A stretch of 63,254 nucleotides of DNA, counting the filler. It is 5 parts of 5 records of this genome, joined end to end, with 100 filler letters (N's around TTAATTAATTAA, not from the genome) between each part and the next. Parts side by side here need not be neighbours in the genome. Positions count along the whole stretch, not along the records: positions 45,349 to 57,730 come from SRR31156797_828; 4 more parts are not named here. The stretch is one strand, 5' to 3'. Both the position numbers and the translations under genes were made by a program. Of the stretch, positions 1-63,254 are shown in pieces (the stretch's first letter is position 1; the number at the start of each line of letters is the position of its first letter). The notes beneath the pieces are model-generated. The model worked only from the letters and a program-made list of their open reading frames with translations, was not told the DNA's origin and did no database searches.

Positions 1-6
1 TCTTAT

Positions 7-77
7 GTAGGGACGAAATATCTTTCGTCCTGCAAATAATAATGAATTGATCAGGGCGAAAATTGTTTCGCCCCTAC
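7..77. repeat. Inverted pair of GTAG-type REP palindromes (REPIN-like)
   Basis: GTAG-GGACGAAA-tatc-TTTCGTCC at 7-30, and on the minus strand GTAG-GGGCGAAA-caat-TTTCGCCC at 54-77. A GTAG tetranucleotide followed by a short palindrome is the RAYT-associated REP architecture. Confidence 0.6.
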
Positions 78-126
78 TGAAGAATAGACTCCTCCTCTCC
101 TCCTCCCCACCTCACCACTTCTCCAC

Positions 127-160
127 TTCACGTTTTACGTTTTACGTTTTACAATTTACG
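127..160. repeat. Degenerate heptamer tandem array (TTTACGT-like)
   Basis: ttcacgt tttacgt tttacgt tttacaa tttacg read directly from the sequence. Confidence 0.6.
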
Positions 161-222
161 GTTTGCCTTTTGGCTTGGAACTCGTATATTCCTATTGAAT
201 TTAATATGGAGTTACATCTGTC

Positions 223-2286
223 ATGAAAAAAGTGCTTTTGCTCATATCTATTGTATTCTTGTTTTTAAACTGCGCATTTCAAGAAAATGCCGCACAGCCC
301 GTTAAGGCCATACCCGGGATCCCCGTTTCAAGATTTGATGAATTATATTCCAATAAAGCAATGGGTATGACCCATGAGAATGGAAATTTTACATTCAGAT
401 TATTCGCCCCGCGTGCCAACAAGGTTGAACTTGCTTTCTTTCGTTCAGCAAAAGGCCCGGCTTATAAAACACATTTTATGACGCGTGACGATGCCGGTGT
501 TTGGGAATATACCACTAATAAAAGGATGTGGAATAAATACTACGGATATTATATACAGGCAGAGAACGGAAAAGGTGATATTTTCAATCAAAACACCCTT
601 GTACCCGATCCGTACTCACAGGTAGTTTCAACTCAGAATAATTATCATATCAATGCAAGGACCTTTATATATAAAGATCACTTTGATTGGGAAGGTGATA
701 CATGGGTCAAGCCGCAGGACCCTCGTGATCTTATTATATATGAAGCACATGTAAGAGATCTAACAGCTCACCCTTCTTCCAATGTGGATGCACCGGGAAC
801 ATATATGGGTGTTGTGGAAAAAATTGATTACATAAAAAAATTAGGCGTTAACGCCGTTGAGTTCCTTCCATTGCATGATTTTGCAAATATCGAGATCCCT
901 TATCGCGATTCTTCAACCGTTCTTTTCAACACATGGAATCCCTATGAACGAAATCACTGGGGTTATATGAGCACCTTCTTTTTTGCACCCGAAAATTATT
1001 ACGGTTCTAAGGGTAATATGGTCAAAGATGCTTATATCGATGACAAAGGCAACAGTGTTGAAGAATTCAAAACCCTTGTAAAGGAATTACATAAAAATGG
1101 GATCGCTGTTATCATGGATGTAGTTTATAACCATACCAGCACATATGATCCTAATCCTTACAAATTAATTGATAAAAAATATTATTACCGTTTAGATGAA
1201 AATCAGGATTTTATCGCGACAAGCGGTTGCGGGAATGATTTTAAGACCGAACGTTCCATGTCACGTAAAATGATCGTTGAGAGTATTCTCTTTTGGATGA
1301 AAGAATACCATATTGACGGTTTCAGGTTCGACCTGGGCTCTCTTATTGATGATGGCACTATTGATGAGATCATTCGTGAAGCCCGAATGCTTAACCCGAA
1401 TGTGGTTATCGTCTGTGAACCTTGGGGTGGCGGTAAATACAATCCGGAACATATGTCAGAACTTGGCATGGGTTCCTGGAATGATAAATTTCGAAATGGG
1501 ATCAAGGGTCAAAACCCCCACTCCCGCCCGGGATTTATTTTCGGCAACTGGGATGAGGGTGTCAGTCGATCCAATGTCATGCGATTCCTGATGGGCTCTC
1601 ATCAAGATGATGGCGGACAGTTTTTGGATGTTCGTCACGGTGTTAATTATCTTGCTGCGCATGATGATGAGACGTTTGGAGATTTCGTTAGAGTCTATAC
1701 TGATAAGGCAGAAGAGAATGTCGTGATCGAAGATCTGGAGACTCATCACATATTAAGCCCGGAGGAAATGAAATTCCATAAACTGGGAGCCTTTATTCTG
1801 GCGACTTCCCAGGGAATGGCCATGATCCATTCCGGTCAGGAATTTGCACGAAGCAAGATCATCGAGGTCAATAATATTCCCGATAAAAAACAGGGAATGA
1901 TCGATAGGAATTCCTATGACAAAGATAATACTACAAATTATTTAAATTATGATATTGCAAGAAAGAACAAGGAACTGATCGATTTTTACGCTTCCGCTTT
2001 CAGATTAAGGCAAGTTTATCCTCAACTGAGAAAAGCATCTCGAAATGCTTTAGAACCCTTCTTTGCCGATAGCGAGTTTGGTATTGGTTACCGTATACGT
2101 CCTGAAAAAGGCAATAGCGAAGATCTGATCGTTTTAGTAAATGGATCACAGGACAAAACAGCGTTTTATAATCTTCCGGCTGGAATGTGGACATATTTAT
2201 TTTCTACACACAAGCATACGGATGAGCGTGTTTTGAACTATATTACTCTACAACCTTCGTCAGGTGTAGTATTAAAACAACAGTAG
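223..2286 (+). CDS. pulA: Type I pullulanase / GH13 debranching enzyme, probable lipoprotein
   Basis: CBM48-like FRLFAPRA..V, IIYEAHVRD, NHWGY, MDVVYNH, catalytic DGFRFD, EPW, YLAAHD; N-terminal signal ending FLNC. Confidence 0.85.
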   Translation: MKKVLLLISIVFLFLNCAFQENAAQPVKAIPGIPVSRFDELYSNKAMGMTHENGNFTFRLFAPRANKVELAFFRSAKGPAYKTHFMTRDDAGVWEYTTNKRMWNKYYGYYIQAENGKGDIFNQNTLVPDPYSQVVSTQNNYHINARTFIYKDHFDWEGDTWVKPQDPRDLIIYEAHVRDLTAHPSSNVDAPGTYMGVVEKIDYIKKLGVNAVEFLPLHDFANIEIPYRDSSTVLFNTWNPYERNHWGYMSTFFFAPENYYGSKGNMVKDAYIDDKGNSVEEFKTLVKELHKNGIAVIMDVVYNHTSTYDPNPYKLIDKKYYYRLDENQDFIATSGCGNDFKTERSMSRKMIVESILFWMKEYHIDGFRFDLGSLIDDGTIDEIIREARMLNPNVVIVCEPWGGGKYNPEHMSELGMGSWNDKFRNGIKGQNPHSRPGFIFGNWDEGVSRSNVMRFLMGSHQDDGGQFLDVRHGVNYLAAHDDETFGDFVRVYTDKAEENVVIEDLETHHILSPEEMKFHKLGAFILATSQGMAMIHSGQEFARSKIIEVNNIPDKKQGMIDRNSYDKDNTTNYLNYDIARKNKELIDFYASAFRLRQVYPQLRKASRNALEPFFADSEFGIGYRIRPEKGNSEDLIVLVNGSQDKTAFYNLPAGMWTYLFSTHKHTDERVLNYITLQPSSGVVLKQQ

Positions 2287-2343
2287 AACATAACATAAAG
2301 TATGTTACCTAGTTAGGAACGGGATTATTATAAGGAGATTGAT

Positions 2344-4182
2344 ATGCATACTGTAGACTATATCATAGTCGCAATTTATTTGACTGCCATGGTCGTAGTC
2401 GGATTGCTTATGCAGAGGAAAGCTAAAGAAGGCATTGAGTCTTACTTCCTCGGTAACCGGAATCTGCCCTGGTGGGCATTGGGTGCTTCCGGTATGTCCT
2501 CTAACCTGGATATCAGCGGAACCATGATCATCGTTGCCCTGGTTTACGCCATTGGTGCAAAAGGATTCTATATTGAGATCCGCGGCGGTGTTACTCTGAT
2601 CATGGCTTTTCTTATGATCTTCATGGGTAAATGGAATCGCAGGTCAAAGGTCATGACCGTTGCCGAATGGATGCAACTTCGTTTCGGCAAGGGCCCTCAA
2701 GGTGATGTCGCAAGGTTGATCCAAGCTATTACTTCAATTATTTTCACTATCGCTATGATCACCTATTTTGCTATAGGTGGCGGTAAATTTCTTGATACAT
2801 TTCTTGGTATTCCGGATTCATGGAATATTACAATTGGAAATATAGTTATCGGGACCGAGTTCTGGGCGGCGCTCATTCTCATTGCCATTGCAATGATCTA
2901 CACCGTAGCATCGGGACTATACGGTGTGATCTGGACGGACGTTTTCCAAGGTGTGCTGATCTTTCTGGCCATCTTGTATATCGTGGTTAGAGCAATGGGA
3001 TTGGAGCTACCTGAACAATTCTCGGTTGCTCTTCCCTTGAAAGACGGTGGATTTATGCACCAAGCCACAACCTGGAAAGAGTGGGTTAGCTTGGCACCAC
3101 AATGGCGATTGAATATCCCGGCTCAATCCGATTATTCAATGTATAATGTCTTTGGTGTTTTGATCATGTTCTACTTATTTAAGACCATCCTCGAAGGCAG
3201 TGGTGGTACAGGTAACTATATGATCCAACGTTACTATGCCGCAAAGAACGATAAGGAAGCCGGTTTGCTTTCATTGTTCTGGACCGGACTGCTTTCATTC
3301 CGCTGGCCCTTCATTGCAGCATTGGCTATTTGGGGTATTTCCATGGGCTCACAGATCACAGATCCGGAGATGGTACTGCCAATGGTCGTTACCGCATTAC
3401 CTATTGGTATTAAAGGCTTCCTGATCGCAGGCCTGATGGCGGCAGCTATGTCGACCTTTGATTCGACCGTGAACGCCGGTGCCGCTTATTGGGTAAAAGA
3501 TATCTATCAAAAATACATTAACCCGGAAGCCGACGGTAAGAAACTCATGCAACATTCTTATGGCGCATCGATCGTTATCGTTCTTGCCGGTCTACTCTTA
3601 ACTGTATTCATTAAGAACATTAATGAGATCTGGTCATGGATCACCATGGGACTTGGTGCCGGTTTATTGATACCTCAGCTTGTACGCTGGTACTGGAGCC
3701 GTCTGAATGGTTATGGTTACGCGATAGGTGTGGCTTCGGGTATGATCACGGCAATTCTATGGAAAATATTTATGCGTACCGGAGTTCTGCCTGAAACGCT
3801 TGCTCCCGAATATTATGGTTTCCTCATTGCATGTATCATGTCACTGGCCGGTATTGTCGTTGGAACTTTACTGACGGATCCTATTGATGAAAAGACAACC
3901 CAGAATTTCTATAATGTCACACGGCCTTTCGGCGCCTGGGGTAAATACAAACAGAATTTGCCACAGAATACACAGCTTGCCATTAGAAAAGAAAATCGTC
4001 GCGATATTTTTGCAACGATCATCGCTATTCCCTGGCAGTTGACACTCTTCATGTTCATGATGAATATTGTCTTCAAAGATTGGGGTCAGGCATTATGGTT
4101 GGGGCTCATCTTTATTGCCCTAAGTACCGGTCTTTACTTCTTATGGTTCAAGCACCTGTCAACAGAGGTGAAAGTAGATTAA
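2344..4182 (+). CDS. Sodium:solute symporter (SSS family), probably for sugar
   Basis: YFLGNRNLPWW, GVIWTDVFQ, IQRYYAAK, AAAMSTFDS motifs; many TM helices; RBS AAGGAG. Confidence 0.9.
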   Translation: MHTVDYIIVAIYLTAMVVVGLLMQRKAKEGIESYFLGNRNLPWWALGASGMSSNLDISGTMIIVALVYAIGAKGFYIEIRGGVTLIMAFLMIFMGKWNRRSKVMTVAEWMQLRFGKGPQGDVARLIQAITSIIFTIAMITYFAIGGGKFLDTFLGIPDSWNITIGNIVIGTEFWAALILIAIAMIYTVASGLYGVIWTDVFQGVLIFLAILYIVVRAMGLELPEQFSVALPLKDGGFMHQATTWKEWVSLAPQWRLNIPAQSDYSMYNVFGVLIMFYLFKTILEGSGGTGNYMIQRYYAAKNDKEAGLLSLFWTGLLSFRWPFIAALAIWGISMGSQITDPEMVLPMVVTALPIGIKGFLIAGLMAAAMSTFDSTVNAGAAYWVKDIYQKYINPEADGKKLMQHSYGASIVIVLAGLLLTVFIKNINEIWSWITMGLGAGLLIPQLVRWYWSRLNGYGYAIGVASGMITAILWKIFMRTGVLPETLAPEYYGFLIACIMSLAGIVVGTLLTDPIDEKTTQNFYNVTRPFGAWGKYKQNLPQNTQLAIRKENRRDIFATIIAIPWQLTLFMFMMNIVFKDWGQALWLGLIFIALSTGLYFLWFKHLSTEVKVD

Positions 4183-4209
4183 AATAAGTTAATTAAATGA
4201 ATAATAAAT

Positions 4210-4238
4210 AGCCCTGTTCGTTTGAATGGGGCTTTTTT
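4210..4238 (+). terminator. Rho-independent terminator after the symporter
   Basis: AGCCCTGTTC-gttt-GAATGGGGCT followed by a T-tract. Confidence 0.7.
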
Positions 4239-4417
4239 GTAACTGGTAAAAAGTAAATGGTGAGAAGTTAGTAGAAGTAAATGGTTGTTAGTGAGAGGTA
4301 GATTTAAAAAACAAATGTGATCATAATCACGGATTTCTAATCATAGAGTTTTCTTATTTGAATTGATATAATGAATTGTTAGAATTCTATGAAATAAGTG
4401 TAATTGAGGAGGATGAA

Positions 4418-4762
4418 ATGAAGACTCATCATGATCTTGATGTTTGGAAAAATAGCATTTCTTTTACTAAACAAATTTATCAAATTACTAAATCGTTTCC
4501 TGACGATGAGAAATTCGGACTAGTTTCTCAAATGAGAAGAGCAGCAGTATCAATTGCCTCAAATATTGCAGAAGGTGCCGCTCGACAATCAGACAAGGAA
4601 TTCCTAAAGTTTCTGTACTATTCTTTAGGATCTATCTCTGAATTAGAGACACAGATTTTTGTCGCACAAGAATTAAGATATATTGTGAATAACGAAGGAT
4701 TATTAATCGCAGAATTAAACTCAGTTAAAAAATTATTATTAGGATTAATCAATTATATTTAA
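4418..4762 (+). CDS. Four-helix-bundle protein (23S rRNA IVP / bAvd-like family)
   Basis: HHDLDVWK...FPDDEKFGLVSQMRRAAVSIASNIAEG...SLGSISELETQ. Start moved to ATG 4418, downstream of a GAGGAGG RBS. Confidence 0.9.
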   Translation: MKTHHDLDVWKNSISFTKQIYQITKSFPDDEKFGLVSQMRRAAVSIASNIAEGAARQSDKEFLKFLYYSLGSISELETQIFVAQELRYIVNNEGLLIAELNSVKKLLLGLINYI

Positions 4763-4834
4763 AAACGATTAAAGAACAAATGAATATCAATCCTTTACCG
4801 TAACACTTTTTTACGACTATTGACTTCTCACTTC

Positions 4835-5587
4835 TCACCTTTCACTGGAAGCAAGGATCTCTTTATCCTTCAACAACCTTAAATTCGGTGGGATAACAGC
4901 AATACCGAATATCAAGATACCGGCAATAAGCATCCAGCCATTACCATTAAACAGCTGAAAATGGTTTCCCCAACCCCAATGGTCGAATAAAATTGAATTG
5001 GTGATCAAAGGGCTCCAATCCTTGGAAACAAGACTTTCTATCAGGAGATAAACCGGTGTTGTAAATAAAAACACAAAAGGTGTCATTCTGCCCATAGGAT
5101 ACTTTTGTTTTCTGAAAAATATTTTTACAACAATATATGCAATGACGATATTGATCAAAAATTGCGGAAGGATCAAGAACAACCAACATCCGAATAGAAC
5201 ACCTATTGAACCACCACCTTTGAATTTGTAGAAGATCGGAAATCCATGACCATATATTGCAGCAATACCTATCAGCAACAGGGCAAGGAATTCAGCTCCA
5301 TCAAAGGGGATAACTACATCAAAGATGGGAGCAGTGGAAAAGAATAGCCATTTATACAATAACATGATCATCGAGCCTTTCAGAGCATCGAATAAAAGGG
5401 TCATGATACCCCAAAACACTCCTACTTCCCTTGCCACATTAGAAGTACCGGGATTACCATTACCCACCTGAGTAATATCAAGGCCTTTGCCCAGACGGGA
5501 AAATAAACGGGCATACGAAACTGAACCCGAAAGGTAACCGAGGATCAAACCGGATACCAATACAAGATAGAACATATCGATCTCCAT
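4835..5587 (-). CDS. plsY: Divergent glycerol-3-phosphate acyltransferase (PlsY family)
   Basis: GYLSGSV, GNGNPGTSNVAR, DALKG, GHGFPIFYKFKGG; motif 3 atypical. Confidence 0.8.
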   Translation of the reverse strand: MEIDMFYLVLVSGLILGYLSGSVSYARLFSRLGKGLDITQVGNGNPGTSNVAREVGVFWGIMTLLFDALKGSMIMLLYKWLFFSTAPIFDVVIPFDGAEFLALLLIGIAAIYGHGFPIFYKFKGGGSIGVLFGCWLFLILPQFLINIVIAYIVVKIFFRKQKYPMGRMTPFVFLFTTPVYLLIESLVSKDWSPLITNSILFDHWGWGNHFQLFNGNGWMLIAGILIFGIAVIPPNLRLLKDKEILASSER

Positions 5588-5604
5588 ATTATAGATTTAA
5601 AGGA

Positions 5605-7191
5605 TTATTCAAGTCCGATAAGCAACATAGCCGTATGCTGTCCGCCATAACGTGTATCAAATTCCAGATCATCATATTCAGATATCAATTCTTCAGTAAT
5701 TGGCGTCAGATCTTCCGGGGCAACATTATCATTATAGTATAGGCTTATTGTCATTCTTTCATCAGGGTTTGCTTCTCTGATAGCAGAGAGCACAACAGGA
5801 TCGAATTTTTTATCAACAGCAACTACATTTCCGTTCATTACGGCAAAATAATGTTTATTGGGTATTTTAATTCCGGCAAACTGCGAGTCTTTAATACTTT
5901 TATAAACACTGATGCTATCAACCAATTCCATGGATGAATTCATTTGGGTAAGATTTTCTTCCCAACTTGCATTCTTAACAAAACCCATGATCGCGGCTAC
6001 TCCCTGGATCACATTCTTGCTTGGGAAGATCTCAATATGTTTTGATGTTTCATTCTTCACCAGCTGAACAGCCGGAATAATATTCTTATCATTAGCCAAA
6101 ACGATAATAACATCATAGGGCATTTGTTTTACATGATTCAGAATGTCGCCTGTTTTGGGCAGGTTTTTACCGTAAACCATTACATCAAGATCAGGCTCAA
6201 AATCATGAAGAATAGAACGAAATCCTTCGCCCGGCACTAAAGCTAAAACACCAATTTCATTTTCATGTTTGAATCGTGCGAATTCTTCTTCTATTTGCTT
6301 TTGCATGTCCTCTATCTTCTTTTTCTCGATAGATCCATATGCAGATAATTCTTCAACGACCTCATCGGGTTCGTTGGTATGGACATGCAGTTTGATAATA
6401 TCATCATTGATCAGCAAAGCCACACTGTCACCCATATCGTTCAAATAAACCTCAAGATCTTTTTCGATCTTATTCTCACCGCGACGAATGGTCAATTCGG
6501 TACAATAACGATGAGAAATTTCCATCAGCTCTTCGATATTTGAATTTTCATCCGGTTCAAAGCGATATTCGGCTTCATCTTCGATCTTAATATCTTCACC
6601 AGACATCTTACGTCGCATTCCTTCAAGAATAAAAACAAAACCAAGAGCACCTGAATCCACTACCCCGGCTTTTTTCAACACAGGCAGTTTTTCAGGTGAA
6701 ATGAATACTTCTTTCATACCTGCATCAACAGCTAGTGTAAAATGATCCAGGACCGTTTCAGAGCTGGTATTTTTCATTTCATGTGCAATTGCCTCAAAAA
6801 CAGAAAGCATTGTTCCTTCACGCGGTGTAGAAACAGACGTCTTAGAAATAAAATGTCCATGAGTAAAAGCTTCTGTCAGTATATCGGGAGTAACGTCACC
6901 ATGTTTAAGAATTACATCAGAAAAGCCGGAAATGAAACGTGACAAGATAAAACCGGAATTCCCCCGGCTATTCATTGTACAATGTTCATTCAAAATACCT
7001 AAAACCGTATCAAAGGTTTTTGCTTTCTTTTCCTGAATAGTTTCAATTGCCGGTTGGAATGTAAGTAACATATTAACACCGGTATCGCCATCAGGCACAG
7101 GAAAGACATTCAGGTTATCTATTGTGTGGTAATTTGCTTTAAAATATTCCAAGCCCCCTTCAAGGGACGAGATAAATCTCTTTACTTTCAT
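5605..7191 (-). CDS. fakA: DAK2-domain fatty acid kinase catalytic subunit (FakA/YloV family)
   Basis: LNVFPVPDGDTGVNM, SRGNSG, GVVDSGA, YCTE, KLHVHT motifs. Confidence 0.85.
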   Translation of the reverse strand: MKVKRFISSLEGGLEYFKANYHTIDNLNVFPVPDGDTGVNMLLTFQPAIETIQEKKAKTFDTVLGILNEHCTMNSRGNSGFILSRFISGFSDVILKHGDVTPDILTEAFTHGHFISKTSVSTPREGTMLSVFEAIAHEMKNTSSETVLDHFTLAVDAGMKEVFISPEKLPVLKKAGVVDSGALGFVFILEGMRRKMSGEDIKIEDEAEYRFEPDENSNIEELMEISHRYCTELTIRRGENKIEKDLEVYLNDMGDSVALLINDDIIKLHVHTNEPDEVVEELSAYGSIEKKKIEDMQKQIEEEFARFKHENEIGVLALVPGEGFRSILHDFEPDLDVMVYGKNLPKTGDILNHVKQMPYDVIIVLANDKNIIPAVQLVKNETSKHIEIFPSKNVIQGVAAIMGFVKNASWEENLTQMNSSMELVDSISVYKSIKDSQFAGIKIPNKHYFAVMNGNVVAVDKKFDPVVLSAIREANPDERMTISLYYNDNVAPEDLTPITEELISEYDDLEFDTRYGGQHTAMLLIGLE

Positions 7192-7208
7192 ATGTTCTTT
7201 TCTTTCAA

Positions 7209-8090
7209 TTACGTTCCAATAACATAGCCCATTTCAAAATAGTCAGGGCCAAGGTGAGGCATATGTGCAAAATTGGAATAGTTTAATTCAAAATACATTT
7301 CCCAACCCAATTCTTCTGCAGCTGTTTCCAGCAACTTTTTCATATACAGACATTCTTTATCATGTCCGCCGACATATGACATGGCAACGGTCAATTTTTT
7401 ACTTTTTTTCTCATTCATTTGAGCTTTGATAGTAGATAAAAATCTGGCACAAGCCTGTTTATAATTCCGGGCCTTCCCCATTGCCTTGATCTCGCCGGAA
7501 CCGGGAACCGCTGAAAGCAGGGGCATAATTCCAATGGCCGTTCCCATTACTGCTTGAGCTAAACCTACACGTCCACCTCGATGCAAATAAAACAGGTCAT
7601 AAAGAGCGCCCATAACGTGGGTATTATTAACATTCTTCTCTAGAATTGCCAAGCACTCTTCACGAGTAAGCTCCTTACCTTCCATTTCATTCAATAAAGC
7701 GATCAATTGAACACCCACACCGGATACCAGACTTTTTGTATCAAAAGGAACAACATCATATTCCGGATGATTATCCAATGCAGCTTTAAGTCCTTCTGCC
7801 GTGGCAGCTGTATTTCTTAACGCCTGTGTCATCACGATCATTTCTTCGCCCTTGTTCTTCTCAAAAGCTTCAGCAAATTGTGTTTCAGAAGCACCGATCG
7901 TGGTGATCTTGTTTTTTTTATCGCGCATTAATTCAATGAATTTCTCTTTTTCTTTGCGCCAATTGGGCATATCCCAAGTTTGAGGATAAACTTCACCATT
8001 CATGAGGATAGGCATATCCACAATGGTCAAACCAAGTTCTTTAATACGTTCGGGTTCGAGCTGACAAGTACTGTCAATGATGATCTTCAT
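7209..8090 (-). CDS. DegV-family fatty-acid-binding protein (FakB-like), copy 2
   Basis: MKIIIDST, FDTKSL..GVG, LFYLHRGGRVG, PHLGP. Start ATG 8090 after CAGGAGG gives 293 aa, the same length as its paralog. Confidence 0.8.
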   Translation of the reverse strand: MKIIIDSTCQLEPERIKELGLTIVDMPILMNGEVYPQTWDMPNWRKEKEKFIELMRDKKNKITTIGASETQFAEAFEKNKGEEMIVMTQALRNTAATAEGLKAALDNHPEYDVVPFDTKSLVSGVGVQLIALLNEMEGKELTREECLAILEKNVNNTHVMGALYDLFYLHRGGRVGLAQAVMGTAIGIMPLLSAVPGSGEIKAMGKARNYKQACARFLSTIKAQMNEKKSKKLTVAMSYVGGHDKECLYMKKLLETAAEELGWEMYFELNYSNFAHMPHLGPDYFEMGYVIGT

Positions 8091-8204
8091 TGTCATTCCT
8101 CCTGTTTGCCTCAATTATAAACAAATTATTATTTTATTACAAGTTACATTTAGAAAGCAAAAGAAAGGATTTTGCCATTATACTTTTGCCTTTTACTTTG
8201 TGAT

Positions 8205-9086
8205 TCAGGTATGAATCACGTATCCCATTTCATAAAAATCAGGACCCATATGAGGTAATAATGAGAAATTTGAGTAATTCAGGTAAATCTCAACATCCCA
8301 TCCATTATCCTCAGCTGCCGAAAGCAAAAGTTCTTTCATGTGCAGGCACTCTTTATCATGATCAAGTGAATAAGCAAGGTTCACAGTAAGTTTGGTGCTA
8401 TTTTGTTCCGCCATTTGATCTTTGATATTTGCCAGAAATCTCACATTTGCTTGCTTATAGTTTCTGACCTTACCTGTTGATTTCAGAACTCCGGATTGTG
8501 GTGTTGAAGATAGCATAGGATACAAGTGCATCGCTGTTGCCATTGCGGCTTTGGCTAAACCCAAGCGACCGCTTCGATGGAGATAGAAGAGATCGTAAAG
8601 AACCCCAACCACCCAGGCATTTGATCTGTTTTTTACCAATAGATCATAACATTCATCACGGCTCAGGTCCTTAGTTTTAAGCTCTCGTAACAAGGCTAAG
8701 CCCTGTGCCCCCACACCTGATGCAAGTATTTCGGTATCAAAAGCTTTTACATTATGTTCGGGATGCTCTTCCAGAACTTTCTTTAGCGCATTCCCGGTTG
8801 CCTTTGTATTGCTTAATGATTGAGTGATCAAAAGGATCTCTTCACCTTTGTATTTATTAAAGGTTTTTAAAAAGCTTTTTTCAGTGATCCCGGATGTTCC
8901 TGATCGGTTCTTTTTTTCTCTCAACAATTCAATGAATTTCTCCTTGTCTTCACGGATCGTTGGAGAGTCCCATTGATGTTCATATTCCTCCCCATTCAAA
9001 AATAAGGGATAATCTATAAACCCTAAATTTAATTCTTTGACTAATTTTGGCTCAAATTGACTAGTACTGTCGATAATGATCTTCAT
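8205..9086 (-). CDS. DegV-family fatty-acid-binding protein (FakB-like), copy 1
   Basis: MKIIIDSTSQ, LFYLHRSGRLG, PHMGP; visibly a tandem paralog of 7209-8090. Confidence 0.8.
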   Translation of the reverse strand: MKIIIDSTSQFEPKLVKELNLGFIDYPLFLNGEEYEHQWDSPTIREDKEKFIELLREKKNRSGTSGITEKSFLKTFNKYKGEEILLITQSLSNTKATGNALKKVLEEHPEHNVKAFDTEILASGVGAQGLALLRELKTKDLSRDECYDLLVKNRSNAWVVGVLYDLFYLHRSGRLGLAKAAMATAMHLYPMLSSTPQSGVLKSTGKVRNYKQANVRFLANIKDQMAEQNSTKLTVNLAYSLDHDKECLHMKELLLSAAEDNGWDVEIYLNYSNFSLLPHMGPDFYEMGYVIHT

Positions 9087-9249
9087 TCTTATTCCTCCTG
9101 TGTGTTACCAAATAATAAAAATTTTTAAGTATAAATACCAATGTTTTAAACAAAAGCATTTATACCGGAGAATTTTATATTGTTTATATTGATGATATGC
9201 TTTATTTTCATGCAATCTAAACAGACTATCAGAACTTATAGGAGCTCTT

Positions 9250-11634
9250 ATGAAAAGAACTGTCTTATTTGCTATCCTGTTATTGGTGTTGTTCGGCTGT
9301 ACCTTTGGGCCGGCACCAAAACTGGATATTATTCAAGCACAACCCGTGTTCAGCGGTGATACCGCAACGATCAAAGTACAAGATCTGTTCTATGCAGATG
9401 ATTATTCAAGCTTGTCTTTTAAACAACATCCTTATCTTGAAATCAAATTATCTCAAGATAATGATGAAATGAAGATAGTAGCTGACAGGGATTTTTCGGG
9501 TTATACGCCTCTTACTTTTATATTCAAAGGTCATAAATATGAACTACCGGTAAAAGTAATTGAACGAAAATATATCACATTCACTTATCATCCGGAAAAT
9601 GAAGATGTAAAAAAAGTATGTGTGTTCGGGAATTTCAACTTTTGGTTACGTGATCAATTATGGATGACAAAAGGAAACAAGGGGCAATTTTCAATTACAC
9701 TTCCTTTCGAACCCGGCAATTACGAATATCTGTTCGCTGTAGACGGCAGAGAGATCCTGGATCCCTCAAATCCCATTTCAGTTCCTAACGGACTTGGCGG
9801 ATATAATTCCCCGCTCAATGTTCTTCCCGGCTTCAGCGGTAAAAGACCATTCCTAACACCACTTGAATATTCAAAGGACAATGATCTGTGTTTAAAATTC
9901 CACCTGCTTCCAAATGATTATGATAAAAAGATCAAGCATGAAGAAATTGTAGCCCTGGTAGATAATCACAGTATTTCTTCCTCAAATATTAAGATTGAAG
10001 ATGGTATCGTATCGCTGAAATTATCTGCCAAACGTGCTGAAGAGAGTGACAGGGTGCGGCTGGTGTGGACGGGAGACATCACAACGTCTAACATGGCTGA
10101 AGTCATCCTTGAAAATGGAAAACCTGCCGGGAACGGTGGAAAGTTCAAATGGCAGGATATGATCATGTATTCATTGATCATTGATCGTTTCTATAATGGA
10201 AACCCAATTAATGATGATCCGATCTTTCATGCAGACCTGGCCGATAGAGCGAACTTCAGAGGTGGGGATCTACAGGGAGTGATCCAGAAATTGGATGAAG
10301 GGTATTTTAATGATCTGGGTGTCAACACGCTTTGGATATTACCTTTTACAAAAAGCACACCAAATGCATTTTATGAAACGCCTCCGCCACACCGAATGTT
10401 CAGTGGTTATCATGGATATTGGCCGATCTCGGGAAAAGAAGTCGAACCACGCTATGGCACCTCCGATGATGTCCATACTCTAATTGAGGCAATGCATCAT
10501 CGTGATCTAAGAATATTAATGGATTATATTTCAAACCATGTACATCAGGAACATCCATATTATCAAGATCACCCTGAATGGTTCGGACAATTCGATCTTC
10601 CGGATGGCAGGAAAAACCTCAGACTTTTCGACGAATATAGATTAACGACCTGGTTTGATTCTTTTCTTCCCAGCTTTGATTATCCCAATGCACCCGAAGC
10701 GATCGATACAATGGTCGCAGATGCAATTTGGTGGATGAAAAACTATAATATTGATGGTTTCCGCCATGATGCGGTCAAACATGTTCCTAATATATTCTGG
10801 CGAGCCTTGACCAGAGAGATCAAAAAGGAATTTCCCGATAAAGACGTACTTCAGATCGGAGAAACTTTCGGCGATCATTCATTGATAAGCTCATATGTAA
10901 ACAACGGGCAGTTATCAGCACAATTCAATTTCAATCTGTATTGGCCTGCACGCTATGCTTTTGCTGAAGAAGATGAAAGCTTTGGCGGTTTGGCCGCCGA
11001 GATGGAACGGGTCGTTGATATTTACGGCCAAAATCATCTGATGGCAAATATGATGGATAGTCACGACCAACCAAGATATCCTGCTTATCTGGAACATGAC
11101 CTGGATTGGGGGGACAATGCCGCAGAAGTTGGCTGGCACAAGGATATCCGGATCGATGATCCCGCAACATATGATAAAATTGAAATGTACATGACATATT
11201 TGATGACCATTCCCGGACCTCCGGTTATCTACTATGGTAATGAGGTTGGCCTAACGGGTGCCGCTGACCCCGACAATCGCAGAAAAATGGATTGGTCATG
11301 GAATAAACGACAAAAAGAACTTAGAAAATACGTATCCGATATGACAGCTCTCAGGAAAGCGCACCCAGCCCTTCGATACGGCGATTACAGCACTGTAAGA
11401 GCGGATAAACAAGTATATGCCTATATGCGTTCAGATTTCAATGAAAGAGTCCTTGTGGTCATTCACAGGAAGAATTATAATGGTGAGATCAATATTGAAT
11501 TACCGGAGACCTTGGGTATCAAATCTCTGGAATGTTTGAATGATACACCCGAGATCAGCAAGAATGCATTGAACAGCAATGTTTTCAACATCCAGGTTGA
11601 ACCATATTCAGGATATGTATTTAAAGTAAAATAG
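9250..11634 (+). CDS. GH13 alpha-amylase/neopullulanase-type lipoprotein with a CBM48-like domain
   Basis: Lipobox LFGC; VFGNFNFW/YEYLFAVDG; DRFYNGN, GGDLQG, YHGYW, DGFRHDAVKH, GET, DSHD. Confidence 0.85.
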   Translation: MKRTVLFAILLLVLFGCTFGPAPKLDIIQAQPVFSGDTATIKVQDLFYADDYSSLSFKQHPYLEIKLSQDNDEMKIVADRDFSGYTPLTFIFKGHKYELPVKVIERKYITFTYHPENEDVKKVCVFGNFNFWLRDQLWMTKGNKGQFSITLPFEPGNYEYLFAVDGREILDPSNPISVPNGLGGYNSPLNVLPGFSGKRPFLTPLEYSKDNDLCLKFHLLPNDYDKKIKHEEIVALVDNHSISSSNIKIEDGIVSLKLSAKRAEESDRVRLVWTGDITTSNMAEVILENGKPAGNGGKFKWQDMIMYSLIIDRFYNGNPINDDPIFHADLADRANFRGGDLQGVIQKLDEGYFNDLGVNTLWILPFTKSTPNAFYETPPPHRMFSGYHGYWPISGKEVEPRYGTSDDVHTLIEAMHHRDLRILMDYISNHVHQEHPYYQDHPEWFGQFDLPDGRKNLRLFDEYRLTTWFDSFLPSFDYPNAPEAIDTMVADAIWWMKNYNIDGFRHDAVKHVPNIFWRALTREIKKEFPDKDVLQIGETFGDHSLISSYVNNGQLSAQFNFNLYWPARYAFAEEDESFGGLAAEMERVVDIYGQNHLMANMMDSHDQPRYPAYLEHDLDWGDNAAEVGWHKDIRIDDPATYDKIEMYMTYLMTIPGPPVIYYGNEVGLTGAADPDNRRKMDWSWNKRQKELRKYVSDMTALRKAHPALRYGDYSTVRADKQVYAYMRSDFNERVLVVIHRKNYNGEINIELPETLGIKSLECLNDTPEISKNALNSNVFNIQVEPYSGYVFKVK

Positions 11635-11661
11635 CAAATAGATGCAAAATTTTGGATACAT

Positions 11662-11685
11662 GTAGAGACGCAAAATATTGCGTCT
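11662..11685 (+). repeat. GTAG-type REP palindrome between convergent genes
   Basis: GTAG-AGACGCAA-aata-TTGCGTCT. Confidence 0.55.
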
Positions 11686-11741
11686 TTGCATATCCACTCA
11701 ATTATTTATAAATACCAGAAGTTTATGGACTAATTATTGCA

Positions 11742-13904
11742 TCATAAGGGCAACTCAACGGTAAATTGACTGCCTTTGCTCTTTTCACTCTTTACGGTGA
11801 TCTTTCCGCGATGACGCTCAACAAATTCTTTACTTAGAATAAGGCCCAGTCCCGTGCCTTTTTCACCATCGGTGCCGGACCGGCTGACTGTTTCATCGAT
11901 CTGGAAAAGTTTATCTATCGTTCGGGCATCCATACCAATGCCTTCATCGCTTATCTTGATCAATAGCTTGTCTTTATTTTCTTTACCGCTAATATGTATC
12001 TTTCCACCATGGTATGAATATTTAATGGCATTTGAGAGAAGATTTTGCAAAACGGTATGCAGCATATTCTCATCTACCAAAACAGCAACAGTTGAAATAT
12101 CCGTGATGATCTCTATGCCCTTTCGTTGAGCTACCGGATACATTAGATCCATTGCGTTTTTTACCGGGATCCTGATATCAAGAGCTTTGGGATTGAAAGA
12201 TATCTTGCCCGTTTGAGAACGCGACCATTCTAAAAGATTTTCAAGAAGTTTATATGTTTGCAGAGACGTTTCATGAATATTCTTTGAAAACTCAGTGATC
12301 TTTTCGTAATCCTTTCTCTCACTATATTTATTTAATAATCTTGAGAATCCAATAATTGAATTAAACGGGCTTTTTAGATCATGGGCAATAATTGATGTAA
12401 ATTTATCTTTTGTTGCATTCAATTCTTGAAGTTGCTTTTGATTCTTTTTTAATATCTCATTTGTCTGTCTGTTCGAAGAAAATAATTTCATAAAGAAAAA
12501 TGCAAATACAATGGTCATAGTTAATATGATAAGCAATAAGTTTCTAACAGCGATCTCTCTCTGAAGATTAACTTGATTTATCATTTTTTCCTGCTCAAGT
12601 TCCTGGATCCTGGCTTCTCTTATTTCCAGGTCATATAGGTCTTCAAGCTGAGTCAATGCACGGGTTGCCTTAGATTGTTTGATTGAATCAATGATCGCAA
12701 CCTCATTGCTCTTATGAAGATATGCATTCTCAAATTCGCCTTTCTCGGCATAGATCTCTGATAGGTATTTATTGATATTAATTAGTTGGTTCTTTTGTGA
12801 ATTACTTTTAGCATATTTCAGGCCAACATAGAGACTATCTATTGCTGCATTATACTCTCTTCTATCTTTTAAGATCAAGCCATACAAACTATATACACCC
12901 GGATATCCCAATACATCGTTCATTTTCTTTTTAATTTTCAAGGATCCATTCAAATATTGCATAGCTTCATCATCATTACCGAAATGATGTTCAATTCTGG
13001 CCAGATACTTCAATGCATTGGACATTCCAAAATCAGAATCGATCTGCTTATATATTTTTTGAGCCCGCATATTATATTGTCTGGCGCATTCCGGATCACC
13101 CAACTGCAAACATACTAAACCTAATTCATCAAGACATATCGCTTGTCCTTTTAATGAACTGATGTTTTCCTGAAGGGAACCATATTGCTCAAGCCCTTCC
13201 AACAATTCTTTTTGTGCCTCCTCGTATAAACTCATGGTCATATAGATACGTCCAATAGAATACGATATCCATGCAACCCCTTCCCTGAAGTCCACTTCTT
13301 CATAGTGTTCTTTAGATTTATAAATGAACTCTATTGCCTGTTGATATGCCCCATTCATCCTGAAGATATTTGAAAGCTGAGAGTATATCATTGCCATGCT
13401 AAGGTGATCCTCTGCTTTTCTTGAATAGACAAGGGCTTCATTATAATGATGGATCGCTTGACTTTGATCACCGGTAACACCCAAGTAATTTGTGCCCATC
13501 ATGCACAGAACTTTTCCCAGTTGCTTAAAGTTTTTATCTTCTTTATACAGTTTAACCGCAATGTTAAAACAACTCAAAGCTGAATCTGTCATATCGTTGT
13601 GATAAAAAGCTAAACCGGAATAATATTTTGCAGTTGCCTGCAAGTTAATATCCCTTATGTCCATAGCTTCCTGATAAGCGATCTTTGACTGTTTTATCGA
13701 TTCAGAATAATCAGATTTTCTTAACTTAAATGCCAGTTTCTCGCGAGCTTCGATCTTTGGTAAACCTTGATGTGTTTGAATGGCATTGTAAAGGCTGTCA
13801 ATATAATGATCATTTGCAAAACAAAACGTTACCAGCATAAAAAATAATGAAAAGCGTTTAAAATAATGAGCGGACTTACCGGTCGAATTAACTTTTCTGT
13901 TCAT
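11742..13904 (-). CDS. TPR-repeat sensor histidine kinase
   Basis: N-terminal TPR-like helical repeats, TM helix, H-box IAHDLKSPF, N-box NLLSNAIKY, G boxes DEGIG and GTGLGL. Confidence 0.9.
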   Translation of the reverse strand: MNRKVNSTGKSAHYFKRFSLFFMLVTFCFANDHYIDSLYNAIQTHQGLPKIEAREKLAFKLRKSDYSESIKQSKIAYQEAMDIRDINLQATAKYYSGLAFYHNDMTDSALSCFNIAVKLYKEDKNFKQLGKVLCMMGTNYLGVTGDQSQAIHHYNEALVYSRKAEDHLSMAMIYSQLSNIFRMNGAYQQAIEFIYKSKEHYEEVDFREGVAWISYSIGRIYMTMSLYEEAQKELLEGLEQYGSLQENISSLKGQAICLDELGLVCLQLGDPECARQYNMRAQKIYKQIDSDFGMSNALKYLARIEHHFGNDDEAMQYLNGSLKIKKKMNDVLGYPGVYSLYGLILKDRREYNAAIDSLYVGLKYAKSNSQKNQLININKYLSEIYAEKGEFENAYLHKSNEVAIIDSIKQSKATRALTQLEDLYDLEIREARIQELEQEKMINQVNLQREIAVRNLLLIILTMTIVFAFFFMKLFSSNRQTNEILKKNQKQLQELNATKDKFTSIIAHDLKSPFNSIIGFSRLLNKYSERKDYEKITEFSKNIHETSLQTYKLLENLLEWSRSQTGKISFNPKALDIRIPVKNAMDLMYPVAQRKGIEIITDISTVAVLVDENMLHTVLQNLLSNAIKYSYHGGKIHISGKENKDKLLIKISDEGIGMDARTIDKLFQIDETVSRSGTDGEKGTGLGLILSKEFVERHRGKITVKSEKSKGSQFTVELPL

Positions 13905-14012
13905 TATGAACCTCTTTTTCAGAATAAATAATTTTACTATGAAATTAATATAAGGATTTAACGAAAATCTGTAAATAATATTTTATTATAAATTATGTTA
14001 TACTATCTAACC

Positions 14013-14933
14013 TTACTCAATGATCATCAAAGCATGTTTATGGTTAATGATCTCAAGGCGTTTCCCTGCTTCGCAGATAGTCTCCCCATCCGCGTGAACA
14101 GCCAGACTTCCCGATAATGCTTCAACTGTAATTCTGTCTGCCCTGCCGGTAAGAGTATCTTCTCTTTCACCCTGTGTCCCTTTTGTATATGCCAACATTG
14201 CTGATAACAGAGTTCTTCTCTTTCCTTGTTTGGTCATGCAAAAATCGAAAAGCCCATCATTCATCTTTGCCTTGGGAGCCATAAAAAATGATCCACCCAG
14301 TCTGCGACCGTTCATCACACAAACCATAGCAGGAGAAATACTGATCGTTTTTTTACCGTAATGAATATCGAGATCAGGCGCTGCAGGATATTTGATCAAG
14401 GTTTTGATCGCACCCAAGGCATAAGCAGCACCGCCATGAACATTGTTCATTTTAGCCGCTTCAAGGCCGACAAGTGTGTCAAAGCCAATTCCCATGCCAT
14501 TACCAAAATAACGTCCATTGGGATAATCTCCACCTTTAACTTCACCTACATCCATTGGAATAGGTTTACCGTCTTTGATCCTTATCAGGTCTTCACCAAG
14601 TCCAACTGGGATATTTGCACTAAAAGCGAAATCGTTACCGCGTCCGATCGCTAATACACCAAATTCCGGGATCTTGCCGCCTAATTTATCTTTAGCATGC
14701 ATTAAACCATTGATTATCTCATTAATGGTTCCATCTCCACCGGCGGCAATGATAAGTACATTATCCATGATCGCATATTTCTCTGCCAGCTTGATCGCAT
14801 GACCCGGATGCTCGGTCATAATGATCTCATAAGGTATTTTATGTTGGAAAAAGAAACTTTCGATCTCAGGAATACGCTTTTCAGCATGCCCTTTTCCAGC
14901 GGTAGGATTTAGTATGACGATATGACGTTTCAT
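14013..14933 (-). CDS. Diacylglycerol kinase family lipid kinase (YegS/DgkB-like)
   Basis: LNPTAGKG, AAGGDGT, GRGNDFA, GIGFD, HADGE. Confidence 0.9.
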   Translation of the reverse strand: MKRHIVILNPTAGKGHAEKRIPEIESFFFQHKIPYEIIMTEHPGHAIKLAEKYAIMDNVLIIAAGGDGTINEIINGLMHAKDKLGGKIPEFGVLAIGRGNDFAFSANIPVGLGEDLIRIKDGKPIPMDVGEVKGGDYPNGRYFGNGMGIGFDTLVGLEAAKMNNVHGGAAYALGAIKTLIKYPAAPDLDIHYGKKTISISPAMVCVMNGRRLGGSFFMAPKAKMNDGLFDFCMTKQGKRRTLLSAMLAYTKGTQGEREDTLTGRADRITVEALSGSLAVHADGETICEAGKRLEIINHKHALMIIE

Positions 14934-15110
14934 TTTCCCTCCTGAAACTTAATTATCGATATAAACAGATTAGAATTTTTGTCTTCACAACAATATACCA
15001 ACAATGTATATTGAAAAGCAACGGCTAATATGCCAAGATAACGATGTAACTATAATTGGAACATGCGGAATGATCAAATACTTTAAAAGCATTAAAGCAA
15101 AGGAGATAAA

Positions 15111-15449
15111 ATGACGACATATAAAGACAAAGCAGCTGCTGTTTTTGATTTTGTTGGTGTCTTATCAAAAGAAAATCCCGGAATTGCTCAAGGTTTTATG
15201 GCTATGCATCAAACCGTCGGAAGTAATGGCGCCTTATCTGTAAAACAAAAGGAACTGATCGCTATTGGTATATCTATCAATGTCAGATGTGAGGGATGTT
15301 TATCTGTCCATATAAAATCTGCATTGGATGCAGGAGCAAAAAAAGAAGAGATTATTGAAGCTATAGGTGTGTCTGTATTAATGGGTGGTGGTCCAGCTGT
15401 TGCATATGGCAAACGGGCTTATGATGCCTTGCAGGAATTTGCTCAATAA
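15111..15449 (+). CDS. Carboxymuconolactone decarboxylase / AhpD-like protein
   Basis: KQKELIAIGIS..RCEGCLSVH..A..AGA..EEI; MGGGP. Confidence 0.85.
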   Translation: MTTYKDKAAAVFDFVGVLSKENPGIAQGFMAMHQTVGSNGALSVKQKELIAIGISINVRCEGCLSVHIKSALDAGAKKEEIIEAIGVSVLMGGGPAVAYGKRAYDALQEFAQ

Positions 15450-15475
15450 AAAAAAGGCGATAAACTATCGCCTTT
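15448..15475. terminator. Intrinsic terminator between convergent genes
   Basis: AAAGGCGATA-aac-TATCGCCTTT with an upstream A-tract, which is a U-tract for the fab transcript. Confidence 0.7.
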
Positions 15476-15492
15476 ATAATTAACACTTTTTT

Positions 15493-15918
15493 TTACATAT
15501 AAGAAAACACAAACTCGGCTTCACACGCCAGTTTATCGCCAACAAAGGCCTTGCCGACACCTTGCCCGAATTTAGATTTGATCTTATGTAATTCGATCTC
15601 AAAACGCAGGGTATCTCCCGGAACAACCTTACGCTTGAATTTGGCTTTCTTCAAACCGCCGAAATAAACGCTCTTACCTTTATTCTCAGGAAGAGCCAAT
15701 AAGGTAATTGCTCCGGTTTGGGCGATCGATTCAATGATCAATACACCGGGCATGATCGGTTCACCGGGAAAATGTCCTTTAAAATAGTATTCATCCGCAT
15801 TTACATCTTTTTCAGCTGTTGCAGTTTTCCCGGTTTCCATTTCCAGAACTCTGTCCACCAGCAGAAACGGGTCTCTGTGTGGGATGATCTCCTTTATCTG
15901 TTCTCTGTTCAAAATCAT
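15493..15918 (-). CDS. fabZ: 3-hydroxyacyl-ACP dehydratase
   Basis: IPHRDPFLLVD, FKGHFPGEPIMPGVLIIE. Confidence 0.95.
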   Translation of the reverse strand: MILNREQIKEIIPHRDPFLLVDRVLEMETGKTATAEKDVNADEYYFKGHFPGEPIMPGVLIIESIAQTGAITLLALPENKGKSVYFGGLKKAKFKRKVVPGDTLRFEIELHKIKSKFGQGVGKAFVGDKLACEAEFVFSYM

Positions 15919-15921
15919 TTA

Positions 15922-17160
15922 TTATTCTTCCCATTTTTTAAAAACTAAACTTGCGTTATGACCGCCAAAACCTAAACTATTCTTCAGGACATACCTGATA
16001 TCGCGCCTGACGGCTTTGTTTGGAGTATAATTCAGATCGCATTCAGGATCTTTGACCCTATAATTGATTGTTGGGGGTACAATCCCTTCCTGCATAGCCA
16101 TAATCGATATAGCGGATTCAATACCGCCAACAGCTCCAAGTGAATGCGCATGCATGGACTTGGTACCTGAAATATTGATCTTGTCTGCAAGATCGCCAAA
16201 GGCCTTCCTGATCCCTTTTGATTCCATACGGTCGTTATAATATGTTGAGGTTCCGTGAGGTGATATCATGTCTATCATCTCGGGTTTGATACCCGCATCT
16301 TCCATTGCCCTTAACATACATTTAGTGATACTATCGGCACTTTCATCAGGTTGTGTAATATGAAATGCATCACAGTTTGTGTGATATCCAACGATCTCTG
16401 CGTGAATCTCCGCACCACGCTTTTTTGCATGCTCATATTCTTCCAGGATCAAAATACCCGCTCCCTCACCCATGACAAAGCCTGAGCGTTCCTTATCAAA
16501 TGGAGTAGATGCGCGATCTTTATCAAGACTGGGAGAAATTGCCCGCATGCTTGAAAATCCACCAACACCCAATTCATTGATCGGAGCTTCCGCACCACCA
16601 GCCATGGCAACTTCAATATATCCGTCTTTTATATAGCGATAAGCTTCCCCAATAGAATTTGTTGCTGAAGAGCAAGCGGTAACAACAGGGAAAGAAGGAC
16701 CTTTTGCATTGAATTTGATGGCAACATTGCCACCTACCAGGTTCACGATCACATTAGGAATAAAGAAGGGACTCAATCTATCTGCACCTTTTAAGGCTGC
16801 GATCTTTGTATCTTTAGCCAATGTGTTCAAACCACCAATTCCGCTACCAATAAAGGTACCGAAACGTTCACGATCGATCTCGGCTTTATCTAATCCGGCA
16901 TGTTCATAGGATTCTTTGGCTGCCACGATCGCTAATTGAGTGGCTCTATCCATCCGACGCGCTTCTTTGGGCGGAATAGCATCACCGATCTCAAAATTCT
17001 TAACTTCAGCTGCCAAATATGTTTTTTGCTGAGAAATATCGAACAATGTGATCTCACCGATACCGTTCTTACCGGCTTTGGCGCTCTCCCACATATCCTT
17101 CACGTTGTTACCGATGGGTGTTACGGTACCCATACCTGTGATAACGACTCTTCTTTTCAT
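15922..17160 (-). CDS. fabF: Beta-ketoacyl-ACP synthase II
   Basis: RRVVITGMG, TACSS catalytic Cys, HGTST, KSMHAH, NSLGFGGHN. Confidence 0.95.
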   Translation of the reverse strand: MKRRVVITGMGTVTPIGNNVKDMWESAKAGKNGIGEITLFDISQQKTYLAAEVKNFEIGDAIPPKEARRMDRATQLAIVAAKESYEHAGLDKAEIDRERFGTFIGSGIGGLNTLAKDTKIAALKGADRLSPFFIPNVIVNLVGGNVAIKFNAKGPSFPVVTACSSATNSIGEAYRYIKDGYIEVAMAGGAEAPINELGVGGFSSMRAISPSLDKDRASTPFDKERSGFVMGEGAGILILEEYEHAKKRGAEIHAEIVGYHTNCDAFHITQPDESADSITKCMLRAMEDAGIKPEMIDMISPHGTSTYYNDRMESKGIRKAFGDLADKINISGTKSMHAHSLGAVGGIESAISIMAMQEGIVPPTINYRVKDPECDLNYTPNKAVRRDIRYVLKNSLGFGGHNASLVFKKWEE

Positions 17161-17168
17161 ATGGTCTC

Positions 17169-17912
17169 CTAACTCATTACCATGCCGCCGTCCACATGAA
17201 GGACCTGGCCGGTTAAATAATCTGCTTGTTCACTGGCAAGAAAGAGTACAACATTTGCAACATCTTCTACCTGCCCATATCTTCCTAGTGGGATCTCTTT
17301 TAAATAATGATCTTTGACATCATCTGATAAAACTTCGGTCATCTTTGTTTCAATAAAACCCGGTGCCACAGCATTGCAAGTAATATTTCTTTTGGCAAAT
17401 TCTCTTGCAACGGATTTGGTCAAACCGATAAGTCCGGCCTTGGATGCCGAATAATTTGCTTGAGCAACATTGCCGATCAAGCCGGATACCGATGCCATAT
17501 TGATGATCTTACCATATCTTGCTCTGGTCATGAACGGGATCACGGATTTTATCATATTCCAGGATCCTTTCAAGTTAACATCAAGCACCTTATCAAATTC
17601 TTCTTCAGACATTCTTAGTAAGAGTTGATCTTTTGTTATCCCGGCATTATTGATCAGGATATCGATCTTACCATGCTTTTCTTTCAATTCTTTCGCAAGC
17701 GCTTGAGTAGCTTCAAATGAAGAAACATCAACCTTATAGGCCTCGCATTTCATCCCTTCATTTTCCAGCTCTTGGCACAGTTCTTTTGCTTTTGCCTCAT
17801 CCATATCGTAGATAATGACTGTCGCACCTTTTGCAGCAAACTGTCTGGAGATGGTTTCTCCAATACCAGCTGCACCACCGGTGACCAAAGCAACTTTTCC
17901 TTCAAGGTTCAT
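17169..17912 (-). CDS. fabG: 3-oxoacyl-ACP reductase
   Basis: TGGAAGIG, NNAGIT, YSASK, VDGG; lies in the fab cluster. Confidence 0.95.
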   Translation of the reverse strand: MNLEGKVALVTGGAAGIGETISRQFAAKGATVIIYDMDEAKAKELCQELENEGMKCEAYKVDVSSFEATQALAKELKEKHGKIDILINNAGITKDQLLLRMSEEEFDKVLDVNLKGSWNMIKSVIPFMTRARYGKIINMASVSGLIGNVAQANYSASKAGLIGLTKSVAREFAKRNITCNAVAPGFIETKMTEVLSDDVKDHYLKEIPLGRYGQVEDVANVVLFLASEQADYLTGQVLHVDGGMVMS

Positions 17913-17974
17913 AAGATATCCTTTTATACTTAATTTATTAACTGCAATTTACTATGACTTTAAGTGAAATTCCA

Positions 17975-18913
17975 TTAGAAAGTCAAGGCACAGGCTCCAC
18001 TGGTCAATCCGGCTCCAAAGCCAACCAATACGACTTTATCACCCGATTCCATTTTCTTATTTTCAAGCATTTCATCCAAAGCGATTGGAATACTGGCTGC
18101 CGAAGTATTCCCATACTTGTGAATATTCACAAAAAATCTATCCATTGGGATCTTCAGTGCTTTTGATGCAGATTGAATAATGCGAATATTTGCCTGATGA
18201 GGTATGATCATTTTTATATCATCCTTATCAATATTGCCGTGCTCCAATACCCCATTTACTCTTGTTTTGATCACTCTTGATGCAAATTGATAGACTTTCT
18301 GTCCATTCATACTGACAAAATCATCAACATACAGGATCAGATCATCATCGCTTTTCGTCTCTACACTGAAAACGACCTCTTTGCTTTCATCTTTTTCAAG
18401 TATCATCGCACCCGCACCATCACCAAAAAGGACACAGGTATTCCTGTCTTTATAATCAGTAACTCGACTGATCACTTCAGAACCAATGACCAATGCACTT
18501 TTATAAGCACCGCTATGCAGCATCCTCTCGGCAACATTCAATGCATAGATAAAACCTGTACAGGCCGCATTGATATCAAAAGCCAGGATACCTTCCTTTT
18601 CCAGCCCGAGAATTGATTGTACCCGGCAAGCCATGCTGGGACTTCTCAATTCAGCTGTGAAAGTTGCAACAATGATCAGATCTATTTTATCTTTATCGTA
18701 ATTGGCTTTTTCCAGGGCATTCATGGCTGCCATGGCGGCAAGGTCTGAGGTCGATTTGCCATTCGATATACGTCTTTCCTTAATTCCTGTTCTTGATGTG
18801 ATCCACTCATCCGTGGTATCCACTATCTTTTCCAGATCATTATTGGTCAGCACGCCCTCGGGAGCATATCGCCCCGTTGAAACAACTTTGAAACATCCTT
18901 TATCCAGGCCCAT
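17975..18913 (-). CDS. fabH: Beta-ketoacyl-ACP synthase III
   Basis: WITSRTGIKERR, AACTGF, LFGDGAGA, PHQAN, GNTSAAS. Confidence 0.95.
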   Translation of the reverse strand: MGLDKGCFKVVSTGRYAPEGVLTNNDLEKIVDTTDEWITSRTGIKERRISNGKSTSDLAAMAAMNALEKANYDKDKIDLIIVATFTAELRSPSMACRVQSILGLEKEGILAFDINAACTGFIYALNVAERMLHSGAYKSALVIGSEVISRVTDYKDRNTCVLFGDGAGAMILEKDESKEVVFSVETKSDDDLILYVDDFVSMNGQKVYQFASRVIKTRVNGVLEHGNIDKDDIKMIIPHQANIRIIQSASKALKIPMDRFFVNIHKYGNTSAASIPIALDEMLENKKMESGDKVVLVGFGAGLTSGACALTF

Positions 18914-19121
18914 TTCAAGCTCCTCTCTTGTATCAAATAATACTAATAAGCTTTAATAAATTTATATGGCACTATACGGTTTGATATCATGAATGCCTGA
19001 AAACCCGGTAAAAAGACAGGTCATGACACTCATGTCTTGACCTGAATTCTTAACAACCCGGATATAAGCATTGCTTGCCTTACATATGTAAGGCAAAATA
19101 ACTCAAACCGATAAAAGGATA

Positions 19122-19346
19122 TTATTTGTTTTCTTCGATGTATTTCAGAAGATCGGAAACTGTCTTCAACTTGTCAATTTCGGTTTCCGGGACAGTAATA
19201 TCAAATTCATTCTCAATGCTCATGATAAGTTGGATAGCATCCAAAGAATCTGCACCGAGATCTTCCTGGAGATCCGATTCAAGTGTGATCTGTGCTTCAT
19301 CTACACTCAATTCTTCTGCAATAATCTTAATAAGTTCGTCTTTCAT
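19122..19346 (-). CDS. acpP: Acyl carrier protein
   Basis: DLGADSLD phosphopantetheine site; 74 aa, acidic; AGGAGG RBS. Confidence 0.95.
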   Translation of the reverse strand: MKDELIKIIAEELSVDEAQITLESDLQEDLGADSLDAIQLIMSIENEFDITVPETEIDKLKTVSDLLKYIEENK

Positions 19347-19387
19347 TTTTCCTCCTAGTGTGTGTTTAAGGTTTTTGATGTTTTAGT

Positions 19388-19487
19388 NNNNNNNNNNNNN
19401 NNNNNNNNNNNNNNNNNNNNNNNNNNNNNNNTTAATTAATTAANNNNNNNNNNNNNNNNNNNNNNNNNNNNNNNNNNNNNNNNNNNN
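19388..19487. other. Artificial contig spacer
   Basis: N-run containing TTAATTAATTAA. Confidence 0.98.
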
Positions 19488-20570
19488 TTTAATAATTCGG
19501 AAAATAGCCAGTCGGTTGATGTTTTAGACTGGGTAAATGATTTACCGGAATCTGCAGATCAATCAAATATAGTAGAAGTAAAATTTAAATCGACACGAAG
19601 GGAATTTTTCATTAATACCAACCAATTACCTTTAAAGAGAGGCAGTAAAGTTGTGGTTGCAACAATGCCCGGACACGATGTTGGAGATGTAACCCTAACG
19701 GGATACCTGGCAGAAAAACAATATAACCGTAAAGTTAAAAACCCGGAACGATACACGTTAAACCCAATCTACAGAAAAGCCACCGATAACGACTTTGATA
19801 AACTTACCGCAGCCCGCTTACGTGAAAAGCCAACTATGATTCGCGCGCGGCAAATTGCAGCAGAATTGGGTTTGGAAATGAAAATTGGTGATGTTGAGTT
19901 TAGGGGAGATAACAACAAAGCCATTTTCTATTACATTGCTGAAGGACGAGTTGATTTCAGAGAACTAATAAAAAAATACGCACAGGAATTTCGGGTTAAA
20001 ATTGAAATGAAACAGATTGGCGCCCGCCAGGAAGCCGGTTTGGTAGGCGGAATTGGATCGTGTGGCCGGGAACTTTGCTGTTCGAGCTGGCGAACCGACT
20101 TTTCGAGCATTTCTTCCGATTCGGTTTTAAAACAAGGACTGTCGCCTTCGGCACAAAAAATGGCCGGTGCATGCGGCAAACTGAAATGCTGTTTAATGTA
20201 CGAACTGGATGTTTATATTGAAGCAAGAAATGAATTTCCAAAGGAGTTATTATACCTGGAAACATCGAAAGGCATAGCAAAGCCTTTTAAAACAGAATAC
20301 CTGAAAAAAGAAATCTGGTTCTCGTATGTTGAAGGATTACCGGGAAATTCATTTAAACTTTCGTTAAAAGAAGTAAAAAGCATCATTCAAAAAAACAAAC
20401 GTGGAATCTTCCCTGAAATTAATACAACTCCTTTTGAAAAAGAAAAAGAAGAAAAACTCGAGGTTTCCTTAAACGAAAGACTAGACAGATTTGATAATAA
20501 AAATAAACACAAAGGAAGAAACAGAAAAAAAAGAAATTACAAAAGGCCTTTCAATAAATCAAGAAGTTAG
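19488..20570 (+). CDS. PSP1-domain protein (RicT/YaaT family), 5' truncated by the contig edge
   Basis: Frame is open from 19488 (VLDWVNDLP..VEVKFKSTRREFF); VDFRELIK, GGIGSCGRELCC, GACGKLKCCL. Confidence 0.85.
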   Translation, partial: FNNSENSQSVDVLDWVNDLPESADQSNIVEVKFKSTRREFFINTNQLPLKRGSKVVVATMPGHDVGDVTLTGYLAEKQYNRKVKNPERYTLNPIYRKATDNDFDKLTAARLREKPTMIRARQIAAELGLEMKIGDVEFRGDNNKAIFYYIAEGRVDFRELIKKYAQEFRVKIEMKQIGARQEAGLVGGIGSCGRELCCSSWRTDFSSISSDSVLKQGLSPSAQKMAGACGKLKCCLMYELDVYIEARNEFPKELLYLETSKGIAKPFKTEYLKKEIWFSYVEGLPGNSFKLSLKEVKSIIQKNKRGIFPEINTTPFEKEKEEKLEVSLNERLDRFDNKNKHKGRNRKKRNYKRPFNKSRS

Positions 20571-20578
20571 GCACCTGA

Positions 20579-20941
20579 TTATACAATCAAAGCCAGGATT
20601 TTCTCATTTAAGGTTTTTAATGCCATGGGTTTAGCGATATAATCGTCGCAACCTGCAGCAATCGCTTTTTCCTGATCGCCTTTCATTGCATAAGCGGTTT
20701 GAATAATTATGGGTAAATCGGGGTATTTCCTTTTTAAAATCCGGGTGGCTTCATATCCGTCCATTTCGGGCAACTGAACATCCATTAAAACTAAATTTGC
20801 ACCATTTTCTTCAATATACGCTATCCCATCTTTGGCATTTTCAAAATTAATATGGTCAAATCCAAGCATTTGAATAGCAATATTTAAATACTCGGCACTT
20901 GCTTTATTATCTTCAATAGAAACAATACACTTTTTGGTCAT
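20579..20941 (-). CDS. Single-domain response regulator (receiver)
   Basis: IEDN, LVLMDVQLPEMDG, QTA, YIAKP. Confidence 0.9.
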   Translation of the reverse strand: MTKKCIVSIEDNKASAEYLNIAIQMLGFDHINFENAKDGIAYIEENGANLVLMDVQLPEMDGYEATRILKRKYPDLPIIIQTAYAMKGDQEKAIAAGCDDYIAKPMALKTLNEKILALIV

Positions 20942-20975
20942 TGATATATCTTTTAACAAATTTAATTCAACTATT

Positions 20976-23930
20976 TTAACTCTTCCTGAATAATTTTAGA
21001 TAAAAAACAGAACCTTCGCCGGGTTTTGAATCTACCTTAATTTCTCCTCCCAATTTTTCCATAATGGCTGCACTAATTGCCAGCCCAAGACCTGAGCCTT
21101 CAAATTTACGTGCATCTCCTTCTTCGGCTTGCCTAAAAGCCTCAAAAACCATCTTTATTTTTTCTTGCGGAACTCCAACTCCGCTATCTTTTACAAATAA
21201 AGTCAAACAATTTTCATCGGCCGATAAACAACCGAATTTTATGACACCTTTTTTCGTAAATTTAAAGGCATTCTCTAGTAAATTTTCAAATACCTGCTGA
21301 AGTTTGGCCTTATCTGAATGAACAACCTGCCAGTTTTTATCAGAACATAAATTAGATTCAAATTTTATTTTATCCAATTTATCTTTATTCAGAATTTTAT
21401 ACGAACCGTGTAATTCTGAGATCAAATCATTTAAATCGAACTCAACTTTTTCGAATTCCATTTGATTCGACTGAATCATAGAAATATCAATAATATCGTC
21501 GATTACTTTTATAAGCCTTCTTCCAGAACTATTAATAATATCGCTATAATATTCAAGCTTATTTTTATCGGAAATACCCGAACATATTACACTGGAAAAA
21601 CCAAGAATTCCATTTAACGGAGTACGTATTTCATGACTCATGTTGGTAAGAAATATCGATTTCAAACGATCACTTTCTTCGGCTTTTTCTTTTGAATTCT
21701 TTAAATCTTCAATCATTTGTTTCTTTTCCGAAACGTCTTCTTTAATGGCAACAAAATGTTTAATCTCCCCATTTTCGTTTGATATGGGCGAAATTATGGT
21801 ACTCTCCCAATAAGGTGTTCCATCTTTTTTACAATTATGAAATTCGCCGTACCATGTTTCTCCCGAAGTTATTGTTTCCCAGAGCTTCTTATAATAACTT
21901 TCAGGATATTTATCTGATTTTAGCATGCTGGGGTTGTTCCCTATAAATTCATCGTACTTGTAACCAGTAGCTTTTTCACAGCCTGGATTTACATATTCTA
22001 TAATTCCTTCGGTATTAGTAATCATAACACCAATTGGAACTTGTTCTACAGTTTGCTGCAGGAGCTGTAACCGTAATTCGTGTTCTTTTAACTCGGTAAT
22101 ATCGCGCCCAATACCAACCAAACCAACTATTTTGTTATCATCATTTTTCAGTGGGAATTTTGATGTTAGTATTACCCTTTCCTTGTCTTTCTGCGGAAGT
22201 ATCTCCTGTCGGTTAAAAATTGTTTTCCCTTTTTCGATTACCTGTAAATCATCGTCGGTATATATTTTTGCTACCTCTTCCGGATACAGATCATAGTCGG
22301 TTTTCCCAATTATTTCATCTACACTCTCCACTCCGCAGTTAATAGCATCACCTTTATTGGCAATCAATTTCCGACAATTTATATCTTTCATATAAATGGC
22401 ATCAGGAATATTGTCGATGACCGTTCTTAATAACTTATTAGAGTAATTTATCTCTTCTTCGGCTTTTTTACTAACGGTAATATCCTGCACCGTACCTCGC
22501 AAAGAGTAGGTGTTATTTTTTGCTTTTTTACCGGGTAAACAAATTATTTCAATCCATTTAAATTTATTTTTTGGCAACAATAACTTTAACTGAATTTCAA
22601 ATTCTTTTCTGTTAAAAGATGCTTCATTGACCGAATTTCTTAGCACTTGTAAATCATCGTCGCTAAAATACCCTTTAAGGCTTTTATAATCAACTGAATT
22701 TGTTGTTTGTTCTATTTCAAAGATTTCATATACCTGTTCCGACCAATTTAAGATTTCTGTTTCCGGGTTAAATTTCCAGTTACCAATTTGTGCAATTTCC
22801 TGTGCCAATTTTAAATCTTCCAAACTTTCTTCCAGCGCTTCCCTTGCTTTTACCCGCTCTGTAATTTCTGAAAAGGTAACAGCAAAGAAATTCTTTTTTG
22901 GAGAATAGGCTGCTACTTCAAAATGTTTATCCAGTTCAGCAGAATAGTCTTGAAAAGTTACTGCTTTCCCGGTTATGGCAACTTCTCCATATCGTTTTAT
23001 CCAATTACTTTCAGTGCTAGGCATCAATTCCAGAACTCGTTTATTTAGAATTTTGTTTCGTTTCAGGCCGGTTAACTCTTCAAATTTTTCATTTACATCG
23101 AGAAACACATAATCGATGGGTTCTTTTTTATTATTGACAATGATTTTATGATAAGCAAAAGCACTATTCATGTTTTTGAAAAGTTGCTTTAAACTGTTTT
23201 CACTTTCCATTAACGAATTTTGAATTTGCTGGTTTTTTGTAATATCGTGAATCACTCCAAAAACCATTTTTTTATCTTCTCTATATTCAGCAATTGAATG
23301 AATACAACGAATTTCGCCTGTGTTTTTTCGTTTAATTTTAAATTTTAAGTTGTACGGTTTACCCAGAGTAATTAAATCTTCCAATTGCTTATTCAAAATC
23401 TTCCTGTATCTTTTTAACGGAAAATTCTGTGCTTGGTCAAGTGTTAAAACTTCATCATTTACACCATAAATATTTCTAGCTCCCGGAGAAGCAATCATTA
23501 TTTTATCTTCGATATTAAATTCCCAATAACCGAAATCGGTTAAATTCTCGGCCCGGGCTAGTCTTTTTGAATTTATTTTCAATTCCTTTTTTGTTTTTAT
23601 TTCCTCCGAAATATCTTCAAAAATGACCATTACCATATCATCTTCCAGTTCAGTAACATTTGCTTTAAAGAACTCTTTTTTGTTTTTACCTATCTTTTCA
23701 ATTGCATAATTTGGACTCTTCTCCGACTTAATTGCTTTTTGACAAAAACATCCACCTGAGTTATTTTGACAAGATCCATCTTTATCAAACAGAAATTTGT
23801 AACAAAGGTTATTTCCTTCAGAAACCGAAGGATCGTTGGTTTGAACAATTTCCTTAGTTTGTAAATTGATAATATAAAACTTCGAGGGTAACAATTTTAG
23901 AATTTCATCCGCATTTAATAAACGCTTCAT
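20976..23930 (-). CDS. Multi-PAS cytoplasmic histidine kinase
   Basis: Several PAS/PAC repeats; MSHEIRTPLN, NLLENAFKF, DSGVG, GSGLGL. Confidence 0.9.
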   Translation of the reverse strand: MKRLLNADEILKLLPSKFYIINLQTKEIVQTNDPSVSEGNNLCYKFLFDKDGSCQNNSGGCFCQKAIKSEKSPNYAIEKIGKNKKEFFKANVTELEDDMVMVIFEDISEEIKTKKELKINSKRLARAENLTDFGYWEFNIEDKIMIASPGARNIYGVNDEVLTLDQAQNFPLKRYRKILNKQLEDLITLGKPYNLKFKIKRKNTGEIRCIHSIAEYREDKKMVFGVIHDITKNQQIQNSLMESENSLKQLFKNMNSAFAYHKIIVNNKKEPIDYVFLDVNEKFEELTGLKRNKILNKRVLELMPSTESNWIKRYGEVAITGKAVTFQDYSAELDKHFEVAAYSPKKNFFAVTFSEITERVKAREALEESLEDLKLAQEIAQIGNWKFNPETEILNWSEQVYEIFEIEQTTNSVDYKSLKGYFSDDDLQVLRNSVNEASFNRKEFEIQLKLLLPKNKFKWIEIICLPGKKAKNNTYSLRGTVQDITVSKKAEEEINYSNKLLRTVIDNIPDAIYMKDINCRKLIANKGDAINCGVESVDEIIGKTDYDLYPEEVAKIYTDDDLQVIEKGKTIFNRQEILPQKDKERVILTSKFPLKNDDNKIVGLVGIGRDITELKEHELRLQLLQQTVEQVPIGVMITNTEGIIEYVNPGCEKATGYKYDEFIGNNPSMLKSDKYPESYYKKLWETITSGETWYGEFHNCKKDGTPYWESTIISPISNENGEIKHFVAIKEDVSEKKQMIEDLKNSKEKAEESDRLKSIFLTNMSHEIRTPLNGILGFSSVICSGISDKNKLEYYSDIINSSGRRLIKVIDDIIDISMIQSNQMEFEKVEFDLNDLISELHGSYKILNKDKLDKIKFESNLCSDKNWQVVHSDKAKLQQVFENLLENAFKFTKKGVIKFGCLSADENCLTLFVKDSGVGVPQEKIKMVFEAFRQAEEGDARKFEGSGLGLAISAAIMEKLGGEIKVDSKPGEGSVFYLKLFRKS

Positions 23931-24294
23931 TTTTTTAATTAGAATGACTTGGTTAAATGATTAAGTTTTAATTATCCTTCTAACTTTCCGAAACAGATGC
24001 AATTATAATCCATAAGCTCATTCTAAAGCTAACAAAAAAGAACCTATGTTAAGTATGATTATGGATTATTCAATTTTGGTTTAAAATATATTTCGCCCGA
24101 TTGTGTTTAATACAAAAGTTGAATTTAACCTTTATTTCAGTTTTTAACAAATCGAACATCATAAAAGAAAATTCATTTTTTATATTCGCTTGTTATATTG
24201 CTTCTTATTTCCAACAAGTTACAGCAAAAAACTTAATTTATGTAATACATGAAAATAATAACATCTAAAACTTTACAAGCAAGTTTAAGAAAAA

Positions 24295-24933
24295 CTACTT
24301 TTTACGAATAACGGTCATTCCATCGCGGAGGGGTAAAATCACTTTTTCAACCCGGCTGTCTTTTTTTATACGATTATTAAACTCAAGAACACCTTTAGTT
24401 TGAAAGTCGTCGTGGGTTGGTTTCTGAATCACTTTGCCGTTCCAGAGTGTATTATCAGCAATTATATATCCACCGGTTTTTACCTTTTCGAAAACGGCAT
24501 TAAAATAAGCGAGGTATTCTCTTTTGTCGGCATCGATAAAAACCAGGTCGAACGCATTTTTTAATGTTGGAATTATCTCAAGTGCCGATCCAATTTTTTG
24601 CTCAATACTTTTGTCAACTCCGGCTTTTAAAAAATATCTTTTTGCAAAATCTTCCAGTTCGTCGTCAGTTTCAATGGTAATAAGTTTTCCGTTTTCTTTT
24701 AACCCGCGCGCCAGACAAATGGCAGAATAGCCTGTAAAAGTTCCTAGTTCAAGAATGTTTTCAGGTTGAATCATTTTCGATAACATGGTTAGAACTTGCC
24801 CCTGCAAATGCCCGGAAATCATTCGTGCTCCCAGAACTTTTAAATGAGTTTCCCTGTCTAATTCCTTTAACACCTCATCTTCCTGACCAATGTGATCGAG
24901 AATATACTTATCTATTTCTTCTAATCGATTCAT
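24295..24933 (-). CDS. SAM-dependent O-methyltransferase (Methyltransf_3 / TrmR-like)
   Basis: ILELGTFTGYS, FDLVFIDADK, ADNTLW, PLRDG. Confidence 0.9.
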   Translation of the reverse strand: MNRLEEIDKYILDHIGQEDEVLKELDRETHLKVLGARMISGHLQGQVLTMLSKMIQPENILELGTFTGYSAICLARGLKENGKLITIETDDELEDFAKRYFLKAGVDKSIEQKIGSALEIIPTLKNAFDLVFIDADKREYLAYFNAVFEKVKTGGYIIADNTLWNGKVIQKPTHDDFQTKGVLEFNNRIKKDSRVEKVILPLRDGMTVIRKK

Positions 24934-24934
24934 T

Positions 24935-26164
24935 CTAGAAATATATCAGCCTGCTTAAATCTTTAACTTTCAATATATCGTTGGCTACTTCCTGTAATTC
25001 TTCAGCGGTAATTGCATTAATTTTTTCAAAAACCACCCTCATTGGATCCACTTTATCGTACAGCAAATAACTTTTCCCGATGGTTAACATCAAATCCTCT
25101 CTGCTTTCGGTTGAAATTGCAATCTGACCAATTAATTGCTTTTTTGCCTTGCTTAGCTGAATTGATCCAAGCTTTTTATCGCGTAACAATTTGAATTCTT
25201 TCAAAACCAAATCGTACGCTTTCTCGAAATTCTCTTTATCGGTTCCAAAATAAACGCTAAACAATCCGGTATCGGAATAGGCCGTATAATTCGATTCTAT
25301 GTTATATGCCATTCCTTTTCTCTCGCGCAACGCAAGGTTTAATCTCGAATTCATAGATTGACCTCCGAGTAAATTATTGAGCAAAACCATAACAATTCGT
25401 TTGTTGTGCATAATATCGTAGGCAATATTTCCTAAAACACAATGGGTTTGAAAAGTATCTTTTTCGACTTTTTTCTCGCCCTTGTTATAATTTCTGAATT
25501 TTTCCCTTCCGTTGGTTCTGTATTTTGCCTCAACAGCACCAAAATATTTTTCGACAATACGAACTAAACTTTCGAAGCTAATTTTTCCCACCGAACTAAT
25601 TACCATTTGGTTGGTATGGTAATTATTTTTAATAAAATTTAGTATTGTTTCGCGATTAAACTTATTAATATTTTCACTCGTCCCCAGAATATTTCTTGCA
25701 ATTGGATGGCCATCAAAAACCAGCTCCTCAAATTCATCAAAAATTAATTCTGAAGGCGAATCTTTATACGAATTTATCTCTTCGGCAATTACTTCTTTTT
25801 CTCTGTTAATCTCTTTTTCAGGATAAACACTATTAAAAAGAATATCGGTTAACAATTCTGCTGCCCGCTCGTAATATTCAGACAAAAAGGTAGAATAAAG
25901 AGTTGTTTCTTCTTTGGTAGTATATGCATTTAACTCTCCGCCAACATCTTCAATCCGACTTAAAACATGAAAAGCTTTGCGTTTTTTTGTCCCTTTAAAA
26001 ACTGAATGTTCGATAAAATGAGCCAGGCCATGTTCATTCTTCGCTTCATCGCGCGAACCGGTATTTATTAATATTCCCAGGTGCCCCACCGGAGAATCTG
26101 TTTCTTTATGAATAATCCGAATCCCGTTACTAAGTGTATATGTCAGAAAATCAGTATCTACCAT
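24935..26164 (-). CDS. M16 family zinc metallopeptidase
   Basis: GSRDE..GLAHFIEH (HxxEH), LNAYT, SRL..LRERKGMAY. Start ATG 26164 preferred. Confidence 0.9.
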   Translation of the reverse strand: MVDTDFLTYTLSNGIRIIHKETDSPVGHLGILINTGSRDEAKNEHGLAHFIEHSVFKGTKKRKAFHVLSRIEDVGGELNAYTTKEETTLYSTFLSEYYERAAELLTDILFNSVYPEKEINREKEVIAEEINSYKDSPSELIFDEFEELVFDGHPIARNILGTSENINKFNRETILNFIKNNYHTNQMVISSVGKISFESLVRIVEKYFGAVEAKYRTNGREKFRNYNKGEKKVEKDTFQTHCVLGNIAYDIMHNKRIVMVLLNNLLGGQSMNSRLNLALRERKGMAYNIESNYTAYSDTGLFSVYFGTDKENFEKAYDLVLKEFKLLRDKKLGSIQLSKAKKQLIGQIAISTESREDLMLTIGKSYLLYDKVDPMRVVFEKINAITAEELQEVANDILKVKDLSRLIYF

Positions 26165-26184
26165 TGATAAAATTAATGAGCCAG

Positions 26185-26215
26185 CAAAAGTATAAAAAGA
26201 AAGACTCAACACAAA
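26185..26215 (-). promoter_or_regulatory. Bacteroidota-type housekeeping promoter (-33 TTTG / -7 TAnnTTTG)
   Basis: Minus strand reads TTTG-N19-TACTTTTG, about 20 nt upstream of the peptidase ATG. Confidence 0.65.
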
Positions 26216-26270
26216 CAACCATTGAGTTTTTGATTTTTTTTATGTTTCTTTCAATTTGAGAAAAAAAATC

Positions 26271-26300
26271 TTTGTGATTTTGAAAAATTGTTTACTTTTG
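26271..26300 (+). promoter_or_regulatory. Bacteroidota-type promoter for the tRNA
   Basis: TTTG-N18-TACTTTTG, 17 nt before the tRNA 5' end. Confidence 0.55.
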
Positions 26301-26317
26301 TCACACCAAAATAAAGG

Positions 26318-26347
26318 GGTGCCATAGCTCAGTTGGTAGAGCAACGG
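26318..26347 (+). tRNA. tRNA 5' part, probably tRNA-Phe, truncated by the contig end
   Basis: GGTGCCA-TA-GCTC-AGTTGGTA-GAGC-A-ACGG gives the acceptor strand and D-arm. The anticodon is not visible, so identity is inferred from resemblance to Bacteroidota tRNA-Phe. Confidence 0.75.
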
Positions 26348-26447
26348 NNNNNNNNNNNNNNNNNNNNNNNNNNNNNNNNNNNNNNNNNNNNTTAATTAAT
26401 TAANNNNNNNNNNNNNNNNNNNNNNNNNNNNNNNNNNNNNNNNNNNN
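26348..26447. other. Artificial contig spacer
   Basis: N-run containing TTAATTAATTAA. Confidence 0.98.
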
Positions 26448-26676
26448 AAGCAAAGTACGCTTAATCCGGAAGAACCGCATTTTGGCTTAGCGACCAAACA
26501 TGCAACCAGTCTACACACAACCATGTCACACTTCATGATACAGAACGATTCTGGACATTGACGATACACAGTGCGCCCTATACTCTGCAGACACTCCCAG
26601 TTGGAAAATGTGAACCCACTTGCATTTGTAAAACAGTAGAAATTGATAAAATCAGCTTTTACAGGAGTAAATAAAA

Positions 26677-28098
26677 ATGAATAGTATAACTTCTAGTAGC
26701 CAAAAAGAAGACATAGCAACGTCAGAAAAAGAAATCATCCATATCGTTTCCCGGCAACGTGACTATTTCAAATCAGGCGCTACAAAAAGTTACCAGAGCC
26801 GTATTGAAAACCTGACCAAACTTAAGTCGGCACTTATCAGATATGAAAGTGAAATACATGCAGCCTTAAAACAGGATCTGGGAAAACCAACGTTTGAAGC
26901 GTATCTTTCTGAAACAGGTTTCAGCCTTCTTGATATATCTGAAACTATCAGTAAATTGAACCGTTGGATGAAGCCTAAGCGATCATTAACATCGCTGCTG
27001 ACCCAGCCAGGTTCCAGTCGCATTTATTACTCACCGCTTGGTGTAAACCTCATCATTGCACCTTATAACTACCCAATAAACCTAACGTTCTCACCGCTGA
27101 CCGCTGCCATTGCTGCAGGCAATACTGCAGTTATTAAAACATCGGAGATGACACCTGCCTGCAGCGCAATTATTCGCACCTTAATTAGTGAGACCTTTCC
27201 GCCGGAATTTATCGCGTATATAGAAGGTGAGGTTCTAGAAACGACACTGCTGCTCCAACAAAAATTTGATCACATCTTCTTTACCGGCAGCCCGCGTGTG
27301 GGTTCTATAGTCATGAGCGCAGCAGCAAAAAACCTGACTCCGGTTACATTGGAATTAGGCGGGAAAAGCCCCTGCATCGTTCATAAAGATGCTAAGCTTG
27401 ACATTGCTGTTAAGCGTATTGTCAGTGGAAAATTTCTTAACGCTGGTCAAACCTGTATTGCACCAGATTATGTATTGGTGCACAGATCTATTAAAGATGC
27501 CTTTTTGTCCAAATTAAAAGATCGCATTCTTTCCGTCTATGGTGAAGATGCGAGTGCCAGTCCCGATTTTGCACGTATAGTGAGCGACAACCACTTTCAG
27601 CGCATTTGCGGCTTAATTGACCAACAAAAAGTGGTGGTTGGGGGGCAAAATGATGCAACAGCCCTATTTATTGCCCCTACCGTGATGCGTGATGTGTTGT
27701 TGACTGACGAGGTCATGTCCGAGGAAATATTTGGACCGATTTTGCCGGTGCTGGAATATGAAAAAATGTCTGATGTCTATGAGATCGTGGACCAGCTGCC
27801 GCAGTACCCGCTGACCTGTTACATATATTCTGAAAGCACTGTTATTCAAGAAGAAATCATCAGCACCATCCAGTCAGGAAATGCCTACATCAACAACTGC
27901 GTTTTTCATGTTGCCAATCACTATCTCCCCTTTGGCGGTGTTGGCGAAAGTGGTATTGGTGCATATCATGGTTTTCACGGATTTGAGCGCTTTTCTCATA
28001 AAAAAGGCGTCCTGAAAACGGCTACGTGGATAGATATCCCGCTCACGTATGCCCCTTATGGAAACAAACTAAAAATACTACAAAAAATCTTAAAATAG
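26677..28098 (+). CDS. NAD(P)-dependent aldehyde dehydrogenase (ALDH3-like)
   Basis: PYNYP, FTGS, LELGGKSP, NAGQTCIAPD, EEIFGP, PFGGVGESG. Confidence 0.92.
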   Translation: MNSITSSSQKEDIATSEKEIIHIVSRQRDYFKSGATKSYQSRIENLTKLKSALIRYESEIHAALKQDLGKPTFEAYLSETGFSLLDISETISKLNRWMKPKRSLTSLLTQPGSSRIYYSPLGVNLIIAPYNYPINLTFSPLTAAIAAGNTAVIKTSEMTPACSAIIRTLISETFPPEFIAYIEGEVLETTLLLQQKFDHIFFTGSPRVGSIVMSAAAKNLTPVTLELGGKSPCIVHKDAKLDIAVKRIVSGKFLNAGQTCIAPDYVLVHRSIKDAFLSKLKDRILSVYGEDASASPDFARIVSDNHFQRICGLIDQQKVVVGGQNDATALFIAPTVMRDVLLTDEVMSEEIFGPILPVLEYEKMSDVYEIVDQLPQYPLTCYIYSESTVIQEEIISTIQSGNAYINNCVFHVANHYLPFGGVGESGIGAYHGFHGFERFSHKKGVLKTATWIDIPLTYAPYGNKLKILQKILK

Positions 28099-28170
28099 CG
28101 CACGACAGGCTATATTTTCCCTCCTGCCCCCCCAACAGATTACATTAAACCTTCTTGTAACGACCTTCAA

Positions 28171-28824
28171 TCAAGAATGGAAATGATGCCTGACCCCATC
28201 GATTAACATAACAAGATGCATGATTGCTCCGCCTGAAATAAAGAGATGAAAAATTTCGTGAAACCCGAAGAAACCTGGTCGAGGATTAGGTTTCTTACAG
28301 GCATATATGATTGCACCAATTGTATATGAAAGACCGCCTGCTACTAAAAGAATGAAGGCAACCCTTGGCATAATTTTGACTAAGGTTACCATAGGAACCA
28401 AAACAAGCCACCCCATGAGAAGATAAATAATCGTTCCTATCACCCTAGGTGCATTGATAAATAAGAATTTAAAAAGCGTCCCGAGAATCACAAGTGACCA
28501 CTGAGCAATAAGGACACCCCACCTCATCTTCCCCTCAAGATAAAGGAAACAGAGTGGGGTGTAGGTTCCTGCTATAAGAAAAAAAATCGCAGTGTGATCG
28601 AGTTTTCTCCAGATCGTTTTGTCATTTTCAATTTGTTTTTTTGAATGGTACATGAAACTCGCACCAAAAAGGAAAGTGCCAGACACACCATAAATAATCG
28701 AAACAACCTGGGTCGATACATCGCCCATCGAAAGTACAACCAATACAAGCGAACCAATTGCTATTATTGGTATCGTGGCACAGTGCGAGTAAGCAGCAAT
28801 TTTTTCAGAGACAAGTATCTTCAT
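28171..28824 (-). CDS. Hemolysin III / PAQR family membrane protein (TrhA-like)
   Basis: S..YH, KLDHTAIFFLIAGTYTP, GFHEIFHLF. Confidence 0.9.
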   Translation of the reverse strand: MKILVSEKIAAYSHCATIPIIAIGSLVLVVLSMGDVSTQVVSIIYGVSGTFLFGASFMYHSKKQIENDKTIWRKLDHTAIFFLIAGTYTPLCFLYLEGKMRWGVLIAQWSLVILGTLFKFLFINAPRVIGTIIYLLMGWLVLVPMVTLVKIMPRVAFILLVAGGLSYTIGAIIYACKKPNPRPGFFGFHEIFHLFISGGAIMHLVMLIDGVRHHFHS

Positions 28825-28961
28825 GTTTTTTCCTTTAACTTAAACACAAAAAACCATCACTACATGCATTCCAGCTCATTTCACGCCCTTTGGTGTAATG
28901 ACATTCCTGACTCGCTCTTCGCTAAAAGTTGCTGAACAAGGACCAAAAATAGGGAAAATTG

Positions 28962-29438
28962 CTATTTGACAGTATAGCCTTTTCCTTCAAGGCACGCAGA
29001 ATAAGCACGATTAAATCTATCAATTTGCTGCTGATAGACCTGTTGCGCTTGTTGGTCGACCGATGCTGTTGCCTGTCCCTGCCGACGGTTTCGTATCCCT
29101 CCAGCCAAACCACCTACAACGGCACCCGCAGCAGCGCCTTTCCCAAATTCCCCACCCAACGAACCTCCAAGTCCACCAACAGCAGCACCAGCTGCAGCAC
29201 TTTTCAAAACAGGCTTGCCACTTTGTTGTTGGGCACTTGACGTCGGAGCAGCAAGTTTTGAAGGATCAACACCGCTTTGATTTACAGCCCAGTTTCGACA
29301 CTCCTGCAAGTCGGCACTCTGTTGTTGAGCTGATTGACCTTTGGCGGGAAAAACCATTAACTCTGACCCACAAACAGTCGACAGAGGGAAAATGCACAAT
29401 GTCAGGAACAAAGCTGTTGATTTAAGTGTTTGGTTCAT
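28962..29438 (-). CDS. Exported glycine-zipper protein
   Basis: Signal peptide, PAKGQS..QQ..D..EC..WA, Gly/Ala zipper, CLEGKGYTVK. Confidence 0.75.
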   Translation of the reverse strand: MNQTLKSTALFLTLCIFPLSTVCGSELMVFPAKGQSAQQQSADLQECRNWAVNQSGVDPSKLAAPTSSAQQQSGKPVLKSAAAGAAVGGLGGSLGGEFGKGAAAGAVVGGLAGGIRNRRQGQATASVDQQAQQVYQQQIDRFNRAYSACLEGKGYTVK

Positions 29439-29572
29439 GCGTTCCTCTTTATTATTCTTGTTGAGAAAAAAACTATACTAATGACTACCGTGATGACTAT
29501 AAATGTGTCTTTGAGGTTGCCTCTTCATACAAATTGATGAATCTCATGGCCACACGCCTGGCCTTCAATCTA

Positions 29573-30856
29573 CTAAGGCCTGATACCAAATCCAGTACGA
29601 AGCAGCGAATCCCTGTTAATCATTCCTTGGAACCAGCCCTTTTCATCAACCACTGGCAGGCGTTTGATCCCCTTTTCCACCATCAGGCTGATGGCATCTT
29701 CTATCAACATATCTTCACGGACCGTTACAAAAGTCGTTTGCATTACCTGACCAGCAGTTGTTTCAACCAGGCACTGTTGCAGGTCTCCGTGGCAAACATT
29801 CTGCTGAGAGGAATGCCTTACTTTTGCCAGTCGGTGCCAGAATCCCTCCTGCCCGGACTTAAAATAACTCAGTAACTCACGATCGGCAATCAATCCCAGT
29901 AATTTCCCTTCCAGATCAACCACTGCTACTCGTTGAATGTCGCTGCTGTCAATGATGCGCATTACTTCGTCAAGGGTGGTTTCAGGAGAGACCGAGTGGG
30001 TATCCCGACGCAGGATATCTCCAACTCGCTTTAATTCCCCCACGTCCACTCTCTGTTCGCTAAAAGCATTCCAGTCAGGTGTTTCACGCATGACCGTATT
30101 AAAAATATCCAGCCGTGACAGCATCCCCGAAAGCCTCCCCTTCTCATCGACCACCGGCAAACGCTTCATGCCTGAACGCAACATAAGATCCACAGCCTCT
30201 GCCAGTGGCTTGTTTTCTGCAATCAAAGTTACTGGTTTTGTCATAATTTCCTCGGCCTGCTTGGAAGACAGAGGGTCCAGCACCTCTTTCCGGCACTGCT
30301 CATCGCACTCCGTCAACAATCCTAACCTGAGCGACAAACCGCCTTTTCTAATCAAATCCCCCTGGGTAACCACCCCGACAGGACGTCTTTTGGGGTCTAA
30401 GACTGGTACACAGTTAAATATAGACGGCAACAGCAGCTTCACAACATCCCGTAAAAGGGTGGTTGTGGCAATACTTGTAGTATCTGTTGTCATCACATCA
30501 CGGACCATGAGCTGGCGTGGAAAAAAGGCATTACTGGCCCGGTGACAGACAACATCAAGATTGTGCAGCACCATGATGCCATCATTAACTATAGGCTCCA
30601 AACCATCCAACACCCGTTCAACTTCAGCGGCAGGAAAGAGAATATAAACCCTGAGAGGCATACTGAGAGAGAGCACTTCCAATCTATCGGTCGTTATTTC
30701 TCCACTTTCGGAACAACCAGCAACACCTCGACTAACCACACAGCGCGCAGCTATCTTCAGCGTACGGATATACTGCATGGCAGCATCTGCAATCGGTTTA
30801 TTTCGGTACCGTGCTTCTTCATTGGTGAAAATTTCGACGGCCTTATACTTTAACAT
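29573..30856 (-). CDS. DUF190 (PII-like) plus four-CBS-domain protein
   Basis: Start reassigned to ATG 30856 (MLKYKAVEIFTNEEARY); CBS repeats VRDVMT, KRLPVVD twice; directly downstream of crcB. Confidence 0.8.
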   Translation of the reverse strand: MLKYKAVEIFTNEEARYRNKPIADAAMQYIRTLKIAARCVVSRGVAGCSESGEITTDRLEVLSLSMPLRVYILFPAAEVERVLDGLEPIVNDGIMVLHNLDVVCHRASNAFFPRQLMVRDVMTTDTTSIATTTLLRDVVKLLLPSIFNCVPVLDPKRRPVGVVTQGDLIRKGGLSLRLGLLTECDEQCRKEVLDPLSSKQAEEIMTKPVTLIAENKPLAEAVDLMLRSGMKRLPVVDEKGRLSGMLSRLDIFNTVMRETPDWNAFSEQRVDVGELKRVGDILRRDTHSVSPETTLDEVMRIIDSSDIQRVAVVDLEGKLLGLIADRELLSYFKSGQEGFWHRLAKVRHSSQQNVCHGDLQQCLVETTAGQVMQTTFVTVREDMLIEDAISLMVEKGIKRLPVVDEKGWFQGMINRDSLLRTGFGIRP

Positions 30857-30873
30857 TGCTTGATCCTCTGAAA

Positions 30874-31326
30874 TTACCGAATGAGGCTTGCCACCCATAT
30901 TCCAAAAAAAGTACAGGCAAGACCACCGACATTGTTGGCCAGTACATTGACTAAGGGTTGAAGTAACATTCCGGCACGACCAGCACTGACTGTTTCCAGG
31001 GCAAAGGTCGAGAATGTGGTTAAGGCCCCCATGTATCCGGTGATGAGCAACAATCGCATATCTGGAGTTAAAAGCCTGGCCCTGGCAGCAAGGGCAAACA
31101 GCACTCCAATCAAGAAACAACCCACCAGATTCACAATCAGAGTGCCCCAGGGAAAGCCGGTTCCCCAAATCCTTACCGAGAGCAAGCTAATACCATAACG
31201 ACTTACTGCACCCAAACTGCCCCCACACATTACCAGAGCAATTTTTTTGACTGCCGGGCCTATGACGAATAAACTGTCCGACAGCGCCCCTTTTAACTGC
31301 ATTGTTATTTGAGCTAAACTATCCAT
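30874..31326 (-). CDS. crcB: Fluoride efflux channel Fluc/CrcB
   Basis: GG.LGAVSRY, FPWGTLIVNLVGCF, GYMGALTTFSTF. Confidence 0.92.
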   Translation of the reverse strand: MDSLAQITMQLKGALSDSLFVIGPAVKKIALVMCGGSLGAVSRYGISLLSVRIWGTGFPWGTLIVNLVGCFLIGVLFALAARARLLTPDMRLLLITGYMGALTTFSTFALETVSAGRAGMLLQPLVNVLANNVGGLACTFFGIWVASLIR

Positions 31327-31487
31327 ATCCTCTCAAACCACTCCACAAAAACCGAGCCCTTTATAGGAAATCGGAGCAGACAACTCTGCGTAACACACCC
31401 TGACTGCACGCCTCTTCCGCAGCTTGCGTCCATCGTCAGCCTATCACATCTTAAAATCAGTTAGTGTAAATGGTATTTATTTCAGGC

Positions 31488-32117
31488 TCAGGTCGTATGC
31501 GATGTAATCACTTTCAACCCCAGAGCAATCATTGCTCCGCCAAGAACACGATCTACATAGTGGCCGCATTTATTAAAACGCTTTGAAACAGGTGGGCTTG
31601 ACAGAAGTAGAGCGACCAGGGAAAACCACAAAAACTGAAGCAGCATGATCCAGACACCATAAATGGCGAGGAAATGGAGTGGTATGTCCGGAGAAAGCAC
31701 AACCGTGAACAGGGACACAAAATAAATGGGCGCCTTGGGATTCAGGACATTACACAGAAAACCCTTGCCCACAGTTTTCAGCGGAGAAGAATCTACCATA
31801 CTGCTCTCCACACTACAGTTGAGTCTCTTTGGTTTTGACCGAATCCCTTTGCCCCCCAGATACACCAGATAACTGCCGCCCAGCAGCTTGATGACAAACA
31901 GAAGTGATACGGAATTGGCTATAACTGCGGCAAGACCGAAAGCAGAATAAACAATATGCACGGACAGCCCGAAAGCTATGCCAAGGCTGCACAAAACACC
32001 AGAACTTCTCCCATTTGAGAGAGACTGCTGTGAGACCATCACAAAATCAGGCCCAGGAGAAGCGGCAGCCAAAAGATGCACGACAGTGATAACAAAAAGT
32101 CCGTGTGAAAACTCCAT
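31488..32117 (-). CDS. LysE/RhtB family exporter
   Basis: SPGPDF, GGSYLVYLG, NVLNPKAPIYF. Confidence 0.9.
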   Translation of the reverse strand: MEFSHGLFVITVVHLLAAASPGPDFVMVSQQSLSNGRSSGVLCSLGIAFGLSVHIVYSAFGLAAVIANSVSLLFVIKLLGGSYLVYLGGKGIRSKPKRLNCSVESSMVDSSPLKTVGKGFLCNVLNPKAPIYFVSLFTVVLSPDIPLHFLAIYGVWIMLLQFLWFSLVALLLSSPPVSKRFNKCGHYVDRVLGGAMIALGLKVITSHTT

Positions 32118-32478
32118 ACCTTATCTCCAATTTCACATGCTGAATACCTTAACACTTCTACACCTTAGCAACTCATTGAGGGCTATCATAACCATCGAAA
32201 TCTGTACTGTCAAAATGAGTGTTACATTGGCCAACCAGTTGGAGCCGTCCAAAATTGTGCATCACGCCCATCGCAGTTGGCTGTCTTTGCAGAGGGCAGC
32301 CCATTACTTACATTTACGTAACAAAATATCACCACCTTTCACATAAACGAACTACTTGCTTCACAATAATCATTCCTAGCAGCCTTTTTGGTGCATGTTT
32401 TTTGCATAACTAAAAATATCATCACAAGCAAGCGCAGCTCCCCAAGCTGCAACGAATACCAAAAAGAGGCTAACCAAC

Positions 32479-33618
32479 ATGTCAGATTTTTCAATAGAGG
32501 GTATCATTGACTCTACCTTAAGAGAAGGGGAACAACGCGCTGGAATACTATTTAAGCGTCACCACAAACTGGAGATAATAAAAAAACTCACTGCGCTCGG
32601 TATCGAAGAAATTGAACTGGGTGTCGCCAGCCCCAGGTCACCGGAATTGTTAACCCTTGTACCAGATGCCCTGCAAATAGCAAAAGGAAAGGTACGAATT
32701 GCTCTCTGGTCCCGATGCAACGAGGAAGACATACGCTTTGCCAGCCAATGCAAACCTGACACACTCTCACTTTCCATTCCTGTTTCAGATATACTCATTA
32801 GGGAAAAAATTGCCCAAAATCGTGGGTGGGTACTCGAGAAACTCGACCGCTCCATTGCAAAAGCTCTTGAGTTCGGTTTCAAGACAGTATCTGTCGGGCT
32901 TGAAGATGCTACCAGAGCTGACGCTGAATTTCTTTTTCGCGTTGCTCAAGTTGTCAACAACTCAGGTGCATCACGATTGCGACTTGCCGACACAGTAGGC
33001 ATCGGATCACCGGGACTTATAGCAGCATTGGTAAAAAACGTACAGCAAGCAGGACCAATTTCGGTCGGCGTTCACACCCATAATGACTTCGGCATGGCCA
33101 CAGCCAACGCCATATCAGCGCTGGAGAGCGGGGCTCAATGGGTTGACGCAACTGTCCTAGGCCTTGGCGAACGGACAGGCAATTGCCGACTCGAAGAGAT
33201 TGTAGGCTTCCTGTCCTTACAGCAAGGGATGAAGCGCTACCAGATCGACAACCTGAAAACGCTGTGTGAAGCCGTGGCCGAGGCAGCACAGACATATATC
33301 CACCCGCATCACCCGGTTATCGGAAATGAAATATTTACTTGCGAATCAGGACTGCATGTGCATGGATTGGCTATAAATCCGAAGACGTACGAACCATACG
33401 ACCCACTCCAACTGGGACGAAACAGAACGCTTCTCTTTGGCAGTAAAACTGGAAAAAGAGCTATCCAGCACACATTACGCTCGGCAGGCATGCCCACTTC
33501 TAACCAGCAGGCAGAAGATCTTGTCCAAGAGATCAGGCTCCTTGCCAGATCAGGGACAAAGCCTTTAGCTGAGAACGAACTCATCAACCTGGCCAGGCAG
33601 AGGATATTTTCCGCCTAA
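32479..33618 (+). CDS. nifV: Homocitrate synthase
   Basis: DSTLREGEQ, HTHNDFGMATAN, GLGERTGN, ESGLHVHG; adjacent to nifA and nifENB. Confidence 0.8.
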   Translation: MSDFSIEGIIDSTLREGEQRAGILFKRHHKLEIIKKLTALGIEEIELGVASPRSPELLTLVPDALQIAKGKVRIALWSRCNEEDIRFASQCKPDTLSLSIPVSDILIREKIAQNRGWVLEKLDRSIAKALEFGFKTVSVGLEDATRADAEFLFRVAQVVNNSGASRLRLADTVGIGSPGLIAALVKNVQQAGPISVGVHTHNDFGMATANAISALESGAQWVDATVLGLGERTGNCRLEEIVGFLSLQQGMKRYQIDNLKTLCEAVAEAAQTYIHPHHPVIGNEIFTCESGLHVHGLAINPKTYEPYDPLQLGRNRTLLFGSKTGKRAIQHTLRSAGMPTSNQQAEDLVQEIRLLARSGTKPLAENELINLARQRIFSA

Positions 33619-33808
33619 CACCTGCCCATAAAGGAGGGTTTTAATTTGAGTGAGACCAAGCGCAGCCGCCGAGGTTTGTGAAAGTTTTACCACTGACGTA
33701 TGGTTGATATTGGAACTTCAGGTTACCTTCGAGGATTTTTTTTTGAGCATAACGCCGCCTGAATTGATGAGCAATCCAGACTACATGTTCTTTACAGGCG
33801 ACCATTAG

Positions 33809-35425
33809 CTAAAATGTGGGTCTAGACAAACCGTATTTTTTCACTTTATAACCTATCTGTCGCTGAGTAAGCCCTAACTCCCTGGCAGCTCTTGCCTGAA
33901 CCCACCCGTGCCGTTTTAGGGCTTTCAACACCTCCTGCTTTTCAATATCCTCTAAAGAACGAGGAGAAAGCTCTTTATACGTTTGACTCTGAAACAAATC
34001 AGGAGCAGATTCAGGTTGCGCTACAGACACCTCTGACACCTGTTCAAAACTTGCAAAACGGATTGATTCCGGAAGGTCTGCCACCCTAAGTATATTTCCA
34101 TCGGCGAGGATAACCATCCGCTCGACCAGATTCTGCAACTCCCTGACATTTCCAGGCCAATAATACCCTATCATAAAATCAAGAAACTCCTGACTCATCC
34201 TCATCTTCTTGTCATTTCTTTTGTTACTCGCCTTAAGAAAATACTCAAGCAAAAGAGGTATATCTTCTTTTCGTTCTCGAAGGGGGGGAAGGACAATCGG
34301 CACTACATTCAGCCGGTAAAAGAGGTCAATACGAAACAGTTTCTTCTTTGCAGCCTCTTCAAGGTCAACGTTTGTTGCTGCAAGGATCCGGACATTGGCC
34401 GTCATAGTGCGATTCCCCCCAACGCGTTCAAATTGTTTTTCCTGAAGCACCCTGAGTATTTTTGCCTGAAGAGCGAGCGGCATCTCCCCAATTTCATCCA
34501 AAAACAGCGTGCCGTTATCGGCAATTTCAAATTTTCCAGGCTTAGCAACAATCGCATCGGTAAAGGCGCCCTTTTCATGCCCAAAAAGCTCGCTTTCCAG
34601 TAAATTTTCTGGAATAGCAGCACAGTTCACCTTAATAAACGGCTGCTCTTTTCTTTTACTGGACTCATGAATAGCTCGCGCCACAAGCTCCTTACCCGTA
34701 CCCGACTCACCCGTCATAAGGACAGTTGCAGCACTTTTTGCAACCTTTTCTATAACCCAAAACACCTCCTGCATTGCCTTTGAATGACCAATAATAAAAT
34801 GCCTGCTGAATTTGCCATGCAGCTCGGCCTTTAAATTTTTGTTCTCTTCAACAAGCTCTGCACGCTCTTTCTTGACGACCTGCTGCAAGTTAAGAAACTG
34901 AGCAATCAAGGTAGACAAAACAGTAAGAAACCGAACATCTTCTTCAAATGATATTTCCGAACTAAAAAGACGATCAACGGTGAGCACCCCAACGGTTACC
35001 CCCTGTAGAACAACCGGCACCCCAACAAAAGAAATAGTTGACTTCTTAATTGGCTTACGCGAGCCGGTTCGATTGAGAAAGAGAGGTTCACTATTTATAT
35101 CTGGAACAATAAACGGTGAGCCACTTCTAAATACCTGCCCGACAACACCTTCGTCAACTTTATACACCCCCCTCTGCTCCTCCTTTACAGACAACCCGTA
35201 CGAAGCCCTGATGATTAAATTCTTACCACTTTCATCTAAAAGAAGAAGGGTCGCTCTTTCCATCCTCAGGGTATCGTGCAAAACCTGCAGCACCGCCGAA
35301 AGAGTTGAGTCCAGGTGAACAACCTCGCTGATAAGGTTGGCTATCCTGTAAAAGGCTTCAACTTCGAGCCTTGCCGTTGTGCTATCGGCCGGAAGAGTAT
35401 CGGAAGTATATCTCTCGGTTGTCAT
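33809..35425 (-). CDS. nifA: Nif-specific sigma54 activator (GAF-AAA+-HTH)
   Basis: GAF domain, [32 protein letters not shown]-terminal [19 protein letters not shown]. Confidence 0.85.
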
Positions 35426-35480
35426 GAACCACACCTTTGCCTGATATTTCAAAAAGATTATTTACACTAATGAAGCATTA

Positions 35481-35496
35481 AGCAATTTTTGTTCCA
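35481..35496 (-). promoter_or_regulatory. Sigma54 (-24/-12) promoter of nifA
   Basis: Minus strand TGGAAC-AAAAA-TTGCT with exact GG-N10-GC spacing. Confidence 0.65.
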
Positions 35497-35842
35497 CACC
35501 CTCAGCCAAGCACCCAAACAATTGAAATGAAAAGCATTTTACAGAGACAATAATCTCAAAAACGAATAACCACCTACTTTTTTGCACAATAATGAAAAGT
35601 TTTCAATTTCTTCCATCAGGCAGCACACCCTTCATTCATATTTACCCAAAAACAGTAGTCTCATCGAGATCACGCCTAAAAAACTTACAAACGTCGCGAC
35701 TAAAGCCAAGGTAATCTTCAAAAATGTATTTTTTTTTTCATTTGCGTCGTAAAGCCTACCTCTCCTTTCCCCGCATCTCCACTCGGGACGCACCCACCCC
35801 CTTATCCACTTGAAAAAACAGCACTTTTTTACAAACTCTTTC

Positions 35843-35858
35843 TGGCATGGCGCTTGCT
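35843..35858 (+). promoter_or_regulatory. Sigma54 (-24/-12) promoter of nifENB
   Basis: TGGCAT-GGCGC-TTGCT, about 50 nt upstream of nifE. Confidence 0.85.
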
Positions 35859-35910
35859 ATTTAAAGGAAAACCATGTGATGTAACTCATTTATAAAAAGG
35901 ATGACCAGCT

Positions 35911-37269
35911 ATGAAAGCTGCAAACGTACTAGATGAACGACAAGGCCAGATCCACAGGAAAGGATCTACTCCTCTTAATATAGAATGCGACAAGGATAGT
36001 CTTGCCGGTGCTGTTAGCCAGAGGGCCTGCGTGTTTTGCGGATCGCGGGTTGTACTCTATCCCATTGCCGATGCGATACACCTTGTCCACGGCCCCATAG
36101 GATGCGCTGTGTACACATGGGATATTCGCGGCGCCCTTTCCTCCGGCCCGGAGTTGCACCGCCTCTCCTTTTCAACTGACCTCCAGGAGATGGACGTCAT
36201 TTTTGGTGGCGAAAAAAAACTGGCGGCAGCCCTTGATGAGCTCATCGATCGCCACCAGCCTGCGGCAGCCTTTGTCTATTCAACCTGTATTGTCGGCCTG
36301 ATTGGTGATGACCTGGAAGCCGTCTGCAGTAAAGCCTCCGCTGACAAGGGCATTCCGGTACTGCCGGTACAATCAGAAGGCTTTAAAGGCAACAAGCGTG
36401 CTGGATATGAGGCAGCTTGTGATGCCATGGGACGCCTAGTCGGCACAGGTGACATCAGCGGCATCTCCAAGTATTCCATCAATATTCTAGGCGATTTCAA
36501 CCTGGCTGGCGAAATTTGGCTCGTCCGTGAGTATTTCGAACGTATTGGTGTTGAAGTGGTTGCCAATATTACCGGCGATGGTCGCGTCGCTGATATTCAA
36601 CGTTCGCATGGAGCAGCGCTCAATGTGGTGCAATGTTCCGGAGCGACCATGGAACTCGCTAATATGATGGAGGAACGGTACGACATACCATCAATACGAG
36701 TGTCCTATTTTGGGGTCGAGGATATGGCAGAAGCCCTGTACGAGGTGGCCAGGCATTTCAAAGACCCGGCACTCATGAAAAAGGCTACGGAAGTAGTGCG
36801 AAGCGAACTTGAAACATTGCTACCTGAACTCGACCGCTATAAAAAAGCGCTCAAAGGAAAGAAGGCGGCAATCTATGTTGGCGGGGCGTTCAAGGCATTT
36901 TCCCTGGTCAAGGCCTTCCGACTGATCGGCATGGATGTAGTCATGGTTGGTTCTCAGACAGGGACTACACAGGATTACGAAGAGCTCGAACAGATAACCG
37001 ATGAAGGCACTATTATTGTCGACGACTCCAACCCCTTGGAGCTTTCCAACTTTATAAAAGAAAAGGATGTGGATCTCTTTGTGGGCGGAGTTAAAGAACG
37101 CCCTATTGCCTATAAACTAGGGGTCGCTTTTTGTGACCACAACCATGAACGAAAAGAAATGCTGGCTGGCTTCGAGGGTATGCTCAATTTTGCCCGTGAA
37201 GTCTATGGATCGGTCATGAGTCCGGTCTGGAAATTTGTTCCCCGCCGATCAGAGGAGAATGCATCATGA
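35911..37269 (+). CDS. nifE: Nitrogenase FeMo-cofactor scaffold subunit NifE
   Basis: SQRACVFCG, HGPIGC, STDLQEMDVIFGGEKKL, YSTCIVGLIGDD. Confidence 0.93.
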   Translation: MKAANVLDERQGQIHRKGSTPLNIECDKDSLAGAVSQRACVFCGSRVVLYPIADAIHLVHGPIGCAVYTWDIRGALSSGPELHRLSFSTDLQEMDVIFGGEKKLAAALDELIDRHQPAAAFVYSTCIVGLIGDDLEAVCSKASADKGIPVLPVQSEGFKGNKRAGYEAACDAMGRLVGTGDISGISKYSINILGDFNLAGEIWLVREYFERIGVEVVANITGDGRVADIQRSHGAALNVVQCSGATMELANMMEERYDIPSIRVSYFGVEDMAEALYEVARHFKDPALMKKATEVVRSELETLLPELDRYKKALKGKKAAIYVGGAFKAFSLVKAFRLIGMDVVMVGSQTGTTQDYEELEQITDEGTIIVDDSNPLELSNFIKEKDVDLFVGGVKERPIAYKLGVAFCDHNHERKEMLAGFEGMLNFAREVYGSVMSPVWKFVPRRSEENAS

Positions 37270-38618
37270 CCAAAATGCCTAATTACACTTCAACAACCAA
37301 TGCCTGCAAACTCTGCAAACCCCTTGGTGCTTCCCTGGCCTTTCGCGGCATAGAAGGTTGCGTACCCTTTCTCCATGGCTCTCAGGGGTGCGCAACCTAT
37401 ATGCGTCGCTACATTATCAGCCACTTTAATGAACCAATTGATATCGCTTCGTCATCACTTGGAGAAAAAAATGCCATATACGGTGGTGGCCCCAACCTCA
37501 AGCTTGGGCTGAAAAACGTTACTGAAAAATATACACCAGAGGTCATTGGTGTGGCGACCACATGTCTTACCGAAACCATTGGCGACAATGTACCGATGAT
37601 CCTTCATGAATATCAAGAAGAATTCGGAACAGATGACTCACCACAAGTGGTAACCGTATCAACCCCAAGCTATGCCGGCACCCACATGGAAGGATTCCAT
37701 GCAGCGACTACTGCTATCGTCGAGCAACTCACCACGCCTGCTGCCATGCACGACAAAACAAACCTCTTCAGTGGGTTTATCTCCACGGCGGACATCAGGC
37801 ACCTCAAAGAGATCTGTGAAGATTTCGATATGCCGATCACACTCATGCCCGATTATTCAGAAACCTTGGACGGGCAGGCCTTAAATGAGTACCCGCTGAT
37901 GCCCAAAGGCGGAACCCCATTGAGCGAGGTCCGGCAGATGGGTGGTGCAAAAGCGACCATCGAACTTGGAGCAACTTTACCCGGCAGAACTCCGGGAAAG
38001 GTACTGGAAGAACGTTTTTCAACCAAACTTTATCAACTCGGCCTCCCTATGGGTATCCGTGAGACCGATGCCTTTTTCGAGACGCTTTCCACCGTAAGCG
38101 GCAAAGCGATTCCAGCAAAATACAGCTCTGCCCGTGGACGACTGGTTGATAGCATGGTGGATGGCCATAAATACATCTTTGGCAAACGGGCGGTTGTGTT
38201 TGGCGAAGAAGACTTGGTGGTAGGGCTGACCTCATTTCTGGCAGAGATTGGGATCAAGCCAGTGCTCTGCGCCTCAGGTGGAAACAGTAAAAAAATGGAA
38301 AAAGCCATACAGCAAGTGATGGAAGGCATGGACTGCGAGATGCCCATAGTAAAAGACAACGTAGATTTTTACGATATTGAGTCCCTGGCTGCTGAACTCG
38401 ATATCGACCTCGTGATTGGGCACTCCAAAGGATACGCCTTTGCCAGAAAATTTGAAATTCCAATTATCAGGGTAGGGTTTCCGGTCCATGACCGGGTAGG
38501 TGGCCAGCGCATTCTTCACCTTGGTTACCATGGTGCCCAGAGCCTGTTTGACACTATCACCAACACTATTATTGCAAAAAAACAGAGCGATTCACCTGTA
38601 GGTTACAGCTACATGTAA
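37266..38618 (+). CDS. nifN: Nitrogenase FeMo-cofactor scaffold subunit NifN
   Basis: NACKLCKPLGA, HGSQGCATY, TTCLTETIGD; ATGA overlap with nifE. Confidence 0.88.
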   Translation: MTKMPNYTSTTNACKLCKPLGASLAFRGIEGCVPFLHGSQGCATYMRRYIISHFNEPIDIASSSLGEKNAIYGGGPNLKLGLKNVTEKYTPEVIGVATTCLTETIGDNVPMILHEYQEEFGTDDSPQVVTVSTPSYAGTHMEGFHAATTAIVEQLTTPAAMHDKTNLFSGFISTADIRHLKEICEDFDMPITLMPDYSETLDGQALNEYPLMPKGGTPLSEVRQMGGAKATIELGATLPGRTPGKVLEERFSTKLYQLGLPMGIRETDAFFETLSTVSGKAIPAKYSSARGRLVDSMVDGHKYIFGKRAVVFGEEDLVVGLTSFLAEIGIKPVLCASGGNSKKMEKAIQQVMEGMDCEMPIVKDNVDFYDIESLAAELDIDLVIGHSKGYAFARKFEIPIIRVGFPVHDRVGGQRILHLGYHGAQSLFDTITNTIIAKKQSDSPVGYSYM

Positions 38619-38649
38619 CAGGTGTGTCCTGATTATAAAGGGAGAAAAC

Positions 38650-39930
38650 ATGAAAAAGATTATAACCAAAGATTATCATCGCCACCCCTGCTTTAATGCA
38701 GAGGTAAAAGGGCAGTATGGTCGCGTACATCTTCCTGTTGCTCCGAAGTGCAATATTAAATGCAACTTCTGTGATCGCAAGTACGACTGCGTTAACGAAT
38801 CCCGCCCTGGAGTTACCAGCAATGTGCTCTCTCCGGAACAAGCTGGAGTGTACATGCAGAAAGTCCTTGAAAAGGAGCCGCGGATTACGGTGGCTGGTAT
38901 CGCCGGCCCAGGCGATCCTTTTGCCAATCCTGAAGAAACCATGGGAACCATGCGATTGATTAAAAAAGAGCATCCGGACATGATTCTCTGTCTTTCATCA
39001 AATGGCATGAATATTGGACCCTACATTCCAGAACTGGCAGAATTGGAGGTCAGCCACGTTACCATCACCGTTTGTGCGGTGGACCCGGAAGTAGGAAAGG
39101 AAGTGTATTCATGGGTCAAGGACGGGAATGTCGTCTACCGCGGTAGACAGGCTGCCGAAATGCTTCTTGCTCGACAGACCGCAGCAATCAAAGATTTAAA
39201 AGCACATGGCATAACGGTAAAGGTCAACTCCATCGTTATCCCGAGTGTCAACGAACATCATATTGAAGAAATAGCGCAAAGAATGGAAGAACTTGGGGTC
39301 GACCTGCTCAATTGTATCGCCATGTTTCCCAACGTTAATACACCGTTTGGCCACCTGCCACAGCCTGACAAAAAAACCATGGCATCGATCCGCTCCATGG
39401 CAGAGGAGTACCTCCCACAGATGCGCCATTGCACCAGATGCCGAGCTGACGCGGTAGGCCTTTTGGATGACGACAAAACCGAAGAATTCAGGAGTTGTCT
39501 CTCAGCCTGCTCAACCATAAAACCACAACCTGCTCACAAACGTCCGTATGTTGCCGTTGCCACCCTTGAAGGTATTCTCATTAACCAGCACTTGGGCGAG
39601 GCACAGTCGTTTCAGATATGGGAGGCCGATGGCAAACAGTACAAAAAAGTGGAAGAGCGCCCTGCTGCTGAGGCTGGCGGCGGCATCAAACGCTGGCACC
39701 AACTCGCAAAAATACTCGGTGATTGCCGTGCAGTATTGGTCAGCGGGGTAGGAGATACGCCTGCAGAAATACTGGACAAAGCCGGGGTGAAACCGGTAGA
39801 GGCATCTGGATTTATCGAAGAAGGGTTGCGGGTTGTTTTCGAAGGCCAAGCCACTGAGAGACTGAAAGGAAGAAATCCCTGCGCCGATGGAGACAGCGTT
39901 TGCACAGGTACTGGTCTCGGCTGCGGCTAA
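38650..39930 (+). CDS. nifB: Radical SAM FeMo-cofactor biosynthesis protein NifB with C-terminal NifX-like domain
   Basis: HPC, CNIKCNFC, NESRPG, AGPGD, CTRCRADA; INQHLG in the NifX-like part. Confidence 0.93.
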   Translation: MKKIITKDYHRHPCFNAEVKGQYGRVHLPVAPKCNIKCNFCDRKYDCVNESRPGVTSNVLSPEQAGVYMQKVLEKEPRITVAGIAGPGDPFANPEETMGTMRLIKKEHPDMILCLSSNGMNIGPYIPELAELEVSHVTITVCAVDPEVGKEVYSWVKDGNVVYRGRQAAEMLLARQTAAIKDLKAHGITVKVNSIVIPSVNEHHIEEIAQRMEELGVDLLNCIAMFPNVNTPFGHLPQPDKKTMASIRSMAEEYLPQMRHCTRCRADAVGLLDDDKTEEFRSCLSACSTIKPQPAHKRPYVAVATLEGILINQHLGEAQSFQIWEADGKQYKKVEERPAAEAGGGIKRWHQLAKILGDCRAVLVSGVGDTPAEILDKAGVKPVEASGFIEEGLRVVFEGQATERLKGRNPCADGDSVCTGTGLGCG

Positions 39931-39960
39931 AAAATTCTTCACTCAGCCTATTATCTCTTC

Positions 39961-40025
39961 GTTATGGCTAAAACTTTACCCTCGCAATATCAGCCACATG
40001 CCTGCGGTAAAACTTTAGCCATAAC
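39961..40025. terminator. 20-bp inverted repeat between convergent nifB and MCP genes
   Basis: GTTATGGCTAAAACTTTACC ... GGTAAAACTTTAGCCATAAC (2 mismatches), followed by TTTT. Confidence 0.55.
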
Positions 40026-40201
40026 TTTTCATGGTACTCTTTAATCAAAACGATGGAACAGCTACAGTGTTTTGGTAAAAAAATATATAAAGCTATATTT
40101 TCGGCCAAGACACTGTAGGAAATGCCGAGCTACCGTTTCCTTTCGAGGCTAAAAGCTCTTCCTCTTGGTGGAAACATTAAACGGGATGAAAAAATTGGTG
40201 T

Positions 40202-42670
40202 TTAAATCTTTTTTGCCTTAAAAAAATCCACATATTTCCGGTCGGTTTTCAAAATGTGCTCTTTGAGCCAGTCAGTGAGAAAAACCATCAGTTCCATGGA
40301 TACCCCGGCTCTATTCTCATGAAAATCTTTCTGGTATGTGACGACTTGCTCTACCAGTTTTTTGTGTATTTTTTTGTGGCCTACGGTTTCTTCATAATCA
40401 TATTGGTCAAACAGTTGCTCTTCAAAAGAAAAGTGGTAACCGGTATAGTCCACAAGCCCATCCAGTATTTTTCCTGTCTGAAGAGTACCTTTCTTCAATT
40501 TCATAGCCCGGTAAAGATCGTTAATCATTGCTACCAATTTTTTATGCTGATCATCAATTTCTTTAAGGCCAAAAGCATACTCTTGGGACCATGGAATAAT
40601 ATCTTGTATTTCAGGATCCGCCTGAGAAGTGTCCATTTGGGGAGATTCATCGGTCACTTTAAAAACATTGATCATCTTTCGAAGTTCGGAAGAAAGATCC
40701 GTCAAAGCCTGCGAACTGTCCTGCAAAAAATTACTCCTGTCCCGCATCTCCTTGGCAATGTTGCTTACCTCAGAAATGTCCTGTGCAATAATGGCGGAGA
40801 CTTCAGAACTATGTGCTACATTTTCACTTACTTCACTTATTCCTTCAGCAGCTTGTTCGATATTAATGGCAAGGCTAGAGGTTTTTTCTGTCTGCTCTGT
40901 AATAGACCTGTTAATGGTCGACATAATGACATCGACTTCGGAAATAACCTGGGTAATTTGTTCCACCTCTGACACCGACCTGTCTGTCGATGATTGGATG
41001 CCATCAATTCTGCTTCGGATGTCCAGGGTAGCCTGTTGGGTTTGGTTAGCTAGTTCTTTTATTTCGTTAGCAACCACGGCAAACCCTTTGCCAGCCTCTC
41101 CTGCCCGGGCAGCCTCGATGGTTGCGTTTAAAGCAAGCAAATTGGTCTGCTCTGAAATATCAGTTATCGTCTCGGTTACTTTAGTAATTCCACGAGCAGC
41201 TTCACCAAGTTGTGAGACCTGCCGAGCGGTTGTTTGAACCTGGGTATTAGCAGCACTGGAGATTTCAATGGCTCCCCTGCAATGCCCAAGCACTTCGTCC
41301 ATAGCATTCTTCATATCAGTTGCTGTATCGGCAACAATTCCCAGATTAGCGGCAGCCTGTTCACTAGTGGCAGCCACAGACATCATGTTACCGTTCATTT
41401 TATCACTTGCTGCGGCAACAGAATCAGCTTTTGCACTCAAGGTACTGGATTCGCGCTGCATACCGTCTGACGCAGAGAGCACTTCAAGAGAGGACGCTGT
41501 CACCGTCTCTGAATTGTTGCCAATGTGAACAATAATTGAATTGAGCCTTTCCACAAAGGAATCAAACCAATGTGCAAGATACCCTATTTCATCTTGTCGG
41601 GCAGAGTGTAGCCTCTTTGTTAAGTCCCCCTCTCCTTTTGCCGCATCCTTCAAACCGTCTGTAATGCCTGAGATGGGCTTGAGAACGGTATACCTGAGCA
41701 TAAAAGAAATTAGAACGAGGATGCCGAGACAGGAAACCACCCCACCAGCGATAACCGTATAGGTTGTATCTTTTTTAACCTGGTCAGATGCATTTGTAAG
41801 GATTTCTTCGGTTCTCTTTAAGACGTCTCGGTTGTCCTGCCTCACTTCAACAAGGCTTGTTTTGATTTGACTAATGACTTGGCCAGCTTCATCGCTGAGC
41901 ACTTTTCTGGTCGTATTATCGTTACTACTTTTCAATACATTAAAACGATCATTAAGAACCGCTATTTTTTCCATGATTACTGATTTATCCACCCCAACCA
42001 CAACAACCCCAACAATAATGTCATAGAACTTGACGGGGTGCTCAATAACGGAAACGGCAGAATCATCGCGGGCTTTATCTATGATGAACTGCATCTCATC
42101 AATCTGTTCGTTCTCTCCGGCTTCCCCCTGCTCTTCAAACTCATCCAGGTAGCCCACGAGTCGATCATCGAGCCTGTTAATGTAACTGGGAAGAGGAGTA
42201 TTGTTTTTATCCAGAAAGAGAATAAAGGTTACCTCTTTAGCTGCCGATCCCTTCCTGCTTAGATCTGATATCTGGGTATAATCATTTTTCATAAGGCTTT
42301 GGGTGCCAATACCGGCAACCAAATTGGCTATGGCCGTGCCATGTGCTTCGATCTGTTTCTCCAGCACCTGATTTATAAATTGTGATTCCAGGCTCAAGGC
42401 ATTTTCCGTTTCCGAAAGCAGGTTACCTGTTACTTGTTCACTCATTGTGGCGAGGGAAGATGCTGCAGCATTCTCCAAGCCAGTAAAAAGCGACTGGGAG
42501 GTTCTATCGGCTTCGGTAAGTTGCGAGTTAACCTGGACATACATTTTGTCCAATAACGTATCCTGCCGCTTGAGGATGATGACACAAAGAACGACAAAGG
42601 AGAGGGCGAGAATAAAAGCAAGAAAGGAAAGTATCTGCAGATTAAGGCTTTTCTTAAAAAATTGGATCAT
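40202..42670 (-). CDS. Methyl-accepting chemotaxis protein with C-terminal bacteriohemerythrin (DcrH-like)
   Basis: Two TM helices, [31 protein letters not shown]; hemerythrin ligands IDDQH, HFSFEE, HKKIH, HILKTD. Confidence 0.9.
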
Positions 42671-42938
42671 GATCTTTCTTTGTTATGGAAGTTGGCAAGT
42701 AATAAAATGGCCTCAAATGAATATATAAAGCGTATCGCAAACAACCAGCCAGAGTCAAAATAAAAGTAAACGACCGACGAAATGCCGCTATTCGCCCCGT
42801 TTTAACTGCATCCATAAATAGACCTTATGCGGCCCAAAATTTTTCCTTTCTAGATATAAGCCCTCATCGTGTGCCATAAATATACAGATTGAGGCGTGAT
42901 TTCCAAACTCACGGCAGCACCCCACAACCTGCACTTAA

Positions 42939-45113
42939 TTATTCATTCTTATCGAGTGCCTCAGCCATCAGTTCCATGGTATGAGCACAGCGGATATGAG
43001 GGTCAGCTTTGCCCATAGCGCCTTTGAGCATGATCATGCATCCGGGACAATCCATGGCCACGGTTTTACTTTCTACTGCCTTAATAGTCTGAACCTTGTC
43101 AGCTGCAATTTGCTTAGAAATCTGGGGATGACTAAGAAAAGAATAAGTACCACCGAAACCGCAGCAGCGGTCACTGTTCTTCATTTCTTCAACCGCATAC
43201 CCACCAGCATTGAGCAAGGCGCGTGGTTCTTTAAAAACTTTGTTGCCACGTTTTAAATGACAGGAATCATGGTACGTGACCGTTCCTTGTGACTGGAAAC
43301 CAGTCAGTTTCCCCGAAGCATTGACTACATTTTCAAGAAAATCTGATACATCCATGGTCTTTGCACTCAAGGCTCTTGCCTTGGCTGACCAGTCTGGAGA
43401 ATAGGCAAGCCGTTTAACAAAATCCCGTTTAACACCCATGGTACACGTCGGGCAGACGCTGAGAATGTAATCAACACCGGCTTCTGTAAAAGCCTCCACA
43501 TTCTGCTTAGCAAGGTCCACGCCGGTTTCAGCGTCACCGGAATAAAGCGCCGGAATACCACAACAGTTCTGTTTCTGGGGAAAGACTACTTCTACATCGA
43601 GGGCATTTAGTACCTTGATCAGACTTGTGCCGACTTCCGGATAAACAAAATCCGCCCCGCAGCCAACAAAAAAACCAATCTTATATTGAGGATTTTTGAC
43701 ATTCTGAACAATGCCTTTGAACTGGTCCCGAAAAGATTTTTCGGCAACAGATGGCAAGTCACGCCACTCTGTAAAATCCCTGTCCATGAAATGCATGGGT
43801 AGATGGCGGATAATTGGACGTTCGCCTTCAACTTGATTTTGATGCGTGACCGGGCGCTGCAGCTTAGAGGCTGCACGAATCATAGAATGGAAAAGACTAC
43901 GGTTTTTCATAACCGCTTTGAAGGCGACATTCTTGATCATTCCCATCCCGTACTCTTTGGTAACCTGGGTACGAAGGTGGAGGATAATCTCTTCCAAATC
44001 TATGTTGGAAGGACAGACAGCGCTGCATGAACGGCAGCCGATGCAGGCTCGGGTAATTTCTTTAGCCTTGTCAAGCCCTTCATAAAAGGCGGTGAGTATC
44101 ACACCGATGGCAGAAATATAGGTAGAACCGAAAACATGCCCACCCACGGTCTGGTAAACCGGACATACGTTTGCACATGCCCCGCACTGGATACAGCGGA
44201 GAGCATCGCGGCAGGCTTGAGACTCATAGAGGCCTTCCCGACCACCGTCAATCAAGACGATATGCTGCTCCTTTGTTTTTCCATCCGTTGGCACAGCACC
44301 ACGAATCCACGTGATATACGATGTAAGTAGCTGTCCAGTGGCATTACGCGGCAGAAGCCTGGTAATTTTAACTGCGTCCTCCATAGTTCGCACTAATTTA
44401 TGAATGCCAGAAAAAACTACATGCACTTCCGGTAAGGTTGCACAGAGCCTGGCATTGCCCTCATTCGTGACAAGACCTATCCCGCCTGTATCAGCAACCA
44501 GAAAGTTCGCTCCAGTAAGACCAATATCAGCATCAAAATACCCTTTTCGCAACTGTTCTCTGGCAACGTTTACCAAGGTCTTAATATCTGGAGAGAGGTT
44601 CTGTCCGGTTTCCTTGCTAAACAATTCCGCCACTTCTTCCTTAAACATATGAATAGCCGGCATCACCATGTGACTAGGACGTTGCCCAGCAAGCTGAATG
44701 ATCCACTCCCCAAGATCCGTTTCGGAGGCGCGGATACCTTCTGCCTCGATTGCAGCATTGAAATGGGCCTCCTCTGATACCATGGACTTGGATTTGGCGA
44801 TCAGTTTTGCATTTTTCTTTTTCGCAAGATTAATCACATAATCATTCGCCTCTTTGGTATCCTTTGCAATAAAAACTTTTGAACCTGCAGCCTCAGCATT
44901 TTTAATAAATTCAGCCAAGAGTTCTTTACGTCTTATCCGGACATCGTCCTTGATTTCTGCCAATTCTTTACGCATGGTCTCAAAGTCAAGACCCTGAAAG
45001 GCATTTCCCCTGGCAGTGAGGTATGCATCGCCAAACAAGTGCAAAGCTTCACTCAATTTCGGTTTGTTGATTGCGGAGGCAACTTTCTGTTTATATGTCT
45101 GGTCGGTGGCCAT
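42939..45113 (-). CDS. L-lactate dehydrogenase large Fe-S subunit (LutB/LUD + 2x4Fe-4S + CCG domains, LldH-like)
   Basis: KSKSMVSEE, ETDLGEWI, NEGNAR, CIQCGACANVCP, CIGCRSCSAVCP, NCCG, RCCGFGG. Confidence 0.85.
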   Translation of the reverse strand: MATDQTYKQKVASAINKPKLSEALHLFGDAYLTARGNAFQGLDFETMRKELAEIKDDVRIRRKELLAEFIKNAEAAGSKVFIAKDTKEANDYVINLAKKKNAKLIAKSKSMVSEEAHFNAAIEAEGIRASETDLGEWIIQLAGQRPSHMVMPAIHMFKEEVAELFSKETGQNLSPDIKTLVNVAREQLRKGYFDADIGLTGANFLVADTGGIGLVTNEGNARLCATLPEVHVVFSGIHKLVRTMEDAVKITRLLPRNATGQLLTSYITWIRGAVPTDGKTKEQHIVLIDGGREGLYESQACRDALRCIQCGACANVCPVYQTVGGHVFGSTYISAIGVILTAFYEGLDKAKEITRACIGCRSCSAVCPSNIDLEEIILHLRTQVTKEYGMGMIKNVAFKAVMKNRSLFHSMIRAASKLQRPVTHQNQVEGERPIIRHLPMHFMDRDFTEWRDLPSVAEKSFRDQFKGIVQNVKNPQYKIGFFVGCGADFVYPEVGTSLIKVLNALDVEVVFPQKQNCCGIPALYSGDAETGVDLAKQNVEAFTEAGVDYILSVCPTCTMGVKRDFVKRLAYSPDWSAKARALSAKTMDVSDFLENVVNASGKLTGFQSQGTVTYHDSCHLKRGNKVFKEPRALLNAGGYAVEEMKNSDRCCGFGGTYSFLSHPQISKQIAADKVQTIKAVESKTVAMDCPGCMIMLKGAMGKADPHIRCAHTMELMAEALDKNE

Positions 45114-45140
45114 AACAGCTCTCCCTAAGATATTCTTCTA

Positions 45141-45248
45141 TTAAAATTCCATGAGGTCGCTGGATACCCCATCAACGATAAGGATATGCAGTTCTCGCGG
45201 GCCATGGCAACCAATGGTGAGCACACGCTCAATATCGGCAGTACGGCT
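45141..45248 (-). CDS. LUD/LutC-family lactate utilization protein, C-terminal fragment at the contig edge
   Basis: My translation: SRTADIERVLTIGCHGPRELHILIVDGVSSDLMEF*. Confidence 0.85.
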   Translation of the reverse strand, partial: SRTADIERVLTIGCHGPRELHILIVDGVSSDLMEF

Positions 45249-45348
45249 NNNNNNNNNNNNNNNNNNNNNNNNNNNNNNNNNNNNNNNNNNNNTTAATTAA
45301 TTAANNNNNNNNNNNNNNNNNNNNNNNNNNNNNNNNNNNNNNNNNNNN
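45249..45348. other. Artificial contig spacer
   Basis: N-run containing TTAATTAATTAA. Confidence 0.98.
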
Positions 45349-45791
45349 TTTATAGAGATTTCTTTTGCCTCATCATTTACAACAATACTACTTGTCTCTT
45401 CTTGATTTTTAGAAACAATTAGTTCATCTCTTCTTTTTAAAAGTGATTTTATTTTAAGTGATAACTCTTTTGCAGAAAAAGGTTTTGCTATATAATCATC
45501 AATTCCGTAGTTATAACCTTTTGTTTTAAAATCCTCTGTATCTAAAGCACTTATCATAATAATAAGTGTTTTTTTAGACTGATTTCTTATTGAGTTACAA
45601 AGGGTAAAACCATCTACATGTGGAAGCATAATATCTAAGGTAACAAGGTCATACTCTTTTGCTTTTATAAACTCTAAAGCACTTTTGCCATCTAGGGCAA
45701 TATCCACATTATAAACTTTAGAATCAAGTCTATTTTTTATAAAGTGTACAATAGATTCTTCATCTTCTATTATCAATATATTTTTTTTCAT
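45349..45791 (-). CDS. OmpR-family response regulator, 3' truncated
   Basis: ILIIEDE, LDIMLPHVDG, ISA, DDYIAKPF..EL..KIKSLLKR. Confidence 0.88.
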
Positions 45792-45958
45792 TTAATACTC
45801 AATTTTTATTTAACTATAGTGTACTTCTCGTGATTATACAATTGTATTGTTAAGAAAGTATGAAGATTTTATCTTGACAATTTCTTAATAATTTCTTCAT
45901 AAAATCTCAATAGTCTTAAAATAAAATGCACACATATAAAAGTACTAAAGGATATGTA

Positions 45959-47275
45959 ATGAAAGAAAAAAAAGAAATAGGGCTTCATGAAGCTTATCAT
46001 AATGATCCAGTAAAAAGTGATTTAGATATATTTGGGAGAGAAAGCGATGAGTCAAGAAGAGGTTTCTTAAAAAAATCTTCTATTTTAGCAATGGCTGCAA
46101 TGGTTGGTTCAAATATACCTTTTGGTTCAAATATGCCATCTGGTCTTATTCCTGCTGCATTAGCTGATTCAACTGAACCTTTTAAAATAGAAGGAAAAGA
46201 TGGATTAGTTTATCTAAATGATAGACCTGTAAATGCAGAAACACCGCCACATTTATTAAATGATGAATTTACACCTGGAAAACATTTTTTCATTAGAAAT
46301 AATGGTGTTCCTCCAAAGAAAACAGAAAATCCAGATGAGTGGACTTTAGAAATTGCAGGAGAAAGCTGTGAAAAACCTACAACATTTACACTAAAAGAGT
46401 TAAAAGAGAAGTTTAAACACTATACTTATGCTTTACAATTAGAGTGTGGTGGAAATGGTAGAAAAGAAGTTAATCCTCCAGCAAAAGGAAATCAATGGAC
46501 AACTGGTGCAATAGGTTGTGGTAGATGGACTGGTGTTAGATTAAGAGATGTTCTTGAGTATTGTGGTATTAAAAAAGATGCTGTTTATATTGGATATTAT
46601 GGAAGAGATACTCACTTAAGTGGTGACCCAACAAAAGAGGTTATCTCAAGAGGTGCTCCAATGGAAAAAGCCTTAGAAGATGAGTCTTTAATTGCTTGGG
46701 CATATGAAGGTGAAGATATTCCTTTATATAATGGTTATCCTTTAAGATTAGTAGTTGGTGGATGGCCTGCATCTGTATCTGGAAAATGGCTTAAAAAGAT
46801 TGTTATTAGAGATAGAATTCATGATGGTAAGAAAATGAATGGACAATCTTATAGAGTACCTAAAAATCCAGTTGCTCCTGGAACAAAAGTAGCCGATGAA
46901 GATATGGAAATTATTGAATCAATGCCTGTTAAGTCATTGATTACTTTCCCTAAATCAGGTGTAAGACATGAGTTAAATAAGAAGTTTAAATTTAATGGAA
47001 AAGCTTGGGCAGGTGATTTAGAAGTAACACAAATGGAAGTTTCAATTGACTTTGGAGCAACATGGAAAAAAGTTAAGAAGTTAAATAAACCACTAAACAG
47101 ACTTGCTTGGCAATCATGGGAAGCATCAGTTAAGTTCCCTAAAACTGGTTATTATGAAGTTTGGGCAAGAGCTATGGACTCAAATGGTGTTAAACAACCA
47201 ATGATTTTACCAGGTTGGAACCCAAGAGGTTATTTAAATAATGCTTGCCATAGAATAGCTGTATTAGTAGTGTAA
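45959..47275 (+). CDS. sorA: Tat-exported sulfite oxidase-family molybdoenzyme (SorA-like)
   Basis: SRRGFLK Tat motif, NAETP, FFIRN, LECGGNGR (Mo-ligating Cys), NGYPLRLVVGGW..S.KWL. Confidence 0.8.
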   Translation: MKEKKEIGLHEAYHNDPVKSDLDIFGRESDESRRGFLKKSSILAMAAMVGSNIPFGSNMPSGLIPAALADSTEPFKIEGKDGLVYLNDRPVNAETPPHLLNDEFTPGKHFFIRNNGVPPKKTENPDEWTLEIAGESCEKPTTFTLKELKEKFKHYTYALQLECGGNGRKEVNPPAKGNQWTTGAIGCGRWTGVRLRDVLEYCGIKKDAVYIGYYGRDTHLSGDPTKEVISRGAPMEKALEDESLIAWAYEGEDIPLYNGYPLRLVVGGWPASVSGKWLKKIVIRDRIHDGKKMNGQSYRVPKNPVAPGTKVADEDMEIIESMPVKSLITFPKSGVRHELNKKFKFNGKAWAGDLEVTQMEVSIDFGATWKKVKKLNKPLNRLAWQSWEASVKFPKTGYYEVWARAMDSNGVKQPMILPGWNPRGYLNNACHRIAVLVV

Positions 47276-47285
47276 GGAGTTTTAA

Positions 47286-47633
47286 ATGAAATTATTCAAA
47301 AAAACTTTTGTAGCCCTAGGGCTACTTACACTTCTTTCTTCTTTTTCTTTTGCAGCTGAAAAGCAATATGATAAAGAGACAGGACTTATTATTGATTCTG
47401 GAATGGAAGTGGTAAGAGCAAACTGTACAGTTTGTCATAGTGCTAAGTTTATTACTTTACAAAGAGGTGATAGACAAACTTGGCTTGATATGATTAGATG
47501 GATGCAAGATTCTCAAGGGTTATGGCAGTTTGATGCACAAACTGAAAAGACTATTTTAGACTATTTAGAGAAAAACTATGCTCCTGATAAGGCTTCAAGA
47601 AGACAAAATCTAAGTAAAGACCTATTACCATAA
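47286..47633 (+). CDS. Monoheme cytochrome c subunit (SorB-like)
   Basis: Signal peptide, CTVCH, W..MIRWMQ; follows sorA. Confidence 0.8.
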   Translation: MKLFKKTFVALGLLTLLSSFSFAAEKQYDKETGLIIDSGMEVVRANCTVCHSAKFITLQRGDRQTWLDMIRWMQDSQGLWQFDAQTEKTILDYLEKNYAPDKASRRQNLSKDLLP

Positions 47634-47640
47634 ATCAATT

Positions 47641-47662
47641 ATTAGGGAAAATCTTCCCTAAT
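47641..47662 (+). terminator. Hairpin after sorB
   Basis: ATTAGGGAA-aatc-TTCCCTAAT. Confidence 0.5.
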
Positions 47663-47709
47663 AGCAATCTGGTACAATAAAAACTTCTAAAAATAGTATA
47701 TAATTGCAT

Positions 47710-48540
47710 ATGGCAAAAAATCAAGACACTGCTTTTCAAACTAAAATTTGGAAACCAAAGTTTAGTGATGACATTACTTTTCATAAGGCTTATTTTTTAA
47801 ACTACGGTTTTGATAAGCATGTTCACGAAGACTATACTATTGGACTAATCCAAAATGGACATATGGATGCATTTGTAGATGGTGAAAAAAAGAGCTTAGA
47901 TAGTTCTACTATTGTTAGTGTAAACCCTGATGAAACCCATGCTTGTCAAACTTTCTACCATAAAGATTATACTCTTTATTCAATCTATTTAAAACCAAAT
48001 TTATTTAAAGAGCTTGTAAATGAAAACTTTCATACAAGTGAACTATATTTTAAAGAAGGTGCTTATTTTGATAAAGAGCTTTCAAGTAGATTTTTAAAGA
48101 TATTAAACTTTAGTGAAAATCAATATCTTTCTAACTTAGATTTTGAGTGTGAGCTTTTAGACTCTGTAAAAAGTCTAGTTTCAAAAAATGTAAAATATAG
48201 TATTGACAAAAATATCTCAAATCATCAATCAATGATAAAAAAAGCAAAAGAGTTTATGAGTGAAAACTACCATTTAGATTTAAATTTAGATGATATCTCA
48301 GATGCTTTAGATGTATCAAAATACCATTTTCTAAGAACTTTCAAGGACAAAACTTTCCTTTCTCCCCATAATTACCTAATGCTAAAAAGAATAGAAAAAG
48401 CAAAAGAGTTACTTCAAAAAGGTGAAAGCCTTACAAATACTGCTCATATTTGTGGCTTCAATGACCAAAGCCATTTAAATAGAAGATTTAAATCTATTAT
48501 GGGCTTAACTCCTGGGGAATACAAAAAGTTTTTTAATTAG
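47710..48540 (+). CDS. AraC-family transcriptional regulator
   Basis: Cupin FDKHVHEDY; C-terminal HTH pair SKYHFLRTFK and GFNDQSHLNRRFK...TPG. Confidence 0.92.
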   Translation: MAKNQDTAFQTKIWKPKFSDDITFHKAYFLNYGFDKHVHEDYTIGLIQNGHMDAFVDGEKKSLDSSTIVSVNPDETHACQTFYHKDYTLYSIYLKPNLFKELVNENFHTSELYFKEGAYFDKELSSRFLKILNFSENQYLSNLDFECELLDSVKSLVSKNVKYSIDKNISNHQSMIKKAKEFMSENYHLDLNLDDISDALDVSKYHFLRTFKDKTFLSPHNYLMLKRIEKAKELLQKGESLTNTAHICGFNDQSHLNRRFKSIMGLTPGEYKKFFN

Positions 48541-48586
48541 CAATTTCATACAAGACAATAATTTCTTTCTTTGATACTATTCTTTT

Positions 48587-49270
48587 ATGGATAAAAATTT
48601 TAGAAACGGATTTATAGCTAATCTTCCAATTGGAATTAGTGTTTTTGCTTACGGTGCAGTTTTAGGTGTACTTTGTGTTCAAAAAGATATTGAGTTTTAT
48701 CAACTAGCTTTGATGAATATCTTTATTTTTGCAGGTTCTTCTCAATTTGTAATTGTAGATATGTGGAATACAACTCTTGATATTATTGGAGTGACGATTG
48801 CAGCACTTCTTGTAAATCTTCGATATTTTTTAGTTACAGCTTCACTGAATACTCTTTTTGTAGGCACAAGCAAAACTCAAAAATTTAAATATATGCACTT
48901 TGTGACTGATGAGTGTTGGGCTATTACAATGCAAAGATTAAAACAAGAAAGTATTACTCCTATGTTTTTATTGGGTGGAGGAGTTTGTATTTTTTCAGTT
49001 TGGTTTGCGGGAACTTCACTTGGATATTTTTTAGGTGACTTTATTCAAAGTCCAGAAAAATATGGTTTAGACTTTGCTTTTATTGCAATCTTTTTAGCTC
49101 TAGCTATTAGTATGTATAAAGGAAAAGAAAATATTATTCCTTGGCTTATAACTATTGTAAGTGCTTTTGCTTTTGAGCAGTTAATAGATGGAAAAATATA
49201 TATAGTTTTAGCAGCTATTTTAGGTGCTTTTTCAGCTGTTGTTTTTTCAAAGGATGAAAGATATGGATAG
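48587..49270 (+). CDS. azlC: AzlC-family amino acid exporter permease
   Basis: FAGSSQF, LVNLRY, TDECWA, GLDFAF. Confidence 0.88.
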   Translation: MDKNFRNGFIANLPIGISVFAYGAVLGVLCVQKDIEFYQLALMNIFIFAGSSQFVIVDMWNTTLDIIGVTIAALLVNLRYFLVTASLNTLFVGTSKTQKFKYMHFVTDECWAITMQRLKQESITPMFLLGGGVCIFSVWFAGTSLGYFLGDFIQSPEKYGLDFAFIAIFLALAISMYKGKENIIPWLITIVSAFAFEQLIDGKIYIVLAAILGAFSAVVFSKDERYG

Positions 49271-49571
49271 TTTTACATTTAGTGCCTTAGCTATAATATT
49301 TTTAGTTGCATTGGGAACTTATAGTTTAAGGGTTTCTGGAATTCTTCTTTCAAGTAAGTTATCAAAAAACAAAAAGATAGAACTATTTTTAGACTATCTT
49401 CCTTCTACTTTACTTTTAGCCTTGGTTTTTCCAAGTATCATAAAAGAAGGAGTTGCTGGAGTAATTGCAAGTTTACTTATTGTTTTGATTATGTATAGAA
49501 CAAATAATGTTCTTCTTTCTATGTGTGTTTCTATTTTATTTATAGCTCTTTTTAGAAACTATATGACATAA
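49263..49571 (+). CDS. azlD: AzlD-family membrane protein
   Basis: TYSLR..G, FLDYLP..LL.ALV.P; overlaps the azlC stop. Confidence 0.8.
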   Translation: MDSFTFSALAIIFLVALGTYSLRVSGILLSSKLSKNKKIELFLDYLPSTLLLALVFPSIIKEGVAGVIASLLIVLIMYRTNNVLLSMCVSILFIALFRNYMT

Positions 49572-49581
49572 GCCTTTTGGC

Positions 49582-50529
49582 TTATGCTTTGATTTTTTTG
49601 TATGCTTCGCCTAAACTTTTAGAGGCTTTTAGAAGTAGAACTTTTTCTTCTTTATTTAAAGAGACATTTAGTCTATATTCTACACCTTTACTTCCAATTG
49701 TACAAGGAAGACTAAGAACTGTTCCTTTTTCTAGGTTGTACTCTTTATTTGCTTTTACTGATACAGAGAATATCTTCTTTTCATCTCGAATAACACTTTG
49801 AATAAGTTTTGCAACTGCAACTGCAACTCCAAAGTTTGTATATCCTTTTCTTTGGATAATCTCATAGGCTCTATTTTTTACTATTTGCATAGTATTCTTT
49901 TTTAGTTGCTCTAATTTTAATCCCTTTGGAAGAGGGAAGTTTTTTAGTTTGATTGAACCAATTATAGCATTTGACCAAACAGCAAACTCACTATCTCCAT
50001 GTTCACCTATAACATGAACATGAACATTTTTTCTATTTACATTTAACTCTTTTCCAACTTGAAATCTTAATCTTGAAGTATCTAAAAGTGTCCCTGAACC
50101 AAAAATCTTGTTAGCATCTCTTTTACTTGCTTCTTGCGCTACTCTTGTAAGAATATCAACAGGGTTTGATACCATAATTAAAACAGCATTTGGCACGTAT
50201 TTATCAAGGTTTTTAATTATATCTTTTATGATTTTTGCATTTCTATCAAGAAGTTCTAATCTTGTCTCACCTTCTTTTTGTCTAGCTCCTACTGTAATAG
50301 CTACAATGCTACACTCTGATAGGTCTTTATAATCATTTGTAGCTTTTACAGTCATCTCTGAAAGTAAAGGAATAGTGTCATCTATATCCATAGCTTCTGC
50401 TATTGCTTTGTCTTTGTCTCTATTGAAAAGAATAATCTCTTTTCCTACATTTCTAAGAACTAAAGCATTTACAATAGCTGCACCTACATTTCCTGCACCA
50501 ATTACACCTATTTTTGTAAGACTTGACAT
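49582..50529 (-). CDS. ldh: NAD-dependent L-lactate dehydrogenase
   Basis: GAGNVG, GARQKEGETRLEL, SNPVD, GTLLDTSR, GEHGDS. Confidence 0.9.
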   Translation of the reverse strand: MSSLTKIGVIGAGNVGAAIVNALVLRNVGKEIILFNRDKDKAIAEAMDIDDTIPLLSEMTVKATNDYKDLSECSIVAITVGARQKEGETRLELLDRNAKIIKDIIKNLDKYVPNAVLIMVSNPVDILTRVAQEASKRDANKIFGSGTLLDTSRLRFQVGKELNVNRKNVHVHVIGEHGDSEFAVWSNAIIGSIKLKNFPLPKGLKLEQLKKNTMQIVKNRAYEIIQRKGYTNFGVAVAVAKLIQSVIRDEKKIFSVSVKANKEYNLEKGTVLSLPCTIGSKGVEYRLNVSLNKEEKVLLLKASKSLGEAYKKIKA

Positions 50530-50584
50530 ATGAAAAACCTTTTGTTTTTTATTTGAATTGTAGCTAGATAATTTTAAGGAAAAG

Positions 50585-50704
50585 TTATTTTAGGAAGTCT
50601 ATTTTTCTTTCGTCTTTCCATCTTTTTTTATTTCTTCTTTTAAAAGAGGTGAAAGCACTTATTCCTATCAATAACGCTAGTAGATAATAAGCATAAGTCT
50701 CCAT
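50585..50704 (-). CDS. Small 39-aa single-TM protein (below the ORF-track cutoff)
   Basis: METYAYYLLALLIGISAFTSFKRRNKKRWKDERKIDFLK*; RBS AAGGA 5 nt upstream; same strand as both neighbours. Confidence 0.55.
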   Translation of the reverse strand: METYAYYLLALLIGISAFTSFKRRNKKRWKDERKIDFLK

Positions 50705-50767
50705 GATATCCTTTCATTTTATATTTTGAAAGTATATCAATGAAAACTTTGCTTACTTAAAAGTATT

Positions 50768-52003
50768 TCATTTTGCAATGTTTTTGTTTTTGTAAAAACT
50801 ATAAGCAAAATATGTCACTATAACCAACGTACCAATTACGATATAAATAAGTGAAATATCCCTTGCTGATGATAGGTTTATAACAGTTGCTAAATAAGTA
50901 GCTCCCATAGAAGAAAGCCCAAAGTTAAGTGCTGAAAATAGGCCTGATGCTGTTCCTGCATTTTCTTTAAAGTCTTCTAGTGCAAAAGCAGGGCAAGCAC
51001 TTACAAAAATAGTACAACCTACAGCGATAATAGCCATAGGTAAAACATATGTTTGCCAAATACCAAAAGATGAAAGAGCAAAGATTAATACTCCTCCAAA
51101 AGTATAAAATAAGATACCAATACTTACTGTGTTTTTTATTCCTATTTTTTCTACAACTAAAGGAACAGTAAAACTACCAATCATAAAAACAAAAGCTATA
51201 AGCATAAACATCCAACCAAAAGATACTTTTGATACACCTAAATAGCCAATCAAATATAAAGGTGCGATAGTTAAGAAGAACATAAATCCAAGAAAACCAA
51301 CAAGTGTAAGACTAAGATATAGTACAAAGTTTTTATTTGTCACTACACTTTTGTATGCTTCTATTGTTGACTGCTTCTCTAAGATATCATCTTTTTTGCT
51401 TTTTACTAAAGTCTCTGCTGTAAAAAGATAAGTCCATACAATACTACATAAACCAATAATAGAAAATAGAGTAAATACATATTGCCAAGAGTTTGTTTCT
51501 AAAATAAAAGCCCCAATAAGTGGTGCAGATACAGGGATAATTGCTAAAGAACCGTTTAGATAACTATAAGCTCGTCCAAGTTTTACTCCATCAAAGGTAT
51601 CTCTGATAATTGCAAATATTGCAGCAAAGCAAGCACTTCCTCCAAAGCTTTGTAAAGCTCTATAGGCTAAAAACTGAGTTGGGCTATCTTGAGTTATCTT
51701 TGATATTAAGTATGAAGCTATAGAAAAAACAACAAGTCCTATAAGAGCTACGTTTCTTCTTCCTATAATATCACTGATTCTTCCCCAGAACATCTGTCCT
51801 ATTCCCCAAAAAAGAAGGTAGATTGAAATAGCAAACTTAGCAACACTGTTATCACCTAGAAAAAAAGATTGAATGTCATTTAGTGCAGGTAAAAAAAGAT
51901 CAATTCCCATTGGAAGTAGGGTAAATAATGGTAAAGCTAAAAAAAGAGTCATAAAAATAGATTCACTGCTTTTGTGTCTCAAAACTGTATGTATATGTTT
52001 CAT
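50768..52003 (-). CDS. MFS transporter, Bcr/CflA (DHA1) family
   Basis: GIDLFLPAL, G..SD..GRR, RALQSFGG, IIRD, APLIG. Start reassigned to ATG 52003 after an AAGGA RBS. Confidence 0.9.
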   Translation of the reverse strand: MKHIHTVLRHKSSESIFMTLFLALPLFTLLPMGIDLFLPALNDIQSFFLGDNSVAKFAISIYLLFWGIGQMFWGRISDIIGRRNVALIGLVVFSIASYLISKITQDSPTQFLAYRALQSFGGSACFAAIFAIIRDTFDGVKLGRAYSYLNGSLAIIPVSAPLIGAFILETNSWQYVFTLFSIIGLCSIVWTYLFTAETLVKSKKDDILEKQSTIEAYKSVVTNKNFVLYLSLTLVGFLGFMFFLTIAPLYLIGYLGVSKVSFGWMFMLIAFVFMIGSFTVPLVVEKIGIKNTVSIGILFYTFGGVLIFALSSFGIWQTYVLPMAIIAVGCTIFVSACPAFALEDFKENAGTASGLFSALNFGLSSMGATYLATVINLSSARDISLIYIVIGTLVIVTYFAYSFYKNKNIAK

Positions 52004-52735
52004 AAAAAATCCTTGTAAGAGATATATAAAGTATGGAAGTGGAAAATAAAAAAGTGTACTCAATAAAAAACTAGTAGGAGATATATAATGAGAGTACACT
52101 TTTTTTATAGAGAGGGAAAAAATGAATTAAATTGTTAGCACAATCTCTATGGGCAGAACTTTAACAATATCTAACTTAAAAAACCATTACAGTAATAAAG
52201 TAAAGTAAGGACATAAAATATATATAGGGTAGTATAATATACTAATAAATGTTACATTTATAATTAAATTTCTAAATTTAAACAAACTTTAATATAAAAT
52301 ATTACATCTGTGACAGGGATGTGACAAAAAAATATTATAATCTTTGCATAAAAATATTGATGAAATTTTGTTGTGATTTCCATGGGAAAGCACTAAAAAA
52401 AAGAGTTCCATTACAGATAAAGCTTTAAACCTTAATGTTATGAGATGGGTGGTTTGAATTTAAATTTGGATGTAATTATATAAATTAGAAAGGGCAAGAA
52501 TGTAGTCAGTAGAAAAAGTTAATATATTAATCTGGTGAAATAGAACTAAACATTACTTTTAATGAAAAATAATATTTAATATTTAGTTGTTTAATATACT
52601 TAAATATGTTGAGGTATCTATAATCTAGATGAATTAGACAAAAATTACACTTTACCATTTTAGGGTAAGTTTCAAACATGATAAAAAAAGAATTAATTAA
52701 TAAAAATATTATAATATAACTTATAAGGATTTATC

Positions 52736-54892
52736 TTGGAAAATAAACAAGACATTATTAAGCTTTATGAAAAGTATGGTTTTAAATTTCTTGAAAACTC
52801 TTCAAATAGCGAATTTTTAGCATTTACATATAAAACTGGTTTTTTTCATAATGCTGAGATTATATCATTAAGCTATAAAGATAGAGAAGACATTTCTGAA
52901 GAAATGGAAAAAAAGTCAAATGGCCTAAAAAAACTAGGATATTCAACAAAAATATCATTTTATAAGTCAATAGAAGAAATAGAAGGGAGATTATTCGAAG
53001 GTTTTTTTACTACTAAAAGTTGGAAAAAAAGAATATTAAAAGAGTATACAGACTATACAGAAAAAATTATGACTAATCTTCCTAAGGATAAGTATAACTA
53101 TGAATATATAGAATCACCTTTTTTAAAAAATAAAATTAAAAAAGAAGATACAACAATAATTAATGAGATTTTTAAAGATATTCAAAAAGTCTCTCCTCAA
53201 CTAATTATAATTGAAGCACCTGCAGGTTTTGGTAAAACATCGACATCCTATGAAATTTTAAAAGAATTAGTTCATGATGAAAATATGCCAATGCCTTTCT
53301 TTACAGAGTTCTCTAGAGATAGACAAGCTAGAGTATTTAATCATATTTTAATGAGAGAAGTTGATAAATCTTTTCATAACATAAAATCAAATGTAGTTAT
53401 AGAGGAAATTAAATCAGGAAAAATTTTAATTTTGTTAGATGGATTCGATGAACTTCTTCATGACGATAGCACTGATGGTGATAAAGTGAGTGCATTTGAA
53501 AAAAATGAGCCTATGTTAGAAACAATTAGTGAACTACTAACTAATAAATCTAAAGTTATTCTAACTACTAGGAAATCAGCAATTTTTGATGGTGAATTAT
53601 TTGCTGATTGGATAAATAAATATGAAGACGAGTTTACAATTAATAGATATCAAATTGAAAAACCTGAAGTTAGACACTGGTTAGAAGATACTAGATATAA
53701 ACAATTAGGAAAAATATTTGATGATATGAATTTTATTTTGAATCCTGTTTTATTAAGTTTTTTACGTTTTTCAAATAATCAAACTTTTGATGAGTTATTA
53801 AATAATCCTTTAGAGATAGTAGAAAAATATTTTTCAGTAATGCTAGAAAGAGAAATGAGTAGACAAAATTTACCTATGAAAATAGAACAACAGAATAAAT
53901 TCCTAGAAATAGTTGCACAAGATATGTGTGATAATAATTATACATCAGATTCAAAAGAAAAAATCATTAATTTAATTAAGATTAAAGCTATTGATTTATT
54001 AAATGATGTCAGAGATAATTATCCTCCTAAAGATAGACCAACAATAGACAAGCTTTCTACAACTTTATCAAACCATGCTTTTTTTGATAGAAGTCAGCAG
54101 GGGGAAAACAATATTCAATTTATTAATGAATTTGTTTTTGGTAATTATATATCAAGAAATATAATTAATTCAGAGAATGAGTGGGTTTCAAGTGATGAAA
54201 GGTTTGTTGAACCAGCAGTCCTTTCTTATATAAGTAGAGAAAAAGAGAAAAAACTTTTACTTTGGGAAAAACTTAATTTTATGAAAGAGTTCTTATCTAA
54301 ATCTTCTCAAATGAAATATGAATCACTTTTAACTGATTGTGTTACAGAGGAAATTTATGATAATTCTGAAATTAAAAATATTTCTTTTAAAAATATAGAT
54401 TTTTTTAAGGAATCTACTATAACAAATAGTATTTTTATAGATTGTGAATTCATTGATATTAACTTTAATATGAAAATGTTTAATGATGTAACTTTTTCAA
54501 GCTGTAAACTTTGGAATTGTACAGTATCTAATATAAATGAGAATAAAGATAATATTATTTTTTATAATTGTGTAGATAATAATGAACTAATTGTTCAACT
54601 TGAAGATATAACTGATGATGATATATCAATTGAAGATAATAGTCAATCTATTAGTATTTATATATTTGAAGAGTTATGGCCAAAAGGGAGTGAAAAACTT
54701 GATAAACTATATTATTTTATTCCTGATTTATTAAGTAATTGTGAATTTACAAAAAAAGAGATATTGAAAGAAATAAATAAACTAAAAAGACAAGGATTAT
54801 TGCTAGACGGAAAGCATTCTAACTTTATTATGATAAATAAAAGTAAATTAAAGGATATAAAAAAGATTTTAGGAAGAGATTCAGATGTTTAA
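52736..54892 (+). CDS. NACHT/STAND-like P-loop NTPase with C-terminal pentapeptide-like repeats and a possible wHTH
   Basis: Walker A APAGFGKT (about aa 161), Walker B ILLDGFDE (about aa 233), sensor VILTTR, NPVLL, WHD-like QFINEFVFGNY; TTG start with AAGGA RBS. Confidence 0.8.
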   Translation: MENKQDIIKLYEKYGFKFLENSSNSEFLAFTYKTGFFHNAEIISLSYKDREDISEEMEKKSNGLKKLGYSTKISFYKSIEEIEGRLFEGFFTTKSWKKRILKEYTDYTEKIMTNLPKDKYNYEYIESPFLKNKIKKEDTTIINEIFKDIQKVSPQLIIIEAPAGFGKTSTSYEILKELVHDENMPMPFFTEFSRDRQARVFNHILMREVDKSFHNIKSNVVIEEIKSGKILILLDGFDELLHDDSTDGDKVSAFEKNEPMLETISELLTNKSKVILTTRKSAIFDGELFADWINKYEDEFTINRYQIEKPEVRHWLEDTRYKQLGKIFDDMNFILNPVLLSFLRFSNNQTFDELLNNPLEIVEKYFSVMLEREMSRQNLPMKIEQQNKFLEIVAQDMCDNNYTSDSKEKIINLIKIKAIDLLNDVRDNYPPKDRPTIDKLSTTLSNHAFFDRSQQGENNIQFINEFVFGNYISRNIINSENEWVSSDERFVEPAVLSYISREKEKKLLLWEKLNFMKEFLSKSSQMKYESLLTDCVTEEIYDNSEIKNISFKNIDFFKESTITNSIFIDCEFIDINFNMKMFNDVTFSSCKLWNCTVSNINENKDNIIFYNCVDNNELIVQLEDITDDDISIEDNSQSISIYIFEELWPKGSEKLDKLYYFIPDLLSNCEFTKKEILKEINKLKRQGLLLDGKHSNFIMINKSKLKDIKKILGRDSDV

Positions 54893-55739
54893 TAATAATA
54901 ATCTTATAAAAAATGAGATAGAAGACAAGATAAAAAATGCACTTGATAACGTAGGGATTATGTATAGAGTGTTTTCTAGAATAAAAGAAAATTCGTCTTT
55001 AGAAAAAAAACTTGATAATGAGCCAAATTATGGTATATCAAAAAAATTACAAGATTATATTGGTATCAGAATAGTTCTATATTTTAATGATGACATTAAA
55101 AATGTTAGAGACATAATATCTTCTTTATATGAAGAATCATCAAAAGATACAAGCATTGATGAATTCTCGAAAGAAGAATTTAAAGCAGTAAGATATAATA
55201 TTATTTATAGATTAGAAAATCCTTTAAATATAGAGAAAGACAGGGATAAGATTGATGATACTTTTGAGTTACAAATAAGAACAATTTTTTCAGAAGGTTG
55301 GCACGAGGTCGAGCATGATTTAAGATATAAATGTAAAAGTAATTGGAACTCTTATGACTATGAAAGTAGACTACTGAATGGTGTATATGCATCACTCGAG
55401 ACAAATGAATGGACAATGTTACAAATATTTGATAATCTTTCTTACCAGCATTACAGAAAAAGAGAGTGGAGTGCGATGATTAAACAAAAATTTAGATTGA
55501 GGTTCCAAGAGAAAGATTTAGACTCAGATATAATTAAACTATTTAATGATGAAAATATATCAAAAAAATTTTTTAGACTAGAACGTTCTAAGGTACTAAA
55601 AAAAATGCATGAAAAATCATTTTCTTACCCATTAACATTAGATAATTTTATTTATTTTACTAATTTAGAAAAAGTCAAAAATGAAAAAATCAAGGAAATT
55701 ACTCCTTTTGAAATGATTAATTGGTTTTATAAATCTTAA
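54885..55739 (+). CDS. RelA/SpoT-domain small alarmone synthetase-like nucleotidyltransferase
   Basis: SRIKENSSLEKK, QDYIGIR, FELQIRT..SEGWHEVEHDLRYK; no hydrolase, TGS or ACT domains; overlaps the NTPase by 8 nt. Confidence 0.85.
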   Translation: MFNNNNLIKNEIEDKIKNALDNVGIMYRVFSRIKENSSLEKKLDNEPNYGISKKLQDYIGIRIVLYFNDDIKNVRDIISSLYEESSKDTSIDEFSKEEFKAVRYNIIYRLENPLNIEKDRDKIDDTFELQIRTIFSEGWHEVEHDLRYKCKSNWNSYDYESRLLNGVYASLETNEWTMLQIFDNLSYQHYRKREWSAMIKQKFRLRFQEKDLDSDIIKLFNDENISKKFFRLERSKVLKKMHEKSFSYPLTLDNFIYFTNLEKVKNEKIKEITPFEMINWFYKS

Positions 55740-55769
55740 AACAAATGAAATTCTATACATAAAATATAA

Positions 55770-55899
55770 TATGAATTTATAAATGGCATTCAATACCCCA
55801 AAGCACTTTGGCTTAAAAAATACAAGCCAAGTGTTTTAAACATCAGCAGATGAGCAAGTCCAAGCTATATTTGAAACAGCTAATATAGTAGGGGATTTA
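55770..55899 (+). pseudogene. Frameshifted N-terminal remnant of a DUF2779-like nuclease gene
   Basis: FINGIQYPKALWLKKYKPSVL, then a +1 shift to TSADEQVQAIFETANIVGDL. Resembles the DUF2779 N-terminus (G.QCPK.LWL.K...FE.G..VG.LA) as I recall it. No start codon. Confidence 0.6.
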
Positions 55900-55994
55900 A
55901 TCAAAAGTGTACAAAGTAGAAGCCAAACTATGAATAGTTTCTCAAATCTTTCTAAGCTAAGAGAGGAAGTAAAGAGAAGATGAGAACTTCTCTT

Positions 55995-56321
55995 TTATAT
56001 ATTCAAGCTTTCAACTTTTTCTAAAGAACTTGTATCAATCTTTTCTAAAACTTTATCTATAGATTCTACCTTATCATCTAAAAACTCTATAAAACTTTTG
56101 TAGTGCTCTTTTTGTTTATGTTTTTCAAGAGACTCTCCACTATCCCACTCTTCTATAAAATAAAATTTGTTTTCATCCTCTTTATCTTTGTAAAGGTCAT
56201 ATTGAACAAAACCTTCATCAAAATCATGGGTAAGTTTATGCATCGCTTGCATAAATGGATAAACTATTTGTGTAAACTCTTCTTTAACTTTTATTTTTAC
56301 TGTAAATACTATATTGCTCAT
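55995..56321 (-). CDS. Antibiotic biosynthesis monooxygenase (ABM) family protein
   Basis: EGFVQYDLY.D......FYFIEEWDS..SLEKH....HY. Confidence 0.85.
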   Translation of the reverse strand: MSNIVFTVKIKVKEEFTQIVYPFMQAMHKLTHDFDEGFVQYDLYKDKEDENKFYFIEEWDSGESLEKHKQKEHYKSFIEFLDDKVESIDKVLEKIDTSSLEKVESLNI

Positions 56322-56483
56322 AAATAACCTTTGAAATTAAAATAATTTTAGCATTATACATTTGAAATTTTAAACTTAGATTTTTAGATTATATTAATAC
56401 AGTCGTCTTTTACTATAGTGCAAATATTAATCACTAGGATTTTAGAAAAACTTTAATATAATCCTAAAAATTAATTACATAGG

Positions 56484-56849
56484 ATGATTATGAATAAAGT
56501 AGTTCTAAAACTAAAAAGCCCAAAAAAATTTAGCTTATATTGCCCATTTACAAATGAAAAACTATATAACGAAGATAGTTCATTTGAAATTTATGAAGGT
56601 GCAGGAAACTATCTTTTTTCGATATGTGAAGATTGCCTTTTCTTCGATGCAGGAAATAATGAAGAAATCGAAAGATATTGGAACAATTCTGCTCTTGAAG
56701 CCATTGAAAAGTTTGTAGAAAACCATAAAGAAGAGAATATCTTAGTTATTGAAGTTCAAGATGATGAAGATACTTATTGGTATGGTTTTTTAAATGAAGA
56801 TAATATCGAATTAACAGCTCAAGAACTAGAAAAGAAATTTATTAAATAG
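56484..56849 (+). CDS. Hypothetical acidic protein (YCPF and CEDC motifs)
   Basis: Intact 121-aa ORF with AGGA RBS, co-oriented with the exonuclease. Confidence 0.65.
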   Translation: MIMNKVVLKLKSPKKFSLYCPFTNEKLYNEDSSFEIYEGAGNYLFSICEDCLFFDAGNNEEIERYWNNSALEAIEKFVENHKEENILVIEVQDDEDTYWYGFLNEDNIELTAQELEKKFIK

Positions 56850-56872
56850 ATAAAAGTTGATATAATCCCACC

Positions 56873-57397
56873 ATGATTATATTAGATTTTGAAACAAATA
56901 CAATGAACCCTCAAGATGTTATTGAGGCTGCTGCTGTTAAGTTAGAATTTATAGATGGAGACTTTAAAGTTATTGATAAGTTCCATAGATATTATCTTTC
57001 ACGATATCCAGTGAATCCTTACTCTTATGAGGTTCATAGACTTACCCCTGAGAAAATTATTGCCCATAGAAATGGTGCTAGTTATAGCTCTTTTTTCAAT
57101 GAAGATGAAGAGTTTATTGACTTTTGTTCTAGTGCAAATACTTTGATTGCTCACAATATAAACTTCGAGCTTAGACATCTTGATAAGCTTGTAAGTTTTG
57201 AAAAACACTTCTGTACTATGAAAGAGAATAAACATATAGTAAAAGCACTAAACAAAAATGGAAATATCAAAAATCCAAAGCTAGATGAAACTTGCGTTTT
57301 TTATGGGATAGATTTTGACCCACTTTCATATCATAGTGCTACATATGATGTGAGTAAAACTTATGAGATATTAAAATGTATGGAAAAGACTTTTTAG
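56873..57397 (+). CDS. DEDDh 3'-5' exonuclease (DnaQ-like)
   Basis: ILDFET, AHNINFE, HSATYD. Confidence 0.88.
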   Translation: MIILDFETNTMNPQDVIEAAAVKLEFIDGDFKVIDKFHRYYLSRYPVNPYSYEVHRLTPEKIIAHRNGASYSSFFNEDEEFIDFCSSANTLIAHNINFELRHLDKLVSFEKHFCTMKENKHIVKALNKNGNIKNPKLDETCVFYGIDFDPLSYHSATYDVSKTYEILKCMEKTF

Positions 57398-57430
57398 TAG
57401 TTTAAAAAATAGATATTATTTAAGAGCATA

Positions 57431-57463
57431 AAAAAAGCTAGAAGTGAAAACTCCTAGCTTTTT
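57431..57463. terminator. Bidirectional intrinsic terminator
   Basis: AAAAAGCTAG-aagtgaaaactc-CTAGCTTTTT between convergent genes. Confidence 0.8.
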
Positions 57464-57492
57464 AAGTGATTTAATTTTAAACAGTTTGTTTA

Positions 57493-57729
57493 TCATCCAC
57501 CATACATTAAGTTTGGTAAGAATAAAGAGATTTGAGGGATATACGTAACAAGTATTAATCCTACAAAAATCGTTAATGTCCACGGGAACGCGGCGACAAT
57601 AACATCTTTGATACTCATACCGGTTAGACCTGAGGTTACAAACAGATTCAGACCAACAGGTGGGGATACCATTCCAAGCTCCATATTTACTGTAATAATG
57701 ATACCAAAGTGAATTGGGTCAATTCCAAG
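57493..57729 (-). CDS. dctM: TRAP transporter large permease DctM, C-terminal fragment
   Basis: LGIDPIHFGIIITVNMELGMVSPPVGLNLFV...YIPQISLFLP. Confidence 0.88.
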   Translation of the reverse strand, partial: LGIDPIHFGIIITVNMELGMVSPPVGLNLFVTSGLTGMSIKDVIVAAFPWTLTIFVGLILVTYIPQISLFLPNLMYGG

Positions 57730-57730
57730 T

Positions 57731-57830
57731 NNNNNNNNNNNNNNNNNNNNNNNNNNNNNNNNNNNNNNNNNNNNTTAATTAATTAANNNNNNNNNNNNNN
57801 NNNNNNNNNNNNNNNNNNNNNNNNNNNNNN
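57731..57830. other. Artificial contig spacer
   Basis: N-run containing TTAATTAATTAA. Confidence 0.98.
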
Positions 57831-57931
57831 AAACTAGGTTAGCACTAAAAAGCAATTGGGGCAATATGAAAGATTTATAATTCTTCTACCAACATCCCTA
57901 CCGTTACCCATATCCCCCTGTTTTGTAAAAC

Positions 57932-57963
57932 AAAAAACCCTAAGTAACACAAATCACTTAGGG
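57932..57963 (-). terminator. Intrinsic terminator of the oxidoreductase operon
   Basis: CCCTAAGT-N10-ACTTAGGG with a minus-strand U6 tract. Confidence 0.7.
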
Positions 57964-57985
57964 CAATATCATTATTCTAATTAAT

Positions 57986-58519
57986 TTAAACCAGATTTAC
58001 ACCAGTTTCCAGTGCTTCTTTATTAATAGTTATCAGATTTTCTTTCTTTTTCCCCAGAACTTTCTTCAATGCTTGAAGTACTGAGTCAATTTCAACTACT
58101 TTTGTTATGCCTAGATATGCACCAAGCATAATCATATTGGCTATCTTGGAATTCCCAAGCTTAAGTGCCAGATTGTTTGCATCTGCATAGATAACCTTTA
58201 CATCATCTCTTTTAACTTTTCTTTGAATAAGAGAGCTGTTGACAATTATACAGCCTCCTTTTTTTACTCTGGATTCAAATTTATCAAGAGATGGCAGATT
58301 AAGTGCCAACAGTGCAGTTGCCTGCGTAACAATAGGTGAAGCCACTGCATTATCCGATACTATTACATGGCAGTTCGCCGTACCTCCACGCATCTCTGGT
58401 CCGTATGAAGGAAGCCATGATACCTCTTTATCTTCCGTCATTCCTGCATAGGTCAGCATCTGTCCTATAGACATTACACCCTGACCGCCAAAACCCGCAA
58501 TTATAATCTTTTCAGTCAT
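57986..58519 (-). CDS. 2-oxoacid:ferredoxin oxidoreductase gamma subunit
   Basis: MTEKIIIAGFGGQG, SYGPEMRGG, NMIMLG; ATGA overlap with the beta subunit. Confidence 0.92.
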   Translation of the reverse strand: MTEKIIIAGFGGQGVMSIGQMLTYAGMTEDKEVSWLPSYGPEMRGGTANCHVIVSDNAVASPIVTQATALLALNLPSLDKFESRVKKGGCIIVNSSLIQRKVKRDDVKVIYADANNLALKLGNSKIANMIMLGAYLGITKVVEIDSVLQALKKVLGKKKENLITINKEALETGVNLV

Positions 58520-59259
58520 TTTCTGTCTGCCTCCTTGTATACTCCTAGAGGATAATAAGGAATCATTTTTTCTTCCAGCCATTTGATTGCTTCCACAGTT
58601 GTCATTCCCCAATTGGTTGCACAGGTACTAAGCACCTCAACCATAGAGAAGCCTTTCTTGTCTATTTGGTTCTGGAATGCCTTTTTTATTGCCTTCTTTG
58701 CTGATTTAATATTCTTTATATTATTTACTGCAACTCTCTCTAAGTACGTTGGCCCCTCCAGCTGTGACAGCATTTCGCATACCTTTAATGGATATCCTGC
58801 TTCCTCTGGCTTTCTTCCGTATGGAGAGGTTGTAGTCACCTGACCAACAAGGCTGGTAGGAGCCAGCTGACCTCCAGTCATACCGTAGATTGCGTTATTT
58901 ACAAATATAACAGTTATGTTTTCATTTCTTGCCGCAGCATGAACAATCTCTGCTGTTCCAATAGATGCTAAGTCTCCATCGCCCTGATAAGAGAATACTA
59001 TAGCATCTGGTTGTGCTCGCTTTATTCCAGTAGCGACTGCAGGCGCTCTGCCATGAGATGCCGCACTCATATCACAATTAAAATACTCATAAGCAAACAC
59101 TGAACAGCCAACAGGTGCAATACCAATGGCCTGTCCTTTAATATCCAGTTCATCAATGGCTTCTGCTACTAATCTATGAATTATCCCATGAGAACAGCCT
59201 GGGCAATAGTGGAAGGGTTTGTCAGTTAAGGATTTTGGTCTATCAAATACTACTTCCAT
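58516..59259 (-). CDS. 2-oxoacid:ferredoxin oxidoreductase beta (TPP-binding) subunit
   Basis: YCPGCSHG, VGCS, HGRA, GDGD..SIG, NNAIYGMTGGQ. Confidence 0.92.
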   Translation of the reverse strand: MEVVFDRPKSLTDKPFHYCPGCSHGIIHRLVAEAIDELDIKGQAIGIAPVGCSVFAYEYFNCDMSAASHGRAPAVATGIKRAQPDAIVFSYQGDGDLASIGTAEIVHAAARNENITVIFVNNAIYGMTGGQLAPTSLVGQVTTTSPYGRKPEEAGYPLKVCEMLSQLEGPTYLERVAVNNIKNIKSAKKAIKKAFQNQIDKKGFSMVEVLSTCATNWGMTTVEAIKWLEEKMIPYYPLGVYKEADRK

Positions 59260-59261
59260 AT

Positions 59262-60326
59262 TTAAGCCTCACTTTTCATTTCATGTAATTTGTCAATAAT
59301 TTCTCTAGGTTCTGGAACGACTCCGCCTGTTCTGCCATAGAATTCTACATTCTTTAATCCGTTAACCGCCAGACGAACATCCTCTACCATCTGACCAGTA
59401 CTCATTTCAACCGCTAGGACTGCCTTAATATGTTCCTTTTTTGCCCATGAGTTAATTATTTCACTTGGGAAAGGCCACAGAGTAATCGGTCTGATAAGCC
59501 CGATGTTCAGCCCTTCTTCCTCAGCAATTTCTATCACAGATTTTATTATTCTAGAAGTTGTACCATATGCAACAACAATTATCTCTGCATTCTCGCAGTT
59601 AACAACTTCAGCCATAGTTTCTTTTTCTTTTATTATTTCATATTTTTCATATCTGTCCCTAATCTGCTTTTCCAATACATCCGATTGGATATAAAGTGAA
59701 TTTATCAGATTGCAGTCTCTTTTATTATGTGTACCTGTTATTGCCCATGTTTTCTCTGGAAGCTGACGCTTTTGCTTCTTAGTAAATGCTACTGGCTCCA
59801 TCATCTGCCCCAGCATACCATCACCCAGAATCATCGTAGGTATCCTGTATGCATCAGCAATATCAAAAGCCTCCGTTGTAAGGTCAACTACTTCCTGAAC
59901 TGTACTTGGAGCAAGTACCACCATATGATAGTCACCATGTCCTCCCCCCTTTACTGCCTGAAAGTAATCGGACTGTGCAGGCTGAATGCCTCCTAGTCCC
60001 GGACTGCATCGCACAATGTTTACAATAACACATGGAAGATCTGCTCCCGCAATGTAGGATATACCCTCCTGCTTTAAGCTTATCCCAGGGCTGGATGACG
60101 ATGTCATAACTCGTACACCAGTTCCTGCTGCTCCATATACCATATTTATTGCACTAACTTCTGATTCTGCCTGCAGATATACTCCATCTACCAGTAGCAA
60201 CTTCTTTGCCATGTATGCAGGCAATTCATTCTGCGGAGTTATAGGATAGCCAAAAAAATATCGGCAGCCTGCCCTGATAGCTGCTTCCCCGAGGGCTTCA
60301 TTGCCCTTCATCAATATTTTATCCAT
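59262..60326 (-). CDS. vorB: 2-oxoacid:ferredoxin oxidoreductase alpha subunit (3-methyl-2-oxobutanoate dehydrogenase VorB-like)
   Basis: GNEA, GYPITPQ, QAESE, TSSSSPG.SLKQE, GGGHGD. Confidence 0.85.
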   Translation of the reverse strand: MDKILMKGNEALGEAAIRAGCRYFFGYPITPQNELPAYMAKKLLLVDGVYLQAESEVSAINMVYGAAGTGVRVMTSSSSPGISLKQEGISYIAGADLPCVIVNIVRCSPGLGGIQPAQSDYFQAVKGGGHGDYHMVVLAPSTVQEVVDLTTEAFDIADAYRIPTMILGDGMLGQMMEPVAFTKKQKRQLPEKTWAITGTHNKRDCNLINSLYIQSDVLEKQIRDRYEKYEIIKEKETMAEVVNCENAEIIVVAYGTTSRIIKSVIEIAEEEGLNIGLIRPITLWPFPSEIINSWAKKEHIKAVLAVEMSTGQMVEDVRLAVNGLKNVEFYGRTGGVVPEPREIIDKLHEMKSEA

Positions 60327-60543
60327 TACCAACCTCCTTCTCCACCTTAATTACAACGTCCGGACAAATAGTTGCACAGAATGCACAGGCTATACAATCG
60401 TCTTGATTAGTAATCTTTGCAATATTGTAACCCTTTTGATTAATTTCATCATCTAATAATACTATAATGCCTTTGGGACACACACTGACGCATAGTCCGC
60501 AGCCTTTACAAAGGCTGGTATCAAATGTGACTTTTGTTTTCAT
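60319..60543 (-). CDS. 2x[4Fe-4S] ferredoxin-like delta subunit
   Basis: CKGCGLCVSVCP and CIACAFCATICP. Confidence 0.92.
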   Translation of the reverse strand: MKTKVTFDTSLCKGCGLCVSVCPKGIIVLLDDEINQKGYNIAKITNQDDCIACAFCATICPDVVIKVEKEVGNG

Positions 60544-61217
60544 TAGTCGTCCTTTCTCCATACTGGAACCATATAAATTTCAAGAGGAAAAACTTTATCT
60601 CCATAATGCTTTGTTAATTCCTCGCATAAGTCTCTTTTACAAGTAATATATTTTATAGGAATCAAAAGCTTCTTTCCTGATTCTTCAACCATATCCATGC
60701 TCCTAAGTATCATATCAATGTTTGTTTCATATGACAGATTTGTGTTATTAATTAGGTGAGTTATTCTTAGTCTGGAATTATACTCAATACCTTTTGCCAT
60801 CTCAATAATACCATCTACTGTATTAGTAAATGGTCTTAAGGTATTTACCACCATAAACATATTATATTCAAGGTCTTTAAATTTAGGAAAATATCTGGAT
60901 AGTGCCCTAGCCCCTTCTGGGTCACCTCCTACATCAAATATTACATATGTATCATTATCTTTGTTGAATACTCCTCCCACTTCCTGTGATAAAGCTGGAA
61001 GGTCTAAATTCGTATTGGCAAATCTAGGAGCGATTAGCTTGATATCATGCTCACTTAGCATCTCTCCTACCTCTGCAGAGCGAAAAAAGGGATTGACGAT
61101 ATCAAGGTCAACCAGCACAACTTCCTTTTTTTCTTTCGCCAGACTAATTGCATAGTTTAGAGAAACTTCAGTTTTTCCGCTGCCATAATGACCAACAAAT
61201 ATATTGATTTTTTTCAT
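60543..61217 (-). CDS. Uncharacterised P-loop ATP-binding protein (MinD/CobQ-like fold)
   Basis: GHYGSGKT, DLDIVNPFFRS, DVGGD; translationally coupled to the delta subunit. Confidence 0.8.
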   Translation of the reverse strand: MKKINIFVGHYGSGKTEVSLNYAISLAKEKKEVVLVDLDIVNPFFRSAEVGEMLSEHDIKLIAPRFANTNLDLPALSQEVGGVFNKDNDTYVIFDVGGDPEGARALSRYFPKFKDLEYNMFMVVNTLRPFTNTVDGIIEMAKGIEYNSRLRITHLINNTNLSYETNIDMILRSMDMVEESGKKLLIPIKYITCKRDLCEELTKHYGDKVFPLEIYMVPVWRKDD

Positions 61218-61403
61218 AATATCACCACTAATACCAAGCATAGTTAGTATTATAACAAATTAAAAAATAGATAACAATATAAGTGTTTCCTACTATTATA
61301 GTTTTCACCTAATTTACATAAATCATTACTTTATAAAAACCAATAACTATCCACTATATTGTTAGTACTACTAATAATATCACAGATTATTAAATAAAAC
61401 AAA

Positions 61404-61431
61404 TTGACTTTATCCTGCTGTATGCTATTAT
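61404..61431 (+). promoter_or_regulatory. SigmaA promoter with extended -10
   Basis: TTGACT-N16-TATTAT, with TG one base before the -10 hexamer. Confidence 0.6.
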
Positions 61432-61468
61432 ACAAATAAATGTCTTGTCAAAGAAAGGAAACGACCTG

Positions 61469-63166
61469 ATGGATACACAAAATACTGGATTATGGAATTT
61501 AACAATGGGTGAAGTGCTTCATAAAATAGCAAAACTTTACCCAGACCATCCTGCCATTATTTATGGTGATCAGGATTTTCATAGGACATACAGAGAATTT
61601 GATGAGGAAACTGACCGTATAGCCAGAGGATTACTGGCTATAGGTGTAAAAAAAGGTGACAATGTAGCAATCTGGGCTACGAACTATCCACAGTGGATAT
61701 TAGCACAGTTTGCAACTGCCAAAATCGGTGCTGTTTTAGTCACTGTAAATACCAACTACAAAATATTTGAGGCTGAATATCTGCTGCGGCAGTCTGATTC
61801 TTCAACGTTAATTCTGAGTGACGGCTTCAAGGATACAAACTATATGGATATAGTATTTGAGCTTTGCCCTGAGCTTAATAATAGTAAAAAAGGTAAAAAA
61901 GGCAGCCTTATTTCACAGCGTCTTCCAAGGCTAAAAAGAATTATCTCCCTCAAACCTGCTAATCACCATAATATATATAATTGGGATGAATTGGAATTAT
62001 CTGCTGACAATGTATCACCTGACAAATTACATGACATTAAAAATAGCCTTGACCCCCACGATACAATAAATATTCAATATACATCCGGAACAACTGGATT
62101 CCCTAAGGGAGTAATGCTTACTCATTACAATATAGTTAACAATGGCAAAAATATCGGTGACTGCCTCCATTTCACAAAGGACGACAGACTGTGTATTCCA
62201 GTACCGTTTTTCCACTGCTTTGGATGCGTTCTGGGCATATTAGCATCAGTTACTCATGGTACTACTATGGTTCCTGTAGATCATTACAATCCAATCACTG
62301 TAATGAAAGCAATTAGTGAAAAAAAGTGTACCGCACTCCATGGAGTACCAACGATGTTTATTGGTATCTTATCCAATAAAGACTTTGATAAATATGATTT
62401 CAGTAATCTTAGAACAGGTATAATGGCTGGTTCACCATGTCCTGAGAGCGTTATGCGGGAAGTAATAGATAAAATGAATATGAGCGAAATAACAATAGCC
62501 TATGGTCAGACAGAAGCTGCACCAGTATGTACTCAGACTACATATGATGATACATTAGAGCACAGAGTATCAACCGTTGGAGCTGCTCTGCCATATGTAG
62601 AGTGTCGTATCGTTGACCCAAAGACAAATGAAGAATTGTCCGTAGGAATGCAAGGCGAATTCGTTGCTAGAGGCTATAACATAATGAAAGGCTATTACAA
62701 TATGGCAGATGCTACAAATCTGGCAATAGATGAGGGCGGCTGGCTGCATACTGGTGATCTGGCAACAATGGACAGCGACGGCTACTTCAAAATCACAGGG
62801 CGTATAAAGGATATGATTATCCGTGGCGGCGAAAACATCTATCCTAAGGAAATTGAAGAATTTCTATACACTGTTGATGGTATCTCAGATGTACAAGTTG
62901 TAGGTGTTCCAGATAAACATTATGGTGAACAAGTAGGTGCATTCATTATAAAAAAGGAGAATACCAGTCTTAACTTAAACGATATACAGGAGGCTGTCAG
63001 GAAAAACATGGCAAGGCATAAAGTACCTAAGTATGTGTTCTTTGTAGATAAATTCCCACTGACTGCCAGCGGCAAAATCCAAAAGTATAAACTGAGGAAG
63101 ACAGCTGCAAAGGAATTAAACCTTGCTGAAGATGATTTGAATGATAATCCTATTATGGATGTATAG
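61469..63166 (+). CDS. AMP-binding acyl-CoA synthetase
   Basis: YTSGTTGFPKG, YGQTE, TGDL, GRIKDMIIRGGENIYP, SGKIQK; start ATG 61469 after AAAGGA. Confidence 0.92.
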   Translation: MDTQNTGLWNLTMGEVLHKIAKLYPDHPAIIYGDQDFHRTYREFDEETDRIARGLLAIGVKKGDNVAIWATNYPQWILAQFATAKIGAVLVTVNTNYKIFEAEYLLRQSDSSTLILSDGFKDTNYMDIVFELCPELNNSKKGKKGSLISQRLPRLKRIISLKPANHHNIYNWDELELSADNVSPDKLHDIKNSLDPHDTINIQYTSGTTGFPKGVMLTHYNIVNNGKNIGDCLHFTKDDRLCIPVPFFHCFGCVLGILASVTHGTTMVPVDHYNPITVMKAISEKKCTALHGVPTMFIGILSNKDFDKYDFSNLRTGIMAGSPCPESVMREVIDKMNMSEITIAYGQTEAAPVCTQTTYDDTLEHRVSTVGAALPYVECRIVDPKTNEELSVGMQGEFVARGYNIMKGYYNMADATNLAIDEGGWLHTGDLATMDSDGYFKITGRIKDMIIRGGENIYPKEIEEFLYTVDGISDVQVVGVPDKHYGEQVGAFIIKKENTSLNLNDIQEAVRKNMARHKVPKYVFFVDKFPLTASGKIQKYKLRKTAAKELNLAEDDLNDNPIMDV

Positions 63167-63193
63167 AAAATAATATCTGAGACTGTAACAAAA

Positions 63194-63243
63194 TGGACCT
63201 GTTGACAAAGCAATGATTTATGAGCTATTTGTCAACAGGTCCA
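63194..63243. repeat. Perfect 16-bp inverted repeat
   Basis: TGGACCTGTTGACAAA-N18-TTTGTCAACAGGTCCA. Confidence 0.75.
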
Positions 63244-63254
63244 ATTATTTACAG

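What the first reader, a model, noticed from the sequence alone, without database searches (positions are those of the whole stretch)
52736..55739. Candidate new defence system: NACHT/STAND NTPase coupled to a RelA/SpoT small alarmone synthetase
Seen: two co-oriented genes overlap by 8 nt (ATGTTTAA), which implies translational coupling. They sit in a visibly more AT-rich block with a ~700-bp gene-free left flank, between ordinary MFS and ABM genes. Gene 1 (718 aa) has a ~150-aa unrecognised N-terminus, Walker A APAGFGKT, Walker B LLDGFDE, VILTTR, NPVLL and a WHD-like motif. Its C-terminus has pentapeptide-like repeats (SFKNIDF..TITNSIFIDCEFIDINF..VTFSSCKL) and a wHTH-like tail. Gene 2 (284 aa) is a stand-alone synthetase domain with a ~100-aa helical extension and no hydrolase. 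Established: bacterial NACHT/Avs STAND proteins are phage sensors, and toxSAS enzymes (CapRel, FaRel, PhRel types) are toxic effectors that make (pp)pApp or pyrophosphorylate tRNA. Inference: the NTPase senses infection and activates or releases the SAS in trans, giving abortive infection or a nucleotide signal. I do not recognise this two-gene pairing as a named system.
Basis: partly seen in the sequence, partly recalled or inferred. Interest (0 to 1): 0.88.

Follow-up and report, generated by a model that had tools for sequence, protein, structure and literature searches.

The report
NLR-like NTPase paired with alarmone synthetase
Two overlapping genes encode an immune-receptor-like NTPase and a small alarmone-synthetase-type enzyme that travel together between distant bacteria, plasmids and prophages, which points to an untested kind of anti-phage system.

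Summary
Gene 1 (52736-54892, 718 aa) and gene 2 (54885-55739, 284 aa) overlap by 8 nt in an AT-rich stretch.

Gene 1 is a NACHT STAND NTPase. Its N-terminus is not unknown: it is Pfam NA-iREase2, an inactive restriction-endonuclease fold. Gene 2 is a hydrolase-less RelA/SpoT synthetase with every catalytic motif, plus a conserved basic C-terminal domain.

The pairing is conserved:
- 55 of 80 fetched loci with a gene-2 relative have a gene-1 relative directly upstream.
- In the reverse direction, 9 of 9 places found with gene-1 queries have the synthetase downstream.
- The two proteins' pairwise distances co-vary (r 0.86).
- The pair is sporadic within genera (1 of 121 and 2 of 121 species genomes). 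It also lies on plasmids and prophage-like contigs, some next to R-M genes or integrases.

The synthetase's fold is closest to RelQ/RelP, not to toxSAS toxins. It survives with intact motifs where the NACHT gene is broken, and in three partner-less clades. That argues against a plain toxin-antitoxin pair.

The pair is not in PADLOC 2.0. Published surveys list alarmone synthetases among NACHT effectors, but I found no tested case.

Verdict: a probable NLR-like defence operon with a trans-acting synthetase, a new variant of a known kind. The defence role and the product are inferred.

The parts
52100..52735 (.). 636-bp AT-rich (GC 0.219) gene-free upstream region. It presumably holds the promoter. 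A Shine-Dalgarno-like AAGGA lies just before the TTG start.
   Evidence: No ORF of 60 aa or more. No Rfam match at E <= 1. Promoter-like hexamers are no more frequent than in shuffles. Sequence read. GC.
52736..54892 (+). Gene 1: 718-aa NLR-like STAND NTPase. Its order of parts is NA-iREase2, NACHT, short beta-helix, helical/winged-helix-like tail.
   Evidence: AF2 model with mean pLDDT 86.7. Foldseek best matches are NLRP14, NLRC4, NOD2, NLRP3 and Avs4 at E 2e-10 to 6e-9. 1345 homologues at E <= 1e-3 among the 8000 candidates scored.
52754..53128 (+). NA-iREase2 domain (residues 7-131): an inactive restriction-endonuclease fold, proposed here as the platform or adaptor for the synthetase.
   Evidence: PF22723, E 7.4e-33, 113.9 bits against a cut-off of 27. 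In 47 aligned homologues the columns conserved at 70% or more are mostly aromatic, hydrophobic or Gly; no D...(D/E)xK set is conserved.
53201..53584 (+). NACHT P-loop core as matched by Pfam (residues 156-283). Walker A is at 53216-53239 (APAGFGKT). Walker B is at 53432-53452 (LLDGFDE).
   Evidence: PF05729, 33.4 bits against a cut-off of 26.7. G166, K167, T168, D235, G236, F237, D238, E239, T277 and R279 are invariant in 47 sequences. His447 in the predicted winged-helix part is kept in 40 of 47.
54353..54571 (+). Short pentapeptide-type beta-helix (residues ~540-612) with an F/C ladder: the candidate sensor surface.
   Evidence: Weak Pentapeptide_4 hit, E 0.0015, below the cut-off. Weak Qnr and HalA hits. 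DSSP shows a run of short strands at 545-610. F572 and C590 are invariant; F567, C570, F587 and F592 are nearly so. The C-terminal third is the most divergent part (mean distance 0.75).
54587..54889 (+). C-terminal helical region and small helix-strand-strand-helix tail (residues 618-718), winged-helix-like by secondary structure only.
   Evidence: DSSP of the AF2 model: H618-627, H630-647, H662-667, H673-685, E689-691, E697-700, H702-712. The fold identity of this part was not tested on its own.
54885..54892 (+). 8-nt overlap (ATGTTTAA) of the gene-1 stop and the gene-2 start.
   Evidence: Coordinates. In 53 homologous pairs measured with my crude ORF caller, 20 overlap, 28 are 0-25 nt apart, 3 are 26-60 nt apart and 2 are further apart.
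54885..55739 (+). Gene 2: 284-aa stand-alone RelA/SpoT-type synthetase. The catalytic domain is about residues 1-190 (54885-55454). A conserved basic helical C-terminal domain covers residues 191-284 (55455-55736).
55971..55995 (+). Terminator-like hairpin between gene 2 and the convergent ABM gene: a possible end of the operon.
   Evidence: The only terminator-like site found in 52000-56500. Shuffles give a mean of 0.7, so it is weak.

Best explanation
The two genes are one horizontally mobile operon that most likely works as an NLR-like immune (conflict) system with a trans-acting enzyme.

**Gene 1** is the sensor and switch. It has a NACHT STAND NTPase with intact Walker A and B motifs. In front sits an inactive restriction-endonuclease-fold domain (NA-iREase2). 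Behind it come a short pentapeptide-type beta-helix and a small helical tail, which are the most variable parts.

**Gene 2** is a single-domain RelA/SpoT pyrophosphokinase with a RelQ/RelP-like fold. It carries a conserved basic C-terminal helical domain and appears to be quiescent on its own.

**Proposed course of events.**
1. An invader-derived cue is sensed by the C-terminal region of the NACHT protein.
2. This drives nucleotide exchange and oligomerisation.
3. The clustered N-terminal iREase domains recruit or activate the synthetase.
4. The synthetase makes an alarmone-type nucleotide, (p)ppGpp or (pp)pApp.
5. That nucleotide arrests growth or signals downstream, giving abortive infection or dormancy.

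**Shown here:** the domain architecture, the intact catalytic and NTPase motifs, the conserved adjacency and co-divergence of the two genes, and their sporadic, mobile distribution.

**Inferred:** the trigger, activation rather than release, physical contact between the two proteins, the product, and the anti-phage role.
For: **Architecture.**
- Gene 1 has NA-iREase2 plus NACHT and an NLRC4/NOD2/NLRP3/Avs4-like fold.
- Its Walker A/B and sensor residues are invariant in 47 homologues.
- Gene 2 is a RelA_SpoT domain only, with all catalytic motifs invariant in 50 homologues.

**Linkage.**
- Of the 80 loci kept from 186 species with a gene-2 relative, 55 have a gene-1 relative directly upstream on the same strand. 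That is 53 of the 73 loci with at least 2300 nt upstream.
- In 51 of the 53 measured pairs the gap is at most 58 nt.
- In reverse: 7 of 7 IMG/VR loci found with the NACHT alignment have the synthetase downstream. Both of the 2 genomes with PF22723, among 400 scored, have it too. One of those two is the centre genome G001, which is already locus L009 among the 55 loci above, so it is not an independent case.
- Pairwise distances of the two proteins correlate at r 0.86, and 0 of 999 permutations are as high.
- No third gene is conserved: the commonest neighbour family occurs in 5 of the 150 neighbours scanned.

**Accessory and mobile.**
- The pair was found in 1 of 121 and 2 of 121 species genomes of two genera.
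- The SAS tree does not follow taxonomy.
- Eight plasmid records hold a near-full-length (at least 80% of the query) match to the gene-2 protein. The three I opened all carry the NACHT gene upstream. They lie next to XerD/PifC, next to a reverse transcriptase, IS1 and an N6-methylase, or next to an integrase.
- Neighbours on prophage-like contigs include integrases, ParB, Zot, pIV and Sak4.
- Genome neighbours include type I R-M S and R subunits (3 each), ResIII (4), integrases (3), AbiEii-like AAA_21 (3) and a type III methylase.

**Activator rather than antitoxin.**
- The NACHT gene is split by a DDE transposase (L001), split by an rve-type IS (L003), frameshifted (L008) or N-terminally cut at an IS1 (Yersinia plasmid). 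In each case the SAS ORF and its motifs stay intact.

**Precedent.**
- Bacterial NACHT proteins defend against phage, and 'alarmone synthetases' are listed among their enzymatic effector domains (Kibby et al. preprint, passages and Supplementary Discussion read).
Against: - No experiment shows defence, toxicity or binding.
- Neither protein matches any PADLOC 2.0 model.
- On the window's own 12.4-kb contig the other genes are ordinary: sulfite-oxidase-like, AraC, AzlC, LDH/MDH, MFS, ABM. There is no integrase, tRNA or flanking repeat.
- Many neighbours in other genomes are housekeeping genes.
- The synthetase is closest to non-toxic housekeeping SASs.
- Three clades of the same SAS family live without any NACHT partner in the genome. 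Four such genomes were checked and none had one. One clade is present in 13 of 21 species of its genus. The enzyme family is therefore not intrinsically tied to immunity.
- The neighbour counts have no matched background, so enrichment of defence genes is not demonstrated.
Confidence: 0.55

Rival explanations
1. Stress-regulatory module rather than immunity. The NACHT protein is a STAND-type signal-transduction switch, in the manner of MalT- or AfsR-like regulators. It tunes alarmone synthesis by the SAS in response to a metabolic or envelope cue, possibly also binding DNA through its C-terminal winged-helix-like tail.
For: - The SAS fold and sequence are closest to housekeeping RelQ/RelP.
- The catalytic part is acidic, like RelP.
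- Partner-less clades look vertically inherited, with 13 of 21 species in one genus, and sit among housekeeping genes.
- The window's neighbours are metabolic or transport genes.
- There are no PADLOC hits.
Against: - The NACHT-linked form is very sporadic: 1 of 121, 2 of 121, and 2 of 400.
- It is carried on plasmids and prophage-like contigs.
- It is repeatedly knocked out by IS elements.
- Its phylogeny is discordant with taxonomy.
- These are traits of conflict systems, not of core regulators.
- The tail's DNA-binding nature is untested.
Confidence: 0.17
2. Toxin-antitoxin-like pair. The SAS is a constitutively toxic toxSAS and the NACHT protein is its antitoxin, holding it inactive until infection releases it.
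For: - The bicistronic, overlapping arrangement resembles toxSAS TA operons. Jimmy et al. 2020 report that conserved two-gene SAS operons indicate toxicity (passages read).
- CapRel, Tas1 and FaRel2 are detectable structural relatives.
Against: - The SAS stays intact, with all motifs, next to IS-disrupted, frameshifted or truncated NACHT genes in 3 of 55 genome loci and 1 of 3 plasmids opened.
- It also stays intact in 24 partner-less loci.
- The partner is a 718-aa NTPase, not a small antitoxin.
- The gene order puts the NTPase first.
- The fold is nearer to non-toxic RelQ/RelP.
Confidence: 0.1
3. Reversed signalling order. The SAS is the upstream signal generator, making a nucleotide constitutively or on infection. 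The NACHT protein is the receptor and effector: it binds that nucleotide in its NTPase pocket or iREase domain, then acts through its DNA-mimic-like pentapeptide helix or winged-helix tail. An inhibitory-signal logic like that of Hailong is one version.
For: - Inactive enzyme folds often serve as ligand binders.
- The NACHT protein has no recognisable catalytic effector of its own.
- There is a weak similarity of residues 523-612 to the Hailong effector HalA (E 6e-7, 29 bits against a cut-off of 250). HalA is gated by a nucleotide product of its partner, according to a review passage.
Against: - The HalA match is far below the cut-off and lies in a generic beta-helix.
- In known NACHT/STAND systems the C-terminal repeats sense and the N-terminal domain or a partner executes.
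- A protein without an enzyme or pore domain is an unlikely executioner.
- The partner-less SAS clades show that the enzyme has a use without this receptor.
Confidence: 0.08

Closest known systems
Bacterial NACHT / NLR-related anti-phage proteins (bNACHT; Kibby et al., preprint 10.1101/2022.07.19.500537)
   Same: - Central NACHT module with Walker A/B and a winged-helix His.
- NLRC4/NOD2/NLRP3-like fold.
- C-terminal repeat-type sensor: pentapeptide repeats are one of the sensor types named in that paper.
- Sporadic, mobile distribution.
- The paper lists alarmone synthetases among enzymatic effectors.
   Different: - The enzyme here is a separate, translationally coupled gene rather than a fused N-terminal domain.
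- The N-terminal position is taken by an inactive REase fold.
- No PADLOC NLR model matches.
- I could not check whether a member of this clade was among the 27 genes tested there, because the supplementary tables are closed.
toxSAS toxin-antitoxin and fused systems (FaRel, FaRel2, PhRel, PhRel2, CapRel; Jimmy et al. 2020; Kurata et al. 2021 preprint)
   Same: - Hydrolase-less RelA/SpoT synthetase in a conserved, overlapping two-gene operon on mobile DNA.
- A possible growth-arrest effector in phage defence.
   Different: - The partner is a 718-aa NACHT NTPase, not a small antitoxin or a fused pseudo-zinc-finger domain.
- The catalytic part is acidic rather than carrying the basic tRNA patch described for FaRel2.
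- The SAS persists where the partner is broken.
Fungal NLRs with an N-terminal RelA_SpoT effector domain (Dyrka et al. 2014, PMC4986451)
   Same: The same combination of a NACHT switch with a RelA/SpoT synthetase as the presumed output.
   Different: - The fungal proteins are fused, with WD40/ANK/TPR sensors.
- Here there are two bacterial genes, with a beta-helix sensor and an iREase adaptor.
- Homology of the two synthetase lineages was not tested.
Housekeeping small alarmone synthetases RelQ (SAS1/YjbM) and RelP (SAS2/YwaC)
   Same: - Best sequence matches (E 1.6e-9 to 8e-6).
- Best fold matches.
- Same catalytic motifs, and an acidic catalytic domain.
   Different: - About 20% identity.
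- An extra conserved ~95-aa basic helical C-terminal domain.
- An invariant Phe (F99) where the profile alignment places the G-loop Tyr.
- Linked to a NACHT gene, and sporadic rather than core in most lineages.
Avs/AVAST antiviral STAND proteins
   Same: The tripartite logic of effector, STAND NTPase and C-terminal sensor. Avs4 appears among the fold matches.
   Different: - Gene 1 belongs to the NACHT clade.
- It has no fused nuclease, SIR2 or protease effector, and no TPR-like sensor.
- No PADLOC Avs model matches.

Membership tests
NACHT clade of STAND NTPases (bacterial NLR-related proteins) | Pfam NACHT model above its gathering score | tested here: met
   PF05729, 33.4 bits against a cut-off of 26.7, residues 156-283.
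NACHT clade of STAND NTPases (bacterial NLR-related proteins) | Walker A GxxxxGK[ST] and Walker B hhhhDGhDE, conserved | tested here: met
   APAGFGKT and LLDGFDE are present. G166, K167, T168, D235, G236, F237, D238 and E239 are invariant in 47 homologues.
NACHT clade of STAND NTPases (bacterial NLR-related proteins) | NBD-helical-winged-helix fold like that of NLRs | tested here: met
   Foldseek gives NLRP14, NLRC4, NOD2, NLRP7 and NLRP3 at E 2e-10 to 9e-9 with probability 1.00. TM-scores are low (0.2-0.35) because the matches are to long multi-domain chains.
NACHT clade of STAND NTPases (bacterial NLR-related proteins) | Conserved histidine in the winged-helix domain (NLRC4 H443 equivalent) | tested here: inconclusive
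   H447 is kept in 40 of 47 homologues. Its equivalence to NLRC4 H443 rests on motif position only; no residue-level superposition was made.
NACHT clade of STAND NTPases (bacterial NLR-related proteins) | Protection against phage | not testable with these tools
   This needs plaque assays.
NA-iREase2 (PF22723) | Profile match above the cut-off, and loss of the REase catalytic residues | tested here: met
   113.9 bits against a cut-off of 27. No conserved D...(D/E)xK: the conserved columns are Y11, Y14, F16, F37, L86, F87, F90, F91, Y104, Y122 and Y124, and E41 is kept in only 37 of 47.
RelA/SpoT homologue synthetases, small alarmone synthetase type | RelA_SpoT synthetase domain above the cut-off, with no HD hydrolase or long-RSH regulatory domains | tested here: met
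   PF04607, 61.1 bits against a cut-off of 27, is the only domain. The protein is 284 aa.
RelA/SpoT homologue synthetases, small alarmone synthetase type | Catalytic motifs RxKxxxSxxxK, QDxxGxR and ExQxRT | tested here: met
   R32, K34, S38, K42, D57, G60, R62, E128, Q130, R132 and T133 are invariant in 50 sequences and in all orphan members.
RelA/SpoT homologue synthetases, small alarmone synthetase type | Conserved G-loop tyrosine that binds the acceptor nucleotide (Jimmy et al. 2020) | tested here: inconclusive
   The profile alignment to RelQ and YjbM puts the invariant F99 at the Tyr position. Y104 nearby is variable: Y, L, I, V or F. An aromatic is kept, but it is not Tyr. The alignment has a 2-residue gap there.
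RelA/SpoT homologue synthetases, small alarmone synthetase type | Makes (p)ppGpp | not testable with these tools
   The product is unknown and needs an enzyme assay or LC-MS.
toxSAS toxin-antitoxin modules (FaRel, FaRel2, PhRel, PhRel2, CapRel) | Conserved operon with a small cognate antitoxin, or a fused antitoxin domain | tested here: not met
   The conserved partner is a 718-aa NACHT NTPase. No other neighbour is conserved.
toxSAS toxin-antitoxin modules (FaRel, FaRel2, PhRel, PhRel2, CapRel) | Belongs to one of the validated toxSAS subfamilies | tested here: inconclusive
toxSAS toxin-antitoxin modules (FaRel, FaRel2, PhRel, PhRel2, CapRel) | Toxic alone and neutralised by the partner | not testable with these tools
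   Indirect evidence only: intact SAS genes lie next to broken NACHT genes, which argues against constitutive toxicity.
Named anti-phage systems in PADLOC-DB 2.0.0 (including Avs and NLR models) | A match to any system model | tested here: not met
   P0001 gives only Cas3-like P-loop noise (E 0.0015 and 0.05). P0002 gives none at E <= 1. The library dates from 2023; later libraries were not available.

The most novel reading that the evidence does not exclude
This is a widespread, experimentally untouched bacterial immune axis. An NLR-like NACHT sensor uses an inactive-nuclease platform to switch on a separate RelQ/RelP-like synthetase, and alarmone-type nucleotides are the immune output. It would be the bacterial, split-gene counterpart of the RelA_SpoT-NACHT receptors of fungi. 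It would also be the first bacterial NACHT system whose effector is a free-standing enzyme recruited in trans. The product may not be (p)ppGpp at all, given the invariant Phe in place of the G-loop Tyr.
Probability: 0.35. Interest if true: 0.8.

Novelty: new variant of a known kind. Interest (0 to 1): 0.62.

Why it matters
Bacterial NACHT proteins are known phage sensors, and RelA/SpoT toxins are known growth-arrest effectors. A system that joins the two as separate, co-evolving genes has not, as far as my searches show, been tested or named.

If it works as proposed, it would do three things:
- It would show how an NLR-type switch activates a diffusible-nucleotide enzyme in trans.
- It would give a function to the catalogued but uncharacterised NA-iREase2 domain.
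- It would link stringent-response chemistry to innate-immune sensing in bacteria, in parallel with fungal RelA_SpoT NLRs.

The family is large enough to be a practical experimental target. Relatives of the synthetase occur in 186 GTDB species representatives. There are 2483 SAS homologues and 1345 NACHT homologues in the protein collection. Members occur in Vibrio, Aeromonas, Pectobacterium, Pantoea, Klebsiella plasmids and gut Firmicutes and Bacteroidota.

The partner-less SAS clades offer a natural comparison for how the enzyme is controlled.

Tried and rejected
- **Complex prediction** of gene 1 (residues 1-715) with gene 2 gave 'no answer' (median score 0.33, mark 0.34). It counts neither for nor against binding.
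- **Fused forms.** A search for NACHT-SAS or other fusions among longer proteins found none at E <= 0.001. The tool itself calls this weak evidence.
- **Shared adaptor domain (EAD-type coupling).** hhalign of the SAS C-terminal domain against the whole NACHT alignment, its N-terminal part, its C-terminal part and the SAS catalytic part gave probabilities of 0.2-0.7%. No shared domain was detected.
- **ESM Atlas** look-alikes for SAS residues 186-284 and NACHT residues 520-718 scored 0.75-0.80, which is in the chance range.
- **Fold of the SAS C-terminal domain.** VIA-wide rows span only about residues 1-190.
- **Rfam, tRNA and promoter scans** of the flank found nothing beyond chance. No flanking direct repeats suggest an attachment site; the repeats found are short, imperfect and AT-rich.
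- **E. coli complete genomes.** There was no blastn 'distant' match using the Klebsiella plasmid copy. This is a DNA-level search only.
- **Phage records.** Only two distant mycobacteriophage SAS genes matched.
- **Expression.** No RNA holder was listed.
- **Read laying**. Runs X17 and X18 carry only scraps of 40-120 letters, so they say nothing about presence or absence in sister strains. The joints listed have short sides (21-28 letters) at 80% likeness and were disregarded.
- **Paper searches.**
  - 'NA-iREase2': 0 papers.
  - toxSAS plus NACHT: 0 papers.
  - NACHT, RelA SpoT, iREase (two of three terms): 4 papers, two fungal, one on Dnd systems, one on guava drought stress.
  - Alarmone synthetase plus STAND plus anti-phage plus NTPase: 1 editorial.
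  - Alarmone plus NACHT: 16 papers. The relevant ones are Kibby, Kaur and three on fungal NLRs; of the fungal three I opened only Dyrka.
  - None of the papers I opened describes this two-gene system.
- **Supplements closed.** Supplementary tables of Kibby et al., of Jimmy et al. (Datasets S1-S4) and of the 2026 STAND survey may list this clade or this neighbourhood.

Full report
**1. Observation.**

Gene 1 is 52736..54892 (+, 718 aa, TTG start preceded by AAGGA). Gene 2 is 54885..55739 (+, 284 aa). They overlap by 8 nt.

The left flank (52100-52735, 636 bp) has no ORF of 60 aa or more and no Rfam match. Its promoter-like hexamers are no more frequent than in shuffles. GC is 0.219 in the flank and 0.243 and 0.249 in the genes, against 0.304 in the left part of the same contig.

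One correction matters for context. The window is several contigs joined by N44-TTAATTAATTAA-N44 linkers. The pair's contig is only 45349-57730. The GC step on the right and the 63-aa DctM 'fragment' are products of the junction. The rest of the contig carries ordinary genes: a response regulator, a Mo-oxidoreductase, AraC, AzlC, LDH/MDH, MFS, ABM, a 121-aa unknown and a DEDDh exonuclease. There is no tRNA and no convincing flanking repeat.

**2. What the proteins are.**

Gene 1 matches three Pfam models:
- NA-iREase2 (residues 7-131, E 7e-33), so the N-terminus is a catalogued domain.
- NACHT (33.4 bits against a cut-off of 26.7).
- Pentapeptide_4, weakly and below the cut-off (561-599).

Its AF2 model (mean pLDDT 86.7) matches NLRP14, NLRC4, NOD2, NLRP3 and Avs4 by Foldseek.

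In 47 homologues the Walker A/B and sensor residues are invariant, and His447 in the winged-helix part is kept in 40 of 47. The iREase domain conserves mostly aromatic and hydrophobic residues and no nuclease triad. The C-terminal third is the most divergent part.

Gene 2 carries only a RelA_SpoT domain. All catalytic motifs are invariant in 50 homologues. Its model (pLDDT 92.9) is closest to RelQ/RelP:

|---|---|
| RelQ/RelP (167-169 residues aligned) | 15.4-15.8 |
| Rel | 14.2 |
| Tas1 | 10.9 |
| CapRel | 9.9 |
| FaRel2 | 6.3 |

Foldseek and the profile search of the PDB agree.

The catalytic part is acidic (pI 4.96, family median 5.37), and the conserved C-terminal 95 residues are basic. 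Kurata et al. (preprint, passages read) report two relevant points. The tRNA-modifying FaRel2 uses a basic patch. The equivalent surface of RelP is strongly negative. This tilts the guess towards a nucleotide product, but only weakly.

At the position that the profile alignment gives for the G-loop Tyr, the family has an invariant Phe.

**3. Is the pairing real?**

A scan of one genome per GTDB species found 186 species with a gene-2 relative, and the best 80 loci were fetched. Counts:
- 55 of the 80 loci have a gene-1 relative directly upstream on the same strand.
- That is 53 of the 73 loci with at least 2300 nt upstream. The other 20 have none.
- 7 loci are too short upstream, and 2 of those still show the partner.

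Of the 53 pairs measured, 20 overlap, 28 are 0-25 nt apart, 3 are 26-60 nt apart and 2 are further apart. One of those two holds an IS insertion.

The reverse test also holds. All 7 IMG/VR loci found with the NACHT alignment have the SAS downstream. Both genomes with PF22723, out of 400 scored, have it too. One of these two is G001, the centre of that search, which is the genome of locus L009 and so is already counted among the 55. All 3 plasmid loci that I opened have both genes.

Pairwise distances of the two proteins correlate at r 0.86, and 0 of 999 permutations are as high. Shared descent contributes to that figure.

No third gene is conserved. I scanned 150 neighbours, two on each side of 40 loci. 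These were 150 of the 163 ORFs listed; the last 13 were dropped for the size limit. The commonest family among them, HTH_3, occurs 5 times.

**4. Distribution.**

A tree of 78 SAS sequences was built. L050, L017 and L032 were left out as absent or shorter than 240 aa. It puts the window's protein in an all-NACHT clade of 18 (support 98).

The 20 partner-less loci fall into three strongly supported clades: Bacteroidales, Tannerellaceae and Oscillospiraceae. The tree needs only 3 changes of the label.

The tree ignores taxonomy. Acholeplasma and 'Turicibacter' rows sit among Gammaproteobacteria, and a Saprospiraceae row sits beside Acinetobacter.

Frequency within genera contrasts sharply between the two forms:

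| Form | Genus searched | Species genomes with a match |
|---|---|---|
| NACHT-linked | genus of L009 | 1 of 121 |
| NACHT-linked | genus of L008 | 2 of 121 |
| Partner-less | genus of L074 | 5 of 101 |
| Partner-less | Oscillospiraceae genus of L049 | 13 of 21 |

The linked form is thus rare within genera. The partner-less clades have no gene-1 relative anywhere in the 4 genomes checked, and their neighbours are housekeeping genes.

Mobile contexts are frequent:
- A conjugative IncF Klebsiella plasmid, with the pair between XerD and PifC.
- A Yersinia plasmid, next to a reverse transcriptase, IS1 and an N6-methylase.
- A Pantoea megaplasmid, next to an integrase.
- Prophage-like contigs with integrases, ParB, Zot, pIV and Sak4.
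- Genome neighbours that include type I R-M S and R subunits (3 each), ResIII (4), integrases (3), AAA_21 (3), HNH (2) and a type III methylase. Many metabolic genes sit beside them too.

I have no matched background, so I do not claim enrichment.

**5. Mechanism.**

The most economical reading is a bacterial NLR-type system in which the enzyme is encoded separately. In STAND and NACHT immune proteins the C-terminal repeats sense, the NTPase oligomerises, and the N-terminal domain executes or recruits. Here the N-terminal domain is a dead nuclease fold, and the only enzyme in the operon is the SAS. I therefore propose that the oligomerised iREase platform recruits or activates the SAS, perhaps through its basic C-terminal domain.

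Natural knock-outs support activation rather than release. The NACHT gene is broken in four places:
- split by a DDE transposase in L001;
- split by an rve-type IS in L003;
- frameshifted in L008;
- missing residues 1-148 at an IS1 in the Yersinia plasmid.

In each case the SAS ORF and all its motifs are intact. The 24 partner-less SAS genes also keep every motif. A constitutively toxic enzyme held by an antitoxin would not tolerate this.

The product is unknown. The RelQ/RelP-like acidic domain suggests a nucleotide, (p)ppGpp or (pp)pApp, rather than tRNA. The Phe for Tyr in the G-loop leaves room for an unusual acceptor.

None of the following is shown: sensing, contact, product, protection.

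**6. Rivals.**
- A stress-regulatory STAND-SAS module (0.17) fits the RelQ/RelP likeness and the vertically inherited orphan clades. It does not fit the sporadic, plasmid- and prophage-borne, IS-hit distribution of the linked form.
- A TA-like pair (0.10) is disfavoured by the natural knock-outs.
- A reversed order, in which the SAS makes a ligand for the NACHT protein (0.08), rests on little: a sub-threshold HalA match and the lack of an enzyme in gene 1.

**7. Comparison with what is known.**

The NACHT protein passes the membership tests for the NACHT clade and for NA-iREase2. The SAS passes those for RelA/SpoT synthetases, except for the G-loop Tyr.

The pair fails the defining toxSAS-TA feature of a small cognate antitoxin, and it matches no PADLOC 2.0 model.

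The idea of NACHT plus alarmone synthetase is in print as comparative genomics in three places:
- Kibby et al., Supplementary Discussion.
- Kaur et al. 2020, for related ternary systems.
- Dyrka et al. 2014, for fungal fusions.

My full-text searches found no description or test of this two-gene form. Closed supplements may list it.

**8. Verdict.**

This is a real, conserved, mobile two-gene system. It is best read as a new variant of bacterial NLR-type defence, with a free-standing alarmone-synthetase effector. Function is inferred, not shown. Interest is 0.62. It is not categorically new, but it is a well-defined, widespread and untested architecture with clear experiments to run.

Noticed in passing
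window 19388-19487, 26348-26447, 45249-45348, 57731-57830: The window is an artificial concatenation of contigs joined by N44-TTAATTAATTAA-N44 linkers. Anything that spans these points (GC shifts, truncated genes, apparent synteny) is not biological. The DctM C-terminal piece at 57493-57684 is cut by a contig end.
   Followed up: yes
window 56484-57397: A 121-aa protein with no family match is followed by a 174-aa DEDDh/RNase_T exonuclease. The exonuclease matches the PADLOC CRISPR-associated DEDDh model at E 1e-22. Both are co-oriented just downstream of the pair. The exonuclease's family, RNase_T, does not appear in the 25-row family listing of the 150 neighbours of the pair elsewhere. Every family found in two or more neighbours is shown there, so it can occur at most once. 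The 121-aa protein has no family, so this listing cannot show whether it recurs.
   Followed up: partly
L001:2419-4107; L003:4490-5485; L008:3801-5986; L082 (Yersinia plasmid) 6607-9001: The NACHT gene is inactivated in four ways: by a DDE transposase, by an rve-type IS, by a frameshift, and by an IS1-adjacent truncation that removes residues 1-148. In each case the downstream synthetase stays intact with all its motifs.
   Followed up: yes
L020, L028, L035, L038-L041, L046, L049, L051, L052, L058, L059, L061-L064, L067, L069, L074-L076, L078, L080: Three clades of the same SAS family have no NACHT partner, either nearby or, in the 4 genomes checked, anywhere. One clade is present in 13 of 21 species of an Oscillospiraceae genus, so there it looks like a vertically inherited stand-alone enzyme.
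   Followed up: partly
L038:5390-5938 and the equivalent ORFs in L035, L039-L041, L046, L049, L051, L059, L062: In the Oscillospiraceae orphan clade a conserved ~165-210-aa protein lies directly upstream of the SAS. It is 62-70% identical between loci and has NGCGWIA and NH motifs. The two copies scanned against Pfam (L038 and L049) gave no match at E <= 0.001. It might be a cysteine-peptidase-like partner, or the conservation may be only synteny.
   Followed up: partly
L015 and L071: A 'Turicibacter' MAG and an 'Aeromonas' MAG with the same isolate-name prefix carry almost identical pairs (tree branch lengths 0.0017 and 0.01). This could be a binning error or very recent transfer.
   Followed up: no
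window 54300-54571 (gene 1 residues 523-612): Sub-threshold similarity of the beta-helix region to the Hailong effector HalA (NCBIfam NF051894, E 6e-7, 29 bits against a cut-off of 250; PDB 9nyi at E 0.98). It is probably generic pentapeptide-repeat likeness.
   Followed up: partly
window 45400-57700, laid against run X5: In another sample's contigs the pair is nearly identical: 9 differences in 2135 letters and 3 in 1326. The flanking genes differ by about 2%: 42 in 2049, 15 in 768 and 13 in 619. This may hint that the pair was exchanged more recently than its surroundings.
   Followed up: no
window 55179-55181 (gene 2 residue F99): The family has an invariant Phe where the profile alignment to RelQ and YjbM places the G-loop Tyr. 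[quoted passage not shown]
   Followed up: partly
L081 (Klebsiella IncF plasmid) 3615-10595: The pair sits between a XerD-like recombinase and PifC plus a 457-aa ORF. That ORF may be PifA, the F-plasmid T7-exclusion gene, which would make this a plasmid defence cluster. I did not verify its identity.
   Followed up: no
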